From assembly GCA_048882505.1 (NCBI GenBank), contig JBHLRO010000006.1, forward strand, positions 25,485-89,484: 64,000 nucleotides of DNA. The letters are read 5' to 3'. A model generated the notes under the pieces. It had not been told where the DNA came from, did no database searches, and was given only the letters and a program-made list of their open reading frames with translations. The stretch is from Candidatus Thorarchaeota archaeon. GTDB taxonomy: Archaea; Asgardarchaeota; Heimdallarchaeia; Hodarchaeales; Hodarchaeaceae. This document shows, in pieces, positions 1 through 64,000 of the stretch. Numbering within the stretch: the first letter of the stretch is position 1; the number at the start of each line of letters is the position of its first letter. The position numbers and the translations under genes are program-made.

Positions 1-122
1 TGGAAACTTTCTCTAGAGAGGCCTTTATCATTTCTAGAACTTCTGCAAATCCTTTTCACCCATAATAGCAGATTTTTGGGCAGGCTGCTGCCGTGCATAT
101 ACCGTGGGCCGGATGTATGTTC

Positions 123-716
123 TTACCGGATTTCAGGTGTGTGTTCAGCTCGTTGTACGAAAAAGTGCTTCTTGTATCTTAGAATGAGGAGGAGGGCTCC
201 GATTGCGAGGAATACGATCCCCAAAAAGTTAAGGTAAATGTCGAGGGCTGGAATTAGAGGGAGGGAAACTGATTCAGGTATCGCACGGGATAATAAAAAT
301 CCCGTAGAAAGCGAATAATAATAGACAGGAGGTTGCAAACTCTTATGGGTTACCCAGATTAGACTGGAAATAGCGGATATCCGAAATGCTAAAGCGCCTG
401 CTTGTTCGCGGGATTGAGCCCACTCTTCTTTTTCGTACATCAACGTCGATATAATTATCCCTAGGATAAAAATCCCAGTGACTTCGAGAAGGAGCATTTG
501 GTTTAGAGAACTGGTTAGGGCGGGGAGGGTGGGAGCTATAAGGCTTAGAATACCCATTTTAATTAGATTTACAGCGCTTACCATGGACAGGACTTTTCCC
601 AGGTATTCTTTGGGAAAAAAGAACCAAATAGCTGAAATTTCAACAAGAGAAATCAAAATCAAATCCAGTAATCCGATATTAGAAAAATACATTGGCGGAA
701 GCAACATCTGAATCAT
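123..716 (-). CDS. hypothetical polytopic membrane protein
   Basis: 197-aa ORF with 5-6 hydrophobic helix-length segments (e.g. LLDLILISLVEISAIWFFF, GIFILGIIISTLM, LGIVFLAIGALLLIL). No recognisable catalytic motif. Confidence 0.35.
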   Translation of the reverse strand: MIQMLLPPMYFSNIGLLDLILISLVEISAIWFFFPKEYLGKVLSMVSAVNLIKMGILSLIAPTLPALTSSLNQMLLLEVTGIFILGIIISTLMYEKEEWAQSREQAGALAFRISAISSLIWVTHKSLQPPVYYYSLSTGFLLSRAIPESVSLPLIPALDIYLNFLGIVFLAIGALLLILRYKKHFFVQRAEHTPEIR

Positions 717-1227
717 CTGCGCATAATGGTGTACCAGTTGCTAAAAAACCAAATTGTGTTCTCACGATCTGCTTGAGGTGTTTTTATCTACACCAATACC
801 AGTGTTTAGAGCTGATTTCTGGGAGTTGTAGGCTTCCCCCTTTTGCTCCGTTTCAGAATTTAATTGAGCATATGGAAGACGAGGCCATCATACAACTGTT
901 TCACTTTGTGTTGCGGAGGATGCTGGTAAGTCTGAGCCCAATCGATAGTTTGAGACGCAAGAAATCTGAATTCACTAGTTTTGCGGTGTGAAATTCGCCC
1001 CTTAATGGAGACGATACACTGGCGTTTTTCGTTCACTTTTATAAGACGGTGGATTCGGTTATACTCAGGATGCGCGAGGTTAACCTTATCTACCTACCCA
1101 GTTCTTTCGGAAATGTCAGCATTGCTGATCAAATCCTGCATTTTTATAATAAAGAACCTCTATCGCTTACCGATTCGGACTACATCCCAGCGTACCTTTT
1201 TTATATCTGAAGATGTTCACTTAGCTC

Positions 1228-2310
1228 CTAAAAGCTTCTGGGGGTCGGAGGAAATAGGCCATCTTCCGCTCTGGGATCATTCTGAAGGTGGGCATTGAAA
1301 TCTGTATAAGATTCTGTTATTCCTTCCCGTACAGGCCTTGGTTTGTTGTTTAAGATTGCTTCGATTCTTTCCAGGGTCTCACTCGTTAAGGCGGTATTTA
1401 CAGATGTACAGTTTTCCTCGATCCTATCTGGATTGCGTGTGCTCATCAATACTGTATCCACATGAGGAATTTGTAAAGTCCAGGCATGAACCAATTGAGG
1501 AAGGGTCAGATCCTGTTCTTGGGCTAATTCCAATAATCGGCCCACTTTCTCTAGCACCTTGGGATCCTTGCCTTTGTAACTGGAAACGTAACGTTTTTCT
1601 TCCTCTGGCAATTGACTAATATCTACATTATTGTACGCACCTGTCAAAACTTTTTCAGCAAGGATTCTATAAGCAACGACCCCAAATCCATAGTAATCGG
1701 CAGTGTAGGGCAGTTCCACTTCCACGGCATATCGTTGGAACATATTAAACTTCATCTGATCGCATATGGGGCCTCTTAAACCTAATTTTGACGAAATCCC
1801 AAAAACTCGTTCTAACTGAACTGCTCTCCAGTTAGATGTAGCCCAATGTAGAATTTTACCCTGGTCGATCAGATCATTCATAGCATAAAGCGTTTCATCA
1901 AGAGGTGTTGAAAAATCATATCGATGACAGTAATATATGTCAAGATAGTCGGTTTTCAATCGTTTCAAAGTCTTGGATATTGAGTCATGGATGTGTTTTT
2001 TACTTAATCCCCTATCATTCGCATTAATGCTCATTGGGAACATAACCTTGCTACTTATGACAAAATCAGACCGATCGTAATCTTGCAGAAATTTTCCGAT
2101 TATTGCTTCTGCATTTCCGTAGGCCCCGTAAATATCGGCGCAATCTAGGTAGTTTATCCCAGATTCATGGGCTTTCTGAAGACATCTGAGTGCATCCTCT
2201 TCGGACACAGGAAAATCTGTAAACTTGTATTGAGCTCCCCCATAAGCCATCGTTCCAAATCCTAGCAAGGATACATGCAGCCCACTATTTCCTAATTTCG
2301 TGTACTTCAT
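1228..2310 (-). CDS. aldo/keto reductase family oxidoreductase
   Basis: 360 aa. The N-terminus MKYTKLGNSGLHVSLLGFGTMAYGG is the classic AKR opening. It also has ...AHESGINYLDCADIYG... and a long C-terminal AKR-like body. Confidence 0.85.
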   Translation of the reverse strand: MKYTKLGNSGLHVSLLGFGTMAYGGAQYKFTDFPVSEEDALRCLQKAHESGINYLDCADIYGAYGNAEAIIGKFLQDYDRSDFVISSKVMFPMSINANDRGLSKKHIHDSISKTLKRLKTDYLDIYYCHRYDFSTPLDETLYAMNDLIDQGKILHWATSNWRAVQLERVFGISSKLGLRGPICDQMKFNMFQRYAVEVELPYTADYYGFGVVAYRILAEKVLTGAYNNVDISQLPEEEKRYVSSYKGKDPKVLEKVGRLLELAQEQDLTLPQLVHAWTLQIPHVDTVLMSTRNPDRIEENCTSVNTALTSETLERIEAILNNKPRPVREGITESYTDFNAHLQNDPRAEDGLFPPTPRSF

Positions 2311-2349
2311 TATCTATACCTCGAACTCTTCATTTTTATCACTAAAGAA

Positions 2350-3330
2350 TTAAACAACGATTCTAAGATCCCTAATTATTGAGTCTACCTCATTAATTAG
2401 ATTTTGGGGTGGCGGGTTTTTTAAAATAGATGCATTTTCAGTTATTTGTTCCACCGTCTTTGCTCCAGGTATGGGAACAGTGGTTCTACTTGTCAACCAC
2501 AGGTAGCTTAAAAAGATTTGAACAGGAGTATATATGGATCCTTCTAGCAATTCTTTAATTTGATCAATTCGCTTCATTCTTTCAAGGTATTTTTCATCAT
2601 CTACGAAGGCCCCATTATACCAGATGTGATCTTTTGATATCGATCGTACATATTCTTTGGTATACTTCCCTGTTAAGGTACCACTACCTAAGGGCGATCG
2701 AATCACGCCAGCTAGATCGTACTTTTCACATAGTCCAGTCATTTTAGGATTACTGCGGGTAATGTGAATCGCATATTGAACCGCAATGCAATTTTTCCCT
2801 TCAGCAAAGATTTGAGCCCTCTCCACATTATCTGTACTCCAGCCATATCCCCGTATTTTTCCTTCTGACGTCAGGTCTTCTAGGAGCGCGCGAACATTTG
2901 GTGCGCTCTCCAAATCATGTTGACTATCATGTAATTGATATAAATCGATGTAATCAGTCCGCAACCGATCTAGACTTGCATCTAGCGCTTTTCTAACATA
3001 ATTAGGAGATACATTCTTGCCAATGGCAGTTTTAGTAGTTTCATCAAACTCATTAGCGAATTTGGTGGCAATCACCAATTTTTTTCGGTCATATTCTTCT
3101 AAAACCTCACCTAGTATACGTTCTGAATGCCCACAACCATAAACATCGGCAGTATCAAAGAAATTAATCCCTAGTTCTATCGCTTTACGGATGGTCCTTT
3201 TAGATTCAGCATCATCGACAGGGCCATATGCTAGTTTACGATCATTCGATCCTTGAAATGGCCCTCCTATTGCATAGCACCCCATGCCTATCTGACTGAC
3301 CTTAAGTTTACTTTTGCCCAAGAGTTTCAT
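2350..3330 (-). CDS. aldo/keto reductase family oxidoreductase (paralog of the adjacent gene)
   Basis: 326 aa. Has MKLLGKSKLKVSQIGMGCYAIGG, ELGINFFDTADVYG and GKIRGYGWS, all AKR signatures. It lies in tandem on the same strand as 1228-2310. Confidence 0.85.
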   Translation of the reverse strand: MKLLGKSKLKVSQIGMGCYAIGGPFQGSNDRKLAYGPVDDAESKRTIRKAIELGINFFDTADVYGCGHSERILGEVLEEYDRKKLVIATKFANEFDETTKTAIGKNVSPNYVRKALDASLDRLRTDYIDLYQLHDSQHDLESAPNVRALLEDLTSEGKIRGYGWSTDNVERAQIFAEGKNCIAVQYAIHITRSNPKMTGLCEKYDLAGVIRSPLGSGTLTGKYTKEYVRSISKDHIWYNGAFVDDEKYLERMKRIDQIKELLEGSIYTPVQIFLSYLWLTSRTTVPIPGAKTVEQITENASILKNPPPQNLINEVDSIIRDLRIVV

Positions 3331-3601
3331 CTATATCACTTTAAGGATAGAAATAACATCCTATGAATCGTTAGATTTCCGAATTTACGTTTCAATATCT
3401 ATTTGAAACAAAACAGTTTTACGTTTCAATAGATACTTAAAACAAAATATTATTAAAATATTTTTCGAATAAGGCCATTGGGATTTTCGAATCGTCTTTC
3501 TTGTTGAGCAAACAGATTTAATTGAGGACCTGACGTATCTTACAAACGGAGACCCGATTTACATACCATTAGTTTCGTTTCAATTAAAGGTTGAAAGATT
3601 A

Positions 3602-4348
3602 ATGAATGATGGAAGTGAAGAAAGCTTAGATAAGGCAATCTTCGATGATCATTGGGAGTCGCTTCCTCCAGCAAAATCATTTGACATTAGAAACTACGAA
3701 GATCATCCGCTCCGATCAACAATTCTTCGTATATTATATGATGGGCTTTCTAATCAAGTACCAAGTGAGATCAAGAGAAAAAGGCATGTTCTCAACGCAT
3801 CTGAGATTCTTGAGGAACTCAACAAAAGAATTGAGGCGGGAAGGATAGTTGATTCCAAAAAAGGAAAGGAAACAACCTTAATAAAGCCTGTGAGTATTAC
3901 CAATCTCTACTTTCACCTAAATAAATTGATAGATTTAGGGCTTATCAAAGTAATAGCGGAATTACTTGAAGGATCCCACAAACGGAATAAAACAAAGTAC
4001 TATGGACGAGTGGCCAGGCATTTGTTTATCAGTGATGAAGAGGAATCCCTACAAAAATATAGACGTCTGTTTGACGCCTTTCAACGAGTCGTAATGGCTA
4101 TGGGTGTACCTCTTCCAGAAGATTATGAGAAACTACCAGTAAAATATCAAAGGATAAAAAACACTCGGTACAAGGCGATTGAGAACTGGTTCATCAAAAA
4201 TGAAAAGATTATATACGAAATCTCTGAACAAAACCGAGATTTAAGCGAAGTTTATGAGTTTTTGAAACTGATGGATTCGCATTTTAGTGATGCATACAGG
4301 GATCTATCATCCAGGTTTACGGAACTGATCCAACGAGAGCTTGGCTAA
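3602..4348 (+). CDS. hypothetical protein, possible winged-helix DNA-binding regulator
   Basis: 248 aa with no TM segments. The central segment ...SEILEELNKRIEAGRIVDSKKGKETTLIKPVSITNLYFHLNKLIDLGLIKV... resembles an ArsR/PadR-type wHTH (the 'HLxxL' recognition helix followed by a wing). This is a weak, pattern-only call. Confidence 0.4.
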   Translation: MNDGSEESLDKAIFDDHWESLPPAKSFDIRNYEDHPLRSTILRILYDGLSNQVPSEIKRKRHVLNASEILEELNKRIEAGRIVDSKKGKETTLIKPVSITNLYFHLNKLIDLGLIKVIAELLEGSHKRNKTKYYGRVARHLFISDEEESLQKYRRLFDAFQRVVMAMGVPLPEDYEKLPVKYQRIKNTRYKAIENWFIKNEKIIYEISEQNRDLSEVYEFLKLMDSHFSDAYRDLSSRFTELIQRELG

Positions 4349-4498
4349 ATCTGTACCCGTTTTTCTCCTCTCACTAAGGCCCCCACCGTCAGGTGAGCAT
4401 GGGTAAGAAGAAATTGTATATCTAGGTCTCACATACAACAAAAATCCCACCTCAAACTGGAGGTTTTAAGGATAGATAGTCCTCTGAAAACTAATGTC

Positions 4499-4975
4499 AT
4501 GATCAGAAACGCCCAGAGGAGCGATGCACAAGAAATACATCACATTCTATCCGAGGCATTTGAATCGTATCGTGAGTATTATACAGAGGAAGCATATAAG
4601 GCTACGATTCTTTCCCCTCCTGAAATCGCAACTCGAATTAGCACTAAAGAAATAGAAGTGCTTGTGGTCTTTTATCAGAATAAGATGGTCGGGACAGTTA
4701 CAATCAGATTGAAAAGAGCAGGCCAACTCCATATTCAAAGCATGGCGCTAAACCCTGACACTCAGAGGCAAGGAGTGGGGAATTATATGCTTGAAGAAGT
4801 GATTCGCTTGGGTAGGAAGAAACAAGTGAAAACTATCTCGCTTGAATGCTTTGAACCACTTAAGAAGGCCATAAACATGTATAAAAAGTTTGGATTCAAG
4901 AGAACGGGAAAAAAAAGAGATTTACATGGGAGTGAGGTCTTTGAGATGACCAAGACCCTAGAGTGTCATGGATAG
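4499..4975 (+). CDS. GNAT family N-acetyltransferase
   Basis: 158 aa. The acetyl-CoA-binding motif QRQGVGNYMLEEVIRLGRKKQVKTISLECFEPLKKAINMYKKFGFKRTG is the Q/RxxGxG/A core followed by the FGF motif. Confidence 0.75.
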   Translation: MIRNAQRSDAQEIHHILSEAFESYREYYTEEAYKATILSPPEIATRISTKEIEVLVVFYQNKMVGTVTIRLKRAGQLHIQSMALNPDTQRQGVGNYMLEEVIRLGRKKQVKTISLECFEPLKKAINMYKKFGFKRTGKKRDLHGSEVFEMTKTLECHG

Positions 4976-5701
4976 GAACAACTACCTATCAAGGGATCGC
5001 GGCCCCTGGTCCGTGTGATCTCAGAATGCAGCAGATCTGACAGTTTTCCTCGTGATCCTTATGCTTTTGGGCACCCCTCTTGTTACCGAAATGAATAGGT
5101 TGCTTCATCCCTAAGGAGATCCAAAGAACGAACAAGTATCAGTCAAGCTAATGCATCCCCATTAAAGGCAGAAGCAGCTCCTCCACGATGGAAATATCAA
5201 ACGGAAGGTGACATTTCCTTATCTAACCTTACGAATTTAGATACAGATGAAGACGAGACAAATTCGTGAAAAACTGAAACTAGAACGGTTCGCTGAAGAC
5301 ATCTAGAAGAAGATTTCAGGATTGAAAACCCGCATCTCTCTTTTTTTTAGCCCAAATATGCGCAATTTGTGGTTCAAATAAAGATAGATCACGGAAGTTC
5401 CTAACACAAACACACGGAATAGAGAGGTTTGGAATGCGGAGCCATGGATGATAATCAGATCCTAAACCGGAGATTGAGCGATGGTCTCTCCCTTGCTACT
5501 AGTCGACTTATATCTAGATACCTTTGACCATTCGGTGTTTGCTCTTCAATGCCTACCGGCTAACTCATCGCAAAGTGGGCGTTCTTAACTTTATACAGGT
5601 TTCATTATCCGAAAAATTTTTATACCATATCAGCCGTAAATGCGTGCATTTAACCGTTTTTTTTTCGAATGGTTAAATATGAGAGAAAGAGGTGAAACAG
5701 A

Positions 5702-6679
5702 ATGAAGTCCCAAAAAGTTATTCCAATAGCTTTTTTGATTGTGATCTGCTCTCTGGCGTTTGCTACGCAGATCCCAATGATGTTCGGCCTTCCAACCGAA
5801 GGAGGGGGGAGTGGCAGTCCATCATACCCAAGAGTTGATGGAAACACCTGGATGAATAAACAAACTAGACCAGGTGACGACCATTATGGAACCTATCTGT
5901 CTGGCGCCACAGGTTATATAAGCCCTTTGCCACACGTAGTTGAAGTCGATGGAGAAAATAGCCACGGGGCAATATCATTACAAGCTTCTATCGAACATTA
6001 TGCAGGTATTGGTAATTATGATGAAATTAGGGTTCGCTTTACAACATATTACAAATCAAAACTTCCTGATCCATCCTATCCCTCCGAAGCTGGCATTATT
6101 TACGGTCAAGGTGTCATAGTAGAAGAGGTGGAGGCAACAAATCTGCTTCAGGTAGTCTGGTTTCGTGATTATAACAAGGATCAATGGGCCTGGCCAAAAT
6201 ACTTGAAAAGCGGTCCCTCTTACGAGGCAGCTCGTATAAGTTTCAACCAGGAAGTCATAGATTGGGTAACGGGAGTAGCGGTGCTTCGTATACTTAGTCG
6301 TCTTGATCTTACTGGTATTGTTGAAACCGTGACAGATTATATTGTCGAAAGGACTGTCAAGGCAGCTTTTGAACCCCTTTTTGATGTTGGATATGCAGTA
6401 TATGGAAATTCTGGAGTAACTGGTTCAGATATCCAAGCACAATACGCTTTCATTAACGGAGGTGGCTATCCTTGGACCACCTATCAGTATTATGACCGAA
6501 ATTCCTATATAAACGAAGCTTCAACTCATCACTCTGCTGGTATTCGTATATTTGGAACCTTACCGAGCTATTGCACTCTGATCCGCGCTAAGGCGTATGT
6601 AGATTATTATCTCCCAAATTCCTATGGCGGCGGGATCGATACGATCTACTCCCCAATAATTCAGATATATCTGGTTTGA
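5702..6679 (+). CDS. secreted/extracellular protein of unknown function
   Basis: 325 aa. N-terminal signal-like sequence MKSQKVIPIAFLIVICSLAFATQIPMM, then a Gly/Ser-rich linker (GGGSGSPSYP), then a hydrophilic Tyr/Gly-rich body. An AGGAGA/GAGGTG ribosome-binding site lies upstream at 5686-5695. Confidence 0.5.
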   Translation: MKSQKVIPIAFLIVICSLAFATQIPMMFGLPTEGGGSGSPSYPRVDGNTWMNKQTRPGDDHYGTYLSGATGYISPLPHVVEVDGENSHGAISLQASIEHYAGIGNYDEIRVRFTTYYKSKLPDPSYPSEAGIIYGQGVIVEEVEATNLLQVVWFRDYNKDQWAWPKYLKSGPSYEAARISFNQEVIDWVTGVAVLRILSRLDLTGIVETVTDYIVERTVKAAFEPLFDVGYAVYGNSGVTGSDIQAQYAFINGGGYPWTTYQYYDRNSYINEASTHHSAGIRIFGTLPSYCTLIRAKAYVDYYLPNSYGGGIDTIYSPIIQIYLV

Positions 6680-6900
6680 TCAGGGCCAACATTTTCCCCT
6701 TTTTTTTCCAAACCTTTACGTACGGTTCAATGTAGGAATGAATTTCGACCGTTTGTGCTAGGTGTTGTTTAATCACGGCAGAGGTAGCTTGGCTGATTGG
6801 CTTTTGGGGAAACCTAAGTATAATTTTACTTTATTCCCTAATTGGAAGTCTCCTAGTTCGGAAGAGTCTGAAAGAACCTGAAAAACCCATCTATCTTCCC

Positions 6901-8298
6901 ATGTTTCTAGCAGGCCTAAGTCTATTCGCTTTTGCCGCGGTGGCCGTCTCGATTGTCCTACTCTATCTTCAAGAATTTCTTCTTAGATATGATCTAACAG
7001 AGGCTACAGCTATATGGCCTCTCTTCATTTGGTTAAGCAACCTTTTATTCACTAGTCTACTTCTCTTGTCACTTCTTAGTTATTATCATGGACCTAGGAA
7101 GAGTCCCGTAGTTATAGGACTACCGAGTATACTATTGCTCTTGGGATGTATGAATGGTTTTTGGGGTTTATCAAGATTCAATGTCTATTGGAGAGGCGGC
7201 AAAATTCTGGTTTATTATCTTGATAAGCAAGCAGAATTGATCAATTCTATCCTAATCATTCTGGCAATAGCAGGGAGCTTTTATCTGACTTCTAGCTCGT
7301 TTCTAGAGACAAAGGAAGATAGGGATCTTTGGTTGACGGTGGCCTTGCTAATCGCGCTCCTCGGTTTTTTTATCCCACGGACAGAAGCTTGGTCAATAAC
7401 GGATCCCGTCACAGTGAAAATATTAGGTTTTTTGGTTTATTATTCATTCTTGGGGTTTTTTATGATCGCCTGGCTGTATCCAAAACCCTTTGCTGTAAAA
7501 ACTAAGCAAATTATTGCAAAAATCACTCCAACATCCTTTAAAGACAATTTTCTCGACCAGTTACCTTTTCTCATTTATCACAAGAAAAAAATCCAAACCT
7601 TACTAATTATATCCACCATAGGCGTAGTGTTGACAATCTTTGGGCCGAGGCTGTTTGAAGGAAGCGTGAAAATTTACCTTACAGCAGCTCAAGCAGTAGA
7701 GGAAGGTCAAGCTTTCTTTCTTGGAATTGTTAATGGCCAACAAGTTTTTTTTCACACAATAGGAACTGTGGTTCCACTACTGGTTACCGCCGTTTTAATT
7801 ATCTTTGCTTTAGTAAGAGAAACACCGTGGCGTTCCGTGTTCTCTTATGGATTGAGTCTTTTCATTAGTCAAGTCTTACTTTCAATTTTCTTTAATCATG
7901 TCCTAAATCTGGAACGCGTAAATTACGAAGCGAATTCTCCTTTCATTTTGGGTTTTATTTTACCACCTTTGATAATTACCGTTTTAGTTTCATTTTTTGA
8001 CCCCATGGAAGATGAAACAATCTCGTTCTTCGAAAAGGTACGTCTAAAATGCATGCCTGAAGTTGTATATGGCTGCACGGTCTTATCTACGATAATGTTT
8101 GACACGTTCCTTTTTAATTCTCCTACTGGGAAGATACTGGTAGGGGGAGGAAGTATCACGGATGGAATCTTTGTACTACCGATTTTAAACGTCTTCCTGA
8201 TCCTGTTTACATATTCTCTTATCTCATTAATCATGGAAGTTATTTTCTCCAACAAAAAGGAAAACCAGGGGGAACAACCAAATCTTCGGTGTTCCTAG
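6901..8298 (+). CDS. polytopic integral membrane protein of unknown function
   Basis: 465 aa with at least 10 predicted TM helices and no soluble domain. Confidence 0.5.
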   Translation: MFLAGLSLFAFAAVAVSIVLLYLQEFLLRYDLTEATAIWPLFIWLSNLLFTSLLLLSLLSYYHGPRKSPVVIGLPSILLLLGCMNGFWGLSRFNVYWRGGKILVYYLDKQAELINSILIILAIAGSFYLTSSSFLETKEDRDLWLTVALLIALLGFFIPRTEAWSITDPVTVKILGFLVYYSFLGFFMIAWLYPKPFAVKTKQIIAKITPTSFKDNFLDQLPFLIYHKKKIQTLLIISTIGVVLTIFGPRLFEGSVKIYLTAAQAVEEGQAFFLGIVNGQQVFFHTIGTVVPLLVTAVLIIFALVRETPWRSVFSYGLSLFISQVLLSIFFNHVLNLERVNYEANSPFILGFILPPLIITVLVSFFDPMEDETISFFEKVRLKCMPEVVYGCTVLSTIMFDTFLFNSPTGKILVGGGSITDGIFVLPILNVFLILFTYSLISLIMEVIFSNKKENQGEQPNLRCS

Positions 8299-9033
8299 TG
8301 ACGAATTTTCGGATCACTAGTTCCATGATCTGAGTCTTTGTCAATTTAAGCAAGACCGATACCGATGAACGGGGCGGAGTCTGTTTAGAATCTAGTCTCT
8401 ATCATCGATATTACTCTCTGGAAGCAACTCTTTAATCTCTTGCAACTTCCAGAGAATTCTCCTGAGTATGTCAATAATAAATATGACAGAAACACCAAAA
8501 TATAGCAGGGCAAGAAGAAGCAGTGGATCTACAGTCATCGCGCTTACTCCTCTTTTATCTAATTACAGGTAATTAAACCTTCTAGTTTTATGAAAAGGGC
8601 AGCGTAGACAAGAACAGCCTAGCCATTCTGAATTATTCGCGAGTCTGGCAAAGATGTAGCGCCGTTAATTATAGCGATCAGAACAGATGCCCCCTCGGAG
8701 AAGCTCATAATAGAAGGTTTTATTAGAACTCCTCGTTGAAACTCCTTTATATGTTCCGCACATGATCCAGTTCTTGCTACGCCATAGATTTGATCGCCAA
8801 GTTTCGATTATTTGGAATTTCTTCGCAATTAATTATCTAAGGGGAATAGAGAAAAAAGATATTCTGGGACTACAAACTTTAAAAATGAAAATCGGATTAG
8901 TAGACTCGAATTGGCTTCGAAGAGAGGCCCAAACACGTCGTGGTTTTGATTCTAGCTGTGATCGTTTGACCAACAGACAGTATGAATAGATGGTAATGTC
9001 AAGTAGGGACCTTTTAAAGAAGGACAGAGGGCG

Positions 9034-10632
9034 TTGAAAAGAGGTATTTTACTTTCAATAGTGATTGTAGTTTTTATCAACACTGCTTATTTCCCTGCGG
9101 CATTGAGGATTGAATCCAGCGACCTAGAAACAAGCTCACTTGATTCAGTTCCCGTTTCCGGAAGGTTTGCCTTGCTTTCCCTCCAAAACCATAATCCCAT
9201 CTATATAACTGGAAATCAAGATTTTATTGCTCAGGCGACCGCGGAAGGGTGGCAAGGAAACGGCACTGAGGGTTCTCCTTATCTTATCACAGGATTTCAG
9301 ATTTACGGAACTGGCAATGGTATCCCTGGAGACCCTTTTAATCCTCCTCCTATTGATTATTCCTCTCCAACCCGATTTTTGATTAATATAAAGGATGTTG
9401 ACCTCCATTTTCGGATTACTGATTGCTCGTTGGTTGGAGCGGGGACTTATGGTATTTATCTCGAAAACGTGACACATGCTGCAATCCTTTCAAATAAAGT
9501 CACCCGAAGTGATAGGGATGGAATTCGTTTAGAAAGGTGTCTGAATAGTACAATAAATGACAATCTTGTGTATTCCAATAGTTTAAGAGGAATTGATCTG
9601 AGAGGAACGAATAGCAGCGAGATTTCAAACAATAGTGCGTATTCCAACGGAGTCAATGGCATTTATCTGGGGGGATCATGGAATAATACTGTATCAAACA
9701 ACGTTGCCCACTACAATCTCTGGCATGGAATCAGTATCGATTCCTTGGCCAATTATAACTCCATTATGAAAAACACAGTGTACCAAAATGCTAGAGTAGG
9801 AGTAGGTCTGTGGGGTCAGAGTAATTACAATGTCTTAAGCGAGAACTACATTTATGACAACGAGGAGAGTGGTATTTCCCTCTTTAGCTCCGATTATAAT
9901 GTTATTCTTTTCAATACGATACATGGCAACAATGAAGGATTTTCAAGTTATGAAACGGGCAGCAACACGATTAAACATAACGAAATCGCGTACAGCAACT
10001 ATACAGGTTTATATCTTTTCGAATCAAAAGACGCGATTCTCTTTAATAATACCGTTTTTGAGAATGAGGAAGGTCTTATCTTAAGCCTCGCATGGAATAC
10101 TTCGGTTTCCTTCAATCTTATATCCTTTAACCGACATAATGGCATGGTCATTGATGATTCGGAAAATAACAATGTCAACAACAACCAAATTTCCAACAAT
10201 GGAGAACATGGTGTGGTTATTAACGCTGAAGCTGTTGGTAACGTCATTACTAACAACGAAATCATGGGAAATGGGGGGTATGGGATTTGGACTGAATCAT
10301 TGGAAAATACGATTGCAGATAATGAAATAGCGGAGAATGGGGGTGAAGTTACCACTTATACTGTTATTTCCTCTCCCCAAATAGTACCTCCTCTTCAATT
10401 GTGGATTCTATTATTCCTAGTATTGATTGGTGGCTCTTCGGTTACCATTATCGTTTCTATCGCTCGCAGATCCCGTAGGTCTCCTGTCTATTCGTGGAAG
10501 CCCCCGTCTGAAACTCGATCTTTAAAATACCCAAGTGGGAGGGAAAACCATCCTAAATTTTGTCCTAACTGCGGGGTAGCAACTGCTCCTAAGGATATTT
10601 TTTGCATGTCCTGTGGCAGTCTCTTGGTTTAA
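9034..10632 (+). CDS. right-handed parallel beta-helix (PbH1/NosD-like) repeat surface protein with C-terminal TM anchor and cytoplasmic zinc-ribbon
   Basis: 532 aa with an N-terminal signal/TM segment (ILLSIVIVVFINTAYF). The N-terminal motif IYITGNQDFIAQATAEGWQGNGTEGSPYLITG is shared with the 36525 and 44263 ORFs. It carries at least 12 copies of the ~22-aa repeat 'N.I..N...GI.L..S..N.I' (e.g. NNSAYSNGVNGIYLGGSWNNTVSNNVAHYNLWHGISI). A TM helix LWILLFLVLIGGSSVTIIVSIA is followed by RRSRRS and a C4 motif CPNCG...CMSCG. Confidence 0.7.
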   Translation: MKRGILLSIVIVVFINTAYFPAALRIESSDLETSSLDSVPVSGRFALLSLQNHNPIYITGNQDFIAQATAEGWQGNGTEGSPYLITGFQIYGTGNGIPGDPFNPPPIDYSSPTRFLINIKDVDLHFRITDCSLVGAGTYGIYLENVTHAAILSNKVTRSDRDGIRLERCLNSTINDNLVYSNSLRGIDLRGTNSSEISNNSAYSNGVNGIYLGGSWNNTVSNNVAHYNLWHGISIDSLANYNSIMKNTVYQNARVGVGLWGQSNYNVLSENYIYDNEESGISLFSSDYNVILFNTIHGNNEGFSSYETGSNTIKHNEIAYSNYTGLYLFESKDAILFNNTVFENEEGLILSLAWNTSVSFNLISFNRHNGMVIDDSENNNVNNNQISNNGEHGVVINAEAVGNVITNNEIMGNGGYGIWTESLENTIADNEIAENGGEVTTYTVISSPQIVPPLQLWILLFLVLIGGSSVTIIVSIARRSRRSPVYSWKPPSETRSLKYPSGRENHPKFCPNCGVATAPKDIFCMSCGSLLV

Positions 10633-10790
10633 TTTAGGCATCTCTCTTCAATTTGTCAGTAAATTGTCATGATAGCAAGGGATTGAGAGGAATACAATTT
10701 TATTAGGGTAGGTTGTCAATGGAAATCAAAAACTGGAAGATTAGAGGTGATGAAATACTTTCGTTCTCCGAACCGGTATGTAGAAGCCTT

Positions 10791-11294
10791 CTACCTTAGG
10801 ATTTGGGCCAAAAGTCCGCCAAGTATTCCAAATAGTCCGAAAAACGGACCTGAGAAAACAGAGAAAGTAAAAATCATGAATTCAAAAATAAAAAGGGCTG
10901 CCAAAGGCGATCCAGAGTATGAAACGGACACAAGAAATAACGTCGCGTGAAAAAACACAAATGTAGCAAACAAGCCCCCCCAAAATGTCGGCTTGAATCC
11001 CTGTCGCCATTTTCCGATAACAAAACCTCCAAGGAGGCCACTGAGAATAATTGCACCCAAGATCATGCCAATGTGAAGAAATATTGAGTCCGAAGCTAGG
11101 GGATCTGGTAACGATAAACGAAGTAAAAGCCCAAATACTAGAAGAACAATTCCGACTATAAAAGTGATTAAAAAGCTGTTTATGTTCCTATCGAAAGTCG
11201 CGATGTATGTCACGGAAGATACGCTCGGAGGTTTTGGATCTACCACCGCGATTGTTAATTCGAGAATCCAAGGGCTGTGATCGTCTAGGCCCAT
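10791..11294 (-). CDS. small integral membrane protein (4 TM)
   Basis: 167 aa, almost entirely hydrophobic helices (FIVGIVLLVFGLLL, GMILGAIILSGLLGGFVIG, LFATFVFFHATLFLV, FGLFGILGGLLAQIL). Confidence 0.4.
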   Translation of the reverse strand: MGLDDHSPWILELTIAVVDPKPPSVSSVTYIATFDRNINSFLITFIVGIVLLVFGLLLRLSLPDPLASDSIFLHIGMILGAIILSGLLGGFVIGKWRQGFKPTFWGGLFATFVFFHATLFLVSVSYSGSPLAALFIFEFMIFTFSVFSGPFFGLFGILGGLLAQILR

Positions 11295-11402
11295 TCCCTA
11301 TATGAACTTTAAGATACCCGAAGCATCTTGAGCGACTTCCATGCAGTGAGGAGGACATCAAGATGTAAGGAATTCAAAGAAAATATTGTGATCCTTTTAA
11401 TT

Positions 11403-11777
11403 CTAATTTTCCGCTTTAGAGATCCTTTCAAGGAGGTCTAACTCATTATCCTCTGGATCTAAAATACTCGCAACCAAATACCCAAAACCCCCGTCGTGCA
11501 GATCTTTAGTGATTCTGACATTCCGTTCGCGGAGAGTTTGGATGCTTTCAGCAAGATTTTCGACTTCAAAATTGAAATGTATTCTGCCCTGAGAGGGTGG
11601 TATTTCGGATGAAGATGGCATTTGGTGGAGCAACAAATTCGTGTCCTTCAAGGCGAATTGAGCAAAGCCAGCATGTGAATGGACAAGGGGAAGCTCGAGT
11701 ATGTCCTTATAGAATTCAATGGTGTTTTCAACATTCCTAACATAAATTAAAACAGAATTAATCGCGCTAATTTTCAT
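11403..11777 (-). CDS. VOC/glyoxalase-bleomycin resistance family protein
   Basis: 124 aa. MKISAINSVLIYVRNVENTIEFYKDILEL and RIHFNFEVENLAESIQTLRERNVRITKDL...GYLVASILDPEDNELDLLE match the paired beta-alpha-beta-beta-beta modules of the vicinal oxygen chelate fold. Confidence 0.7.
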   Translation of the reverse strand: MKISAINSVLIYVRNVENTIEFYKDILELPLVHSHAGFAQFALKDTNLLLHQMPSSSEIPPSQGRIHFNFEVENLAESIQTLRERNVRITKDLHDGGFGYLVASILDPEDNELDLLERISKAEN

Positions 11778-12002
11778 ATTTATCTCATTCGTGTACTAGG
11801 AGTCAAGAAATGAGATTCAAAGCCTTAAATATATTTGAATGGCTATGTATCTCGAATTATGTCCAGTATTCCAGACTTATCACCTTTTTTTCGGACTGGG
11901 CATCCCACATATATGATCTGATGATGACTATATAGATCTGACAAGATTCCATATAACGCCGGAACGGCCTTCTTTCTGGTAATTGGATCTCCAACGAACC
12001 TA

Positions 12003-12509
12003 TTATCTTTCTTTATAAGGCCAAAGAGGTTTGTTCTGAAAGCTCCTTCCAAAATATCGCCTCATTATTGCAATTAAGGTGATAGTGCCAGCTAGCCCTC
12101 CTAAAACAATAGAAAGAAAATCTAATGGGAAATTAAAGACCATACTTACGGTAAGCCATATCGAGTAATAGAGCAGCCCCATAAATAGTGCATTTGCGTT
12201 TCTTAGCCAATCTTTATCAAAAATGCCAAAGGCCTCAATGGCAATGAGAGCATCATATCCCTGGGCAGTAAGTTCGTAATCCCCCTGAGCATTAGTTTGG
12301 ACAAGAACGCCAAGTTTGGTTAAATGATGACTCAGATTCCCACTGCTTGACAAACCCATCCTAGATTTTAGTTTTGAGAATCCTAGTGTCTCTTTTGCTA
12401 GCGATTTTAGTATTCGTATTCTAGTCGGGTGGGAGATAGCTTCAAAGAGTTCTGCTGCTATGCTTTCTTTTTCGAAGTTTCTTTGCTCTTCGGGTAGTTC
12501 ATCAGCCAT
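12003..12509 (-). CDS. ArsR-like winged-HTH transcriptional regulator with C-terminal membrane anchor
   Basis: 168 aa. The N-terminus ELFEAISHPTRIRILKSLAKETLGFSKLKSRMGLSSSGNLSHHLTKLGVLV has the ArsR/SmtB pattern (xxPxRxxIL ... SxHLxxL). The C-terminus has two TM helices (LLYYSIWLTVSMVF, LSIVLGGLAGTITLIAIM). Confidence 0.55.
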   Translation of the reverse strand: MADELPEEQRNFEKESIAAELFEAISHPTRIRILKSLAKETLGFSKLKSRMGLSSSGNLSHHLTKLGVLVQTNAQGDYELTAQGYDALIAIEAFGIFDKDWLRNANALFMGLLYYSIWLTVSMVFNFPLDFLSIVLGGLAGTITLIAIMRRYFGRSFQNKPLWPYKER

Positions 12510-12945
12510 ACGAGTTCACTCATACCTAGGTACGATCCATTCTCACAATTATATAATTCCTGATATCTTGACCTCTAGGTCAAACATTGAGGACAATGCT
12601 GGATAATTGCTGGATATTAAAGAGGGGATAAATCGGTATCCGTGAATGATATCATCAACGATCTAACTACGCAGGATGGGGCAACGTTGAATACAATGCC
12701 AATACATGCCTCTGTGTCTAATGTGGTGATCCAATTCTCGTTTATTTTGATGACGATTTTCTTTGTTTTAAAGATAGAGTCCCTAGTCTAATCATATCAG
12801 AAAAAAACCACGCTAGTTTTGGAAATGAACCGACCAATATAACCAACATAATGCGAAGTTTCTCTGACAGCATTTAAAACACGGAACACACTATCCAACC
12901 TGTACTGAAGCCTAGTAAGTTTAAAAAAACAAGGATGGCAATCTT

Positions 12946-13575
12946 ATGAAACTTGAGAGTAAAAATTTAACTGAGGGAAAGCCCATTCCAAGTAAACACG
13001 CGTTTTGTGTTTTAACACCTGAAGGTAAGGTGGAGATGGGTTTAAACAAGAATCCCGATTTTAGTTGGTCAAATTTACCAGAAACTACCAAGTCACTGAC
13101 CCTCATTTGTCATGATTCAGAAGTTCCCACATCTGCTGAAAATGTTAACAAAGAAGGTAAAGTTGTATCTAAAAACCTCGCACGAACTGATTTCTTCCAT
13201 TGGGTTCTGTATGATATCCCCGTTGAAATAGATGGGATTAAGGAAGGAGAATTTTCAAATGGTATCACTGCTCGAGGGAAAAACAGTAAAGATGCTCCCC
13301 ATGGCACAAAACAAGGATTAAATAACTATACAGAATGGTTTAAAGGCGATGAAAACATGGAAGGAGAGTACTATGGCTATGATGGCCCTTGTCCACCCTG
13401 GAACGACGAGCGAATTCACAAGTACCATTTTACGTTGTATGCACTGGATGTCCCCCATTTATTAGTTCCCTCGAGGACAGTTAATGGAGCGGATGTATTA
13501 AGGGCATTATACGAACATATCTTGGCCTCCTCGAGCATTACCGTAACTTATACCTTGAATAAAGACCTGGTTTAA
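12946..13575 (+). CDS. PEBP (phosphatidylethanolamine-binding protein) family, YbhB/YbcL-like
   Basis: 209 aa. Contains FFHWVLYDIP (the conserved HW motif) and ...GYDGPCPPWNDERIHKYHFTLYALD (the GPxPP...HRYxFxLYALD signature). Confidence 0.8.
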   Translation: MKLESKNLTEGKPIPSKHAFCVLTPEGKVEMGLNKNPDFSWSNLPETTKSLTLICHDSEVPTSAENVNKEGKVVSKNLARTDFFHWVLYDIPVEIDGIKEGEFSNGITARGKNSKDAPHGTKQGLNNYTEWFKGDENMEGEYYGYDGPCPPWNDERIHKYHFTLYALDVPHLLVPSRTVNGADVLRALYEHILASSSITVTYTLNKDLV

Positions 13576-13813
13576 GTACTCATTCAAATTAATCTGGAAT
13601 CCGTTTAATTCCTGAACATCAGGCTTTGGTCAAACTGCAATTTACCTCCTCCTGATTATTTGAAATCAGACTCACAATTGAGAGCCCTCAATTGATTTTT
13701 TGGAGAAATCCGGGTCAAGACTTAAATATCATAGTCTTGGGTTACAGATTTGAAAGCATCTACTAATTCACGTTTTTTTCGAAGTAAAACATAATCTCTG
13801 TTGCATTCTCAGA

Positions 13814-16720
13814 TTATTCTGCTTTCAAGATGTGGCTAATGTCCCGCTTCGATGCCAGATAGGCAGGAACCAGGCTACCGATGCTTGCGATTCCAACTAC
13901 ACCTAGGATTAAGGTACTTAGGAATTCCAAGGGTAAATCTAGAACAAACGGGACATTTTGGAACCCTACCGTAAATAGACGTAGAACTATCGTGGAATAG
14001 AATAGGCCCGTTATAAGTCCGATAACCACTCCAAACACCATAACCAATCCTCCTTCTAATATAAAAGATAATGCGAGTTGACTGCGTGTCATGCCTAGTG
14101 CTCTCTCAACTCCAATTTCCTGATTCCGTTCAATAAGGGTAAAGAAGGCAAACATGGTTATCGAGATCACGGCTATACTGATTCCGACTATGAGATTGGA
14201 ATTTAGTACCGAGAGCAGAAATCGTCGAAGAAAGGATCTCAGATAAGTTCGATATCGAAGAAGGGGAGATTCGATGTCCCAGTTCGTAGGGAGTCTGATT
14301 TGTGTGATCAATTCCGCAGGATCGGCATCAGGCTTCAAACTCATCAGATATCCACTAAACCAATATTCGGGTTCCAAGAACTGCGTCTTATTCAAGACAT
14401 CGAACAGTCCTAAACTGCCCACTCCCCAATAGTAGGTAGATTCCTCGGCGATTTCAGGATCGGCATCGAGCTGAGGCCAATAGAGGAATGTGCCTATTAT
14501 CCCTAAGGATATTGTCTCTGTTTCATTATCATCTGACCAGGTCAGGGGAAACTGTCTGCCGATTTGATATTTCGGGAACATTCTGGAATTTCCCTCATAC
14601 AAAATGATTGAGTTATTGTCCATGATTCCTTGCATGAGATCTGCCAAGGAGGCGCTTAAACCAAAATTATGTTCATCAAAATAAGCTGCTGATAAGAAAG
14701 TCGCGGGATCGACGAACAGGAAAGTCATACTTGGACTAGTTTTCCCAGAAGTAAATGTTCGGATGAACGCTGAAACAGAATCAATATTATTCGACTCGCT
14801 GATCTGGGTTTTTAATGTGTTATTAAGATAGGTGTAGTCTGAGGAAACCCGAACATCAGCACCAATCGACGAATAAGCAAACTGATAATTGAAACTATCA
14901 TAGAAATAAGAAAAACTCCCTAAAAACACGGTGTAGGTCAGGACCAGGGTAACAACTATGACCGTTCGGTTTGCAGGATACTTGTGACGCACTACATTTT
15001 TCAATGCAAATGCAGGAACGCCCCCAGAGAGCTTCCAAAGCAAGCCAGCCAAAAGCATACTCAAATAGGGAAAAACCCGCGATAAGAGAAAAATTCCCCC
15101 AATTAAAAGGAAAAAAGGGGCGGGGATAATTAGAAATGGAGCTATTTCGTACAAAAGAGCGGGTATTTGTTCCGGGCCCAGAGAAAACAAGGTAAAGATG
15201 AGGAACAATCCAGCCAGGCCGAGAGCAGTTGCCCAGATGTCCAAATAATATCGATTCCAAAAGGGAGCACGTTTTTCTACTGGATCTTCAGATCCTACGA
15301 TTGACATCCGAGCAAGACGGATTATGGTAAAAAAATGGGAGACAACCGCAAGTATAATTCCCCAAAATACCAAATCTTGAATACTTCTTTCTGAAACTCG
15401 TACCTCGCGCTCCTCGCCGATAAAATTGAAGAGATCGACCGATCTGACGGTTATTCCTGTTAATAGATATCCCAGGATGAGTCCACCAACCATGGCAAAC
15501 AGAATGCCCACCAGGGTCTCCCCGAGCAGCCCCATCAAAACCTGCCAAGACGTCCCACCCCGAGTTTTTATGATACCGATTTGTTTTTGTCGTTGTCGTC
15601 TAATCAGTCCGTATGAATAAACAACCAAATAAAGGGCAACCCCGAGCATGGGTATGGTGAAGACAAAGAATAGTGCTCCATACATCGAAATGGCATATCT
15701 AACTTGCGTCAATCGAGCTCTAAAGCGGTCTAAAAAACTGATTTCAAAGCCACTTCCGCCGAAACTCTCTTCAAGAGTAAGTTTGAACTTTTGAACCCTG
15801 ATAATTTCTTCATCTATCGCAAAAGCGTCAATCTGAGTATAATCCAGGAAAAGTTTCCCCTTAGCTGCACCTCGAATCTTGAGGGACCCATTTGTAGGAT
15901 TAAGATGATCGACTAGAGCGGTAACCAGCTGGGGGGAGGTGACAAGGAAATTGAGGGAATATTCAAAATCCCCCCTTTCCTCCCTAAAATAGTTATATAT
16001 CAAGATAGTTGAAAGATCAGGAGGAGTGGGATTATTCCACGGGATTTCCTGATATTCTAAAACCCCCACGACTGTTAGCGTCACGTTATGAGAAACGGGG
16101 AGCCCTGCAGATGGAGATAAGCTGATTTTGAAGTGCTGACCGATTTGTACCCCAGAAGGATAAAGCTTCTCCCAACGTGGACCCCATTGGAAGCCATCAC
16201 CTCCCATATAATTGACAAAAACGATTTCGCTATAGTTTTGGGGCCAGCGGCCCTTGAGGAACGATTGGACCTGGGATCTAAACTCTTGGTCAGGGATTTC
16301 TAAAGCTAGATCATAAGCAATTTCCTCCCCAGTTTGATTCTGGTAAAATAAATTAAAAACGTCAATGGTCGAATGCCAATACTGTTGGCGTAGATACCTT
16401 TGATAATTTGCATCGACAAGGGAATGGGTGGTCAAATCGCGTAATCCTGTAGTATTTGTCCAGGTACTAATCTCCGGTGGCGAGGATCGGGTCGCTTGGA
16501 TCCGAAGATCACCGATAAGATGGCCTCTTTCGCTCCAACCAAAGCTGGCCTCGGAAAAAAAATCTTGGCGGAATGAATTCAGTAACATAGTATCTTCTGA
16601 AATCACAGATAAAGCGATGATCAATCCGATGAGTGAGACTAGGACAGCTTTCCAACTCCCTCGAACAAAATCTGCTGTAAAAGAAATATGATCCATGAAT
16701 CGTGAAAGATTCCACCTCAT
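13814..16720 (-). CDS. ABC-transporter permease with two FtsX-like domains (MacB/YbbP-type)
   Basis: 968 aa. There are two membrane modules. One has ...LGVALYLVVYSYGLIRRQRQKQIGIIKTRGGTSWQVLMGLLGETLVGILFAMVGGLILGY. The second has ...ERNQEIGVERALGMTRSQLALSFILEGGLVMVFGVVIGLITG (FtsX 'EIGxLKAxGA' core). A large extracytoplasmic domain sits between the TM bundles. No ATPase gene is adjacent in the window. Confidence 0.7.
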   Translation of the reverse strand: MRWNLSRFMDHISFTADFVRGSWKAVLVSLIGLIIALSVISEDTMLLNSFRQDFFSEASFGWSERGHLIGDLRIQATRSSPPEISTWTNTTGLRDLTTHSLVDANYQRYLRQQYWHSTIDVFNLFYQNQTGEEIAYDLALEIPDQEFRSQVQSFLKGRWPQNYSEIVFVNYMGGDGFQWGPRWEKLYPSGVQIGQHFKISLSPSAGLPVSHNVTLTVVGVLEYQEIPWNNPTPPDLSTILIYNYFREERGDFEYSLNFLVTSPQLVTALVDHLNPTNGSLKIRGAAKGKLFLDYTQIDAFAIDEEIIRVQKFKLTLEESFGGSGFEISFLDRFRARLTQVRYAISMYGALFFVFTIPMLGVALYLVVYSYGLIRRQRQKQIGIIKTRGGTSWQVLMGLLGETLVGILFAMVGGLILGYLLTGITVRSVDLFNFIGEEREVRVSERSIQDLVFWGIILAVVSHFFTIIRLARMSIVGSEDPVEKRAPFWNRYYLDIWATALGLAGLFLIFTLFSLGPEQIPALLYEIAPFLIIPAPFFLLIGGIFLLSRVFPYLSMLLAGLLWKLSGGVPAFALKNVVRHKYPANRTVIVVTLVLTYTVFLGSFSYFYDSFNYQFAYSSIGADVRVSSDYTYLNNTLKTQISESNNIDSVSAFIRTFTSGKTSPSMTFLFVDPATFLSAAYFDEHNFGLSASLADLMQGIMDNNSIILYEGNSRMFPKYQIGRQFPLTWSDDNETETISLGIIGTFLYWPQLDADPEIAEESTYYWGVGSLGLFDVLNKTQFLEPEYWFSGYLMSLKPDADPAELITQIRLPTNWDIESPLLRYRTYLRSFLRRFLLSVLNSNLIVGISIAVISITMFAFFTLIERNQEIGVERALGMTRSQLALSFILEGGLVMVFGVVIGLITGLFYSTIVLRLFTVGFQNVPFVLDLPLEFLSTLILGVVGIASIGSLVPAYLASKRDISHILKAE

Positions 16721-17006
16721 CCTAATCGGCCCTCTGATTTGGCTTATGACATGTGGACTTCATGTGCACCCGATTTTAGATTTTCCCGCTCTTCGGTGAA
16801 TAAGACAACATTTGTTTCCTATCATCACAAGATCGGAGACCGCACCTTTCTGAACTAGTTAGCAGTACCCATAAGGCTTTATAAAACCATTCTTGTTGGA
16901 AGATAATGCTTGGATTCGCTAATGATTTTTCGCATTCCAGGCGAATAGTTTAAGCCTCACGACTCAAAATACTCCAGATGGTGTCAGAGGAAGTTCTTTA
17001 TCAGGG

Positions 17007-18959
17007 TTGAGGTATCTTCGAGGTGCCGTGGGTGAAGAACGGAGAGTGTTGGGTATGATTAAGAGAGAGTTACTGGGCAGCTTCCTACTGATCATGTTGA
17101 CTCTCTTTTGGATTCATTCCCCCTTCTTACTTGGAGACACTCAGGAAGGTCGGATTTTTCGAGATTACGAATGGTACTACGAGAATTTTACCACGGAGGA
17201 TCGCAAGAAAATCCGCCAAGCATTCGATTACTCGATTCCTCGAGTTCAAATCATCGAGGATCTCCTGCAAGGTATTGGGCAGGCCGTTGCGACACCCCTG
17301 TTGGCAAATCAATTGGGATATAACTCAACCATTGTGCCCAGGGATTTGAATAAGACAAAAGCCTTAGATCTTATGGAAGAGGTCTTTGGTTTCCGGTTCA
17401 ATGATTCGGTGGAAGACCCCGAAGATGACGACAGGTATTTTCAAATGGTCCTCATTACGTTGGCTACACGCCAAGATCGGATTAAATGGGCGGCTAGTAT
17501 TACGGAGGCACTTGGAGAAATCGGGGTAGAAATTTTTCTTAAATACGGGAATCGGAACGTTTTCGAACCCCGTGTTTTAGATCCAGATCCTGAAGTAGCC
17601 GGAAAAGACTATGCCCATGGCGGGATGGATGGGTATTTCATGGGCTGGGAAGTTAACTCCGATCCCGACCTTACACCTTGGTTTTTAAAGGCCGCTCAGG
17701 CACCAAACGGGCAAAATGCCCACTACATCGAGGATACTACCATAGAAGAGATCCTCAACCGAACATTGAGCAACCGTGACCCCCAAAAACGCTTAGATGC
17801 CCTCCAAGAATTCCAACAATGGTTTTTCAACGAGAGTCCATTCTATATGGTACGCGAAGGGATGAACATTATCGCTTCTGATCCGGCCCTGAGAGGCGTT
17901 GACATAAGTGGGCAGTTGTATCCCAACTACGGCAACTGGAGCCATGCCAACCAAACCACTGTGACTGTCCATTCCCTGGGAAGGTTCATCGATATAAACC
18001 CCATTGTGTCCATTTCGTATTTTGATAAACTTGCTACAGCTGGGGTCTTTGAAGGGCTCCTCGGTCGGTTCCCCGGGAAAGAGGAGCCTTGGCATGGGAT
18101 CCTCGCAAAAAGGTGGACGCACAGCCCTGATGACTTGGTCTGGGAGGTATCGATTAAGGAGGGTATTCAATTCTCCAATGGGGCCAATTTAACTGTAGAT
18201 GACGTGGTTTTTTCCTATCAGCGAGTACTTGATCCTGATGTAGGATCAGCACTCCGTGGAGCGTTCACTTTCTTCAATGAAGATGCCGTGGAAAAAATCA
18301 ATGCCACGGCCGCACGGTTCACGTTTAACGGGTTCTGGCCCTATGCAGAAAATTACTTGAGTCGTGTTCCGATCGTTTCCGAGGCAGAAATGAGCCAATT
18401 GAGCGATACTGGATGGGATTATGATTATATCAATTCGGAAAAGGCGCCCATAGGATCAGGACCATACAAAATAGACCCCTCTTATCTTTCAGCTCAGGAA
18501 GTTCATCTTGTCAAAAACCTTTACTACAACGCGACCTTACGGGGACACAATCCAGAAAATGGAATCTGGTACCCAAACCCTTCGATCGACACTATTGTGG
18601 TCAAATTCTACGATAAATTAACCACCGCAATCGGGGATCTCCAAAACGATACAGTGGACATCATTGATCCACACACATTTCTTGTCCCTTACTTGGACAC
18701 CATTAATGGCAGTAGTTGGGCGAAACTGAGTCTTACCCCTGCTTATGAATTCGAAGCCCTTTTTCTTAATCATTACAGTCCCATTTGGGGATTAAATCCC
18801 GCAGATCCGTGTGAGATGTATCCTGGATATTGTGATGATTACCCGTTTGATAGTCCGTTAATTGAGTCTTTCAATGCTTTATTAACGGGGGTACTTGTTA
18901 TTTTGCTCGTTAGCTATTTCGTTCTCGGGCTTTTTATGGTCAAAAAGCGCAGATCTTAG
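17007..18959 (+). CDS. ABC transporter substrate-binding protein, family 5 (Opp/Dpp-like), circularly permuted, C-terminal TM anchor
   Basis: 650 aa. Family-5 SBP motifs are present but in swapped order. The C-lobe motifs come first (KIRQAFDYSIPRVQIIEDLLQGIG, ITEALGEIGVEIFLKY, FMGWEVNSDPDLTPWF, DPQKRLDALQEFQQWFFNESPFYMV). The N-lobe motifs follow (WEVSIKEGIQFSNGANLTVDDVVFSYQRVLDP, GSGPYKIDPSYLSAQEVHLVKNLYYN, DTVDIIDP). The C-terminal TM helix is LLTGVLVILLVSYFVLGLFMV followed by KKRRS. The likely true start is the internal M at about 17055 (MIKRELLGSFLLIM...). Confidence 0.7.
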   Translation: MRYLRGAVGEERRVLGMIKRELLGSFLLIMLTLFWIHSPFLLGDTQEGRIFRDYEWYYENFTTEDRKKIRQAFDYSIPRVQIIEDLLQGIGQAVATPLLANQLGYNSTIVPRDLNKTKALDLMEEVFGFRFNDSVEDPEDDDRYFQMVLITLATRQDRIKWAASITEALGEIGVEIFLKYGNRNVFEPRVLDPDPEVAGKDYAHGGMDGYFMGWEVNSDPDLTPWFLKAAQAPNGQNAHYIEDTTIEEILNRTLSNRDPQKRLDALQEFQQWFFNESPFYMVREGMNIIASDPALRGVDISGQLYPNYGNWSHANQTTVTVHSLGRFIDINPIVSISYFDKLATAGVFEGLLGRFPGKEEPWHGILAKRWTHSPDDLVWEVSIKEGIQFSNGANLTVDDVVFSYQRVLDPDVGSALRGAFTFFNEDAVEKINATAARFTFNGFWPYAENYLSRVPIVSEAEMSQLSDTGWDYDYINSEKAPIGSGPYKIDPSYLSAQEVHLVKNLYYNATLRGHNPENGIWYPNPSIDTIVVKFYDKLTTAIGDLQNDTVDIIDPHTFLVPYLDTINGSSWAKLSLTPAYEFEALFLNHYSPIWGLNPADPCEMYPGYCDDYPFDSPLIESFNALLTGVLVILLVSYFVLGLFMVKKRRS

Positions 18960-19119
18960 GCCTTTCACCAAAATTTTTCTTTTTAATCCTCAATTTTGGT
19001 TAAAATTATCTGTGTGGGAAACCCGTGCAATAAGTCCCTCCACTTCATGAAATAGCAAAGTAGTTAGTGCAATTCCTTGCCCACAGACTTGGCCGAAAAG
19101 TTTTAGTATAAAAAAGGGA

Positions 19120-19491
19120 ATGGAAAGTATGTTGGGCATGTCAGATCTATTCCAAGAAGCTTCAAGAGTTTGGATAGTCACGTGGTTTGTTCTCACTGGT
19201 TTATTGATCACAATCTTCAATCTGTCGCTATATCTAATCGTACTTCCCTATTATTACAATCTGATTGATTTCCTATTCATGAACCTTATTACACTCGTTT
19301 TTTGGCCCTACTTGCTGTTTATCCTGTTGTTTGCTGGCGTACAGTTACTGGCTTCACTGCACTACGACCCCTTTTATATTTCTCTCTTACTCATCGTAAT
19401 CGACTCAAACCTCCTCTCGTTTCTAATTATCTACATCGTTCGAGTATCTTGGGAACACCAGAAGAGGAAAAAAGGAATGATCTCTGCATAG
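19120..19491 (+). CDS. small integral membrane protein
   Basis: 123 aa, with 3-4 hydrophobic helices. An AAAAGGGAATGGAAAG purine-rich stretch lies upstream. Confidence 0.35.
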   Translation: MESMLGMSDLFQEASRVWIVTWFVLTGLLITIFNLSLYLIVLPYYYNLIDFLFMNLITLVFWPYLLFILLFAGVQLLASLHYDPFYISLLLIVIDSNLLSFLIIYIVRVSWEHQKRKKGMISA

Positions 19492-19905
19492 AGCTTAGAA
19501 ATCCAACTTTAAGACACTACTCATCCAATATAGATCCATTGGACACTTGGACTAAAATCTAATGTAAAGCATATTTCTATATCTTGGTCGAGCAGTCAGG
19601 CTAGGTATGATGGCTCTTTTACACATAAAGCACTATTGATCCAGGATCCTGGAGAGTCGGATCATATTACCTTTTTATCCAGTTTAACGATGATTTGAGT
19701 CTCGTTATCGAGTTTCCTCTGAGACCGATCGGCCGTGAAGATGCTAAAAGATGCAGGATTTGGCAAAGTAGAAGTTAAAGAAGTTGATGGTGACGCATTC
19801 AACTATTATTACATAGCTAGGAAATGGTATCTGATGACACGGGACGGCAAGACCAACGAAAAAGATTGGGAATGGGAATCATCGGATCTTTGTCCCCTGG
19901 TACCT

Positions 19906-21408
19906 TCAACTAGGGAAATACTCGTAATCGTTACGAACTTTAATTGAGTCCGCAATATAATTTTCAATCATTGATTTCTCAATTTTTGTTCCGAAAGAAG
20001 AATTGGCAGCCACGATATTCTTCCATTCCATGTAGTTTTCTTGGATTTCATTTTTGATATGGACAATTCGTTCTTCTAGCCTTGCCTGACCTAGATTTTG
20101 AACCACTGACCTAGCCTCGTCTACTTTTTCAAGTGCTTTCTCAATGTTTCCACGAATCAGCCAGATCTGTGCCTTAATGGCGAGAATTTCTGCCAATAAA
20201 GAGTTAGATTTTAGGTTGTCCGCGATTTGATACATTTCGTCTGTTAGACCATGCAGTTCGTTAATGACTTCGTCATCCTCAGCGATCTTCAGTTCAAGGA
20301 TTAAGAGAGAACATAAATTGAGATAGATGTCTATCTTTTCATAAGCAGATAAATTCTGAATTGTGAGCAATTTCTTAAAAATTGCCTGGCTTCTAGCCAG
20401 GTTCCTTACTCTTTTCCCTTGCATCGTTAGAAGTGCGTCAGTAAATTCGCAGAAATATGCAATCCTCTCCGAACGTGTCTGATTATAGAGTTCCTTTAAT
20501 TGTTCGTATTGGAATTTGGCTCCATCTATATTATTCTGACTTAGCTCGATCAACGCCAAATCTTTCAGGTCGTATCCCACAGAGTGATACATTTCCGTGT
20601 CCATTCTAATTTTTTTCGCCTTAGTAATGAGTTCTGCGGCTCGTTCATTATTTCCTGCTTTGAAATAGACTCTACCCAGTACTTCATGATAACACGCAAC
20701 TGCCCAGAGGGTACATCGTTCTTCGACAACCTGTAACGCCTGCTCACCATATTTCAGTGCTTCATCAAGCTCTCCTTTTCGTAGATGGATTTCGGATAAG
20801 GTTCCATATTGACAACACAGATAAGGTTTCTCAGTAGTTAATGCGATTGCAATACTCTTATGAATGCTTGAAATTCCCTTTTCCAGATCTCCAATTTCAC
20901 AATACATATTCCCCATGTCATTATACAACTTGGTTAGGATGTAGGGAAGATCTGCTTTCTCTCCAATGGCAATCGCCTTTTTCATGTAGTTTATTCCATC
21001 TGAATATTTCCCTTCAGCAAGGGCACAAAATGCCCTCACTCCATACGCGGTTGCCGCCCAAACCATTCCCGCTCGGTCTTCTGGAAGCGGATTTTCTTCA
21101 ATTTGCTTTAACACACCATCAATCACCTTGGTTGCTTCAAATCCCTTGTATTCGCGGAGTAACACCCTGCTTTGGACGATTTTCAACATCAGGTTTTCGA
21201 ATGGCGGTAATTCTCCATACTCTCTGTTAATTATAGGTGCAATGAGACTCCGTACTGTTGTTAAATCTCCGTGTAGAATTGTGAAAAATGCGTCATAGAT
21301 ATCGCCCTTTATTTGGTTTTGTTTCTTCAGCTCCTCTATTCGGTCATATGCTTGATTAATATTTCCCCCCCAAAAATCGGAAAAGATGTGATATTCCAAC
21401 TTCATCAT
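19906..21408 (-). CDS. TPR/alpha-solenoid repeat protein
   Basis: 500 aa with repeated 34-aa-like helical hairpins carrying W/L/G/Y/A/F/A/P-type positions (e.g. AIAIALTTEKPYLCCQYGTLSEIHLRKGELDEALKYGEQAL; LGRVYFKAGNNERAAELITKAKKI). No TM segments. It is divergent from the Rab-like GTPase gene. Confidence 0.55.
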   Translation of the reverse strand: MMKLEYHIFSDFWGGNINQAYDRIEELKKQNQIKGDIYDAFFTILHGDLTTVRSLIAPIINREYGELPPFENLMLKIVQSRVLLREYKGFEATKVIDGVLKQIEENPLPEDRAGMVWAATAYGVRAFCALAEGKYSDGINYMKKAIAIGEKADLPYILTKLYNDMGNMYCEIGDLEKGISSIHKSIAIALTTEKPYLCCQYGTLSEIHLRKGELDEALKYGEQALQVVEERCTLWAVACYHEVLGRVYFKAGNNERAAELITKAKKIRMDTEMYHSVGYDLKDLALIELSQNNIDGAKFQYEQLKELYNQTRSERIAYFCEFTDALLTMQGKRVRNLARSQAIFKKLLTIQNLSAYEKIDIYLNLCSLLILELKIAEDDEVINELHGLTDEMYQIADNLKSNSLLAEILAIKAQIWLIRGNIEKALEKVDEARSVVQNLGQARLEERIVHIKNEIQENYMEWKNIVAANSSFGTKIEKSMIENYIADSIKVRNDYEYFPS

Positions 21409-21923
21409 TCTCCCATATTGAATTCTATTGCATGAAATTAACTAATGAGTACTTCTTCTTCCTTATTTGATGAAAGAGTAATGACTTAGGAAGAATTATA
21501 TGTCAATAAAATTATTATTCATTCTTATCTGAACTTCGTAATTAGATCACGATTAGTTCGCCTCTTCATGAAAACTTTTCAAATCGGATGAAAGGCTCGG
21601 GGTTCTGGCTGGTGTCGGAACTACGGCGCAAGAATTTGCAACCTCCAATAACGCTGGGAAAAGTTGGTGTGCGGACGGGTTGGGAGATAAACAAAGTTAC
21701 TCCGCGACATGAATTCAAAGCGTTTTCAACAGCTTCCGATAAAAACCGTTTTTAGCAAAGCATATGGATGAAAAAAGGTGATAGCTAGAGGAGAACGAAA
21801 AACAGTCTATCCTGGGCCTCGCAGGGTTATGGTAGAGCTAATGGGAAAAAATGCTAAACTGCGGCCCGTGATTATTGATTTGTTTCCATAGTTAAATCCA
21901 ATTCCTTCCTATTAGGAAGTAAA

Positions 21924-22553
21924 TTGGTAAAGGTTTTTGAAGGAGGAGAACCCCTCAAAATTGAACAGGTGGAAGAGCTGAACATAGACGAAATAATCCT
22001 CAAGATCTGCTCTATCGGTGATTACCAGGTGGGTAAAACCAGTCTTATTCACAGATATGCAGAGAATGTATTCAGTGAAGATTATTTACCTACCTTGGGG
22101 GTTGATATTACTACGAAACGTATTATTGTAGATGATACACCGATTAAATTGATTTTAATGGACACAGCAGGACAGGAACAGTTCGGTCGTATTCGTCGGT
22201 CGTATTTCCTAGGATGTGCAGGTTGTCTGATTGTCTACGATGTTACAAGGCGCGATTCTTTTGAATCTCTGGAACGATGGGTCAGAGAGTTTCGTTCCGG
22301 ACAACAACGAGAGAACAAGCCCATTGCGATTATAGGGAATAAGAACGATCTTAAGCAGGAGCGTCAGGTCGGGCGGCAGGAAGGGGAATCGTTTGCCAAG
22401 GTCATGGCAAATGTCTCCTTTTACGAATGTTCGGCGAAACTAGGGGGTCCTGAAATCCCCAGAATTTATGAAAATATTTCTCGTCAATACCTCAAATCGG
22501 TTCAATCGGGGCGGAATAGGGGGGACAAGGAACCGACTATGGTAACCCGATGA
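21924..22553 (+). CDS. Rab/Ras-like small GTPase
   Basis: 209 aa. Motifs: G1 GDYQVGKTSL, switch I LPTLGVDI, G3 DTAGQE, G4 GNKNDL, G5 ECSAK. The start is uncertain (TTG at 21924; a GGAGGAG ribosome-binding site sits at 21942-21948). Confidence 0.85.
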   Translation: MVKVFEGGEPLKIEQVEELNIDEIILKICSIGDYQVGKTSLIHRYAENVFSEDYLPTLGVDITTKRIIVDDTPIKLILMDTAGQEQFGRIRRSYFLGCAGCLIVYDVTRRDSFESLERWVREFRSGQQRENKPIAIIGNKNDLKQERQVGRQEGESFAKVMANVSFYECSAKLGGPEIPRIYENISRQYLKSVQSGRNRGDKEPTMVTR

Positions 22554-22885
22554 GACCATCGATTTCAAAGGCGGAGACTCCACGTACTACCAGCATTTTT
22601 TCGGCCGCTACACCGAGATCAGGATTGGATGGTTTCTATCACGGTTATCCGTAAAGCTACTCCCCTCTTGATTCGTTAGTTTTTATCAAATCCGCTTAAA
22701 TTACCTGATTGGTTTGTTTGCTTGGAAGATGAGCAAAGCGGCTTTGGAATTGGATCGACATTCAAGGGCGTCCTGCACAGAGAGCATCCAACAAAGCTCG
22801 GTTGCTCAAAGAATTCATCTTATGTCCTCTGCCAAGAGTACGTTGACTTTCCCCCTTAATCGATGTATCTGATCATTGAGAAATA

Positions 22886-23329
22886 TTAAGATAATTTTCT
22901 GACCTTCTTAAGAATTAAGACAAGAATAAAGGCCGTCAAACCTGAAATAAATCCGATTAAAATGATCGGTAAGTAGGATTGTGCCAATTTGGTGTAATAG
23001 ATTCCAAAAATATATGGGGAAGTCGAATCGTACAGAGAACCGACCATTTCGCCTGCAATAAGCCAACCTACTGTAATTAATGCGAATAATATCACAGGCC
23101 ACAAGACTGCGGAAAATATCGAGTGAACTATACTACCATTATTGATAGAAAATGAATTCCCACTGAGACTTTCAATAGTAATTGAGTCTGCAAGACTCCA
23201 AACTGATACCGACGGTTGCGCGAGGATGAAAAAATATAATATGCCGAGTAAGTACCATATCACAATCCATAAAGGCAATACAAAACCAATAGGTCGGTAT
23301 TTTATCGAAATATCTCTCTTCTCATGCAT
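22886..23329 (-). CDS. small integral membrane protein (4 TM)
   Basis: 147 aa with four hydrophobic helices. It lies between two GTPase genes. Confidence 0.4.
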   Translation of the reverse strand: MHEKRDISIKYRPIGFVLPLWIVIWYLLGILYFFILAQPSVSVWSLADSITIESLSGNSFSINNGSIVHSIFSAVLWPVILFALITVGWLIAGEMVGSLYDSTSPYIFGIYYTKLAQSYLPIILIGFISGLTAFILVLILKKVRKLS

Positions 23330-23676
23330 CTTGAACCCTTGAGGTAATTAACAAAAAACGGATATTTAAAGCATCCGCAAGTGTTCTTGGGCTCCCAAAG
23401 GGACTCCCTTTGAAATCCTTGAGCTACATCTGATTTTGGAGTTTTGAACAGCTACATGTGTCCAATACGTGCAATTATGATTCAATAGTTTCCATTAGAC
23501 CAATATGTCTATCCTTACTGTGTTCAAAACATATTAGAAGGAAAATAGCTTCAATTGGGGGAAAGAAATGGACAAAGAGGGATTCCATGCCTTTTTACTT
23601 ACTGGGATGAAATTGCTCCCCTCTGCATTGTTTTATTTGAGAATCTTAAAAAAATTGGACAATAAAACTAAACTAG

Positions 23677-24564
23677 ATGAGCAGGATGACCACTCCAAGT
23701 GGAATTTATAGCGTGATGATATACAGCCTAGAATCACGTCGCATTCTCATTCATCGAATATATTCTCGGGATGAATCTGTGGTTAATAATCTAGACACGC
23801 TTTATTCAACCATTGTGTCCTTTAAAGGTGAAAACGAGGGGAAAGAAGATGTGTCAACGTTTCCAATGAAAACTAGAAAAATCTTAATTACTTCCGCTGA
23901 AAACTTAATCTTCATGATTGTGGTTGCACCCCATTATGGAACTATCGAAGCGGAAAAAATCCTATCTCATATCAGGGCATCATTTTTCCGTAAATATCCT
24001 CTTGGTGATTGCAACTGGCATTTTGATGAACACATGAACTATCTCGTGGGATTTAAAGCCGTCATAGATGAGATAGTGGAACACTTCGGCGACCCAAAGA
24101 CCATAGTAAAAATCGTGCTGATGGGAATAGACTACGCGGGCAAAACGACGTTAACACATGCTTACGCGGGGAGTAATTATCGAGATTATCTCCCTACAAT
24201 GGGACTGGACATTCTAAGAATAGAATACAAGAATAAACACATTCGTTTATGGGATCTTGGCGGGCAAATGCTGTTTAGAAGCTTATGGCCTAAGTTTGCG
24301 AATGAAGCATCTGGAATAATTTTTGTCGTTGATTCAGCCACAACCCGGTGGAGCGAAACCAAAGAAGTATTTGAAATCTCTCTGCTGTTTAAATTACCCT
24401 ATATCATATTTGCTAACAAACAGGATATAGTAAAACGAGCACAAAGCATTAACTTCATTGCGGAGAGGTTACAAGTTCCTGAAGAAAAAATAGTAAAAGG
24501 GAGTGCTTTATTGAACAAAGGGATCTATGAAGTCTTAGATGGGTTACTGGATGAAATTGGTTGA
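23677..24564 (+). CDS. Arf-like small GTPase with N-terminal longin/roadblock-like domain
   Basis: 295 aa. The N-terminal ~135 aa show beta-beta-alpha-beta-beta-alpha-like alternation (IYSVMIYSLESRRILIHRIY / VVNNLDTLYSTIV / ILITSAENLIFMIVVAP / TIEAEKILSHIRASFF). The C-terminal G-domain has G1 GIDYAGKTT, switch I PTMG, G3 WDLGGQ and G4 ANKQD, which are the Arf/Arl-type forms of these motifs. Confidence 0.8.
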   Translation: MSRMTTPSGIYSVMIYSLESRRILIHRIYSRDESVVNNLDTLYSTIVSFKGENEGKEDVSTFPMKTRKILITSAENLIFMIVVAPHYGTIEAEKILSHIRASFFRKYPLGDCNWHFDEHMNYLVGFKAVIDEIVEHFGDPKTIVKIVLMGIDYAGKTTLTHAYAGSNYRDYLPTMGLDILRIEYKNKHIRLWDLGGQMLFRSLWPKFANEASGIIFVVDSATTRWSETKEVFEISLLFKLPYIIFANKQDIVKRAQSINFIAERLQVPEEKIVKGSALLNKGIYEVLDGLLDEIG

Positions 24565-24627
24565 GCACTTAATTGTCTAAATCAAAGAGGAAGTGAATGT
24601 TTTTAGCCATTAAAGGAAGGTCTAAGA

Positions 24628-26361
24628 ATGATGGAAACATCAGAAGTGGCTACGATTGAGAAATTGCAGGAAAAGCTCAAATTCCGTCGAAAAGTTGAAA
24701 GGGCGATTGGGGATATTTCGACTTATCTTGTTTTTTCAAGTAGTTTCAACCTGTCCATCGAATATTTCCTCTCCGAAATCGCAGAACTATACCATTTCTA
24801 TTTTGTAGATGGGGCAGCTGTTTGTTTATTTGATGAACCTTCTAATGACCAAATTTCGGTACTTGGATGGAATTCAGAAAAAAATATAGATAATCGTGTA
24901 AATCTTAAGGAATTTCCGATTGGAAATTTCATCTGGTTCCAAAACCAGATCAAAGCAGGGCGCGAACTTGTTCTCACTGAAACTTATGAATTCTCGAATG
25001 AGGCCCAACCAGAAAAAGCCTTTTTTAGTGAACATACTATCAAATCCCTCATCGCAATCCCTATCTTCACTCCTGAATATATTGCGGGTACATTTGTGCT
25101 GGTTAGCCTATCCAACCAGGTGTGGCAGGAGGAAGATCTTCGTACCCTTAGATTGTTCGCTGAACTTTTGGGTACAGCAATCTTTCGAAAAAAAACGGAG
25201 GAGACGCTTTCAAAGGCGAGAGACTATTTAAAGGCTCAAATTGACCGAAAAACTGAGGATTTAAGCACTGAAAAGCAAAGAATCGAATTGATCCTGAATA
25301 CAATAAAGGATGGAGTCATCGTACTTGATCAAGATGGGAAGGTGACCATGGCTAATGAAACCTCAAAGCGATTTTTTAATCTGATTATGGATTTGCCGCT
25401 GATTATAGGCGTTAACCTAGTTTTAAGCACTGGAAATACGTTTTTTAGAACCATAAGAGGTCTCTTTTTGTCGTTTTTTAAAAACGAAGTGACAATTGAA
25501 CCTAAAAAGGGACTCCATCTTCAAATTGCCTCGGCTCGGGGAAAATATCCTGCCCTTCATACCTCCGGCATGATAATTGAGCTTCGAGACGTTACAGCGT
25601 TTATAGAGTTTGACAATATGCGAAAGCGATTCGTTTCTACCGTGAGTCATGAACTTCGAACCCCGATTACGGTTATTAATCAGTCCATCAATAATTATGA
25701 GAAATATGGAAATAAACTGCCAGAAAAGACCAAAACGAAATTATTCTCTGCAATCGCACGGAATTCCCGACTGCTTTATGAACTGGTGGAGGACCTACTT
25801 TTGATTTCTAAAATAGATGAACGAAGGATCGATGAGAGAGGATTTGAGCTCCATTGGCAGGACTACGATATAAAACAGATTATAGATGAAGTCACAACGC
25901 AATTAGAGCCCAGGGCCAAGGCCAAGGATATTAATATCCTTAAATCGGGTTTTGTGAAAGCGCCTATGTTTGGGGACCCGAATCGTGTTGCTCAGATATT
26001 TCGTGCATTAATTGATAATGCCATCAAATATTCTGGCAGTTCAAGTATAATTAGGATTACAGGAAAGGATGATTATACGGGAAAATACAATACGCAGGGA
26101 ATAAATGGAATTCTTGTTAAAGTTATCGATTCGGGGATTGGAATAGACGGGGAGGATCTACCAAAAGTATTTAATAGATTTTTTCGGGCCAAAAGTGTAA
26201 GTCACATATCGGGAACAGGATTAGGGTTAGGTATTGCTCGTGATCTTGTGAAGATGCATAAAGGGGAATTGTTTGTTGAAAGTGCCTTAGGAAAGGGAAC
26301 TATTACGCTTGTGTTTTTGCCTAGAATCACCGAGGCCGAGTTAAGACCTGAAGAGAGCTAA
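24628..26361 (+). CDS. cytoplasmic sensor histidine kinase (GAF-like + PAS + HisKA + HATPase_c)
   Basis: 577 aa with no TM segments. PAS: LILNTIKDGVIVLDQDGKVTMANETSKRFF. H-box: VSHELRTPITVI. N-box: DNAIKYS. G1: DSGIGI. G2: GTGLGLGIARDLVKMHKGELFVES. Confidence 0.9.
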   Translation: MMETSEVATIEKLQEKLKFRRKVERAIGDISTYLVFSSSFNLSIEYFLSEIAELYHFYFVDGAAVCLFDEPSNDQISVLGWNSEKNIDNRVNLKEFPIGNFIWFQNQIKAGRELVLTETYEFSNEAQPEKAFFSEHTIKSLIAIPIFTPEYIAGTFVLVSLSNQVWQEEDLRTLRLFAELLGTAIFRKKTEETLSKARDYLKAQIDRKTEDLSTEKQRIELILNTIKDGVIVLDQDGKVTMANETSKRFFNLIMDLPLIIGVNLVLSTGNTFFRTIRGLFLSFFKNEVTIEPKKGLHLQIASARGKYPALHTSGMIIELRDVTAFIEFDNMRKRFVSTVSHELRTPITVINQSINNYEKYGNKLPEKTKTKLFSAIARNSRLLYELVEDLLLISKIDERRIDERGFELHWQDYDIKQIIDEVTTQLEPRAKAKDINILKSGFVKAPMFGDPNRVAQIFRALIDNAIKYSGSSSIIRITGKDDYTGKYNTQGINGILVKVIDSGIGIDGEDLPKVFNRFFRAKSVSHISGTGLGLGIARDLVKMHKGELFVESALGKGTITLVFLPRITEAELRPEES

Positions 26362-26449
26362 AAGATTTGAGTTTTGATAGCTTTTTAAGAACGGAAAGGA
26401 GAAGTCAAGTGAGTAGAGTACGGAGGCCCGAAGGATTTCAGACTTAATT

Positions 26450-26815
26450 ATGGTCGTAGAAGACAATCCTGATGTTTTGTTTAATCTAGTGGTAACGCTT
26501 GAAGCTAATGGATATGAAGCAGAAGTTGCCACAAATGGTAAGGAAGCCACAAGAGTTCTGTTGAAAAAAGATCCCGAATCACTACCAAGTCTAATAATCA
26601 GTGATATTATGATGCCGGAAATGGACGGGTACGAATTCTACCAATTTTTACAGGGGGATCAAGCATACAAGCATATACCCCTAATCTTTCTCTCCGCCCT
26701 CGCGACACCAGATGATATTCGCTTTGCGGAAATATTGGGTGCCAAAGATTACATAACAAAACCATATAATGAAGAAAAGTTGCTTACCTTGATTAGAGAG
26801 AAACTGGACGGGTAA
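26450..26815 (+). CDS. single-domain CheY-like response regulator (receiver only)
   Basis: 121 aa. MVVEDNPDVLFNLVVTLEANGYEAEVATNG...LIISDIMMPEMDGYEF...YITKPYN contains the phospho-acceptor Asp (DIMMP) and the conserved Lys (TKP). It lies 88 nt downstream of the HK gene on the same strand. Confidence 0.85.
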   Translation: MVVEDNPDVLFNLVVTLEANGYEAEVATNGKEATRVLLKKDPESLPSLIISDIMMPEMDGYEFYQFLQGDQAYKHIPLIFLSALATPDDIRFAEILGAKDYITKPYNEEKLLTLIREKLDG

Positions 26816-26822
26816 GTGATCC

Positions 26823-28067
26823 TCAAAATTCATAGAGGCCCCAACTGGCCGAGACTGTTCTCGGTTGTTGATCCACATGGATTCGTATGATTCTAGAGAA
26901 CCCGAAAACGTTTCCTAGACCTGTTAATAACCCTTCGATAACCCCTATAATTAGAAGTGAGCTTCCTTCTCGTGGTATCTCGATGTCTACCTGCATTCCA
27001 CCAGCAATATTACTTATTTCCACCCCAATTAGCTGATGAACTGGTTTATCCAGCATTTTACCTATATTTCCAGATAACCAATCCCTGAAGATATTGTTTG
27101 CCAGACTTTCGCCATAAGGAACGGAGAGCGCCTTAATTTTTTTCCAAAACTCTTTCGAGTCCGATTCAGGAGCTAGCTCTCCAGATAGGGTTTTCCATAC
27201 GTGGTTCTGAGTCTCAAAGAATATCGAACTTCTTAAAACATTGATCAATAGATCTTGGGGAATCATTCGGGCTAGAATTCGCATGAAGGCCAAGTAAAGA
27301 GAATCATCCAAGATGGAAGAAAGGAATACAGAATAACGGGGCCAGATAAACAGACCTTTAAAAGCCTTTAAGAAGTCTAAGAGATTGGGTTGGAGCTCGC
27401 TCACCTTGTTAGGATCATACTTATGAGCTAATAATCCGATGAAGGGCGATTCCTTCATTGCTTTGAGAACATTCATAATATCGGTTAGGTAAATGTACGC
27501 CTCTTCGAATTCGGCTGGGTTTTGGATATCAACCATGAAAATTAATGCTGTTAGGTTTTTCCACTTAAATTCGTCATAAACATGTTTTTTTACGTATTCC
27601 GTCTGTCCGCCTAAATCAAAAATGGTTAATTCAGTTTTTAAAACGTCTATGAACGAATTAAAAATAGAATAATCGACAGTTGGTCTGATCCTATCCAACT
27701 GTTCTTTGTTCCAGGAATCAAAAAATCCACGAATGGCTGTGGTCTTTCCTGCTTTTCTTAATCCTGCAACAACTATTTTAGGAAGTTTCCTCCTGGGTTT
27801 CTGAGAGGGAGGTGCGGGCAATTTGAATTCATGCGTAAACCATTCATCGAAAAACGAGTCAACTTTCTCTGTAACCTCAGGTGTAATGAAATCCAACTCT
27901 TGGTCTTTGAATCGCTCTTCAATACTATTCCCCAGATTTTCAATTATCGGATAGAGATCGTCCGAACTAGTACCTAGTGGAGTCATGACTGAGACCAGTA
28001 CAGAAGCGAACCTTTTTACATGTAGTTGGGAATTTGAAAAAACAAGCTCCTGAATGTCATCTTTCAC
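26823..28067 (-). CDS. Rag/Gtr-like small GTPase with C-terminal roadblock-like domain and N-terminal extension
   Basis: 414 aa. Motifs: G1 VVAGLRKAGKTT, G3 FDLGGQ, G4 LAHKYD. The HKxD form of G4 (instead of NKxD) is diagnostic of the Rag/Gtr family. The C-terminal ~150 aa carry a roadblock-like strand/helix pattern (VHQLIGVEISNIAGGMQVDIEI...SSLLIIGVIEGLLTGL). There is an N-terminal extension of about 95 aa. Confidence 0.7.
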   Translation of the reverse strand: MKDDIQELVFSNSQLHVKRFASVLVSVMTPLGTSSDDLYPIIENLGNSIEERFKDQELDFITPEVTEKVDSFFDEWFTHEFKLPAPPSQKPRRKLPKIVVAGLRKAGKTTAIRGFFDSWNKEQLDRIRPTVDYSIFNSFIDVLKTELTIFDLGGQTEYVKKHVYDEFKWKNLTALIFMVDIQNPAEFEEAYIYLTDIMNVLKAMKESPFIGLLAHKYDPNKVSELQPNLLDFLKAFKGLFIWPRYSVFLSSILDDSLYLAFMRILARMIPQDLLINVLRSSIFFETQNHVWKTLSGELAPESDSKEFWKKIKALSVPYGESLANNIFRDWLSGNIGKMLDKPVHQLIGVEISNIAGGMQVDIEIPREGSSLLIIGVIEGLLTGLGNVFGFSRIIRIHVDQQPRTVSASWGLYEF

Positions 28068-28548
28068 GATTTCCTTAGAGAACTGAATTAATGCCGAAAG
28101 AAATCCCGATATTAGCTGACTGTCATGGTCCAGAAAGAACGAGGGTTCAAAGTTTTTTTGATAAAGCTCTATCCCTGTGTCAATGTTTATGACTGAAATC
28201 CGTTTAATGGAAGATTGAGAAGGATCTGACGTCGTTGATTTCGCTCCAGTCTGCGAAGATTGAGGATTACAACTTACGTTATGAATACTTTAGTCGAGAA
28301 ATATCCCGTACAATGTATTTCCGAACTGGAATACTATGATGTTCATGTGACCGATTCTCCTTAAGGGTGAAGGAAATTCGTCTGATGCACTGAAACTTGT
28401 CAAACCATATTTATTAACTTAGTCATATTTATCGATTTCAGAAATTCTCTAGCAGGTTTTCAAATGTTCACTAAAAGCAAAATGTTTTGAAGAAGTATTG
28501 ATATGATAAAGAAAGCATAAGTGAACGATCCCCATTGGAGTGAAGTAA

Positions 28549-29268
28549 ATGGGAAAAGACAACAACGGTCAGGAATACGAATCGTTTTATGATCTTTGGG
28601 AACGTATAAAAAGCGAAGAATTAACTATTTTACCAGAAGAATCCAAAACCCATATTGAAGAGAATTTATTCCTTGATGAACAAGGAGGGGAGTATTTTAT
28701 GAAGATTGTATTAGCAGGGGATGGTGCCGTTGGAAAAACTTCCTTAAGACGAAGTTTTTTAGGCGAGGATTTTTCATTTGACTACCAAACGACAATCGGA
28801 GCCGATTTTGCCACCCATCGGGAACAAATAGCCAATCGATCCGTGAAATTTGTAATTTGGGATCTGGCAGGCCAACCCCAGTTTCATCAGGTAAGAAAAA
28901 CGTTCTATTCCGGGGCACACGGAGCACTTGTTGTATGTGATTTAACCAATCCCACCTCGTTCGAAAACCTGAAGCACTGGATAAATGAACTATGGCGATA
29001 CAATGCGGAAGGGCCCGTGCCCTTTGTCATTGTGGGAAACAAATGCGATCTTAGGGATTTGGGATATGCAAGAATTTCTGATAAAAAGATTCATTCTGTT
29101 ACAAAAATCATTAATGAAGAAACCTCACGGAAAAGTGGGTTTGGCGTCAAATCCATTACCACAAGTGCACGAACGGGGGAAGGAGTAATAGAAGCGTTCA
29201 AGCAGTTAGCTGTCCAAATTATTGCACATCGTAACTACATCAGGAGAAAGCGTCAAAAACCCGAGTAA
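28549..29268 (+). CDS. Rab-like small GTPase with ~50-aa N-terminal extension
   Basis: 239 aa. Motifs: G1 GDGAVGKTSL, switch I YQTTIGADF, G3 WDLAGQ, G4 GNKCDL, G5 TSAR. Confidence 0.85.
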   Translation: MGKDNNGQEYESFYDLWERIKSEELTILPEESKTHIEENLFLDEQGGEYFMKIVLAGDGAVGKTSLRRSFLGEDFSFDYQTTIGADFATHREQIANRSVKFVIWDLAGQPQFHQVRKTFYSGAHGALVVCDLTNPTSFENLKHWINELWRYNAEGPVPFVIVGNKCDLRDLGYARISDKKIHSVTKIINEETSRKSGFGVKSITTSARTGEGVIEAFKQLAVQIIAHRNYIRRKRQKPE

Positions 29269-29363
29269 CCTGCGCGTAACTAATGGACGAATTTCAGATG
29301 GTAATTCTGTTTAAGAAAAATTGCTGTCCATGGTAGAAAAGACTTCTACGAAACGTTCCGCAG

Positions 29364-30263
29364 CTAGCGTAAATTAGAGGAGGTAGTTGATAGAATTTTG
29401 ACAAAATTATCCCAGTTCAGATTCTCAGAGAACTGGTTTCCGTGCTTATAGTCTGTTGCCATCTTTTCAAATTCCTCCTTTATTCTGAGGGACGCGAGAT
29501 AGTTAATTTTCTGAGCTAGAAGGACGATCATAAATTGGCGTTTGCCCCCTCTAACTTCTGGATCTTCAATCGTATCAAAGTAAATATAGCCGTCTCGGTC
29601 GATGTTTGCGATTCGTAATAAAACCCCTTGTGGCTCATAATAATCCAGCTGGCCGTAGACTGAGACCGCGGTTTGAAACAGCTGGGTGCCAAGCTGGCGT
29701 AAGTCAAACTTAGTGTTGGAATCTGATGGAAAGATATCTCTTACTTTGGGACCATAAGCTTCATCCCATATCACATTAAAGAGTATAACTTCTCCTCTTT
29801 CACTTGGGGTCATTGAAGAACCGAGCTCATTTCGCAAGGATGTAAGCAGGTTTTTTTCGATTTGTTTACCCAGTTCTTTGTTTTTTATACTCCGCTGGAT
29901 CTTTCCGGCAATTGATGATAACAAATCCTTGTCGTTGAAGGGTTTGGTGATATAATCATCTACTCCAAGTATTTTGCCAAAACGTACATCCTCAGGAGAT
30001 GCTTTCGCTGTAAGAAAGATAAAAGGGATAAAACTCCACGCCGGGTTATCAGAAACACGGCTGAAAAATTCGTATCCGTCCATTTCCGGCATCATGATGT
30101 CACAGAGGAAGAGGTCTGGGGGTTCATCGAGTTCAGATAACATGTTGAAGGCTTCGATGCCATTTTTTGCGCCTATCGGCCTGTATCCATTGAATTCCAA
30201 CAATAATTCCAGGTTGTAGAGGATTTTAGCATTATCTTCAATGATAAATATTGTAGGTTTCAT
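29364..30263 (-). CDS. response regulator: receiver domain fused to C-terminal roadblock/longin-like alpha/beta domain
   Basis: 299 aa. The N-terminal REC is MKPTIFIIEDNAKILYNLELLLEFNGYRPIG...LFLCDIMMPEMDGYEFF...YITKPFN, with high identity to the 26450 receiver. The C-terminal ~150 aa show a beta-alpha-beta-beta-alpha pattern (EVILFNVIWDEAYGPKV / LRQLGTQLFQTAVSVYGQL / GVLLRIANIDRDGYIYFDTI / RQFMIVLLAQK / INYLASLRIKEEFEKM). It lies 52 nt downstream of the hybrid HK on the same strand. Confidence 0.75.
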   Translation of the reverse strand: MKPTIFIIEDNAKILYNLELLLEFNGYRPIGAKNGIEAFNMLSELDEPPDLFLCDIMMPEMDGYEFFSRVSDNPAWSFIPFIFLTAKASPEDVRFGKILGVDDYITKPFNDKDLLSSIAGKIQRSIKNKELGKQIEKNLLTSLRNELGSSMTPSERGEVILFNVIWDEAYGPKVRDIFPSDSNTKFDLRQLGTQLFQTAVSVYGQLDYYEPQGVLLRIANIDRDGYIYFDTIEDPEVRGGKRQFMIVLLAQKINYLASLRIKEEFEKMATDYKHGNQFSENLNWDNFVKILSTTSSNLR

Positions 30264-30315
30264 TTAATTACCCTGAATTGTCTCTAGATCACAGTTAAGT
30301 CGAGTTTTTCTTCCC

Positions 30316-32394
30316 CTAATTGACCAATACGGGGAGAAAAACTGAAAAAGTTGATCCTTTGCCTAATTCGCTGTCCACGAAGACTTCCCCGTTTTGAATT
30401 GCTGCTAATTCCTTTGCGATCGATAATCCCAGCCCGGTTCCAGGCACATCCTTCACATTGCTTGCTCTGAAAAAGCGATCAAATATATAGGGCATGTCCC
30501 TTTCACTTATGCCGATTCCAGCATCATTAACTTGAATTAATAGACCATCAAGTTTTTTCGGGTTGTATTTCCCCTGATAATCAGTTATAGCCCCAATCGT
30601 AACAGTCGTTCTTTCAGCAGAGTATTTAATGGCATTATCCATTAGGATGCGTAACATTTGGCCAAGTCTTTTCGAATCTCCCACTATTTCAACTGCAGGA
30701 GGTATATTGGTGCTAATTGTGATATTCTTTACCAGTCGTGCGGGCTCTAATTGGATTAATACTTCGCTTATAATGTCCCAAAGCGCATATGTGCTTACAT
30801 CCAGCTTCAATTCACCGCTCTCTATTCTGGATACGATCAAAAGATCTTCTATCATTTGATTCAGAACAGTAGAACTCTCTGCAACCATATCAACAATACT
30901 ATCAATCTGTGCCGCTGATAACTGGTCGCGGTAGTTCTGTAAATTCCTAATTGAGAGGTCAATCGCGGTAATTGGAGTTCTGAGTTCATGAGACACCATT
31001 GAGATAAATTGCTCTCTGAGTCGATCCAGTTCCACCAGAGAAGTCACATCGCGGACTGTGATTACAATGCCAATAGGAGGGTTTGGTGGATTTAATACCA
31101 TAGAGGAGGTAAGCTGAAGGAAAAGCCCTGGGTGAGGCTCGATGGTTTTGTATTCCTTCTTTTGAGAAAAAAATGCCTTGGCAATCGCCTCGCCAAATGG
31201 ATGTCCGATACTGGGGATATCGCGGAGGAGTGGAGGTAACTCCTTGTTATAAATCCTCTTGTAGAATTTCTTGAATATTTCATTAACATAATAAACTCGG
31301 CCTTCAGTGTTAAAAACAACGACCCCATCAGGGATGGTTTCCACAATCCTCTCAATTCGCTGTTTTTCTTCCGTTAAGTTTTGTGTGGCTATTTCGACTT
31401 TTCGTGCCAAGGAATCTTTGGTTCGTTTTAACGCTTCTTCAGCCATCTTCCGCTTGGTGATGTCTTCAAAACTGCCTTCATAGTATAATACCGACCCCTG
31501 TTCATCTTTTATTGCTTTCGCATTCTCCCGGATAAAGACCGTGGAGCCATCCAGTCTCTTAAGCTTCTGTTCAAACCCTCTAATCTCGTCTGCTCTCTCG
31601 ATCAATTCCCGAAAATCTTGTCTCGGATAGTCCATCTTGGTCGATAACTCATTCATATTAATGGCACGCATTTCTTCCAATGAGGAAAACCCCATCATTC
31701 GTATGAATTCGGCATTTGCTGCAAGTAGCTTTCCGCCTGGTGTCATTCGATAAAGTCCGATGGGCATACCTTCAAATAACGTGCGATACCTTTTTTCGCT
31801 TTGTTTAAGCGCTTCCTCCATTGATTGACGCTCAATGAGTTGATCTCGGAGTTTATTAACTAATTGCCTTCTTTCTTTCTCCAGATGCAGCCTCTCAAGG
31901 GTATCCCGGATCTTAATTAGCACATCCTGGACATCAAAGGGTTTAACTATGTAAGCTGATGCCCCCATGTTTAGGGCACCGATTGCTGATTCCTGTGACG
32001 CATATCCCGTTATGATCATCATCACAAGATCTGGTTGCAATTCCTTCATCACTTTTAACAAGCGAATGCCATCAAGATCAGGTAATCTAATGTCTAAAAG
32101 GGCAATATCGTATATTCTTTCTTTCAGCTTATCCATAGCATCTTTCCCAGTATATGCGGAATTCGCAATATATCCGGCTTTCTTAAAAATTAGTTTTAGT
32201 AAACTACATGTATTATCATCATCATCATCTACGATCAGAATTCTCCCTGTGATCTTATTGTAAGTACGTTGAATAGTTCGGGCAGATTCATCTAGAATGG
32301 ATTTGTCAAGTTCTTTAAGGTTTTCTGCGTTATTTAGAAGTAATGAGAAATCCTTTGGCGAATTCGTGTTTTGATGTTCCCTGTTATTTTCCAT
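30316..32394 (-). CDS. cytoplasmic hybrid sensor histidine kinase (REC + 2xPAS + HisKA + HATPase_c)
   Basis: 692 aa. REC: GRILIVDDDDDN...DIALLDIRLPDLDG...IVKPFD. PAS: KRYRTLFEGMPIGLYRMTPGGKLLAAN and QRIERIVETIPDGVVVFNTEGRVYYVN. H-box: VSHELRTPITAI. N-box: DNAIKYS. G1: NDAGIGIS. G2: GTGLGLSIAKEL. Confidence 0.9.
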   Translation of the reverse strand: MENNREHQNTNSPKDFSLLLNNAENLKELDKSILDESARTIQRTYNKITGRILIVDDDDDNTCSLLKLIFKKAGYIANSAYTGKDAMDKLKERIYDIALLDIRLPDLDGIRLLKVMKELQPDLVMMIITGYASQESAIGALNMGASAYIVKPFDVQDVLIKIRDTLERLHLEKERRQLVNKLRDQLIERQSMEEALKQSEKRYRTLFEGMPIGLYRMTPGGKLLAANAEFIRMMGFSSLEEMRAINMNELSTKMDYPRQDFRELIERADEIRGFEQKLKRLDGSTVFIRENAKAIKDEQGSVLYYEGSFEDITKRKMAEEALKRTKDSLARKVEIATQNLTEEKQRIERIVETIPDGVVVFNTEGRVYYVNEIFKKFYKRIYNKELPPLLRDIPSIGHPFGEAIAKAFFSQKKEYKTIEPHPGLFLQLTSSMVLNPPNPPIGIVITVRDVTSLVELDRLREQFISMVSHELRTPITAIDLSIRNLQNYRDQLSAAQIDSIVDMVAESSTVLNQMIEDLLIVSRIESGELKLDVSTYALWDIISEVLIQLEPARLVKNITISTNIPPAVEIVGDSKRLGQMLRILMDNAIKYSAERTTVTIGAITDYQGKYNPKKLDGLLIQVNDAGIGISERDMPYIFDRFFRASNVKDVPGTGLGLSIAKELAAIQNGEVFVDSELGKGSTFSVFLPVLVN

Positions 32395-32411
32395 ATAGTT
32401 TCCTTCTTAGG

Positions 32412-32813
32412 TCAACCGTAGTGTTCTATTCCTTCAGCTTTCACCGTTTGCCAAAGTTCCCTAAAGAACTTAGAATCACTTGCGCAGTATAGACGGTATA
32501 TTTTTCCGTCATCAAAGGATTTAAGGAAAAACGAGTGGCCCGACGTGATTCGCAAAAATCGTAGCCAGAACTGATGTAGAATCTTCTGAATGGGATTTGT
32601 TTGCCCATGAAATCCAATTGAGAATCTCGAGGTATTTCGTGGAACAAGAATTAAGCCATTAGATTCAATTTTAAAAGATTCAAACAAGTATAATGAGAAA
32701 AGGATAAGAATTAGGGGTATCCGTTGGCGATAAATTGTTCTTTCATTTCTATTAACTACCATGGCAACTTTGCTCCAGAAGTAGTTGTTACGGAAAAAAA
32801 TGGAGAAATGCAT
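32412..32813 (-). CDS. hypothetical small protein (weak)
   Basis: 133-aa ORF in an ~840-bp region that has no strong gene. It overlaps a + strand ORF (32724-33029). Neither has recognisable motifs. Confidence 0.2.
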   Translation of the reverse strand: MHFSIFFRNNYFWSKVAMVVNRNERTIYRQRIPLILILFSLYLFESFKIESNGLILVPRNTSRFSIGFHGQTNPIQKILHQFWLRFLRITSGHSFFLKSFDDGKIYRLYCASDSKFFRELWQTVKAEGIEHYG

Positions 32814-33238
32814 GCTTTGACTTTAAACATGCATCATCTTCACTTTGGAGGTGGGGGGGAAATTGGATCAGCTATTCCAAGAGTTACTGCCAGTAAGAGT
32901 AACGTGAACCATAAGGCTGTTACCAAGAGCTTAACGAGGAACGTACTGGATAGCACTGATGGTGTTCGAATATTGGTCCTTAGTTGCATAATCTACGGCA
33001 CCAAGGAATATCTCCCGATTATCCCCTAATTAGTGGGGCATCAACATTTTCATGTATTTTTTTCCCAATAGGTATCATTATCCTCTTCTGATGCCTATAT
33101 TTGCGAACTAGTGTATTCCCTCAAGGATCGTTAGAAGATATAGTCGCTAGTTTGAGACTGAATGGTTATTTAAATGAAGTATCGATAATAGTACCTAGCC
33201 AGCAATAATGGCTTAATATTTGCTAATTTTGAGTAAGA

Positions 33239-34684
33239 ATGATACATAGCAATTCCCAACAATCACCCGCAGTTCAACAAGTAGAACTATCGTTTATTAG
33301 TGATTTCACTAAATATTGGGACAAAATTAGGGATTTCTGTTCTGTTGAAAGGAGTACAGTTCGTTCTGTGTGTGCTAAACTATTTGAGGATTGGACAAAA
33401 CCTTTTTTCGAGAGGTGGTCAACAACAGAACTAATCAAACCTTACTTGGTTTGGCGAAGTAATTATGCTTCCCGATTTTCTTCCTTCGGTCTTCTGTATA
33501 ATGGGAAAATGCTGCTTATACCTCACAAACTCGTTTCTAATATTCTGGACTCCCAGGTCAGGGAGCATGTGTACTTTAGGGAGTTTACAGACATTAAAAC
33601 CTTCTTCTATTACCTATGGCAAGTAACTCAGGTTCAACAGAATTTTCCTCTAAATGCAAGTGATCTGAAACTTATCAGTTTTTATACGAGTTCGGGTTTT
33701 ATGAGAACTTCTGCGCGATTCCCCTCGCAAGAACTATTAGCCGACGTGCTTTCTTGTAACCCAAGAACCATTTCTACACGAAGTACGCGGTTGTACAACC
33801 ACTACATCCTAACACATACATATTTAATCGATGTTGCCAAACTGGGTTATCAAACCATGGCATTTCTCTCACAAGATCCTTCAGATATACACGGTTCTCT
33901 TACGAAATATTGCCTTGGAACCCTTCCGATTGACTTAGGATTAACTCGGGGAAATCTAAAGATTTTTCAAATTCCGTATTGGAAACATGATGTTTTTAAC
34001 GCCGTTACTGATAGTTTAGGCCCTGTTGCGGGATATAATTTAACCCAATTATCCATCAGTTGGAACCTCAGCCAGTTATCGACAAACCCAGACTCAAGAT
34101 GGTTAAACGAACCACCAGTTCTCGTTGGAATCGCCTGGGATGATACAGACATCATTCTGGAGGATATTGGGGTCGATCTTAATTTGGTTCCAGATATCCA
34201 ACAGAGTCCAGGAATCTCGAAATCACAAGCCAAACTATTGTCCTTTTACTATTCCCACGGCACAGTTCAAGATAAACAACTATCAGAATTCCTTGAATTA
34301 GACCCTCATAGTGTTTTTCGCCTTTGGCAAGACATTTTGGATAGAAACGTGGCGTACCCGTATACACACGTCAGCAATATAGGTTTAGATTTGTCTCTGT
34401 GGGTGATGCTTCTCGGAAAAACGAAGCAAGACAATTCGGATCTCGTTTCAAAAGTCGTTGCTCACCTTCGCTATTTCCCATATGCACGGACATTCTATTC
34501 CTCAGGGAATTCGAACGAGGGTACGTTTTTGGTTGCAGAGATTAGAATTCCGTCACTTTGGTATAAGGATTTTGCTACGCATTGGGACAACCTTACTAAT
34601 TACGAATTAATCCCCAAAGTGGGCGTATTAACACCCGAATTTCACTTGAAACGAAATATAAATGTTTTAGACACTCTTTTTTAG
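33239..34684 (+). CDS. hypothetical protein with two HTH-like modules
   Basis: 481 aa, soluble. Contains a repeated module: LKLISFYTSSGFMRTSARFPSQELLADVLSCNPRTISTRSTRL and AKLLSFYYSHGTVQDKQLSEFLELDPHSVFRLWQDILDRNV (LSFYxS...helix-turn-helix-like). Confidence 0.45.
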   Translation: MIHSNSQQSPAVQQVELSFISDFTKYWDKIRDFCSVERSTVRSVCAKLFEDWTKPFFERWSTTELIKPYLVWRSNYASRFSSFGLLYNGKMLLIPHKLVSNILDSQVREHVYFREFTDIKTFFYYLWQVTQVQQNFPLNASDLKLISFYTSSGFMRTSARFPSQELLADVLSCNPRTISTRSTRLYNHYILTHTYLIDVAKLGYQTMAFLSQDPSDIHGSLTKYCLGTLPIDLGLTRGNLKIFQIPYWKHDVFNAVTDSLGPVAGYNLTQLSISWNLSQLSTNPDSRWLNEPPVLVGIAWDDTDIILEDIGVDLNLVPDIQQSPGISKSQAKLLSFYYSHGTVQDKQLSEFLELDPHSVFRLWQDILDRNVAYPYTHVSNIGLDLSLWVMLLGKTKQDNSDLVSKVVAHLRYFPYARTFYSSGNSNEGTFLVAEIRIPSLWYKDFATHWDNLTNYELIPKVGVLTPEFHLKRNINVLDTLF

Positions 34685-34861
34685 CCATTCATTTTAAATT
34701 AGATTTCCGAAATTTCCTAAAAGGTCATCGCGAACTTTTCGGAACCGCTTCTTGATAAGGCTGAGGCGGTAATCTTTGTCGGATTAAAGGCAAAACCATC
34801 GTATGGTGGTTTTGATCGGAGGTGACAAGGAACGTGATGGATCCTTGGCCGTTCGATTGGG

Positions 34862-36046
34862 TCATAATGCCGAATACACGGGGACAACTGGGAACGTTTC
34901 GCGAACTATTCGATTTAAGGTTTCTGACTCTTCAGTAGAGGAATCCATCTCTGGAAAAGTTTTATATAATGACGCAATACGATTGGTTAAGATATCTAGC
35001 GAGTTTTTAAGAGCTTTAGAAGTGGTAGAAGTGACTATAATATAGCTAAGATTCTGTTGACGGTTTATTAAAAGGACTGAATCCTCCAGATGTAGTTCAT
35101 GAAGACCTGAGGCAAGAGCGTCAACTACTGCTTTCATTCCTGGAAAAAAGGCATCTCGATTGTGATGGGGAACTGTGATCCAACTGTACGAAAAGAGTGG
35201 TTCCGTAGTGTCCGTGCGGATAATTACGAGTCGTGAGGAGTGAATGGGTAATACAAACAATAGTTTGGGTTCTGAGACAAAGGCAATCATGAAGAGAAAA
35301 GATCCAAACAAATGGGCTATTTCTATAAGTCCAATGTCTTGACCTACCAGTTGGGTAAACAGCATAATGAGAGCAAGAAGATACACAAACGCTCCTATCA
35401 ATGCAATACTAGCCTTGTTCCTTATATCATCCGGTGCATTCAGGTAGAGAGTCCCCGTGTACAGAAGCAAGAGAAGGATTCGAAACCCCCAGAAGGAGAG
35501 CTGGATGTAATTTAGAAACACTGACACCGTCCTGGCCTCCACACCAGGAAGTAATGCGAAGACCACCATTCCAGTCGAGAGGATCGCGTATACGATTAGC
35601 TTAATGGGATCTAAGGATGGCCGATGCGCGGAATCGACAAAGATAACCAAGAATATGGTAAATCCAGTCAAAATGAAAAATCCCGCAAAACCAAGAACAT
35701 CTGCGAGGGTCATGGATAATACTTCCCCCTTACTCGTTACTTTATACAGAGGAATCCCAATATCGGTCATTAGAACATTTATTGATAGGCTATTGGGATC
35801 AAAACCAAGTAAAAGAATTTGTAATCCAAGTAACATAAACCAGGCAAACAAACCAGCAAAATCCAAGGAAAGCCACAAGAATTGCCTGTATTGCGTATCT
35901 ATCCATCTTCTAAATCCAAAAACAAGGATTATGGAGATTATAAAGGCATGAAACAATGATATCAAGGAAATAAAGAGGAAATCTGCCATTACTTTCAAGT
36001 CCTCTGGCATAGTAAGGATAGATTGCCCTTCCTTGCCCCCCTCCAC
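34862..36046 (-). CDS. polytopic membrane protein with C-terminal cytoplasmic roadblock/LC7-like domain
   Basis: 394 aa with about 8 TM helices in residues 20-290. The C-terminal ~100 aa show the pattern RLVIIRTDTTEPLFSY / FPGMKAVVDALASGL / SVLLINRQQNLSYIIV / KALKNSLDILTNRIASLY, matching roadblock beta-alpha-beta-beta-alpha topology. Confidence 0.5.
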   Translation of the reverse strand: MEGGKEGQSILTMPEDLKVMADFLFISLISLFHAFIISIILVFGFRRWIDTQYRQFLWLSLDFAGLFAWFMLLGLQILLLGFDPNSLSINVLMTDIGIPLYKVTSKGEVLSMTLADVLGFAGFFILTGFTIFLVIFVDSAHRPSLDPIKLIVYAILSTGMVVFALLPGVEARTVSVFLNYIQLSFWGFRILLLLLYTGTLYLNAPDDIRNKASIALIGAFVYLLALIMLFTQLVGQDIGLIEIAHLFGSFLFMIAFVSEPKLLFVLPIHSSRLVIIRTDTTEPLFSYSWITVPHHNRDAFFPGMKAVVDALASGLHELHLEDSVLLINRQQNLSYIIVTSTTSKALKNSLDILTNRIASLYKTFPEMDSSTEESETLNRIVRETFPVVPVYSAL

Positions 36047-36524
36047 GATTTTCTTGTCGCCTTAAAGTAGGACTTTTCGAGATTCGAATTTTTTGTTACC
36101 GATAGCTTTCGAATTCTTAGCGAGAGAAAACGTTTAACGAAACCACGCCCAAATTTGCATGAAAATCAAAGGGATATCCTTCAATCAGACGAGTATGGGT
36201 CTCGAGAACGACATCTGTGAAGGACTTGAGGAAGTTCCAAGGCGCTGGCTGTCCTTAGGGAGCCCAGCTGATCATTCCCTTAACCAGATTAAGGACCAAA
36301 CCATCATAGGATTGTCATAATTGGCAGCAGTGGGGATAATAGGAAGGTGTTACCACCTGTTGAATTTTCTGGCTCCTCTCAGGATTAGAATCTCACCAGA
36401 AAATTCAAATCTATTATCCGCTGGCAAAAAGAAAAGCAGATAGGAATGCGATGATGAGGAAGGTTTCGAGCTGAGAGCACCTGGAGTCCAGAAAATAACC
36501 GGAGGATGGTTAATCCTTCTCTTT

Positions 36525-39395
36525 TTGTTCATGCCAGTTTTTGCTCTGGATTCTACTGTGTATATCGTGTTTTCTGCGGAGCACTCGACATCCTATGAAA
36601 TACATGGGCCAATTTACATCGTTGGAAACCAAGATTTTCATACTCAAGCCAGTTCAGAAAATTGGGCGGGAAATGGAACACTAACCTCCCCGTACGTCAT
36701 CGAGAGCCTCTATTTGGTCGGCCAAGCTGACTTGATTCGAATAGAAGGTACGGATGTATTTTTTAGTATCAATAATTGCTGGATAGGATTCGGATCTAAT
36801 GGGATTTCCTTGGCTAATGTAACCAACGGGCGGATTATGGGCAATAACATCACCTATAACGACGGTTACGGAATTGATCTCTGGGCTTCCACAAATACTC
36901 TCATTTCGGGGAATACAATCACAAACAACAATAACATCGGAATAAATCAGAATTACCTGGAAAATACCACGATCTCAGGGAATATAATATCCAAAAACGG
37001 CGGGGGGGGAATAGATGGAAGTTTCTCTAATAGAAGTTCCATAATTGGCAATACTATTTCTGAGCATTGGGGAACTGGTATTCATATGTATATCTCGATT
37101 GGCAATATCATTGACAGTAATAACCTAACTGGTAACCGAATCAATGGCATCGGCCTTGAAGGGTCATCCAATATCACTATAACCAGCAATACCCTTACGA
37201 GTAACGGTGGATCTGGGATAAATCTAGCCTACTCTGGGAATAATCGCATTATTGATAATAGCCTAGTAAACAATGGTCTAAATATTGATGGCTGGGAGCT
37301 TGAGCACTATTTACAAACTGAAGTGGCCAATAATTCAGTTAATGGTAAGTTAATAGTTTATTGGCAGCAGATTACTGGGGGAACCGTCCCAACGGGCGCT
37401 GGCGAAGTTATTTTGGTGAATTGCACAGGAATCGAGGTTACTGGACTGACCATTGAGAATGCATCGACAGGGATCCGTGTTGTTTTCGGTTCTAATGTAG
37501 TAATACACGATAATAACATTTTCAATATGGTTAGATCTGGAATTGATATAGGAAACACACAGAATACTACGATAACGGGGAATACTCTTACCAATAATTC
37601 CGATGGCATCATTTTTCAAAATTCCATATCTGGAATCATCACTGGGAACAAAATTAGAAACAGGGGTGGTCGGGGACGGGGAATGGGAATAAGATTGGAT
37701 TATTCCCATAAAATTAATGTTTCAGGGAACATCATCAGCAATAACGAATACAATGGCATTTGGCTAGAATCATCTGATAGTAATCATATTGCAGCCAACA
37801 ATATCACTGATAACGGACACAACGGCATTCGTTTGGGAGCTTCCAGTAATAACACTATTTTGGGTAATAATATCCTAAATAACTCACACCATGGTATTCG
37901 TGTGAGGGATTCAGGAAACAGTACGGTTTTAGGCAATACTGTCGTTGCCAGCGGCGTGGATGGGATTAATATTGCTAACGCGGGCAGTTCGACCATTTCG
38001 AGCAATGCGGTGATTGATAATGAGAGAATTGGAATGCATTTTGTTTCTTCGGGAAATAATCGAATTACTGATAACATCCTTGTAAACAATGGCATGGATG
38101 TTGAAGGTGGGGCCCTCGAGGATTATGTACAAGCTGATGTGGGCAATAATTCGATTGATGGGAAACCGATAATTTATTTTCAGCAGGTTACCGGAGCGAC
38201 CGTCCCATACGATGCGAGTGAAGTGTTTTTGGTCGATTGTCATGACGTCGCGGTGATCGATTTGACCCTTTCGGACGGTTTGTTAGGTATGGTGGCTGCC
38301 TATAGCTCTAACTTGAGGATTTCCGGTAATAAAATATCCAGTAATGTAAGAGAAGGGATACGTTTGTATCGTACGGATAATAGCATTATTTCTGATAATT
38401 CTGTTAAAGACAACGGATGGGATGGTATTCATCTGAGTGCCGCAGGTTATAACGTTATATCGGATAACGATGTCATTAATAACGGAGGATGGGGGATTAC
38501 AGTGTCTGATTCCGAAACAAACATCATTTCAGGAAATTTGGTAACGCAAAGTACCGATGGTATTAACATAGACTCCTCGAATAATCCCATCATTACAAGC
38601 AATACCGTTAGGGATAACAGCGGATCTGGTTTACGGATAAGATTTACGCCAGGAAGCAATATTTCCACCAACACCATTACTAACAACGGAGCCTCGGGAA
38701 TATACTTGGAAGGATCTGGGGAGAGCATTATCGGAGAAAATTCTATTACGAGGAGTCATGAGGCAGGCGTCTATCTGCTTCAATCAAACGGTTGCAACAT
38801 TACCAGCAATATAATCATGGAAAATGAAGGGATCGGCCTTGATCTATTCTTTGCTGAGAATGCTGTCGTTTCAGGAAATGCAGTTGGTAATAACAACCTT
38901 TGGGGAATTATGTTACGTCATTCACAGGACAGCTTAATAATGGAGAATTCAGTAAACGATAATGAAGTCGGTGGCGTCTACCTGTCAGGATCTGGAAGTA
39001 CTAAAATTTTGGGTAATCTAATCGCCAATAACTCATATTATGGAATCTATCTAACCCAATCAGCCGGATGCGTTGTCGCTGGAAATAACTTCATTGGAAA
39101 CAACAGAGTGAATGAGCAAGCATTTGATGATAGCCCAAATAATACGTTTATTTTTAATTACTGGAATGACTGGACAGGCCCAGATACCAATCGAGACGGA
39201 GTGGTAGATCAACCTTACCGCATTGATGGAACAGCAAATAACTACGATAACTTTCCTCTGATTAACCCTGTCGTAGATCACGCAGTTGCAACCCCTGATC
39301 ATTTGGTTACTGTTTCCTTTCTGGTTCTCGTGATTCTTGGCGCTATAGGGTTTTCAACTCGGATTAAACGCGGGGACAAAACTGCCAGGATTTGA
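36525..39395 (+). CDS. large right-handed parallel beta-helix (PbH1/NosD-like) repeat surface protein with internal duplication and C-terminal TM anchor
   Basis: 956 aa. N-terminal motif IYIVGNQDFHTQASSENWAGNGTLTSPYVIE. Two homologous halves: HYLQTEVANNSVNGKLIVYWQQITGGTVPTGAGEVILVNCTGIEVTGLTIEN versus DYVQADVGNNSIDGKPIIYFQQVTGATVPYDASEVFLVDCHDVAVIDLTLSD. There are dozens of ~22-aa beta-helix repeats. Conserved C-terminal motif NNTFIFNYWNDWTGPDTNRDGVVDQPYRIDG. TM helix LVTVSFLVLVILGAIGFS. Confidence 0.75.
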   Translation: MFMPVFALDSTVYIVFSAEHSTSYEIHGPIYIVGNQDFHTQASSENWAGNGTLTSPYVIESLYLVGQADLIRIEGTDVFFSINNCWIGFGSNGISLANVTNGRIMGNNITYNDGYGIDLWASTNTLISGNTITNNNNIGINQNYLENTTISGNIISKNGGGGIDGSFSNRSSIIGNTISEHWGTGIHMYISIGNIIDSNNLTGNRINGIGLEGSSNITITSNTLTSNGGSGINLAYSGNNRIIDNSLVNNGLNIDGWELEHYLQTEVANNSVNGKLIVYWQQITGGTVPTGAGEVILVNCTGIEVTGLTIENASTGIRVVFGSNVVIHDNNIFNMVRSGIDIGNTQNTTITGNTLTNNSDGIIFQNSISGIITGNKIRNRGGRGRGMGIRLDYSHKINVSGNIISNNEYNGIWLESSDSNHIAANNITDNGHNGIRLGASSNNTILGNNILNNSHHGIRVRDSGNSTVLGNTVVASGVDGINIANAGSSTISSNAVIDNERIGMHFVSSGNNRITDNILVNNGMDVEGGALEDYVQADVGNNSIDGKPIIYFQQVTGATVPYDASEVFLVDCHDVAVIDLTLSDGLLGMVAAYSSNLRISGNKISSNVREGIRLYRTDNSIISDNSVKDNGWDGIHLSAAGYNVISDNDVINNGGWGITVSDSETNIISGNLVTQSTDGINIDSSNNPIITSNTVRDNSGSGLRIRFTPGSNISTNTITNNGASGIYLEGSGESIIGENSITRSHEAGVYLLQSNGCNITSNIIMENEGIGLDLFFAENAVVSGNAVGNNNLWGIMLRHSQDSLIMENSVNDNEVGGVYLSGSGSTKILGNLIANNSYYGIYLTQSAGCVVAGNNFIGNNRVNEQAFDDSPNNTFIFNYWNDWTGPDTNRDGVVDQPYRIDGTANNYDNFPLINPVVDHAVATPDHLVTVSFLVLVILGAIGFSTRIKRGDKTARI

Positions 39396-40005
39396 GGTTG
39401 AAACCTAGCGTATTCATGGAAATGTCTCTCAAATAGAGCATTCATGTTATATCTGAGTTTGATTGGATATTTCATTAGGGGACTTCTGATGGATTTAGTG
39501 GATTTCCTTAATACTTAAATCCAGAGACGGCAAAGGCTGTGGAGGAGAATTTCCAGGTTATCGAACTACCTTTAGTAAAAACATTAAGAAAAGAGTACAA
39601 ATCAAAATCCCTATTTGGTGGAAAAACAAGCCATCAACGACAGACGAAGGAAGCAGGATCTGAAAATACTTAGTCGTCTTGACAAAGTCTATTGCTGCAA
39701 CGCCCACTGGTCCTTTGGTAAAGATAAAGAACAAGTTGAATTTATTTTGAGGAAGAAGGAGGAGAGTGGGATAGTACCATGCCCATTACCAGGGCCAAGC
39801 TGTTGGATGGAATTTTAGGAAGGTACTCAAGATCATAAACGGAGTCCAGTGACCTCTCCGCGGCAGTTCTGACAAATAAAATGCATTAGACCAAACAATG
39901 GAAGAGATGTCAAATCCGATAAACACGTCTAGTCCTAAAGCCGCTGTGGAGATTAAAGAAGTTAGGTCTATTCCACATCAAAAAATGCCCAAAAGATATT
40001 GGGCC

Positions 40006-40248
40006 TCAAAATCGGTCCATCTTGGAATTTCGGGGTTCCGTTATCTGAAGATCTTTCTCAAAAGTTCTAGAGATCTCTCTCCTCTTGACATGGACGTTAC
40101 CACGTAGTCCTGTGTAAGCAGGTATGCTAGCCACCGCGAAAAGTAAAATATAACCAACTATGGAAACAGCTATGGAGGGAAACAATAACAGAGAAAGAAT
40201 TATACTTAAAAAGACTATTACGAGTAAAACCCCACCTTTTCTTGCCAT
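40006..40248 (-). CDS. possible small membrane protein (2 TM)
   Basis: 80-aa ORF MARKGGVLLVIVFLSIILSLLLFPSIAVSIVGYILLFAVASIPAYTGL... in a low-coding-density region. It overlaps an equally weak + ORF. Confidence 0.25.
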   Translation of the reverse strand: MARKGGVLLVIVFLSIILSLLLFPSIAVSIVGYILLFAVASIPAYTGLRGNVHVKRREISRTFEKDLQITEPRNSKMDRF

Positions 40249-41137
40249 TGCGAGAACCCCGACTCCAAATATTTTCCGAATTCATTGGCCCTGAACGGTC
40301 TTATTTACCTTTCCATTGTAGAATAGACACCTCTCTTAATCCAGGAAGCCATAATAGAACAAAGACAACCACCCACACCCATTCCTGACCTATCAGTAAA
40401 ATATCTACTCCTGGGAGGGGGATTGACGAAAGAAGAGAGACCAAATTTAATATCAGAATGAACAAAAGTCCTGTTTAATTTTGGTGCAATGCATTCAAAA
40501 CGCCCTGTTAAAATCCTCTGATTTGGCGCATCAAATTATAGGTGCGGATGTTTTCATATGCCCTTTCCTTTTCTTCTTCTAATTTACGCCTTTTGAATCC
40601 TCTTGATTCTTTCAACCGTCTATAGTTGTCCACCCTGTGTATCTTTAGAGTAAGAGGTTTGTCACTTCCCTTTATTTTCATCCGAACAAGATCTGATTTT
40701 CACGTTATTTAGGTTATGCATTGCTGGAAAGTTCGGTGCCTGATGGAGAGTTGTCGAAAGTACTCTTTCGTTCCCTCCTAGTCATCCTTCCAGTCGTTCG
40801 TCTTTCTCAGAGGGTGTGAAGGAGATTTCAGATCAGAGCTGAGTGAACGATATTGATTAAGATCTTTCTGGTCGTGTTGAGTTTCTTATTTCCATTCAGT
40901 CGCATAACTGGTAAATATCGAAGAAGAGCAGGGCAGACGAGACAAAAGTATCTCTTGCCACGCAGCTCTTCCTCCTTAGATTTTCATTTCGATAATCGGA
41001 GGGATAGGCCTTTAGGGCTAATTAAACTAGGTAAGTTAGTACAAATTGCATTCGAGGAGGCTTCGGAATGATTAATAGCCTCGACAGGAAAGAAACCGTC
41101 CTATTTGGGCTTTAGCTAGTAGCAAATGGTGTAATAA

Positions 41138-44100
41138 GTGATGAAACTTGAATGTAAGTCTTATTTTAGGTTTTTTATTATAAACATCGAGTTTTTGGTT
41201 TTGGTCAGTCTGATAACGATAACTATGATAACCTTGACACCACAACTGCAACCATCGAATTCTTATTCAAACACGGATCAGAAACAGTCCAGTTTTGAGA
41301 TAGATGAACCCTTGAATACTCCTGTGGATAGGGCAACACCTTCAAATCTCGATAAAACAGTTTCCTCTGCTTTATGGTCTGGATCTTTATCCTTTCAAGA
41401 AAATCAGGGGCAATTTGGAAATTCTGCTGTTCGATATTATTTTAACGGAAGGGATTTTGGAATTGCGTTTTCCAGGACCGGGGTGACATATAAACTAACA
41501 TCTGCCCTTGCTCAAGAGAAAAATATTCAGGCTTCTTTGTTTGATCTCGAATCAAGTTATGGACACGAACATCCATCCTTATCGTCTGGCCTGAGCACTT
41601 ATATTAACATAGTTTTCGATAACTCCAACGCTGTTCAGCCAATGGGTCGTGAAGTGCATACCCATATGAGAAACTACCTGATCGGAAATGCTCCCGACTC
41701 ATGGGTGACAGGGGTGAGGAGTTATGCTAGAGTTTTGTATGAAGAGTTATATTCTGGAGTCGATTTAATTTACTATTTTACTGCTGACGGACTCAAATAT
41801 GAGTTTAGATTGCAGAACGGGGCGGATCCCGCCATCATTCGTATGCGGTACAAAGGAGTAGACGAGCTTGAGATCGATGAACTGGGAAATTTGGTCGCCA
41901 GGACGGCTGCGGGCCCTCTCCAAGACCAGAATTTGTTGATTTATCAGAATACAGCTCATGGGCAGCATGAGATCCGGGGACAGTTTATCCTTTTGGATAG
42001 GTTGACTGTTGGCTTTCAAATACTCGAACCTTACGATCAAAACAGACCGCTTATCATCGATCCTCTGGTCTGGTCAACTTTCCTGGGCGGTGCTTCAGGA
42101 GACTTAGGGTATGCACTTGCACTGGACACGGCAGATAATGTTTACGTGACAGGGCACACAGCAGATAGCATTCCCGATTTTCCTACTACCCCAGGTGCTT
42201 TTAATACGAGCCACAGTGGTTTCGACGACGTATTTGTTGCAAAATTCAGTGCGAATGGGACTAGATTGCTCTATTCTACGTTCATAGGAGGAAGTGGACC
42301 TGATTTCGGCTATGCTCTAACACTGGACAATGCCAATAATACATACTTGACTGGACTTACGACAAATCATACCATCGATTTTCCCACTACTGCAGGGGCG
42401 GTTAATACTACCCACAACGGGAATTCCGACGTATTTGTTACGAAACTCAGCGCAGACGGAACCAGTTTGCTGTTTTCTACTCTTTTGGGGGGTAGCGGGG
42501 TCGATGTGGGTTATGCAATTGCGCTGGACCCCTCCAATAATGTCTACGTAACGGGATACACAGAGGACGCCGCGACCGATTTTCCTACGACGGTAGGTGC
42601 CTTTAACACGAGTCACAATGGTGGAAATGATGTATTTGTTACGAAACTCAGCGCGGATGGCACTAGCTTACTCTATTCCACGTTTTTAGGGGGTAGCGGG
42701 ATGGACGAGGGCCGTGCCCTGATGGTAGACGGAGCCATGAATACTTATGTGACGGGGCACACGGAAGATCATACGACCGACTTTCCCACCACTGTAGGTG
42801 CGATCAACACGAGTCATAACGGGATTTTCGATGTATTTATCTTAAAATTAAGCCCCTCCGGGGGAAGCTTATTGTATTCCACCTTTCTCGGAGGTAGTGG
42901 GGTAGATTTCGGTTATGCCTTAGCTATGGATGGTGCGAATAATGTTTATATTACTGGGTCAACAGATGACGCCACAACAGACTTTCCCACCACCGTAGGA
43001 GCAGTTAACACGACCCACAGCGGAGGTTCGGATGTATATATTGCGATAATCAGTGCAGACGGTACGAGCTTACGTTACTCTACATTTTTGGGAGGGAGCG
43101 GACTTGATCAGGGTAATGCTATCGCCTTAGATAGTGATAATAATATATATGTAACGGGATTCACGGAAGACCATACGACTGATTTTCCCGTTACTACGGT
43201 AAGTTATGACGGTACTCATAATGGAGCGGAGGATGTCTTTGTCAGCAAGCTTGACGCAAATGGTACGGCCCTGAGATATAGTACATTCCTGGGAGGCAGC
43301 GGAAGCGAACGGGGAAATGCCCTTGCGGTGAATGATGTAAATATGGTTTACGTTGGAGGTAACACAGGTGACGCCATTATCGATTTTCCTGCCACCCCAG
43401 GCGCCGTAAATACGACCCATAATGGTGGCACTGATTTATTTGCTTTCTTAATTCGAATTCCCACCGTGACATCCCCTCCAGTAGGATTATCTGCTGGTTT
43501 AGCTGGAAATCAAGGAGTTGTTTTATTTTGGAACGCACCTAGTAATGATGGAGATGCGCCGGTTACTTCATACCGCATTTATAGGAGTACAACGAGTGGA
43601 AGCTATGGGGTATTACTTGCAGAGACTTCAATCCTCAAACTCTGGTTCAATGATTCAACAGTGGTTAGTGGACAGACCTATTATTACGTAGCGACCGCGA
43701 TAAACGGGATGGGGGAAAGTGTTTGGTCAAATGAGGTCAGTATTACACTTCTTGCCGCAATCACTATCCCAGGCGTGCCGCAGAATGTTTCCACCTCTGC
43801 AGGAAGACACTTTATCGTAATTACTTGGGATCTGCCAACAAGTGATGGGGGATCCGCTATCATTCATTACAAAGTTTATCGGGGGACAATGAGTGGCGAA
43901 TACCTATTACTCGGTATCTCGATTAATCGTCAGTTCAACGATACTACAGCGGTCGGGGGGATAACCTATTATTATACGGTGACTGCGCTTAATGCTGTTG
44001 GGGAGAGTTTCCTTTCCATGGAGACCAGCAAGACAGCACTTATGGAAATGACTACGATTACCACTACAACAATCGTTACGACAAGCTCAACGACTGCCAC

Positions 44101-44185
44101 GCCAAGCGTATTTCCACAATTGCCACTAATATTGTTTTTTCTGTGCTCCCTTGTGATAGGGACTCATCGAAGAAGTAGAGTGTAG
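41138..44185 (+). CDS. surface protein: N-terminal domain + seven-blade SBBP beta-propeller repeats + two FN3 domains + Thr-rich linker + C-terminal TM anchor
   Basis: 1015 aa. Seven ~60-aa repeats of 'STFLGGSG.D.GYALALD..NN.YVTG.T.D...DFPTT.GA.NT.H.G..DVFV.KLSADGTSLLY' (SBBP-type). Two FN3-like modules (PPVGLSAGLAGNQGVVLFWNAPSNDGDAPVTSYRIYR...QTYYYVATAINGMGES and a second copy). Thr-rich stretch TTITTTTIVTTSSTTATPS. Anchor: FPQLPLILFFLCSLVIGTHRRSRV. Confidence 0.75.
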   Translation: MMKLECKSYFRFFIINIEFLVLVSLITITMITLTPQLQPSNSYSNTDQKQSSFEIDEPLNTPVDRATPSNLDKTVSSALWSGSLSFQENQGQFGNSAVRYYFNGRDFGIAFSRTGVTYKLTSALAQEKNIQASLFDLESSYGHEHPSLSSGLSTYINIVFDNSNAVQPMGREVHTHMRNYLIGNAPDSWVTGVRSYARVLYEELYSGVDLIYYFTADGLKYEFRLQNGADPAIIRMRYKGVDELEIDELGNLVARTAAGPLQDQNLLIYQNTAHGQHEIRGQFILLDRLTVGFQILEPYDQNRPLIIDPLVWSTFLGGASGDLGYALALDTADNVYVTGHTADSIPDFPTTPGAFNTSHSGFDDVFVAKFSANGTRLLYSTFIGGSGPDFGYALTLDNANNTYLTGLTTNHTIDFPTTAGAVNTTHNGNSDVFVTKLSADGTSLLFSTLLGGSGVDVGYAIALDPSNNVYVTGYTEDAATDFPTTVGAFNTSHNGGNDVFVTKLSADGTSLLYSTFLGGSGMDEGRALMVDGAMNTYVTGHTEDHTTDFPTTVGAINTSHNGIFDVFILKLSPSGGSLLYSTFLGGSGVDFGYALAMDGANNVYITGSTDDATTDFPTTVGAVNTTHSGGSDVYIAIISADGTSLRYSTFLGGSGLDQGNAIALDSDNNIYVTGFTEDHTTDFPVTTVSYDGTHNGAEDVFVSKLDANGTALRYSTFLGGSGSERGNALAVNDVNMVYVGGNTGDAIIDFPATPGAVNTTHNGGTDLFAFLIRIPTVTSPPVGLSAGLAGNQGVVLFWNAPSNDGDAPVTSYRIYRSTTSGSYGVLLAETSILKLWFNDSTVVSGQTYYYVATAINGMGESVWSNEVSITLLAAITIPGVPQNVSTSAGRHFIVITWDLPTSDGGSAIIHYKVYRGTMSGEYLLLGISINRQFNDTTAVGGITYYYTVTALNAVGESFLSMETSKTALMEMTTITTTTIVTTSSTTATPSVFPQLPLILFFLCSLVIGTHRRSRV
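42070..43450 (+). repeat. seven tandem ~180-bp coding repeats (SBBP propeller blades) inside the 41138-44185 gene
   Basis: Near-identical nucleotide strings recur, e.g. 'gatgtatttgttacgaaactcagcgc(a/g)ga(c/t)gg' at ~42430 and ~42640, and 'gattttcc(c/t)ac(c/t)ac' repeatedly. Confidence 0.6.
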
Positions 44186-44262
44186 CCCAAAATACGAAAT
44201 TTTCTTTAAAGGCGCGAACGAACCCCTAACAAGCATCACCGCCCAATAGCCCTTCAATAGCG

Positions 44263-45570
44263 ATGGAGGGCAATTGCTTAGGCCTAACTGAACGTATACG
44301 CAATGTCAAAGAGAAGGAATGGGAAAAATTCAATATGAGCATAAGAAAACGGCGCGAAATTTTTCACAATGGGATCATTCTAATTATCCTGGTCCTATCG
44401 CTGGTTGTTCAGAGTTTCACTAGTGTTTATACGTTTGCCCTACGAAGTTCAGACTCTTATATAGTTCATCCCCCAATCGTTATCGTCGGTAACCAAAATT
44501 TTTTGACACAAGCATCAACAGAGAACTGGCTGGGAGACGGGACACCTGCGTCTCCGTACACTATTGAAGGTTTAAATATCACCAGTCCGCTAGACACCAG
44601 CTTGATAGATATCAGAAATACGGATGTGTTTTTTCACATCGCCAATTGCCTGCTAGATGGTGGGGCATATGGTATAAAGCTGGATAACGTGACTAACGGG
44701 CAGATTTCAGGTAATGTTATCAACCATAATTTGGGAAACGGAGTTCAGCTAGATCTCGGAAAAGCTACCAACATATCCAATATCATAAGCGATAATCGTG
44801 GAAGGGGAATAGACGTAAATTTTTCGGACAATAGTACTATTACGGGCAATACAGTAGGCAATAACGGTGAACATGGCATACGTATGGATGATTCGCGTGG
44901 AAGTACCATTGCGGGGAACACTTTCAGAAATAATGGAGGTATCGGAATTGTAATAGGTACTTCTGGTAAGAGTACCATAGTAAACAATACCATTATCTCC
45001 AATGGAGCTGATGGTATTAGTCTAGAAGCTTCAGAAGATAGTGTTATAACAGGAAATCGCGTCGAAGATAACAGAGTCGGCATTCGCCTGTCGATTTCGG
45101 ATAATAGCTCCATTTGGGGGAATGTGATTACCATAAATCGGATTTCTGGCTTGGCTCTCGATAACTCGGATGATAGTACCATTTCAGGCAATAACATAAC
45201 TTTTAATCGTGGGTACGGTATCTACTTGGATGACACAGACAATACGATTGTCAAATGGAACTACTTCATCAGTAACAATTCAACAGGAGCCTCACAAGCG
45301 TTTGATGATGGTACTAACAATATTTTCGACAATAATTACTGGGATGAATGGATTAGGCCAGATAATGATCAGGATGGCGTGGTCGACCGAGCTTACCCTA
45401 TTGATGGACTAGCTTCCAATCAGGATGGCGCTCCCCGAGCATCACCTAAGGCCGCTTCCAGGGAGGGAATCCCTTCTCACATAATTCCAGCCTTAATTGT
45501 TTTAATGGGAATTCTCAGCTTTTTAGGAATTTCTGTATTGATCCAAGGACGAAAACGATCAGATCGGTAA
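44263..45570 (+). CDS. right-handed parallel beta-helix (PbH1/NosD-like) repeat surface protein with C-terminal TM anchor
   Basis: 435 aa. N-terminal TM/signal ILIILVLSLVVQSFTSVYTF. Motif IVIVGNQNFLTQASTENWLGDGTPASPYTIEG. More than 12 beta-helix repeats (NISNIISDNRGRGIDVNFSDNSTITGNTVGNNGEHGIRM...). C-terminal motif NNIFDNNYWDEWIRPDNDQDGVVDRAYPIDG. TM helix IIPALIVLMGILSFLGISVLI followed by QGRKRSDR. Confidence 0.7.
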   Translation: MEGNCLGLTERIRNVKEKEWEKFNMSIRKRREIFHNGIILIILVLSLVVQSFTSVYTFALRSSDSYIVHPPIVIVGNQNFLTQASTENWLGDGTPASPYTIEGLNITSPLDTSLIDIRNTDVFFHIANCLLDGGAYGIKLDNVTNGQISGNVINHNLGNGVQLDLGKATNISNIISDNRGRGIDVNFSDNSTITGNTVGNNGEHGIRMDDSRGSTIAGNTFRNNGGIGIVIGTSGKSTIVNNTIISNGADGISLEASEDSVITGNRVEDNRVGIRLSISDNSSIWGNVITINRISGLALDNSDDSTISGNNITFNRGYGIYLDDTDNTIVKWNYFISNNSTGASQAFDDGTNNIFDNNYWDEWIRPDNDQDGVVDRAYPIDGLASNQDGAPRASPKAASREGIPSHIIPALIVLMGILSFLGISVLIQGRKRSDR

Positions 45571-45712
45571 CATATGGCAAGGACCGATTTATCTGATGCG
45601 TTACCTTGATCAGATGCGCCAGGAGCCCCTCATACAAAAAAATCAAGGAAAGGCATGATCAAATCAGCTTCATTATTTGAAGCTGAACGGGGCATGGAAC
45701 CGCTTTGAAAGG

Positions 45713-46423
45713 CTACTTACTCAACGCGCCAAGATTAGATAACGTCAAAAAGTCCTCTGCTATCTGTAACCGATTTTCCATTACTTCTATGAAGCCTTTC
45801 TTCCGCAAATTTTTGATATAATAAGAAACCAATGCCCTACTGTACCCAGTAGACACAACAAGATCCTTTTGAAAGCAAGCTCCGTTTTTTTCTGTAATAT
45901 GAGTCAAAATAGTAACGATTTTGGAATTCCTCGTCGATGCTAACCATAATTTTTCTTTCATAGAATATCGTGCTGACCTTTCAAAGAAATGACGGCAACG
46001 TCCTAGTCTGAAAGATTCGATTTTTGTCTCATTCGATTCCAGATTACGAAGGTGATACTGGATCACACCCAAAGCGAGACTCGTTTCTCTTTGGAGTTCC
46101 CTAAGTGTGATACCTGGGTTTTGCACTATTTCTTCATGTAAAAGAGCTCTATTCTTGGGCAGCTTTGCATTTTCGCCTAATTGACCATGAAAATCCTGAG
46201 TGGCATTTGCACCTAAGAATATTGCCACCTGATGAATAGTAGCTGTAGAGGAGGAATACGGAGGTGTAATTGGATGAGAGAGTTCGGTTCCTGGTATACC
46301 AGATGTAGTTGATATGAAATATTGAAAATTGAAAAAGATACTGATAATCACGAACACGAAGACCAGTAATTGAAGAAATTTGAATAGACTCGTCCTCGTG
46401 AGTTTCGGAAGGATTGGCTCCAC
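45713..46423 (-). CDS. membrane-anchored transcriptional regulator with two winged-helix domains
   Basis: 236 aa. N-terminal TM helix LQLLVFVFVIISIFF. Then GITLRELQRETSLALGVIQYHLRNLESNETKIESFRLGRCRHFF and a second wHTH-like NSKIVTILTHITEKNGACFQKDLVVSTGYSRALVSYYIKNLRKKGFIEVM. Confidence 0.5.
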   Translation of the reverse strand: MEPILPKLTRTSLFKFLQLLVFVFVIISIFFNFQYFISTTSGIPGTELSHPITPPYSSSTATIHQVAIFLGANATQDFHGQLGENAKLPKNRALLHEEIVQNPGITLRELQRETSLALGVIQYHLRNLESNETKIESFRLGRCRHFFERSARYSMKEKLWLASTRNSKIVTILTHITEKNGACFQKDLVVSTGYSRALVSYYIKNLRKKGFIEVMENRLQIAEDFLTLSNLGALSK

Positions 46424-46576
46424 CCTATTTTGTTGACTTTCGGTTTCATTTAAATTCTTTTTCAGATAATGTCAAAAGATTGTACTACATCTTTTTTTGG
46501 GAAGTTAGACAGTACTACCTACACATTCTATACCTGGAATGACGTTTACAGCCTGTCAGGACCACCTAGGTTATTC

Positions 46577-47191
46577 TTACAGGTAGAAGCTCAAGATTCC
46601 AAACCTCCGATTTTCATCGTCTAGGATCTCAGTATATCGTTTCAGGATAGCTACACATATGAAGAGGCCAACCGCTGTTGTGAACACACCAAGGACCTGT
46701 GCGATCATAAGCAGCACCAGAAAACGTAGACCCCAGGATCTAGCCGATCGTAATTGACTTGATCGGTTATTGGATTTATTGTTGTTAATATGGGAAATCC
46801 TGTCAATCATAGAAAACCCGATCATTGGCAGCATTATCTGGATATCCGCAATTTCGGGATCCAGCTTGTTTAAGATTTGACGCAGAAAGTAGGTAGAGAA
46901 GCCTACGAAGATTAGATTATACATAATCCCTCTTGTCAGCCCCGAGAGTGGATTCACGGGACTGATCAATCCCCAATCACCGACCAGTGATTGGGGGGGA
47001 GCTAAGAAATAAGCAAGTCCGCCTACAGGAACATATTGTCCAGATATGGCGTCCCCTCTAAATGTTCCCAACAAATAAACCAGGATATCTGGCGAATTCT
47101 GGCCCCCACTTGTAAGAACATGCCAAACCAGCTGTGCCAGAAATGATAACCCTGAGAACATGACAGAAGTTATAATAACAGGAATAATCAT
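46577..47191 (-). CDS. integral membrane protein of unknown function
   Basis: 204 aa with 4-5 TM helices. It is co-directional with, and 27 nt downstream of, the 47219-48070 gene. Confidence 0.4.
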   Translation of the reverse strand: MIIPVIITSVMFSGLSFLAQLVWHVLTSGGQNSPDILVYLLGTFRGDAISGQYVPVGGLAYFLAPPQSLVGDWGLISPVNPLSGLTRGIMYNLIFVGFSTYFLRQILNKLDPEIADIQIMLPMIGFSMIDRISHINNNKSNNRSSQLRSARSWGLRFLVLLMIAQVLGVFTTAVGLFICVAILKRYTEILDDENRRFGILSFYL

Positions 47192-47218
47192 AAGATAAAG
47201 AATATTTCCCTGATACTC

Positions 47219-48070
47219 CTAGCTACGGTTCTCTTTTAGTCGGTTCTTGATGGCAATTGTGAACTTGAAAGCACCAAGGTAGTTTAGCAAGAGGAAAAAG
47301 ATAATAGTAACCAAAAAAGATAATAATGAATATGCAGGGAGGTTAAGGTTATTTTGGGGATCATATCGAAACAATAATGCCATTATTGCGGCAAACACGT
47401 CCTCATGACTGATCCAGGAAAGAAAGGCGAGTAAAAATCCTCGATTTGATAAAATGCCGCTTTTACCCTCTGAAACTGCTTGGATAGAAAAAAGGTACAT
47501 GAATAGATCAAGCCCTATTGTACTAAGGATAAATAAGGCTATACCAGAGCCATACCCCCAACCTTTGGCTACAACTTCATCTAGGTAGATTGCAATAATC
47601 CCCCCTATAATTAATTGGACAAAGATGCAAAGTTGCGCAGGTAACGGTAGTTTAGTGCCAAAAAATCCGCTGAACGTTACTAAAAGGGCGCCCAGGATTG
47701 TGAAAGTGATTGCCATACCTTTTAGGATTGCATTGTAGCTAATTTTTCCTCTTAAGGACTCCAAATCGTTTTCAGCGGTTTTTTTAAACAGGAGAAGTTG
47801 CATAACAAGGCCAGCCAGAAGAATCGGAAATATCCCCAGTGTTCCTATGTATCCCAAAGGCGGAGCATAAATCACCCTGAAGTAAGCAAAGGGATCTGCT
47901 TCTCCAACGTTTGCCAGAATTAATGGTATGGAAATCAAAAGGGAGTACCCTGTAAATGCCATGAATGTCCACAAAAGCTTCTCCTTAGGGGAAAGATCCT
48001 GTGAAGGGTGTTTAACCGTGGGAAATGTTGTCCCAATCCGTCTGAAAAATTCAAGAAACATCGGTATCAT
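47219..48070 (-). CDS. polytopic integral membrane protein of unknown function
   Basis: 283 aa with about 8 TM helices. Possibly forms an operon with 46577-47191. Confidence 0.45.
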   Translation of the reverse strand: MIPMFLEFFRRIGTTFPTVKHPSQDLSPKEKLLWTFMAFTGYSLLISIPLILANVGEADPFAYFRVIYAPPLGYIGTLGIFPILLAGLVMQLLLFKKTAENDLESLRGKISYNAILKGMAITFTILGALLVTFSGFFGTKLPLPAQLCIFVQLIIGGIIAIYLDEVVAKGWGYGSGIALFILSTIGLDLFMYLFSIQAVSEGKSGILSNRGFLLAFLSWISHEDVFAAIMALLFRYDPQNNLNLPAYSLLSFLVTIIFFLLLNYLGAFKFTIAIKNRLKENRS

Positions 48071-48695
48071 GTTTTTTCCTCACTAGGATATTTTCGACCG
48101 TCATATTACGAAAAAGATCTTCCCAGGATAAAAGACACTATCAACCGGACCAAGAATGAGAATAATCCAAAGACCGCAAGTCCAACTGCTGTTTTTTGCA
48201 CGAGCGTAATAACTTCTGATTTTGTCGGAGGATTGGAAATTAACAGAGGTTGTGAGTCCTCCCGAAGTGATCTGCGAGATGCCCTCTTCTCCTCTGAGTT
48301 TTCCATTGTCAAATACCTAATACTCTTGTTTTTTGGGAATAAATGTAATGACCTATTCACGAAAGGAGATTAATAACTTAAATTAATCTTGCGTTCCCAT
48401 ACAACGTCCAAATTAATTTATGATGCTGCTAAGGGCGTTATATTTTATTACTTCTAGTACAATAATTTGACATTGCCTTTCCCTGACGTTTTTCTCTGTT
48501 CCCATTTAATAGGGGCGCTATAATCGCTGATATGAAGATACACGGAGGCCCCGTGTTCCTAGCGGGGATAGTTGTTTACGTGTTCTGTTTTCTCTTTGGA
48601 TTCGTTTATTACAATATCAAACCGATCCCATATTAATCCAAAATTAGGTTCCCCCTCCAATTTGGAAGATGCCCTGAAAAATCCATATAATTGGA

Positions 48696-49715
48696 TTGAC
48701 GGAGGTTGGTTTTCACCAAAAACATGGAAATTTTATCATGAAAGCAATTGTTCTCCCCGAGTACGGAGATCCAGATGTTCTTCAGCTCAAAGAGGTAGCG
48801 GATCCTGTCCCGCGAGAAAATGAAGTTAATGTAAAGATCGTTGCAGCCTCCGTCAACGCCACGGATCTGGAAATTGTGAGGGGAGACTTCATCGTTCGTC
48901 TTTCAAGCGGATTACGACAACCTTCCAATACAAGACTCGGTTGTGATTTTGCTGGGCGCGTTGAATCAATTGGAAAAAACGTAACGCAATTTGAACGAGG
49001 CGATGAGGTTTACGCGGATTTAATGTACCAACGTCGCGCCTATGGCGCTTTTGCAGAATATGTCTGTATCCCTGAAAAATCATTACGATTGAAACCTGCC
49101 AGTATGACATTTGAGGAGGCTGCTACCATACCTCAGGCTGGGGTTCTCGCCGTACAAGGAATTCGAGGTAAAAAGCCACCTCTTTCTGGGCAAGAAGTGT
49201 TAATTAATGGTGCAGGTGGTGGTGTAGGAACCTTTGCGATTCAGATTGCCAAGTATTTCGGAACCAAAGTCACTGCTGTTGATAATGAGGTTAAATTGGA
49301 TATGATGCGTTCGCTTGGTGCGGATCATGTCATTGATTATACCAAACATGATTTTACAAAAAGCGGAAAACAATATGATCTCATTCTTGATGTCGTTGCC
49401 AAGCGAGGTATTTTCGCCTATAGACGTGCATTGAAACCCACGGGCATCTTCCGTATGGTGGGCGGAACCACTGGGCGAATATTCCAAATTCTATTTTTTG
49501 GAACCCTGGTTTCACGATTCTCTAGTAGAAAAGTAGGTGTTCTTATGGGAAATCCAAACAAGAAAGCAGATATGGATTTTTTAGCTGAACGGTTTGAAGA
49601 TAAAACGGTAGTGCCGATTATAGACAAAATTTATCCCTTAAATGAAGTTGCAGAGGCGCTTCGGTATCTTAAAGATGGATATGCCAATGGAAAGTTAGTG
49701 ATCAAGATGGAATAG
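48696..49715 (+). CDS. medium-chain dehydrogenase/reductase (NADPH:quinone oxidoreductase / Zn-ADH superfamily)
   Basis: The likely true start is the ATG at 48738 (MKAIVLPEYGDPDVLQLKEV...). Has the GroES-like N-domain and a Rossmann motif VLINGAGGGVGTFAIQIAKYFG. Confidence 0.8.
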   Translation: MTEVGFHQKHGNFIMKAIVLPEYGDPDVLQLKEVADPVPRENEVNVKIVAASVNATDLEIVRGDFIVRLSSGLRQPSNTRLGCDFAGRVESIGKNVTQFERGDEVYADLMYQRRAYGAFAEYVCIPEKSLRLKPASMTFEEAATIPQAGVLAVQGIRGKKPPLSGQEVLINGAGGGVGTFAIQIAKYFGTKVTAVDNEVKLDMMRSLGADHVIDYTKHDFTKSGKQYDLILDVVAKRGIFAYRRALKPTGIFRMVGGTTGRIFQILFFGTLVSRFSSRKVGVLMGNPNKKADMDFLAERFEDKTVVPIIDKIYPLNEVAEALRYLKDGYANGKLVIKME

Positions 49716-49813
49716 GCTGGATTATTGGGTTTCGTCAACCGTCTTCACTTATAATCTAAGCAATCCATCAATAATAACAGGTAAGATTTATAATCTAGAC
49801 GTGTGTTCGGTTT

Positions 49814-50662
49814 TTGAACAGTGTCTTGGCAGAGATGGCAAAGAGTGAAGTTAAATCCACCGTGATTTGTGTTTTACTGATAATTGTTTACTGGAATTTT
49901 CTATTTGATGTAAACGGAAATGACGACATACCTATAACTCCGAATGATAAATTCTTCACTCAATCAATTGACCTGTTTGATATTGATCCAGACAGCTATA
50001 GATTAGAGGTTAGTGGCGAAGTAGCCAATCCCTTAAGTTTAACACTTGACGAAATAAAATCAATGCCTGTAACCTCAGAAATTGTACGGTTGACGTGTGT
50101 TGATTATAAACAGGGAGCGCTCTCATTAACAGGAGTTGCTAATTGGACTGGCGTCAGACTGTCTCACATTTTGAATCTATCAGGGATAAATTATCTCACT
50201 GCAAAAGATATCTCCTTTTATACTCCTGATTTAAGTCCTTACGGATATACAACCAGTCTAGCATTAGAAGAGGCGTTTTGGGGTGATGTCATTCTTGCTT
50301 ATGAAATGAATGGAGAAATTTTGCCAAAGGAACATGGATTTCCTATACGACTTGTCTGTCCTCGATTTTTCGGATATAAATGGATCAAATGGATAACTCA
50401 TATCAACGTAACGACGATTGATTATCATGGTTATTGGGAGAATAGGGGTTATAACGATACACCTTATGTAGATGTACCTCTTCCTATTTATTATTCCCCA
50501 GTTGGATCAGACATACCAATCCCCGACGTAACATCCAGCGAGTCAATATCTAATCAATCAAAGTCTACACGCTGGCCAGGTATGGAGATAATCCTTCCTA
50601 TGCTAGCAATAGCTGCAATCACACGAGTAAAAATTGATCGAAGGAAGGGAAGACAACAATAA
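49814..50662 (+). CDS. sulfite-oxidase-family molybdopterin oxidoreductase (YedY/MsrP-like catalytic domain) with N- and C-terminal TM segments
   Basis: 282 aa. LTLDEIKSMPVTSEIVRLTCVDYKQG... contains the conserved Cys Mo ligand. EMNGEILPKEHGFPIRLVCPRFFGYKWIKWITHINV is the GxPxRLxxPxxxGxKxxKWxxxI signature. TM segments at residues ~14-33 and ~255-272. Confidence 0.65.
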   Translation: MNSVLAEMAKSEVKSTVICVLLIIVYWNFLFDVNGNDDIPITPNDKFFTQSIDLFDIDPDSYRLEVSGEVANPLSLTLDEIKSMPVTSEIVRLTCVDYKQGALSLTGVANWTGVRLSHILNLSGINYLTAKDISFYTPDLSPYGYTTSLALEEAFWGDVILAYEMNGEILPKEHGFPIRLVCPRFFGYKWIKWITHINVTTIDYHGYWENRGYNDTPYVDVPLPIYYSPVGSDIPIPDVTSSESISNQSKSTRWPGMEIILPMLAIAAITRVKIDRRKGRQQ

Positions 50663-50887
50663 GAGCATTTAGGGTTTTGAATCTTCCCAAGAGCTCAGGT
50701 CGGTTATGACTACGATATCGCTTTTCTGGAATCTTCCTCGATGGTTTCTTAATTCTTAACGGCCGATTTTCGATTGTAATAGGAACTCAAAGATTGGTTG
50801 GCTGGCAGGTGTTCCCCTAAGGTAGCCTGTTTTGCAGCAGCAACTTGTTAGGTACGTTTTAAATGGGTTTTAATTCCTGACGAAATT

Positions 50888-52069
50888 CTAGAGAGTCAAT
50901 GGAGGGATCTCTTCAGGAGATGCATATATCAACTCATAATCAGCTGTCCCGAGGCCTACGGCTTGGCAGAACTCAAATAGTCTCGAATCATCGAACTTAG
51001 TTTCTCCTGGTTCTTTACAGTTGAGTATGTCGGCTTCAGTCCCCATAATTCCTGCAGCCTTATTGACAAGATCTAGGGAAGCTCGATCGATCGCTACGGG
51101 GTCATTACTTACAAGAATACCGATGTCAGGAACGATAGGAATGCTATTTAACGATCTACAATCACAGCCCGTGACAATATCATATGCTACGTTGATGTAA
51201 GTGAATCTATCTTCACCTACTAGATCAATAACAGTTCTACTGATATCTGCAATATATTTCTGTAAGAGGACTTCACTATGTTTTCCTTCTGGGTAAAAAG
51301 CTTTCAAAGGACATAAACTCTTGCAATTTCCACAGAGAAGACAATACCTTTCATTAATTCGGGCCTTGTTGTTCACGATTTCGATGGCCGAAGGCGCTGG
51401 ACACTTACTGAGACAATTATCAGTACAACTACCACGATCGCACTTCTCCTTGTCAATGTGGAGGGGAGGGTCAAAATGAGCTAGAAATTTGCCAGTTTTT
51501 GTGGTGAGTCCAATACCCAGGTTTTTTAGAGATGCTGCAATGGATTCGCCACGAGTATAGGGAGAATGACCTTTAAAGTGAGAAAGACTTACTACATGAT
51601 CCATGTTTAAGATTCCCCGTGCTATCCAGGCTTCATCTAGAACCAGGCCATTGTTAACTCTAACCTTGACTCCGTCCACTCCCCAAAACCCGTCCAACAT
51701 TACTAATGGAGCTCTTACAGAACCAATAGTTAATCCGTGCCATGTTGCAGCCTCAAGATAGGCTTCTGCTGACTTTTTATGACCGAAGTATCCGTGTCCA
51801 CAGGTTTCGGCCAAGAAAGGGCGGCCCCCCGCCTGACGGATCACCTCAACAATGGTCCTATAGATAACTGGACGTAAGACATTCGGATTTCCAGGGTCCC
51901 CGAAGTTAGTTTTTATGCACACAAGGTCTTCATTGTTAATTTTTTCAGAAAATCCTGAATTAAAAAGGAGTTTTTGAAGTTTTCTAATAATACTGCCGCT
52001 TCTATCGCTCGGTTTTCGATTAGATAACCAAGCAGGGGAATAATATACCTTGCTGGCCAATGTTATCAC
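50888..52069 (-). CDS. Fe-S protein, DUF362-like with two 4Fe-4S ferredoxin-type cysteine motifs
   Basis: 393 aa. CDRGSCTDNCLSKCP and CLLCGNCKSLCP (CxxCxxCxxxCP-like). N-terminal ...DLVCIKTNFGDPGN resembles the DUF362 'IKPN' start. This is a pattern-level call. Confidence 0.45.
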   Translation of the reverse strand: MITLASKVYYSPAWLSNRKPSDRSGSIIRKLQKLLFNSGFSEKINNEDLVCIKTNFGDPGNPNVLRPVIYRTIVEVIRQAGGRPFLAETCGHGYFGHKKSAEAYLEAATWHGLTIGSVRAPLVMLDGFWGVDGVKVRVNNGLVLDEAWIARGILNMDHVVSLSHFKGHSPYTRGESIAASLKNLGIGLTTKTGKFLAHFDPPLHIDKEKCDRGSCTDNCLSKCPAPSAIEIVNNKARINERYCLLCGNCKSLCPLKAFYPEGKHSEVLLQKYIADISRTVIDLVGEDRFTYINVAYDIVTGCDCRSLNSIPIVPDIGILVSNDPVAIDRASLDLVNKAAGIMGTEADILNCKEPGETKFDDSRLFEFCQAVGLGTADYELIYASPEEIPPLTL

Positions 52070-52315
52070 CTTATTGCCTGATCGAAGATGATACGATTTA
52101 TAGAAGATAAGGTTTTTGAACGAATCTTTAAAAATTTTTATATATAAACGTCTTATGATTTAACAAATGTAAAAAACCATTCCTATTGGCGATCTTAAAC
52201 GCATAAAAGCGCCTAAAAAGGTATAGAATTACAGAAATTTATTGAAAGAAATATGTCGATTTGTTAAATAACAAAAAAAACTATCAAAGGTACTAACCAG
52301 AAAAATAATCAGGAG

Positions 52316-52726
52316 ATGAAGGTAATGGTTGAAATCACAGCTAATATGGAGAATTTTCTTCAAGAACAGAGAATGATTCGAGTCGCAACGGTGGCCCCCG
52401 ATGGATCACCTAATGTCGCCCCATTTTGTTTTTTTATGAATGAGGGTTCTGTTCACGTTTTGACAAGGCCAGAAACGAAGACAGTAAAGAATATAAGAAA
52501 AAATCCAGAGGTAGCTTTCCTGATAGATTCGTATGATGAGGATTGGAGCAAGAATAGATTTCTTATGCTCAAGGGTATAGCGACATTAATTGAGGATTCA
52601 AAGAAGACAGAGGAACTTCGGGCTGTTAGGAAGGCGAAATATCCCCAGCAAGCTGATGCGCCTCCTGACCGAAAGTGGACAGTAATCAGAATAAACCCTA
52701 CGACGATTTTTCCCTTTCGTATTTAA
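52316..52726 (+). CDS. pyridoxamine 5'-phosphate oxidase-like FMN/F420-binding split-barrel protein
   Basis: 136 aa. RVATVAPDGSPNVAPFCFFMNEGSVHVLTRPETKTVKNIRKNPEVAFLID matches the PNPOx-like split-barrel N-terminal pattern. AGGAG ribosome-binding site at 52306-52310. Confidence 0.6.
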   Translation: MKVMVEITANMENFLQEQRMIRVATVAPDGSPNVAPFCFFMNEGSVHVLTRPETKTVKNIRKNPEVAFLIDSYDEDWSKNRFLMLKGIATLIEDSKKTEELRAVRKAKYPQQADAPPDRKWTVIRINPTTIFPFRI

Positions 52727-52814
52727 TAGAAGAAGCATAAAATAATTATTGTTTAAAATAAAGTTCAAATTCTACTTCGTTTTGAAAACCTCGCTTATGG
52801 TGTGACCTAGGACG

Positions 52815-53267
52815 ATGTTGGATTCAAAGGACACTGAAATTCTCAAACTTTTGAAAAAAAACTCAAAAATACCTGCAAAAGAGATTTCAGATAAGGTTGA
52901 AGTCTCAATCCCCACGGTTTATTCACGAATCAAGAAAATGCAGGATAATCAAGTCATAAAGAATTTTACAATCGGGATTGATCATAAGAAGCTAGGAAAA
53001 AAGATTTGCGGCCTTTTGGGTTTAAATGTTCCATCTGCAAAAACGCATAAATTGGCATCCCAGTTCAAGGACTTAAAAGAAGTTTATGAAGTCTATATTA
53101 CAAACGGCCCAAGTAATATGATGCTAAAGATCCGAGTTAAAGATCTTGATGAGTTAAGAGAATTCGTAAGTGAGATTAGTAGAAATGGCGATATTCAAGG
53201 ATATCACGTTTATATTGTCATGGATACCATCCTTGATGAGTTTACGAGTTCCTTTAAAGGTGTTTAG
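52815..53267 (+). CDS. Lrp/AsnC family transcriptional regulator
   Basis: 150 aa. The HTH is DTEILKLLKKNSKIPAKEISDKVEVSIPTVYSRIKKMQDNQVIKNFTI, followed by a RAM-like C-domain. Its stop overlaps the start of the next gene (TAGATG). Confidence 0.8.
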   Translation: MLDSKDTEILKLLKKNSKIPAKEISDKVEVSIPTVYSRIKKMQDNQVIKNFTIGIDHKKLGKKICGLLGLNVPSAKTHKLASQFKDLKEVYEVYITNGPSNMMLKIRVKDLDELREFVSEISRNGDIQGYHVYIVMDTILDEFTSSFKGV

Positions 53268-54266
53268 ATGATGAGGGACGTTTTTGCTTGCCTTACTTTC
53301 GATTTGGAAAGAGACGTCAGTCGTATGCCCCCCACGTACAAAGGCATAGATGAAGCTCTTCCACTTCTTTTGGATATTTTCAAAGAACACCGGATAAAGG
53401 TAACGGGTAATCTCGCCACTAAGATCATTGAAGAAAGAGGCGATATTCTGAAAGAATTCTTTGCACAAGGTCATGAAATTTGCAACCATGGATATATGCA
53501 CCGCTTATACAAACAAGCCATTCGCTTACCGCTGTTGGAATACGAAAAAATCCTGTTTAAACAAATAGGCAGTCAAATAGATCTTCAAATCTTTTCAGGC
53601 TTTGATCCTATACCGTTTACGGATAAAGCTGAAGTCTTCAACATGATCGATGTCAGTACCGACCTAATTACAGATTTTTTTGGAAAGCGGCCGAATTCTT
53701 TTAAAATGCCTTTTCATTCGTTGGACTGGGATATACTGAGCTATCTGGACTCTAAAGACTATCTCGTTGATACTTCCATCCCCTATTGGAAATATTGGGA
53801 TTGGAAACCTCCTCATCATCCAACTTTCCATGAAATTGTGGACCAGGACGAATCCTTCAAGATTAGCGATAATGATAGAATGCCCTTAAAGCTCCTCGAA
53901 ATCCCTGCAAGTTTCGATCCGTCTCCAGATATCTTGGATAGCATGGAAGTAATCCATAGAACTCTGTCCATGCTTACAAGTAGAACATTGGGTATGAAAA
54001 GGGTTGAAAACCTTCTTGATCGGATAATAGAGAGAACTCCAGAATCTAATCCTGTGATTTTAGTATTTAAATGCTCTATATGGGAATTCACTGAACTAGG
54101 CCCTCTGGGTCCTATTGAACTTGAACAAAATTTTGGTTCAGCAGCTATTCGACTGTTAGAGGATTTATTTACCCTTTTAGAAGATACTCATAAAGCAAAA
54201 TACGTTACATTGACAGAATTAAGGGAATTTTGGGAAAGGAATCATTGTCCAGATCATACTTCCTAG
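53268..54266 (+). CDS. polysaccharide deacetylase (NodB/CE4)-like hydrolase
   Basis: 332 aa. FACLTFDLERDVS (a TFDD-like motif 1) and HEICNHGYMH (HxxxxH motif 2). Translationally coupled to the upstream Lrp gene. Confidence 0.45.
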   Translation: MMRDVFACLTFDLERDVSRMPPTYKGIDEALPLLLDIFKEHRIKVTGNLATKIIEERGDILKEFFAQGHEICNHGYMHRLYKQAIRLPLLEYEKILFKQIGSQIDLQIFSGFDPIPFTDKAEVFNMIDVSTDLITDFFGKRPNSFKMPFHSLDWDILSYLDSKDYLVDTSIPYWKYWDWKPPHHPTFHEIVDQDESFKISDNDRMPLKLLEIPASFDPSPDILDSMEVIHRTLSMLTSRTLGMKRVENLLDRIIERTPESNPVILVFKCSIWEFTELGPLGPIELEQNFGSAAIRLLEDLFTLLEDTHKAKYVTLTELREFWERNHCPDHTS

Positions 54267-54395
54267 TGTTATTTCTGTTCCGAAGCTTTTACCTAACAAT
54301 CATTGGTTTCACCGGTCCGACTCACGCTGTGAGGATTCTTGTTTTTGAAACCAAGAAACCGATGGATGATGGAACGGGAAGAGGGGCAAGTACAA

Positions 54396-55382
54396 CTATT
54401 CTATGAGCAAATTTCCGTTCCTTATGATGGGATCCCCATCAAGCGATATAGTTGGGTTTCTAGTCGACGAATCAATATGTGTGTTACTCTGGATAGTTCC
54501 CCCGAAATGTGTGTTTCCCCCGAATCCAATATGTCCTGAACCTGCAACTCTTTCATCTTCTATCAAATCTCCGATGTAGGTAGCTTTCGAGTTTGTCCCA
54601 CACCCTACTTCACAAATCCAATAAGAGTTTTCATCACCTGCAGATAGAATCTTACGAAATTGTTCCGCCTGTTCTGAGTCTCCTAGGATTTTTCCGATCC
54701 CATCGGTAACTTCGACAGTTATTGGTGGATCTATCAATCCCATGGATTGAATGCTCCCGTTGATTACCCATTTACCCTCTGCACAACCTTTTTGGAGAGG
54801 CACTGCGACTACCCCTGAAGGAAGGGACGTAAGTACCCCTTTCTCCTTGCACAGACCATCAAAATACATTGCCTTCATCCCTTTCAGGGAGAAATGGATA
54901 TCTGTACCTGCAGAACTCCTTACATCTGCTTCTTTCGCCTCAGAAAATCTTTTTGCCACTTCTCTGGTGATCTTAGACAGCCTGTCGTAATCAAGATCAA
55001 AGCAGCGTCGGATCATGCTTATATCGGCTCTACTCATCGAGAGGATTCTCGCGCCCTCATCCATTGCTTTTTTACGGGAGGAATGGGGAAAGAGCTTGGA
55101 ATTACAAATAACAATGAGATCGGAATGATTCATGAATTCTTGCAGGGCATCCGGAAGCATTTTCTCAGCTAAGAGGTCAGCGTGAGGCATAAACAAGATG
55201 GTTTTGCCTCCCAAACTTTCCGCTGCTTTTACAACAGACAATGGGATCTCTTCATTCTGTGAAAGATCCGAAATCACTAGTACGGACTCGCTTGGTTGAA
55301 GATTTGCACACTGTTTAAGATTTGACCTAATTATACCTTCTATTGACTTCATCTTTCTATAATCCAAACTAAATAGGTACAA
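54396..55382 (-). CDS. M29-family (aminopeptidase T/AmpS-like) aminopeptidase
   Basis: 328 aa. N-terminus IIRSNLKQCANLQPSESVLVISD...IPLSVVKAAESLGG parallels the M29 N-terminal 'LvnysL.vkkGekVlI...plvrav..ea.k.GA' pattern. C-terminus GSGHIGFGGNTHFGG...NTHIDSSTRNPTISLDGDPI matches the HIAxG / HxD metal-site region. Confidence 0.5.
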   Translation of the reverse strand: MYLFSLDYRKMKSIEGIIRSNLKQCANLQPSESVLVISDLSQNEEIPLSVVKAAESLGGKTILFMPHADLLAEKMLPDALQEFMNHSDLIVICNSKLFPHSSRKKAMDEGARILSMSRADISMIRRCFDLDYDRLSKITREVAKRFSEAKEADVRSSAGTDIHFSLKGMKAMYFDGLCKEKGVLTSLPSGVVAVPLQKGCAEGKWVINGSIQSMGLIDPPITVEVTDGIGKILGDSEQAEQFRKILSAGDENSYWICEVGCGTNSKATYIGDLIEDERVAGSGHIGFGGNTHFGGTIQSNTHIDSSTRNPTISLDGDPIIRNGNLLIE

Positions 55383-56802
55383 TAAGAGAATCGATAAATT
55401 CCCCTAGATCTTCAAGCTCTTCAAGGCGATTGACCTGCTCCCAGATCCTTTCGATGGATGGTGGTTCTAGGAATCCGTGTGTTAGACCGATAATTTTATT
55501 CTTCAAATCCTCATCAGACAATGGCGTATTAGGATCGCCTTTGGGGGATAGAACTGTGGATTCAACGGATCTACCATCTTGTAGCTTGACTTTTACAGTC
55601 GATGGCCATGGTCCTTGTTGAAGATTTCTTGTCATAAAGATTCTTTCAAACTCCTCATCCAGTTCTATTTTAGTGTGTTTGAGTAAATTGATAAATTTAG
55701 GATTTTGGACTTTTTCATGCCATTTGATGGGAAGATCGTGTTTGCCATCAACCAGAACCGAGACTACCTGGTATGGGTGGCTGAAAATCGCGTTAACATG
55801 TGAATGAAAAGAAAAAGTGGCCCGTCTGGCTGAATCGGAGTTTAATCGGATTATAACCTCCTCTATTTCATCTGGATGAACCCGCTCAACTTGAACCAGA
55901 TTCAATGCTGCTTCAATAGAAGCATGAAGAAACTTACATGCGGGCCAGGGTTTAAAATACCCCTCCTCTATTTTAAATCCTTTTGGGGTTCCTAATTTGT
56001 CCAAAAGCCCATTCCAGTTAACATCGCCAACAATTGACCTTCCTACGGCGGTTTTCCCTTCAAGAATATCTCTAGAGCCCAAAATACCATTTTTTGCCAA
56101 GAACGCGGATTGAACGGCCCTTCTTGATTCCTGCCCACATACCATGTCTTTTTCATGTCCCCCACTAATTGTATATTGGGCGCTTACTATTTGGGCTGAA
56201 GCAGCTAAACCCATTGCTCCAGCTATTTGTTCTTTAGTAAGGCCAAGAAGTTTGCCAGCGGGAATAACTCCCGCAAGCGGGGAAAGAACTACAAAGAACG
56301 GACTTCGCTTCGTAACCGTCAGTTCCGCAGACCGAAACAGGACATAAGCTAATCGAATATAGGCTTCATACCCAAGAGCTACTGCGGTCAGAAATTCTTT
56401 TCCGTTGGCCTGAACATTTTCAGCGACTGCCAGAGCTGTAGGAACCACACGATCATTGATATGTCCACCCATGAAATGTCCATCGCTAGCATCCAAAAAA
56501 TTCGAGAATACACTGTTGGCAAACGCAGCATCTTCACAGGTGGTTTTAAAACCAGTACCAAGAACTGTCGCTTCTTGATGACCAGCCTTTGTTCGAATAT
56601 ATGCTAAAAGATTTCTTATAAGAGAATGTTGAGTTCCATAACCTGCTAGTGCAATTCCTGCAAAATCAAAGATAACCTCTTTGGTTCTTTTGATGACTGA
56701 AGCAGGTAAGTCTTCAAAATCTGTGTTAATAACAAACTCCGCAAATTTTTCAGCAATAAAGCTGCTAGATTTTTCAGGTTCTGCAAGGACCATTATATCC
56801 AA
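55369..56802 (-). CDS. MmgE/PrpD family protein (2-methylcitrate dehydratase-like)
   Basis: 477 aa. The N-terminus SFIAEKFAEFVINTDFEDLPASVIKRTKEVIFDFAGIALAGYGTQHS is the canonical MmgE/PrpD opening. Confidence 0.8.
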   Translation of the reverse strand: MDIMVLAEPEKSSSFIAEKFAEFVINTDFEDLPASVIKRTKEVIFDFAGIALAGYGTQHSLIRNLLAYIRTKAGHQEATVLGTGFKTTCEDAAFANSVFSNFLDASDGHFMGGHINDRVVPTALAVAENVQANGKEFLTAVALGYEAYIRLAYVLFRSAELTVTKRSPFFVVLSPLAGVIPAGKLLGLTKEQIAGAMGLAASAQIVSAQYTISGGHEKDMVCGQESRRAVQSAFLAKNGILGSRDILEGKTAVGRSIVGDVNWNGLLDKLGTPKGFKIEEGYFKPWPACKFLHASIEAALNLVQVERVHPDEIEEVIIRLNSDSARRATFSFHSHVNAIFSHPYQVVSVLVDGKHDLPIKWHEKVQNPKFINLLKHTKIELDEEFERIFMTRNLQQGPWPSTVKVKLQDGRSVESTVLSPKGDPNTPLSDEDLKNKIIGLTHGFLEPPSIERIWEQVNRLEELEDLGEFIDSLIVPI

Positions 56803-56819
56803 CTCCTAAAGAGCTATGT

Positions 56820-57902
56820 TTAGTCATAGACAATTCGAGGATCCAACCACCCATAGATAATGTCTACGATTAGGTTAACAAACGCAAAGATCAGAGCGTA
56901 CCAGAGAATCACAGCCTGAATGACAGGATAGTCTCTGGATTGGATTGAATCTATCATATATTGCCCTAGGCCATTATATTCAAACACTTTCTCAACGATG
57001 ATGGAACCACCCAACATGGCACCAAAAGCAACTCCAGCTACTGTAATTACGGGTATCATGGCATTCTTTAGAGAATGATGAATGACGACCCTAGACCGAG
57101 GTGCGCCTTTTGCCTTAGCCGTTCTTATGTAATCACTGTTTAAAACCTCAAGCATGGAAGAACGGGTCTGCCGTGCAAGAACAGCCATTAGAAAGGCTGA
57201 TAGAGTGATGGCGGGCATTATTATGTGTTGGATCGAATTTGAAAGTTCATCAAAGAATTCTGAGAATGTTGAGCCTGGGGGAAAGAATAAACCTGGAATG
57301 AGAGAAAGAATTCGATCATAGTCCCCTGTACCAACAACAGGAAGAAGATCGAACACGACTCCAAATATCCACATCATCATCAAACCTAGCCAAAAAGCTG
57401 GTGCAGAAACTCCAACCATTGCTGCAATCATGGCTACATTGTCAGTTTTGGAATAAGGTTTTACACTAGATATCGTCCCTGCTAATCCTCCAATGATCAG
57501 AGCAATCAAAGTGGCTGAACTGGCTAGAACTACTGTGTTGGTAAACCGTGGTATTATTTCTTCGAGAACAGGTTGGCCAGTTCGAATTGAAGACCCAAAG
57601 TCACCTCTCAGAATGTTTATCATGAACGTTAGGTACTGTTCAAGAAAAGGCTTGTTTAAACCCCATCTCTCACGAAGAATTTCAACTTGTTCAAATGGTG
57701 CGTCCTCAGGAACGAGCAAGAGCGCAGGATCACCAGGAATCATGCGAACCAACATAAAAACTACGAAAGAGACAACAAAAAGGACTGGAATGACTAGAAA
57801 GATCCTTCGAATTAAGAAAGAGGTAAAAGGCAGGGTTAAATCACCATCGTGTTTAATCAGCCACCATACGAGGATCAAGAGCGTCTCTAAGACCATCTCC
57901 AA
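56820..57902 (-). CDS. ABC peptide transporter permease (OppB/DppB-like)
   Basis: FLIRRIFLVIPVLFVVSFVVFMLVRMIPGDPA and the EAA-loop region TAKAKGAPRSRVVIHHSLKNAMIPVITV. The annotated ORF overlaps the upstream gene by 50 nt, so the true start is probably internal. Confidence 0.85.
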   Translation of the reverse strand: MEMVLETLLILVWWLIKHDGDLTLPFTSFLIRRIFLVIPVLFVVSFVVFMLVRMIPGDPALLLVPEDAPFEQVEILRERWGLNKPFLEQYLTFMINILRGDFGSSIRTGQPVLEEIIPRFTNTVVLASSATLIALIIGGLAGTISSVKPYSKTDNVAMIAAMVGVSAPAFWLGLMMMWIFGVVFDLLPVVGTGDYDRILSLIPGLFFPPGSTFSEFFDELSNSIQHIIMPAITLSAFLMAVLARQTRSSMLEVLNSDYIRTAKAKGAPRSRVVIHHSLKNAMIPVITVAGVAFGAMLGGSIIVEKVFEYNGLGQYMIDSIQSRDYPVIQAVILWYALIFAFVNLIVDIIYGWLDPRIVYD

Positions 57903-58776
57903 CCAAGTTGAATGCCAAAACTGTCAATATGATGGCAAGGCCCGGGAACAACGATAGATGGATTTTCCCAGTCAAAAGGTAAAGGCGTCCTTGGTTCAAC
58001 ATGACACCCCATTCTGGAGTGGGTGGTTGTGCTCCAAGGCCCAAAAAACCTAATGCCGCCGCGGATAGAATTGCACTGGCAAAATTGAGGGTAGATTGAA
58101 CAATAAGGGGCCCTGCAGCATTAGGTAGGATGTGCCAAGCTAGAATCCTCCAATCTCGGGCACCCACCATTCGTGCTGCTTCGACATAATCGTTTTGTTT
58201 GATTGATATAACTTGACCGCGGGTTAATCTTGCATAAATAGGGATAAGTGCCATACCAACGGCAACCATTGCATTTTGTAAAGTAGGTCCCAAAATTGCG
58301 ATTATCATCAGTGCCAAGAGAAAAGCAGGGAATGCCATCATCACGTCGATTAATCGCATAAAGATATGATCGATCCATTTGCCATAATAACCACAAAGTG
58401 CGCCAATTATTGTGCCGATGACCAAGGCGATCGAAACAGAGACTAATCCTATTGTTATTGAAATCCGGCACCCAAGCATAATCCTGCTAAGCAAGTCTCT
58501 TCCAAGATCGTCAAGCCCTAGGAGATGTTGTGGTGACGGGGATTCACCTATTCGATCCAGACGTTCCGATGTAGGGAGGTGTCCATAGGGATCATAAGGT
58601 ACCAATAGCGGATTTCCCCATGGATCCACGGCAAAGATTGCGATAAGAAGAATTATTAGGAGAACTATAAGCCCAAATACCGCACGCTTATTTTTCTTAA
58701 ACTTATACAAAGTTTGGGGAAGTCTCGAAACCTTTGTCGTTTTGTCCATTACCTTTGCTGATGTTCCCATTTTCAT
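57853..58776 (-). CDS. ABC peptide transporter permease (OppC/DppC-like)
   Basis: 307 aa. N-terminal TM after KKNKRAVFGLIVLLIILLIAIF. Has the EAA motif EAARMVGARDWRILAWHILPNAAGPLIVQ. Confidence 0.85.
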   Translation of the reverse strand: MKMGTSAKVMDKTTKVSRLPQTLYKFKKNKRAVFGLIVLLIILLIAIFAVDPWGNPLLVPYDPYGHLPTSERLDRIGESPSPQHLLGLDDLGRDLLSRIMLGCRISITIGLVSVSIALVIGTIIGALCGYYGKWIDHIFMRLIDVMMAFPAFLLALMIIAILGPTLQNAMVAVGMALIPIYARLTRGQVISIKQNDYVEAARMVGARDWRILAWHILPNAAGPLIVQSTLNFASAILSAAALGFLGLGAQPPTPEWGVMLNQGRLYLLTGKIHLSLFPGLAIILTVLAFNLVGDGLRDALDPRMVAD

Positions 58777-58830
58777 GGACCTCGAAGGTTTAATACATCA
58801 TTTCACTCAAAGAGTGCTATTATAATGGAA

Positions 58831-59769
58831 TTAGTTTTGATCCAATGCCCAACAGGCGGCGTAATGTTCATTTCCAAGATCTAGGTAGGGGGGTTCTTGT
58901 TCACTGCATTTCGGAAATGCTAGCCAGCATCGGGGGTGAAATCTACATCCTGAAGGGGGATTTGCAGGGCTAGGGACATCTCCTTGGAGAATAATCCTTT
59001 TCCTCTTAGAATCAAGAGTCGGTTCAAGAATCGCTGACATCAGTGCCTTTGTATACGGATGTGCTGGATTTTGGAAAATATCGTCTGTTGGGCCATTTTC
59101 GACAATTTTTCCTACATACATAACCGCAGTACGATCGGACATATATTCAATAATTGATAAATCGTGAGATATGAATAAATAGGAAAGGTTAAAGTCTTTT
59201 AAAAGATCCTTAAATAGATTAAGAACCTGAGACTGGACTGATACATCCAGGGCTGACGTGGGTTCATCTAAAACTATTAAACTGGGATTTAATGCCAAAG
59301 CGCGCGCCACGCAGATCCGCTGACGCTGGCCTCCAGAAAATTCGTGAGGATGTCTATCCAGATGCTCCTCCTTAAGACCCACCTTGCTTAGAAGCTCTAG
59401 TACCCTATCCCTGATCTCTTGTCTTGGATAGATCCTATTAATGATAAGTGGTTCCCCGACTATTCTTTTTATGGTCATTCGGGGGTTTAATGAAGAGAAT
59501 GGATCCTGAAATACCATCATCATCTGCCTTCTCTGCTTTCGTAATCTTCCTCTATCCATCTGAGTGAGGTTTTTTCCATCAAATCTAATCTCCCCCGATG
59601 TGGGTTTCTCTAGCATCAAAACCACCCTTCCAACAGTGGTTTTCCCACACCCAGACTCCCCCACTAGGCCCAAAACTTCCCCCTTCCGGATTTGAAAGCT
59701 GATATCATCAACCGCCCTTACCCATCCAACTGTCTTTCTTAATACTCCAGCCCGGATGGGAAAGTACAT
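58831..59769 (-). CDS. ABC peptide transporter ATP-binding protein (OppF/DppF-like)
   Basis: Walker A GESGCGKTT, signature LSGGQRQR, Walker B LIVLDEPTSALD, and the C-terminal oligopeptide-ABC extension with CRFHPRC. Confidence 0.9.
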   Translation of the reverse strand: MYFPIRAGVLRKTVGWVRAVDDISFQIRKGEVLGLVGESGCGKTTVGRVVLMLEKPTSGEIRFDGKNLTQMDRGRLRKQRRQMMMVFQDPFSSLNPRMTIKRIVGEPLIINRIYPRQEIRDRVLELLSKVGLKEEHLDRHPHEFSGGQRQRICVARALALNPSLIVLDEPTSALDVSVQSQVLNLFKDLLKDFNLSYLFISHDLSIIEYMSDRTAVMYVGKIVENGPTDDIFQNPAHPYTKALMSAILEPTLDSKRKRIILQGDVPSPANPPSGCRFHPRCWLAFPKCSEQEPPYLDLGNEHYAACWALDQN

Positions 59770-59865
59770 TTTGAGGTTTTTAACCTCTAATAAAGTCTTT
59801 TGCGTGGTGAATCACCTTCTTCTGCTTCATGTAACCTGTAGCCCGATCTTGTTGAGAGAAATTTG

Positions 59866-60912
59866 TCATGCATATGAATTACAAGCTACAAAGTGTTCTT
59901 TATCGACTTCAATGAGTGTAGGTTTATTTTTTAAACAAACATTCCTTACTTGATCACAACGGGGATGAAATCTGCAGCCAAAAGGTGGATTTATTAAATC
60001 AGGGACAGTTCCTTTGATAGTGTTCAGTCTCCTCCCTCTACTTTCCCCTAGACGAGGAATGCATTTCATTAAACCGGAGGTATATGGATGAGTTGGATTG
60101 TTAAAAAGGGAACGAATGTCTGTGTATTCCACAACATTTCCCGCGTACATGACGGCGACCTGTTCGCACATTTCCGCAATCAATCCCAGGTGATGCGAAA
60201 TTAGCAAGAGTGAAATACCAAATTCTTTTCGTATTCTTTTGATTAACGCTAAAATCTGCGCCTGAATGGTGACATCAAGGGCTGTAGTGGGCTCATCCGC
60301 GATAAGAAGCTGTGGATTGCAAGCTAAGGCCATTGCAATCATAATTCGTTGTCGCATCCCTCCACTTAATTGGTGTGGATACCTGGTTGCGACCTTCTCG
60401 GGTTCTGGTATCCCTGTTAGATCAATGAGTTCAAGAGCACGTTCAGTTGCCTTCTGTTCAAGATCCCTATTTTCCAATTTGGATACGTCTTCTCTTTTGT
60501 TTGATTGTGAGAGTTCAAAGCCATACGTTTCTGGGTGAAGCAAGATAGCTTCAACAATTTGATTGACAATAGGAATAACTGGATTTAAAGATGTCATAGG
60601 CTCTTGAAAGATCATAGAAATGCTCTTCCCTCTAATTTCCTTTTGCATGTATTTCTCACTCTTTTGCAGGAGGTTAACACCATTGAACCAGATTTCTCCT
60701 TGAACAATACGTCCTGGTGGTTGAGGAATCAACCGCATTATAGACAATGCTGTCACGCTCTTTCCGCAACCTGTTTCTCCTACAAGACCTAGAGATCCAT
60801 TTCTACCTTTTATCTCAAGGTTAATGGCATCTATGGCTTTTACGTTACCTGAGTATGTAGAAAAATGAGTAGAGAGGTTTTTTACTCTTAAGAAGGGTTC
60901 TAATTCAGTCAT
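59866..60912 (-). CDS. ABC peptide transporter ATP-binding protein (OppD/DppD-like)
   Basis: Walker A GETGCGKS, signature LSGGMRQR, Walker B LLIADEPTTALD, and the C-terminal CRFHPRC motif. Confidence 0.9.
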   Translation of the reverse strand: MTELEPFLRVKNLSTHFSTYSGNVKAIDAINLEIKGRNGSLGLVGETGCGKSVTALSIMRLIPQPPGRIVQGEIWFNGVNLLQKSEKYMQKEIRGKSISMIFQEPMTSLNPVIPIVNQIVEAILLHPETYGFELSQSNKREDVSKLENRDLEQKATERALELIDLTGIPEPEKVATRYPHQLSGGMRQRIMIAMALACNPQLLIADEPTTALDVTIQAQILALIKRIRKEFGISLLLISHHLGLIAEMCEQVAVMYAGNVVEYTDIRSLFNNPTHPYTSGLMKCIPRLGESRGRRLNTIKGTVPDLINPPFGCRFHPRCDQVRNVCLKNKPTLIEVDKEHFVACNSYA

Positions 60913-61380
60913 TGATGTTTAACCACGGTTTTAAATTTTGAACAATCACAAAAAGCCCGACTTCGGTTGGAACATTCAGATATTGTTTCAGCATAAGGAT
61001 AATGCTCCTTATTTATCATGAGGGGGGTTTCCAACTGAAATTTACGTGAATCAATTAAAATTCGATTTGTTATTCCAGCTCTGGTTTACATATCTTTGTG
61101 TAATTATAGTTAATAGAAATAATCTCCGAAATCCACTTTTACTGGCAAGTTTATTGTTCCTATACCGCTAGGGGCATTAAAGTTGGACTAATTGGGACCT
61201 TGTTCTTTAACCCTGTAGTTATGACTAATTTGTACCTCACTAATCAATCGAAGCCACATCGAAATCTTACAAACCCGTTAAGAAGCCAATTTAGAAAAAA
61301 TTGTTGTCCCCTTTGAATCGGGGACAACGAACAACTAAGGTGGAGAATTCACCAAGGGATAACCAAGAAACCTTATGACT

Positions 61381-63108
61381 TCAGTTCTTTTTTTTCAATT
61401 TTCGTCCGAAGAAAGCTTTCTTGCCCATCATGAGGGCCAATGCAATCATCACCAATGGGAATTCAAAACTCGGAGTGACTTGTCCAGGCACGGGGTATCC
61501 GGCTTCGTCTAAGAGCTGTTTAGCCATTTCAATGTCCTGTTCGTAGCTCACATTACCCTCTTGAACTCCATAGGCGTTGGGAGCCATCATGGTATCAATC
61601 ATGGCGGAGCCATAGCCCGAGTAAAGCGTTTCAACCATTTTCGTTTGATTGACTGCGTAATTCAGTGCTTGTCTTACTTTTCTGTTTTTAAAGATTTCAA
61701 AGTCGTGATTCAAGCCAATGTGCATCATACGAACTGAAGCTGCTTTGATCATGTAGACTTCAGGATCCGCCATCAATGTGTCAATAGCAGTCGTCGGGGC
61801 TTGATGGATGTAGTCTACATCTCCAGCTAATAATGCTGTAACACGCGACGCGGAGTCTGTGATTTTCTTCATGATGACTGTCTGAAAAGCAGGTTTCTTA
61901 CCCCAATAGTTTTCATTTCGTTGCAGTGTGATGTGATCGCCTTTTACCCATTCTACAAATTTGTAAGGACCAGTGCCAGAGGGGTCAGTCTGGAAATCTT
62001 CACCAGGTACCGTCTCATTTGCCTTATGCAGAGCATCACATTGAGTTTTAGATACGATTTCGGATGGCTGATAATTGAAGAAGGGCATCAAGGCAGCGAA
62101 TCCGATTGTTTCAATCTTAAGCTGGTACTTGGAGAGAACTGTGATATTCTTTATTGGACCTGAAGGAGGACCAAATGATGATGACGCTAACGCACCGCTG
62201 TCAGGAGAAGCTAGACGATCCCAGAGGGTATATTTGACATCCTCTGCTGTAAGTTCACTACCATCATGGAAATAAACTCCTTGACGGATGTTGATAGTCC
62301 AATTCTCTGCGCTACTATCGGTCGACCAGGATTCTGCTAGAACAGGTACAACATCGCCCGTTTCCTGATCTAGTTTCACTAACGTTTCACAGACAAGACG
62401 TACGATTCCAAGATTTGACATTCCAGAAGTATGCTGTGGATCAAATTTGACTGGCTCTGTTCCCAGGGATAATGTAAGAGTATCATTTGACGTTTCTGAA
62501 TAGGCATCAAATATATCAACCGATTCGTCGTGATAAGTCGTGATTCCTTGCACTGATTTTGCTGCATGGAGATTAGGTTCGATTGCAAGAAATATCCAAG
62601 GTGCATCGGTCATAACGATGTCATTCATTTCTTCGTAGAGATCCATTAGGTTGGCTTCGTTGGCCTCCTTCCGGGATTGAACGAAAAGGTCATCGTAGTG
62701 TGTGTTATTGTAGAAGAGAGGTTCTAATCCTCGCTGGGAGATGAAATTCTTTAATGCCCCATCGGCATTCATCCACGGGTTTCCAAAACCGACAAACCAT
62801 GCCTGATAATCTCCCACTAATTTTGTTCGATTCGATTCCCTCTGAGCCGCTGCAAAAGAAGCCCAATCATGGGATTCTATCTTCATATTGATGTCTACTT
62901 CAGCTAGGAATGATTGAACAGCTTCTACTATCTGTTGGTCCATAGCGTAGCGCCCTGCACCGTAAAATAATGTGAATTCGAATCTATAATCCGCCGCTTT
63001 GACTGGTACTGTAGAAGCGTAGGGTACCAACAGCAAGAGCGCTAGGACTCCGATCTTTAGGTACGAAAATCCTATTTTCCTTCTATTAAACGGCAATACC
63101 GTCTTCAC
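61381..63108 (-). CDS. ABC peptide transporter substrate-binding protein, family 5, circularly permuted, C-terminal TM anchor
   Basis: 575 aa. Signal IGVLALLLLVPYASTVPVKA. Order of motifs: the C-terminal-type motifs come first (QQIVEAVQSFLAEVDINMKIE; WFVGFGNPWMNADGALKNFI; LYEEMNDIVMTDAPWIFL), then the N-lobe motifs (VLAESWSTDSSAENWTINIRQGVYFHDGSELTAEDVKYTL; SGTGPYKFVEWVKGDHITLQRNENYWG; KVRQALNYAVNQ...EMAKQLLDEAGY). C-terminal TM FPLVMIALALMMG followed by KKAFFGRKLKKKN. Confidence 0.8.
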   Translation of the reverse strand: MKTVLPFNRRKIGFSYLKIGVLALLLLVPYASTVPVKAADYRFEFTLFYGAGRYAMDQQIVEAVQSFLAEVDINMKIESHDWASFAAAQRESNRTKLVGDYQAWFVGFGNPWMNADGALKNFISQRGLEPLFYNNTHYDDLFVQSRKEANEANLMDLYEEMNDIVMTDAPWIFLAIEPNLHAAKSVQGITTYHDESVDIFDAYSETSNDTLTLSLGTEPVKFDPQHTSGMSNLGIVRLVCETLVKLDQETGDVVPVLAESWSTDSSAENWTINIRQGVYFHDGSELTAEDVKYTLWDRLASPDSGALASSSFGPPSGPIKNITVLSKYQLKIETIGFAALMPFFNYQPSEIVSKTQCDALHKANETVPGEDFQTDPSGTGPYKFVEWVKGDHITLQRNENYWGKKPAFQTVIMKKITDSASRVTALLAGDVDYIHQAPTTAIDTLMADPEVYMIKAASVRMMHIGLNHDFEIFKNRKVRQALNYAVNQTKMVETLYSGYGSAMIDTMMAPNAYGVQEGNVSYEQDIEMAKQLLDEAGYPVPGQVTPSFEFPLVMIALALMMGKKAFFGRKLKKKN

Positions 63109-63362
63109 CTCGTCATTTTACCTTGATTCTGCACGAAATATTTATTACAATTATTAGACGACTTATGTAGGGCCAATATTTAGACGGTTTAGACCTGCAT
63201 AAGTTAACAAATATTTTCGACAGATCGCAACTTCATGCTATTATTGACATAATAAACTTTCTGTCTGTTAAACCGATACTTATATACACTTAATAAAAAA
63301 TAAAAAATGGCAGTCATTATTAAGAAATCTCTAAAATTGTGATGCTTATTGGAGGATAAGAA

Positions 63363-64000
63363 TTGATTAGTCGTGAAGAATACCTCAAAATACCGCTTAA
63401 AGAGCGATTCATAAAGCTGGATAAAGTGGAAGAAGAACATGCGGAAGAACTGCATAGAAAAATTATAACCATCGATTTACACAGCCACATTTTATGGGGT
63501 GACTATTTTATTATGCCCCGTATTATGAATTCTGGCGTTTCCGGGTTTGTCGAAGCAGTTCCCGGGGTTTTTGGAGATTTTGACGTAGCAATGGCTTATC
63601 TAGGCCAGTTTCTTTTTCGCGTGAATAAACATGAGGTTTTTACGCCCGTATATCAAGCTCAGGACTTTAGAAGGGCCAAGAAGGAAAACAAGATCGGGGT
63701 GATGTTCCAACTAGAACCCCAACCGTTTGGAAGAAATCTAGACAATGTTGATATAGCCTATGGCCATGGTATCCGGATGGCCCTTCTGACGTTTAATACC
63801 CGCAATTATGTAGGTGATGGGTGCGGTGAAAGGACGGATGAAGGTCTGAGTTACTTCGGTTTAGATTTAATTGAAAGGATGAACAAGGTAGGAATGATGA
63901 TTGATTTATCCCATGTAGGGGTCAAGACAACGTTGGAAACAATCGAGCATTCCAAAGATCCTGTAATGTGTAACCATGTTGGAGCACGAACTTTATATCC
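63363..64000 (+). CDS. membrane dipeptidase, peptidase family M19 (N-terminal part; runs off the window)
   Basis: Open frame from a TTG at 63363, with GGAGGA at 63351-63356 and an in-frame TAA at 63357-63359. Translation: ...IITIDLHSHIL...GHGIRMALLTFNTRNYVGDGCGERTDEGLSYFGLDLIERMNKVGMMIDLSHVG...PVMCNHVGAR. This matches the M19 'DxHxD...LTHNxxN...GLSxxG..VVxEMNRLGMxVDLSH...SHS' pattern. Confidence 0.7.
   Translation, partial: MISREEYLKIPLKERFIKLDKVEEEHAEELHRKIITIDLHSHILWGDYFIMPRIMNSGVSGFVEAVPGVFGDFDVAMAYLGQFLFRVNKHEVFTPVYQAQDFRRAKKENKIGVMFQLEPQPFGRNLDNVDIAYGHGIRMALLTFNTRNYVGDGCGERTDEGLSYFGLDLIERMNKVGMMIDLSHVGVKTTLETIEHSKDPVMCNHVGARTLY

Follow-up and report, generated by a model that had tools for sequence, protein, structure and literature searches.

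In this work, we address the question raised by an open reading frame in the genome of an archaeon publicly labelled Thorarchaeota, namely which kind of GTPase it encodes, which domains flank the G domain and whether its closeness to two-component genes is more than incidental. The window, the whole stretch of DNA analysed, is 64,000 nucleotides long, and all positions refer to it. A sequence-only reading had proposed a Rag/Gtr-type GTPase with a C-terminal roadblock domain and an N-terminal extension of about 95 residues. The Rag/Gtr assignment is retained here, but the protein is described as a three-domain GTPase, with a predicted longin-type domain ahead of the G domain and a predicted V4R/Bet3-type domain after it ("LGV"). 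Relevant features are collected in Table 1.

Table 1. Features of the GTPase gene and of its conserved neighbours.
Feature	Position	Strand	Residues	Basis or remark
GTPase gene, reconstructed	26823..28232	-	469 codons + stop (26823-26825)	open frame, homologue alignment, AF2 full-length model
ORF-finder start GTG	28065..28067	-		gives 414-aa product; also used by NCBI annotation
ACG codon where family has initiator Met	28230..28232	-		alignment with relatives
N-terminal longin-type domain (predicted)	27828..28232	-	~1-135	AF2 element order
Rag/Gtr-type G domain	27258..27782	-	151-325	Pfam Gtr1_RagA, RagA alignment, Foldseek
G1 / P-loop GLRKAGKTT	27738..27764	-	157-165	
G3 DLGGQ	27603..27617	-	206-210	catalytic-position Gln invariant
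G4 HKYD	27414..27425	-	270-273	Rag-type HKxD
G5 + helix alpha-5 SSILDDSLYLAFMRILARMIP	27258..27320	-	305-325	aligned with RagA
C-terminal V4R/MetOD1/Bet3(TRAPPC3)-superfold domain (predicted)	26826..27257	-	326-469	AF2, Foldseek, MetOD1 matches, Cys signature
EGLLTGLGNVFG motif in C-terminal domain	26901-26936	-		
Arf-like GTPase with N-terminal longin-like domain	23677..24564	+		conserved cluster member
Histidine kinase, GAF-PAS-HisKA-HATPase	24628..26361	+		paired with CheY-like receiver; conserved beside GTPase
Receiver (CheY-like) response regulator, stand-alone	26450..26815	+		convergent with GTPase, 7 nt between stop codons
Rab/Ras-like GTPase	28549..29268	+		divergent from GTPase gene; conserved cluster member
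Receiver fused to folliculin/SMCR8/C9orf72-type longin	29364..30263	-		candidate phospho-regulated GAP
RGGKR motif of receiver-longin	29538-29552	-		
WDEAYGP motif of receiver-longin	29748-29768	-		
Hybrid histidine kinase (REC, PAS, PAS, HisKA, HATPase)	30316..32394	-		upstream of receiver-longin gene

Extent of the gene and its start codon

The reading frame originally called, 26823..28067 on the reverse strand, is indeed open and gives a 414-aa product from a GTG start. An identical protein is deposited at NCBI as MFW9854899.1, and 25 homologues, with E-values down to 1e-275, place the gene far from chance. The open frame continues for 74 codons above the GTG, up to 28292. Its 55 codons between the GTG and 28232 specify the beginning of the N-terminal domain, which in this family is the most conserved segment of that domain: these 54-55 residues share 76-81% identity with the closest homologues, versus 73-76% for the G domain. 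The 469-aa form so obtained aligns end to end with homologues of 467-470 aa. Alignment thus indicates that the coding region really extends to 28232, and that neither the 414-aa frame nor the NCBI annotation covers the whole gene, because the codon used by the family for its initiator Met reads ACG here. No canonical start (ATG, GTG or TTG) is present between 28232 and the GTG; near-cognate codons found in frame are ACG at 28235 and 28232, and ATT at 28208, 28199 and 28184. The ACG codons are preceded by GGAG at a distance of 8-11 nt, and the GTG by AAGGA at 4 nt.

Two other readings of the 5' region have to be weighed. The annotated 414-aa product might be a real protein, as an N-terminally shortened isoform: its GTG is the first canonical start in frame, is preceded by the AAGGA sequence and was also chosen by NCBI, and the orthologue at one related locus (L003) was likewise called from an internal TTG. 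However, AF2 puts the GTG within alpha-1, a helix of the N-terminal domain, so that beta-1, beta-2 and most of alpha-1 would be lost, and the amino acids that the skipped codons encode are strongly conserved; such an isoform is considered very unlikely. Alternatively, the window copy could be a pseudogene, a decaying remnant that has lost its start codon, in which case no mechanism would apply at this locus. The missing canonical codon at or near the family start is compatible with this, as is the lack of an evident counterpart, in the window, of the TATA-like box found 25-30 nt upstream of the ATG in relatives; moreover, two orthologues (L003/L004 and L007) contain in-frame TAA stops. A changed genetic code, evaluated as an explanation for these stops, was rejected, since the adjacent genes of these loci are intact. 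Against decay of the window copy stand the absence of any frameshift or stop over its 469 codons, the fact that the residues above the GTG are the best conserved of the protein, the presence of GGAG and of near-cognate ACG and ATT codons in frame, and the possibility of a single T-to-C consensus error in the MAG. We regard a pseudogene as rather unlikely; given the lack of a canonical start and the stops in orthologues, the window copy may nevertheless not be expressed full length.

Domain architecture of the GTPase

The G motifs originally read from the sequence, VVAGLRKAGKTT (G1), FDLGGQ (G3) and LAHKYD (G4), are all in the frame, as are the C-terminal strings quoted along with them. Residues G157, G162, K163, D206-Q210, H270, K271 and D273 (469-aa numbering) are invariant in 20 homologues, and the domain keeps an intact P-loop, the switch-I Thr, DLGGQ, HKYD and a Rag-type G5/alpha-5 segment. 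Among Pfam models, Gtr1_RagA scores highest (64.9-65.2 bits, cut-off 22), followed by Arf (42.4), SRPRB (26.2) and Ras (25.7), and this ranking recurs in every distant family member scanned; the only NCBIfam match, the generic small_GTP, is below its cut-off. Human RagA is matched by BLASTP over residues 152-332 with an E-value of 7e-9: HKYD pairs with HKMD, SSILDDSLYLAF..MIP with the ..LIP segment, and the pairwise alignment ends exactly at the boundary between the RagA G domain and its C-terminal roadblock. The Rag-type G5/alpha-5 pattern ([ST]SIxDxSLxxAW...LIP), leading into the C-terminal domain, is represented by SSILDDSLYLAFMRILARMIP, which aligns with RagA. The Foldseek search with the model returned, as top matches, the Asgard RagA-like 8YL2, Gtr1/2, 8ZLA and RagA/C; 8YL2, whose HKFD pairs with the G4 motif, is the closest solved protein by both structure (Foldseek, 1.3e-9) and sequence (phmmer, 4e-11). 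No MglA chain is found among the best 60 of 72 PDB sequence matches (E<=10), nor among the best 50 Foldseek matches. The G domain is of the Rag/Gtr type, and these scores and matches uphold the original preference for Rag/Gtr over Arf, SR-beta or MglA.

The N-terminal region, initially described as a 95-aa extension with no motif, turned out to be an artefact of the reading frame boundary, being the back part of a predicted longin-type domain of about 135 aa. In the full-length AF2 model this domain comprises E11-16, E22-27, H32-54, E62-85, H90-107 and H118-133 (pLDDT 45-79). The predicted order, beta-beta-alpha-beta-beta-beta-alpha-alpha, is that of a longin: a roadblock would begin with a helix, a longin with beta-beta. 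Assignment to the longin type is thus a prediction from element order. The N-terminal profile has no match in Pfam or PDB sequences and gives nothing when compared by hhalign with the domain of the receiver-longin protein; towards the N-terminal domain of the neighbouring Arf-like protein the similarity is weak (E 9e-4, probability 22%, 98 columns).

For the C-terminal region, a structure prediction of the last 144 aa (pLDDT 83.9, pTM 0.82) features the elements alpha-alpha-alpha-beta-beta-alpha-beta-beta, and shows the two-layer alpha/beta arrangement, the four-stranded sheet and the alpha-alpha-beta-beta-alpha-beta-beta order used here to define the superfold. The best Foldseek matches are 2BJN, corresponding to TRAPPC6 (E 1.5e-3), 3KXC and TRAPPC3 (6AQ3), followed by H-NOX, with TM scores of 0.44-0.48; both E-value and TM are marginal. 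The only Pfam family matched by more than one member is MetOD1, described as related to V4R and HNOB (PMC5847659): 6 of 18 members are hit, the best with an E-value of 8.7e-4, below cut-off, and the window protein itself is not among them. No V4R or TRAPP Pfam HMM matches, and no sequence-profile match reaches a curated threshold; apart from the recurrent MetOD1, C-terminal profiles found nothing significant in PDB sequences or Pfam. The comparison with human TRAPPC3 by hhalign is not significant (E 0.097), the 15 aligned columns covering only the expected C..G helix. Exhaustive searches with C-terminal profiles (22 and 6 matches) retrieved only the same GTPase family or fragments, with no bridge to free-standing V4R proteins.

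The wider family is characterized by the signature C-P-x(8-14)-C-x-[IV]-T-H-G-x3-G-L-G ... C-x-F, resembling the Cys cluster and the G-x3-G helix of V4R/MetOD1, and one of its members is labelled "predicted hydrocarbon binding protein" by JGI. The V4R-like cluster of three Cys is found in 14 of 18 aligned members, whereas the window protein and its close relatives have I, G and S at these positions. As judged from the alignment, the window's subfamily has lost the three Cys which the wider family shares with V4R/MetOD1; the Cys (Zn) site is also lost in mouse TRAPPC3 (PMC10933270). The conserved C-terminal end of the GTPase is SWGLYEF. The string IFFETQN, after alpha-5, was considered as a possible remnant of the first roadblock strand (LLFERAT in RagA) and rejected, since the model shows a helix there and the wider family has the likewise helical ILQAxxxLYP at the aligned position. 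Modelling therefore assigns the C-terminal domain to the V4R/MetOD1/Bet3(TRAPPC3)/H-NOX superfold, in place of the Rag roadblock domain that had been claimed.

These data allow two more conventional identities to be evaluated. According to its NCBI name, "ADP-ribosylation factor-like protein", the product would be an Arf-family GTPase (Arf, Arl, Sar or SR-beta-like): the Arf and SRPRB models do exceed their cut-offs, Sar1 chains come second in the PDB sequence search (2.5e-8), and DxGGQ is common to Arf. Yet the lead of Gtr1_RagA over Arf is 23 bits in the window protein and 15-50 bits in relatives, G4 is HKxD rather than NKxD, the G5/alpha-5 motif is Rag-like, and the N-terminus is predicted by AF2 as a folded domain, not an amphipathic helix; such Asgard "Arf-like" proteins fall outside the Arf clade in published trees, close to the clades of Rag and Rup2 (PMC11914678). 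There is, in our opinion, only a small chance that the Arf name is correct. A canonical Rag/Gtr orthologue, composed of the G domain, a C-terminal roadblock dimerisation domain and an unrelated N-terminal extension, would fit the Rag-type G domain. Longin-GTPase-roadblock proteins exist in Lokiarchaeia (PMC10933270), the relative P0025 reaches position 215 of 232 of the Gtr1_RagA profile, and the roadblock pattern likewise contains alpha-beta-beta-alpha-beta-beta, the core string of the C-terminal domain. In contrast, the Gtr1_RagA match of the window protein (residues 152-329) does not go beyond profile position 182, where the G domain ends; no roadblock, LAMTOR, MglB or Rag C-terminal domain is present among the best 50 Foldseek matches of the C-terminal model; the hhalign probability against the RagA roadblock domain (residues 183-313) is 0.06%; and both MetOD1 matches and the V4R-type Cys signature recur in the family. 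A canonical Rag is accordingly judged highly improbable.

The conserved cluster and its receiver-longin protein

The GTPase family is small, and every named member comes from Hodarchaeales. Public annotation of the gene appears wrong in three ways, the Arf-like name, the 414-aa length and the Thorarchaeota label: name and length need correcting, and probably the taxon label too.

Eight loci were compared, the window and L001, L003, L005, L006, L008, L027 and L028, whose proteins are 49-66% identical. In all of them the GTPase is clustered with a GAF-PAS histidine kinase and a CheY-like receiver: the receiver orthologue, 64-75% identical, abuts the 3' end of the GTPase gene in five loci, and is found upstream, beyond the kinase gene, in the other three. 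The longin-Arf-like and the Rab-like GTPases are present at most loci examined. The window also has the hybrid kinase and receiver-longin genes, as do the relatives with a long enough contig, one excepted. The two-component neighbourhood, already pointed out from the sequence, is thus conserved across the loci examined and not incidental. The GTPase has no adjacent paralogue in the window; tandem paralogues, two or three in some cases, occur in L003, L005, L007, L008 and L028. At L027 the GTPase gene is directly preceded by a co-oriented receiver-domain gene of 309 aa, which was inferred, partly from its length, to be the receiver-longin homologue P0062.

Within the receiver-longin family the motifs WDExxGP and RGGxR are invariant. 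Similarity of the window member to known longin GAPs is sub-threshold both for the Pfam Folliculin model (E 0.12) and for the only PDB profile match, the C9orf72 longin domain (E 1.5), where WD..GP is aligned. Asgard GAP-type ("GP-motif") longins with the same WD..GP and RGGxR motifs have been described, their GTPase partners being unassigned (PMC12290439); fusion to a receiver, as observed here, is not mentioned in that paper. The WD..GP loop motif is shared with the longin GAPs folliculin-FNIP, GATOR1 and C9orf72-SMCR8, and the conserved RGGxR occupies the position of the Arg-finger region of folliculin; folliculin and GATOR1 act on Rag GTPases. In most loci the receiver-longin gene is nearest to the Rab-like gene and the hybrid kinase. 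Since its family is pan-Asgard, whereas the window GTPase family is restricted to Hodarchaeales, its usual partner must be another GTPase.

Relation to known systems and proposed mechanism

Eukaryotic Rag/Gtr GTPases (RagA-D, Gtr1/Gtr2; PF04670) are obligate heterodimers of two paralogues, which dock on Ragulator/EGO and control TORC1. The window protein shares with them the G-domain type, with HKxD in G4, DxGGQ in G3 and the G5/alpha-5 segment, the absence of a lipid-anchor motif and a second globular domain placed directly after the G domain. It differs in the predicted fold of this second domain, V4R/Bet3-type and not roadblock, in the additional longin-type domain at the N-terminus and in its context, where two-component systems are the genomic partners, with no Ragulator/EGO or TOR. 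The TRAPP catalytic core offers a similar part list, longin (TRAPPC1, TRAPPC4) and Bet3-type domains working with a small GTPase, and TRAPPC6 and TRAPPC3 are the best matches of the C-terminal model, along with H-NOX; the window protein, however, joins all three parts in a single chain, with a GTPase of the Rag and not the Rab type. Streptomyces conservons, made of sensor kinase, roadblock, DUF742 and Ras-like GTPase, resemble the window cluster in that a Ras-superfamily GTPase is genetically linked to a histidine kinase. Similarly, in the Myxococcus system formed by MglA/MglB with RomR and Frz response regulators (PMC9481161, PMC13408092), a GTPase and longin/roadblock regulators are linked to histidine-kinase/receiver proteins, and a receiver-domain protein is, as here, a candidate direct regulator of the GTPase. 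Compared with these bacterial modules, the archaeal GTPase belongs to a Rag-like clade and not to MglA, regulators occur as fusions with it or with a receiver, and the candidate GAP is a folliculin/SMCR8-type longin, not MglB.

The sequence-only reading had presented a prokaryotic Rag-like protein as a candidate ancestral sensing GTPase. The Rag-like G domain stands, the newness of such proteins does not, since Asgard ones have been both published (PMC10933270) and crystallised (LokiRagO and LokiRagM; 8YL2, 8ZLA, 9M28), the latter sharing HKxDP with the window protein; the literature search found no paper for 8YL2, LokiRagO or LokiRagM. "LG" and "LGR" (longin-GTPase-roadblock) architectures were described in MK-D1 by Tran et al. 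2024 (PMC10933270): the longin likewise precedes the G domain, and the roadblock module is swapped, in the window protein, for a V4R/MetOD1-like one. The Promethearchaeota protein P0025 aligns over the longin and G domains. No description of the longin-Rag-V4R combination was found in the literature searched, and this architecture, together with the two-component linkage, looks like a new variant.

The explanation we favour, with moderate confidence, is that of a three-domain, Rag-like GTPase switch, encoded in a conserved cluster and controlled by two-component systems. The protein would alternate between GTP and GDP, having no arginine finger of its own, and would therefore depend on regulators in trans. 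Two-component systems would set its nucleotide state or its partners, by means of the phosphorylatable single-domain receiver, of the receiver-longin as a GAP under phospho-control, or of the two together. Dimerisation, the task of the roadblock in Rag proteins, would fall here to the V4R/Bet3-type domain, for which a small hydrophobic molecule is a possible ligand; the longin domain at the N-terminus would serve as a GTPase-docking platform.

A bolder proposal, which we consider improbable, is that the protein is a single-chain, ancestor-like fusion, in which a Rag-type GTPase is flanked by the longin and Bet3 folds of the TRAPP core, parts that eukaryotes would later have split between two systems. 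Such a protein would be self-acting, the SWGLYEF tail or the longin platform operating on its own nucleotide pocket, would dimerise via the Bet3-type domain as Rag proteins do via their roadblock domains, and would be switched off by the receiver-folliculin-longin GAP under histidine-kinase control. If this were true, the folliculin-Rag nutrient-signalling axis would have had an archaeal forerunner in this cluster, coupled there to a two-component system, and a GTPase partner would be identified for the GP-motif Asgard longins.

In eukaryotes, membrane identity and nutrient signalling depend centrally on Rag/Gtr GTPases, longin/roadblock platforms, TRAPP subunits and folliculin-type GAPs, and Hodarchaeales have been proposed as one of the groups closest to eukaryotes. 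In this order a Rag-type G domain is found combined with a predicted V4R/TRAPPC3-type domain in place of the roadblock, within a conserved cluster in which histidine kinases and a folliculin-type longin fused to a receiver are linked with GTPases of the Rag-like, Arf-like and Rab-like kinds. The cluster makes the question of the GTPase targets of GP-motif longins (PMC12290439) directly testable with a few recombinant proteins, and bears on how these parts were wired before eukaryotes existed.

The GTPase gene and its start

The open reading frame that the sequence-only reading had placed at 26823-28067 is present on the minus strand, as a GTG-initiated frame of 414 aa containing the quoted motifs, and corresponds to a real gene: NCBI holds an identical protein (MFW9854899.1, "ADP-ribosylation factor-like protein", encoded on a 165,639-nt contig), and 25 homologues were retrieved by searching 5.8 billion clusters. 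The source of the NCBI entry is given as Candidatus Thorarchaeota archaeon, while named full-length homologues and related loci are all assigned to Hodarchaeales/Hodarchaeota; the label is probably outdated or wrong.

Homologues are 467-470 aa long and share a conserved N-terminus, M-x7-IKRISIINxxTGIExYxK..PSFFLEHDNQLISGFISALIxFS, missing from the 414-aa product. In the window, the 74 codons preceding the GTG are free of in-frame stops, and 55 of them, reaching 28232, code for this very segment, with 76-81% identity to the closest homologues, as compared to 73-76% in the G domain and 45-48% in the remaining N-terminal domain. The coding region thus spans 26823-28232 (469 codons), and the N-terminal extension, initially described as 95 residues devoid of motifs, had to be redrawn.

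No ATG, GTG or TTG was found within the 55 added codons. An ACG at 28230-28232 aligns with the family methionine and GGAG is found 8-11 nt upstream; the TATA-like box, located in relatives 25-30 nt ahead of the ATG, is not evident in the window. Judging from the sequence, the window copy may use a near-cognate start (ACG or ATT), contain a consensus error, or have lost its start. In-frame TAA codons interrupt two orthologues found on other contigs: one, at codon ~31 (L003, ~7900-8000, and L004), stands in for the serine of PSFFLEHD, the other (L007, 3544-3546) falls in switch II, past DLGGQER; in both, neighbouring codons are still conserved. Counting the missing start codon of the window, three of about nine GTPase copies carry a lesion, which could reflect decay, population variants or assembly errors.

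A Rag-type G domain between predicted longin- and V4R-type modules

The proposed Rag/Gtr nature of the G domain is borne out by sequence and structure comparisons. Motifs G1 (GxxxxGKT), G3 (DLGGQ) and G4 (HKYD) do not vary in 21 aligned sequences. Among Pfam models, Gtr1_RagA scores first (65.2 bits), ahead of Arf (42.4), SRPRB (26.2) and Ras (25.7), and the ranking is identical in every distant relative scanned. The best match in a PDB sequence search is 8YL2 (4e-11), described as a "RagA-like small GTPase from Asgard Lokiarchaeota, LokiRagO", followed by Sar1, Gtr2, Gtr1 and RagA/C; 8YL2 also ranks first when the full-length AF2 model (pLDDT 69.9) is searched by Foldseek, with Gtr1/Gtr2, 8ZLA (LokiRagM) and RagA/C next, and Arl and Arf behind. 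By BLASTP, residues 152-332 align to residues 9-191 of human RagA (E 7e-9; the RagA sequence used is 100% identical to 6CES_A), with HKYD opposite HKMD and SSILDDSLYLAFMRILARMIP opposite a 21-residue RagA segment; the alignment ends where the RagA C-terminal roadblock domain begins. A better match to Arf, SR-beta or bacterial MglA than to Rag/Gtr, which would have refuted the reading, is therefore not supported; MglA is absent from the 60 best of 72 PDB sequence matches and from the 50 best Foldseek matches. The domain looks catalytically competent, with K163, T185, D206 and Q210 present.

In the same full-length model, the N-terminal domain (residues ~1-135) features the order beta-beta-alpha-beta-beta-beta-alpha-alpha, which is that of longin domains, roadblock domains starting instead with a helix; it is accordingly predicted to be of the longin type. 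No match was found in the sequence models searched with this domain, and its profile aligned weakly with the N-terminal domain of the Arf-like GTPase encoded nearby (98 columns, E 9e-4, probability 22%).

The C-terminal domain (residues 326-469) had been read as a roadblock, and prediction of its structure suggested as a check. The AF2 model, based on a 14-sequence alignment (pLDDT 83.9, pTM 0.82), contains the elements H,H,H,E,E,H,E,E and matches, in the PDB, TRAPPC6 (2BJN, 1.5e-3), 3KXC and TRAPPC3 (6AQ3), then many H-NOX structures, at Foldseek TM scores of 0.44-0.48; no roadblock, LAMTOR, MglB or Rag C-terminal domain is found among the best 50 matches. Similarly, hhalign assigned a probability of 0.06% to the RagA roadblock domain against the family profile; human TRAPPC3 aligned over the C..G helix alone, not significantly. 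The profile retrieved only 22 proteins out of 1.84 billion representatives. In all length-complete members scanned, without exception, the domain terminates a GTPase of 466-540 aa for which Gtr1_RagA is the best model, and all available names belong to Hodarchaeales. One member carries the JGI label "predicted hydrocarbon binding protein", which we take to be the COG label of V4R proteins.

The wider family shares the signature C-P-x(8-14)-C-x-[IV]-T-H-G-x3-G-L-G-x3-G ... [QE]-T-x-I-R-[ND]-x4-C-x-F. MetOD1 (PF18546) is the sole Pfam family matched by more than one member (6 out of 18, best E 8.7e-4, under the cut-off); it is similar to HNOB and V4R domains and shares with V4R a three-cysteine cluster (PMC5847659). 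According to Tran et al. (PMC10933270), Thor-TRAPPC3 is related in structure to V4R (PoxR) and H-NOX, and mouse TRAPPC3 no longer has the Zn site; the window subfamily likewise lacks the three cysteines, replaced by I, G and S. The C-terminal domain thus probably belongs to the V4R/MetOD1/Bet3 superfold, rather than being a roadblock.

The surrounding signalling cluster

The gene lies within a signalling cluster extending from 19.9 to 32.4 kb.

Features of the signalling cluster and its surroundings (window positions)
Feature	Positions	Strand	Remarks
NosD / right-handed beta-helix proteins (three)	9034-10632, 36525-39395, 44263-45570 (+)		around the cluster
TPR protein	19906-21408		
Rab-like GTPase	21924-22553	+	Ras model, 161 bits
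Longin-Arf-like GTPase	23677-24564	+	N-terminal domain ~130 aa, longin-like pattern
GAF-PAS histidine kinase	24628-26361		
CheY-like receiver	26450-26815		
GTPase under study	26823-28232	-	
Rab-like GTPase	28549-29268	+	Ras model, 138 bits
Receiver plus extra domain	29364-30263	-	299 aa
REC-PAS hybrid kinase	30316-32394		
481-aa ORF	33239-34684	+	just past the cluster; no Pfam match, weak HTH_36 hint only
394-aa multi-pass membrane protein	34862-36046	-	no Pfam match
Large beta-propeller/fn3 protein	41138-44185		around the cluster

The two-component system noted next to the GTPase recurs elsewhere. At seven further loci (L001, L003, L005, L006, L008, L027 and L028), orthologues of the kinase-receiver pair occur together with a GTPase sharing 49-66% identity with that of the window. 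Six of them also contain the Arf-like gene, absent from L005, a 4.9-kb contig ending within the kinase gene. The receiver gene abuts the GTPase 3' end, in convergent orientation, in the window, L001, L005, L006 and L027, and L003, L006, L027 and L028 also contain Rab-like genes, hybrid kinases and receiver proteins of 300 aa. Tandem GTPase paralogues with 25-28% identity are found in L003, L007, L008 and L028, and L005 has a closer pair, sharing 57% and 59% identity with the window GTPase.

The Rab/Ras-family GTPases flanking the cluster have N-terminal extensions of 25-50 aa, and orthologues of the second accompany the hybrid kinase and receiver-longin genes at other loci. Some Arf-like orthologues (L003, 3859-5379; L008, 4404-5864) feature an additional ~180-aa C-terminal extension, absent in the window and L001/L006. 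The last ~110 residues of the membrane protein (LVIIRTDTTEPLFSYSW ... SKALKNSLDILTNRIASLYKTF) resemble, by eye, a beta-beta-alpha-beta-beta-beta-alpha longin/roadblock-type domain; if so, the protein would provide a membrane-anchored platform domain near the GTPase cluster. The beta-helix and beta-propeller/fn3 products are probably surface proteins, unconnected with the GTPase.

In the 299-aa receiver protein, the C-terminal half contains invariant WDExxGP (29748-29768) and RGGxR (29538-29552) motifs; it matches Pfam Folliculin weakly (E 0.12) and, as the sole PDB profile match, the longin domain of C9orf72 (E 1.5), the alignment including WD..GP. By sequence, this half is a predicted folliculin/SMCR8/C9orf72-type longin domain. 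Just these features, a GP motif lying within the beta-1/beta-2 loop together with an arginine finger, are described for folliculin, SMCR8, NPRL2 and Asgard longins in a 2025 study (PMC12290439), which raises the question of the Asgard GTPases that GP-motif longins act with; no mention of receiver fusion was found there. The protein could be a phospho-controlled GAP of small GTPases. Members of the family, ~295 aa long, are annotated just as "response regulator" or "PleD family". The distribution of the family is pan-Asgard (Hod-, Heimdall-, Loki-, Hel-, Odin- and Hermodarchaeota), and therefore cannot serve this GTPase exclusively. At L027, which harbours the closest GTPase homologue, the GTPase gene is immediately preceded by a co-oriented gene for a 309-aa receiver-domain protein; we take this to be P0062, the putative homologue of the 299-aa protein, based on its length and on the 42,935-nt longest contig, common to P0062 and the GTPase homologue P0004.

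A variant of a known scaffold and its possible function

Rag-like GTPases are already known in Asgard archaea (PMC10933270; PMC12290439; PDB 8YL2, 8ZLA, 9M28), so that a prokaryotic Rag-like protein is not, as such, new. Longin-GTPase ("LG") and longin-GTPase-roadblock ("LGR") architectures have been published for Lokiarchaeon MK-D1 (PMC10933270). A Promethearchaeota homologue, P0025, whose Gtr1_RagA match (126.8 bits) reaches profile position 215 out of 232, has a C-terminus roadblock-like by eye in the alignment with the window GTPase, and looks like an LGR-type protein. Given these architectures, the window family may be described as the LGR scaffold with a V4R-type module in place of the roadblock. 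In the literature searched, the longin / Rag-G / V4R-type architecture, apparently restricted to Hodarchaeales, appears to be new, as do its conserved linkage to two-component systems and a receiver-fused folliculin-type longin, and the mis-annotated start of the gene.

From these elements we infer a mechanism. The GTPase would probably need a GAP, as other longin-fused Asgard GTPases do (PMC10933270 supplement). The conserved gene cluster suggests that a histidine-kinase signal might reach it by one or both of two routes, the single-domain receiver and the receiver-longin protein, and the V4R/Bet3-type domain, replacing the Rag roadblock platform, would plausibly act as a putative dimerisation and ligand-binding module.

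Follow-up and report, generated by a model that had tools for sequence, protein, structure and literature searches.

A receiver–longin response regulator in an Asgard island of small GTPase genes, and its probable role as a phosphorylation-gated GTPase regulator

A response regulator encoded by a Candidatus Thorarchaeota archaeon almost certainly joins a two-component receiver to a longin domain, and we consider it a probable phosphorylation-gated regulator, most plausibly a GAP, of the Arf- and Rag-like GTPases encoded beside it. Its gene (29364-30263, minus strand) opens with ATG in the list of open reading frames and codes for 299 amino acids followed by a stop codon. It lies in an island of about 10.5 kb within the window (the whole stretch of 64,000 nucleotides that was analysed), which comprises four GTPases, two kinases, a stand-alone receiver and the receiver–longin itself. 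Domain identities, fold, motif conservation, gene neighbourhood and domain fusions are the layers of this case that could be read directly; the mechanism set out below is built on them and is worded conditionally.

The regulator is 100% identical to a protein (P0001) that NCBI lists for a Candidatus Thorarchaeota MAG under the annotation ‘PleD family two-component system response regulator’. Its receiver (REC) domain covers residues 5-118 (29910-30251, minus strand) and matches Pfam Response_reg (PF00072), scoring 75.8 bits where the cut-off is 30.2 (E=3.6e-21). The active-site residues of a receiver are all found: E9-D10, the phospho-acceptor D55 within LFLCDIMMPEMDGYEF (codon 30099-30101, minus strand), T85 in FLTAK and K107 in ITKPF (codon 29943-29945, minus strand), with the D55 and K107 codons checked in the DNA. 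The canonical N-terminal receiver proposed in a preliminary description of this DNA is thereby borne out. The sites of D55, T85 and K107 are conserved across the 91 receiver-bearing members of the family described below (D in 83/83 aligned, T or S in 84/86, K in 90/91). The close paralogy with the stand-alone receiver at 26450-26815 (plus strand), also proposed there, holds at 49% identity and E=1e-39; identity to the receiver of the kinase encoded upstream is 29%.

Between the receiver and the C-terminal domain, residues 119-157 (29793-29909, minus strand) form a helical linker, as modelled by AlphaFold2 for the whole protein, where confidence in this part is low to moderate. The linker prolongs receiver helix α5, giving a single long helix over residues 111-150. 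This run used a five-sequence alignment and left the C-terminal half at pLDDT 35-60, with a poorly modelled linker and an uninformative interdomain geometry. Remodelled alone with a 103-sequence alignment, the C-terminal domain reached a pLDDT of 91.8 and a pTM of 0.87. On the basis of this model and of fold comparison, residues 158-298 (29370-29792, minus strand) make up a longin domain of the folliculin/NPRL2/C9orf72 kind.

The elements of the modelled longin, in protein numbering, are β1 (160-167), β2 (171-178), α1 (188-203), β3 (212-218), β4 (223-233), β5 (241-250), α2 (255-273) and α3 (284-296), and an N-terminal helix is absent. A roadblock domain, in the order α-β-β-α-β-β-α, opens with a helix, and past its central helix there are just two strands. 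Because the elements here run β-β-α-β-β-β-α-α, we assign the fold to the longins and not to the roadblocks. The beta-first order likewise rules out a roadblock/LC7 (Pfam PF03259) identity, to which there was no profile match. The preliminary description had spoken of a ‘roadblock/longin-like’ output domain with a β-α-β-β-α alternation: the longin half of that claim stands on the model, on Foldseek and on fold comparison, the roadblock half falls on the element order, and the alternation was imprecise.

The solved structures closest to the C-terminal domain are longin domains. In the fold comparison the highest values went to a Lokiarchaeal longin (8yqg, 13.5), Folliculin (12.2) and the Lst4 longin (11.6), followed by C9orf72 (10.8), Npr2 (10.1), DENND1A (10.0) and NPRL3 (9.9), and Roadblock, MglB and LAMTOR domains scored about 8-9. 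The top Foldseek match is FLCN in its active GAP complex (8dhb, E=8e-5), with NPRL2, Npr2, the Loki longin, DENND10 and FNIP2 below it. A structure and profile check for an unrelated C-terminal fold, such as a GAF or an enzymatic domain, thus returned longins as best matches, and the earlier hypothesis survives it. Sequence profiles are less telling: a Pfam search of residues 125-299 and a search of PDB sequences with the C-terminal domain alone found nothing, and none of the curated longin families of Pfam rose above threshold, whether for the regulator or across 103 family members. Pfam Folliculin (PF11704) gave 13.9 bits on the regulator longin, below its cut-off of 23.3, and sub-threshold matches at E<=0.1 in 3/103 family members.

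The gene is genuine, and its C-terminal domain belongs to a sizeable family. A word-indexed protein search with residues 125-299 returned five homologues, all with a receiver and the same C-terminal domain, and the family alignment as query returned eight; in a scan of a genome collection, a narrow family alignment had a Hodarchaeota contig as its sole return. An exhaustive HMM search seeded with an alignment of five homologues recovered 259 clusters (representatives at 50% identity) at E<=1e-3, and 148 at E<=1e-10. Among the matches listed with at least 100 residues ahead of the longin, 81/91 fit a receiver profile, a narrow one built from five sequences. Every member that carries an organism name is Asgard, from the Thor-, Hod-, Heimdall-, Hel- and Lokiarchaeota.

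Pfam assignments show that the longin is also joined to a range of other modules. It is repeatedly fused to small GTPases: to an Arf-like GTPase (P0027), to a Ras/Rab-like GTPase in a cluster of eight members (P0050) and, in Heimdallarchaeota LC_3, to a receiver and an Arf-like GTPase together (P0131). Other members combine it with a kinase and a receiver (P0053 and P0074), PAS-HATPase (P0100), PAS (P0029 and P0038), GAF (P0140), RsbRD_N (P0018), DUF1638 (P0016) or, behind the longin, TPR (P0134 and P0146). Because it is joined to PAS, GAF, RsbRD_N and kinase modules, we interpret the longin as a module through which signalling proteins deliver their output.

Three features of the domain recall the longins of eukaryotic GAPs. 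The first two are a WD and a GP motif in the stretch W166-D167-E-A-Y-G171-P172 (29748-29768, minus strand), picked out by conservation and aligned to C9orf72; the third is R238 (29550-29552, minus strand) within EVRGGKRQF, a candidate arginine finger identified by its conservation and a weak local alignment to FLCN R164. Among 103 family representatives with mutual identity of <=50%, W166 is conserved in 101/103, D167 in 85/103, G171 in 103/103, P172 in 100/103 and R238 in 85/103, which places these residues among the best-conserved positions of the family; R238 is absent from 17% of the representatives. In the model, W166-P172 runs from the end of β1 to the start of β2, with G171-P172 at the start of β2, and R238 sits in the β4-β5 loop. 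Longin strands are ordered 2-1-5-4-3 and are all antiparallel, and from this order we infer that the β1-β2 and β4-β5 turns are neighbours at one edge of the sheet.

A 2025 study (PMC12290439), from which the motif definitions are taken, places the GP motif of eukaryotic longin GAPs either where β2 begins or in the loop that precedes it, describes an arginine finger neighbouring it in FLCN, NPRL2 and SMCR8 (R147), and locates the WD motif of C9orf72 at W33-D34. The GP motif is missing there from FNIP2, NPRL3, adaptins, TRAPP subunits and DENND proteins, and the motif and the arginine are common to some Asgard longins of ‘Folliculin/SMCR8-type’; the study does not mention receivers.

The W-D-x3-G-P spacing of the regulator is identical to that of C9orf72 (W33-D34...G38-P39). 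When the family profile was compared with PDB sequences, the C9orf72 longin ranked first, over the whole domain and with WDxxxGP in register, at a non-significant E=0.13. Alignments with hhalign, for which the FLCN and NPRL2 sequences were verified against PDB entries, paired R238 (EVRGGKRQF) with FLCN R164 (LARGFQRWY) in a local match of 20 columns (E=0.13). Against the NPRL2 alignment, the match covered 83 columns from β1 to β5 with E=0.0028 and a probability of 11%; in this register G171-P172 pairs with NPRL2 G20-P21, and R238 falls <=1 residue from NPRL2 R78. Taken with its position in the loop, these weak alignments make R238 a candidate equivalent of the arginine finger of FLCN and NPRL2. 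The proposed relationship to the GAP longins is based on the modelled fold and the motifs, with sequence homology that is non-significant. A DENN domain or an NPRL2-specific C-terminal domain is absent from the regulator, which stops at residue 299, directly past longin helix α3. Because it does not have the C-terminal domains of FLCN, NPRL2, SMCR8 and C9orf72, we do not regard the regulator as an orthologue of these proteins, only as a relative of their longin.

The gene neighbourhood brings kinases, receivers and GTPases together. At its edge, the island begins with a Ras/Rab-like small GTPase of 209 amino acids (21924-22553, plus strand; Pfam Ras, E=2.1e-47). An Arf-like GTPase of 295 amino acids follows (23677-24564, plus strand; Pfam Arf, E=1.4e-28, residues 134-293) and carries an extra, uncharacterised N-terminal domain of about 130 amino acids, which shows no relationship to the longin family by hhalign (probability 0.2%). 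Next come a GAF-PAS-HisKA-HATPase histidine kinase (24628-26361, plus strand, by Pfam), the stand-alone receiver, assigned by Pfam, and a Rag/Gtr-like GTPase extended by further domains at both its N and C termini (26823-28235, minus strand; Pfam Gtr1_RagA, E=7.8e-18). The listed open reading frame of this last gene starts at a GTG at 28067, and alignments of orthologues indicate in-frame coding upstream of it; its best solved relatives among PDB sequences are the GTP-binding protein 8yl2, Sar1, Gtr1/2 and RagA/C. A second Ras/Rab-like small GTPase, of 239 amino acids (28549-29268, plus strand; Pfam Ras, E=2.6e-40), is convergent with the regulator gene across a gap of 95 nt, in keeping with the convergence on a Rab-like gene that had been described. 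A motif scan of all long open reading frames detected no further small GTPases in the 64 kb, and Pfam searches of ten other large open reading frames there found no small GTPase.

On the other side of the regulator gene, 52 nt upstream and on the same strand, lies a REC-PAS-PAS-HisKA-HATPase histidine kinase (30316-32394, minus strand, by Pfam). Both the gap and the orientation agree with the preliminary description, which had called this protein a hybrid kinase. It is indeed a kinase with a receiver, but not one with the classical C-terminal hybrid receiver: its receiver is N-terminal (residues 52-162), and because of this position we interpret it as an input domain. The kinase is the probable cognate kinase of the regulator.

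The association with GTPases extends to other genomes. On a Hodarchaeota MAG contig (L001) the whole gene set of the island is conserved in a rearranged order, with orthologues that are 60% (Rab-like), 59% (Arf-like) and 61% (Rag-like) identical to the GTPases of the window and a longin domain that is about 50% identical to that of the regulator. Across ten sampled loci, which were picked by the length of their contigs and are not a random sample, a small GTPase is fused to the receiver–longin or encoded <=2 genes away in seven. In the window a Rab-like gene adjoins it; a GTPase gene also adjoins it in L011, lies two genes away in L001 and L010, flanks it on both sides in L008, and forms a run of GTPase, kinase and regulator, all in one direction, in L009; in L004/L005 the GTPase is fused to the longin in two tandem paralogues. 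As for the other three, L002 has a Rag-like GTPase at about 6.4 kb, no GTPase was found on the short contig of L006, and none was found within 10 kb of the receiver–longin in L007. A histidine kinase is near or fused in at least six of the ten.

If GTPase genes make up 1.9-5% of all genes, a rough binomial estimate for this proximity gives p of about 1e-6 to 5e-4. The lower background is that of MK-D1, with 74 small GTPases among what we take to be about 3,900 genes. The GTPase count is that of Tran et al. (PMC10933270). Together with the Arf-like and Ras/Rab-like fusions, the presence of a GTPase within two genes in most sampled loci supports the link to small GTPases that had been suggested from the window. 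The GTPase next to the receiver–longin in the three loci from Lokiarchaea is nearest to the Arf-like and Rag-like proteins of the window, not to the Rab-like ones; we regard an Arf/Rag-like GTPase as the likeliest partner, rather than the convergent Rab-like one.

We hypothesize the following route from kinase to GTPase. The kinase at 30316-32394 would phosphorylate D55 by phosphotransfer, and the signal would be relayed through the helix formed by α5 and the linker, probably by way of altered dimerization. The Loki longin 8yqg is a dimer in its solved structure, and the GAP longins of eukaryotes pair with a second longin. The relayed signal would determine how the longin is arranged or how accessible it is, and the longin would bind at least one Arf/Rag-like GTPase of the island (23677-24564 and/or 26823-28235). 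There it would most probably stimulate GTP hydrolysis, with R238 as a putative arginine finger beside the W166-D167/G171-P172 hairpin. We hold these parts with different confidence: that the longin regulates a small GTPase is likely, and that it does so as an arginine-finger GAP is a tentative prediction, which may or may not prove correct. Eukaryotic GAP longins are heterodimers that bear DENN or other additional C-terminal domains. The absence of such domains from the regulator counts against the GAP reading.

The strongest competing explanation keeps the GTPase and changes the direction of control. By analogy with the TRAPP, Mon1-Ccz1 and DENN longins and with RomR-RomX of Myxococcus, the longin could be a GEF, or a docking platform or effector specific for one nucleotide state, with phosphorylation controlling recruitment or nucleotide exchange. 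We consider this rather unlikely: its best structural matches (FLCN, Lst4, C9orf72 and Npr2) are GAP-type longins, and the GP motif and the loop arginine, both reported missing from GEF-type longins (PMC12290439), are strongly conserved in the family. A role outside GTPase control is less probable again. The longin would then be a module for protein–protein contacts or membrane targeting, as in SNARE longins or the adaptor σ/μ subunits, and its proximity to GTPases would reflect the sheer density of GTPase genes in Asgard genomes; against this stand an adjacency well over the rough background and the direct fusions of the family longin to Arf-like and Ras/Rab-like domains, and the regulator has no SNARE or transmembrane segment and finds its nearest folds among GTPase regulators. 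That the domain is instead a PAS/GAF-like sensor of small molecules, integrating a ligand with phosphorylation, we reject as very improbable, as it has no Pfam PAS or GAF match and PAS/LOV structures match the longin model only at Foldseek E>=0.02.

The idea of a receiver–longin architecture is already published. In a 2020 preprint, Liu et al. (bioRxiv 10.1101/2020.10.19.343400, Fig. 5c) reported NPRL2-like longins of Asgard archaea fused to two-component domains and proposed that two-component systems, equipped with ‘eukaryotic’ regulators, are still at the centre of Asgard growth control. Their class and our regulator share, in Asgard, a longin of the NPRL2/folliculin kind combined with receiver or kinase modules, and their reading and ours share the wiring of growth or nutrient control through two-component systems. 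The treatment there consists of one sentence and a figure panel, in which the present family may be included; the work makes no mention of the WD, GP and arginine motifs, the GTPase fusions or the conserved GTPase neighbourhood presented here. Within the literature searched, four points appear to be additions: that one chain bears the trio of WD, GP and arginine, how large the family is, the direct joining of this particular longin family to GTPases, and the conserved island. Longin–GTPase fusions in MK-D1 were described by Tran et al. (PMC10933270), with no link to a receiver or kinase.

Comparison with known systems sharpens what is shared. FLCN-FNIP (Lst7-Lst4), the NPRL2-NPRL3 part of GATOR1 (Npr2-Npr3) and C9orf72-SMCR8 are the best structural matches of the regulator longin, and have in common with it a GP motif at the β1-β2 turn; R238 is a candidate counterpart, in the loop, of their arginines FLCN R164 and NPRL2 R78, and C9orf72 additionally shares the WD motif, at identical spacing. 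These complexes have Rag and Arf GTPases as their substrates, and the regulator gene has a Rag-like and an Arf-like gene beside it. Against these likenesses stand a sequence similarity that is non-significant, the missing DENN or NPRL2 C-terminal domain, the lack of an identified second longin subunit, and a different input, which is a receiver domain in the regulator and an amino-acid-sensing complex in the eukaryotic GAPs. The regulator also carries WD, GP and the candidate arginine on one polypeptide, whereas C9orf72 (WD and GP) and SMCR8 (GP and arginine) split them.

Prokaryotic relatives differ in how the parts are joined. The longin of the Lokiarchaeal Roadblock-Longin protein 8yqg is 9% identical to that of the regulator and is fused to a roadblock domain, whereas the regulator longin is fused to a receiver; a literature search for descriptions of 8yqg or of Loki Rag-like structures found no paper. 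To our knowledge, MglB does not have an arginine finger of the longin-GAP type. In Myxococcus (RomR, FrzS and AglZ with MglA-MglB) and in the conservons of Streptomyces (kinase, roadblock and GTPase), receiver proteins or histidine kinases are linked to a Ras-superfamily GTPase and a regulator of the roadblock superfamily, much as here (PMC4316618). However, these bacteria keep the receiver and the roadblock/longin module on different proteins, and the fold of their regulator is a roadblock; the Asgard protein holds its receiver and a eukaryote-like longin together in one covalent chain.

In eukaryotes, growth and lysosome signalling depend on the longin GAP complexes GATOR1, folliculin and C9orf72-SMCR8, which act on Rag and Arf GTPases, and the origin of this machinery is the question on which the receiver–longin family bears. 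In the archaea closest to eukaryotes, a family of roughly 260 clusters places the motifs of GAP longins directly under a prokaryotic phosphorylation switch, beside or fused to Arf/Rag-like GTPases. One possibility, which we put forward as speculative, is that receiver–longins are phosphorylation-gated, homodimeric arginine-finger GAPs acting on the Arf/Rag-like GTPases of Asgard archaea and represent a pre-eukaryotic form of the GATOR1, folliculin and C9orf72-SMCR8 switches, with a two-component kinase as input. If so, a single chain carries the WD, GP and arginine elements that were later divided between C9orf72 and SMCR8, and a two-component kinase fills the role that amino-acid sensors have in eukaryotes. 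An order in which two-component control came first was proposed by Liu et al. (bioRxiv 10.1101/2020.10.19.343400) from domain architectures alone. Because the idea is already published, what the island contributes is a clearly delimited test case, together with further evidence drawn from motifs, domain fusions and the order of genes. Spanning about 10.5 kb, with four GTPases, one kinase and one regulator of 299 amino acids, the island is a small, tractable, soluble system that could test whether Asgard longins are GAPs and whether two-component input preceded the nutrient sensing of eukaryotes.

The gene for the Rag-like GTPase of the island (26823–28067, minus strand; 414 aa from a GTG start as listed) is shorter than its orthologues (467 and 464 aa) by about 55 N-terminal residues. 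The absent residues (…SIKRISVINIDTGIELYQKNFEPSFFLDHDSQLISGFLSALIQFSKEI) are found in frame immediately 5′ of the listed open reading frame, as a coding continuation within 28068–28289 on the same strand of the window. With these residues added, the protein aligns over 465 aa, at 61% identity, with the orthologue in L001, a Hodarchaeota contig that has the same gene set as the island in a rearranged order. The in-frame upstream stretch contains no ATG, GTG or TTG, and its sole start-like codons are ATT, ATA, ATC and CTG. Such a pattern suggests that translation begins at a non-canonical codon, that the start codon has been lost or that the assembly is in error here.

The Arf-like GTPase of the island (23677–24564, plus strand) has an N-terminal domain of approximately 130 aa (aa 1–130) that gives no match in Pfam and is kept in the Hodarchaeota orthologue (59% identity, 290 aa aligned). 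No relation of this domain to the receiver-fused longin family was detectable (hhalign probability of 0.2%). The domain may represent a further module of the longin or roadblock type, like those described in GTPases of the Asgard archaeon MK-D1 (Tran et al., PMC10933270). In Heimdallarchaeota LC_3, two tandem paralogues (567 and 573 aa; MDVS01000037.1, locus L004, 4728–8212) both have REC and Arf-like domains matched by Pfam. The longin family profile also matches the first of these (P0131, OLS23803.1; aa 426–561), for which the NCBI annotation ‘Transforming protein p29 precursor’ is misleading.

At the edge of the GTPase/two-component island lies a gene for a 500-aa TPR protein with a MalT-like TPR region (19906–21408, minus strand). 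The longin family includes two distant members, P0134 and P0146, that are longin–TPR fusions, and TPR proteins may therefore be partners of the longin module. A small ArsR-type HTH_5 protein (111 aa) may be a conserved fourth component in two Lokiarchaeal loci (L009, 4460–8912; L010, 6907–8879), where it is encoded directly 5′ of an Arf/Rag-like GTPase gene that itself adjoins the receiver–longin gene.

The window flanks encode three NosD/right-handed beta-helix paralogues (9034–10632, 36525–39395 and 44263–45570, plus strand) and a large DUF7948/beta-propeller/fn3 protein (41138–44185). All four are probably secreted or located at the cell surface, and they have no apparent connection with the island.

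In another Asgard genome, a kinase–REC–longin fusion of 821 aa (P0053; locus L008, within 189–13519) is flanked by genes for a roadblock–Arf-like GTPase and an Arf/Rag-like GTPase. The fusion gene lies immediately 3′ of a CheA/CheW–CheC chemotaxis cluster, which hints that chemosensory signalling is tied to small GTPases in this organism.
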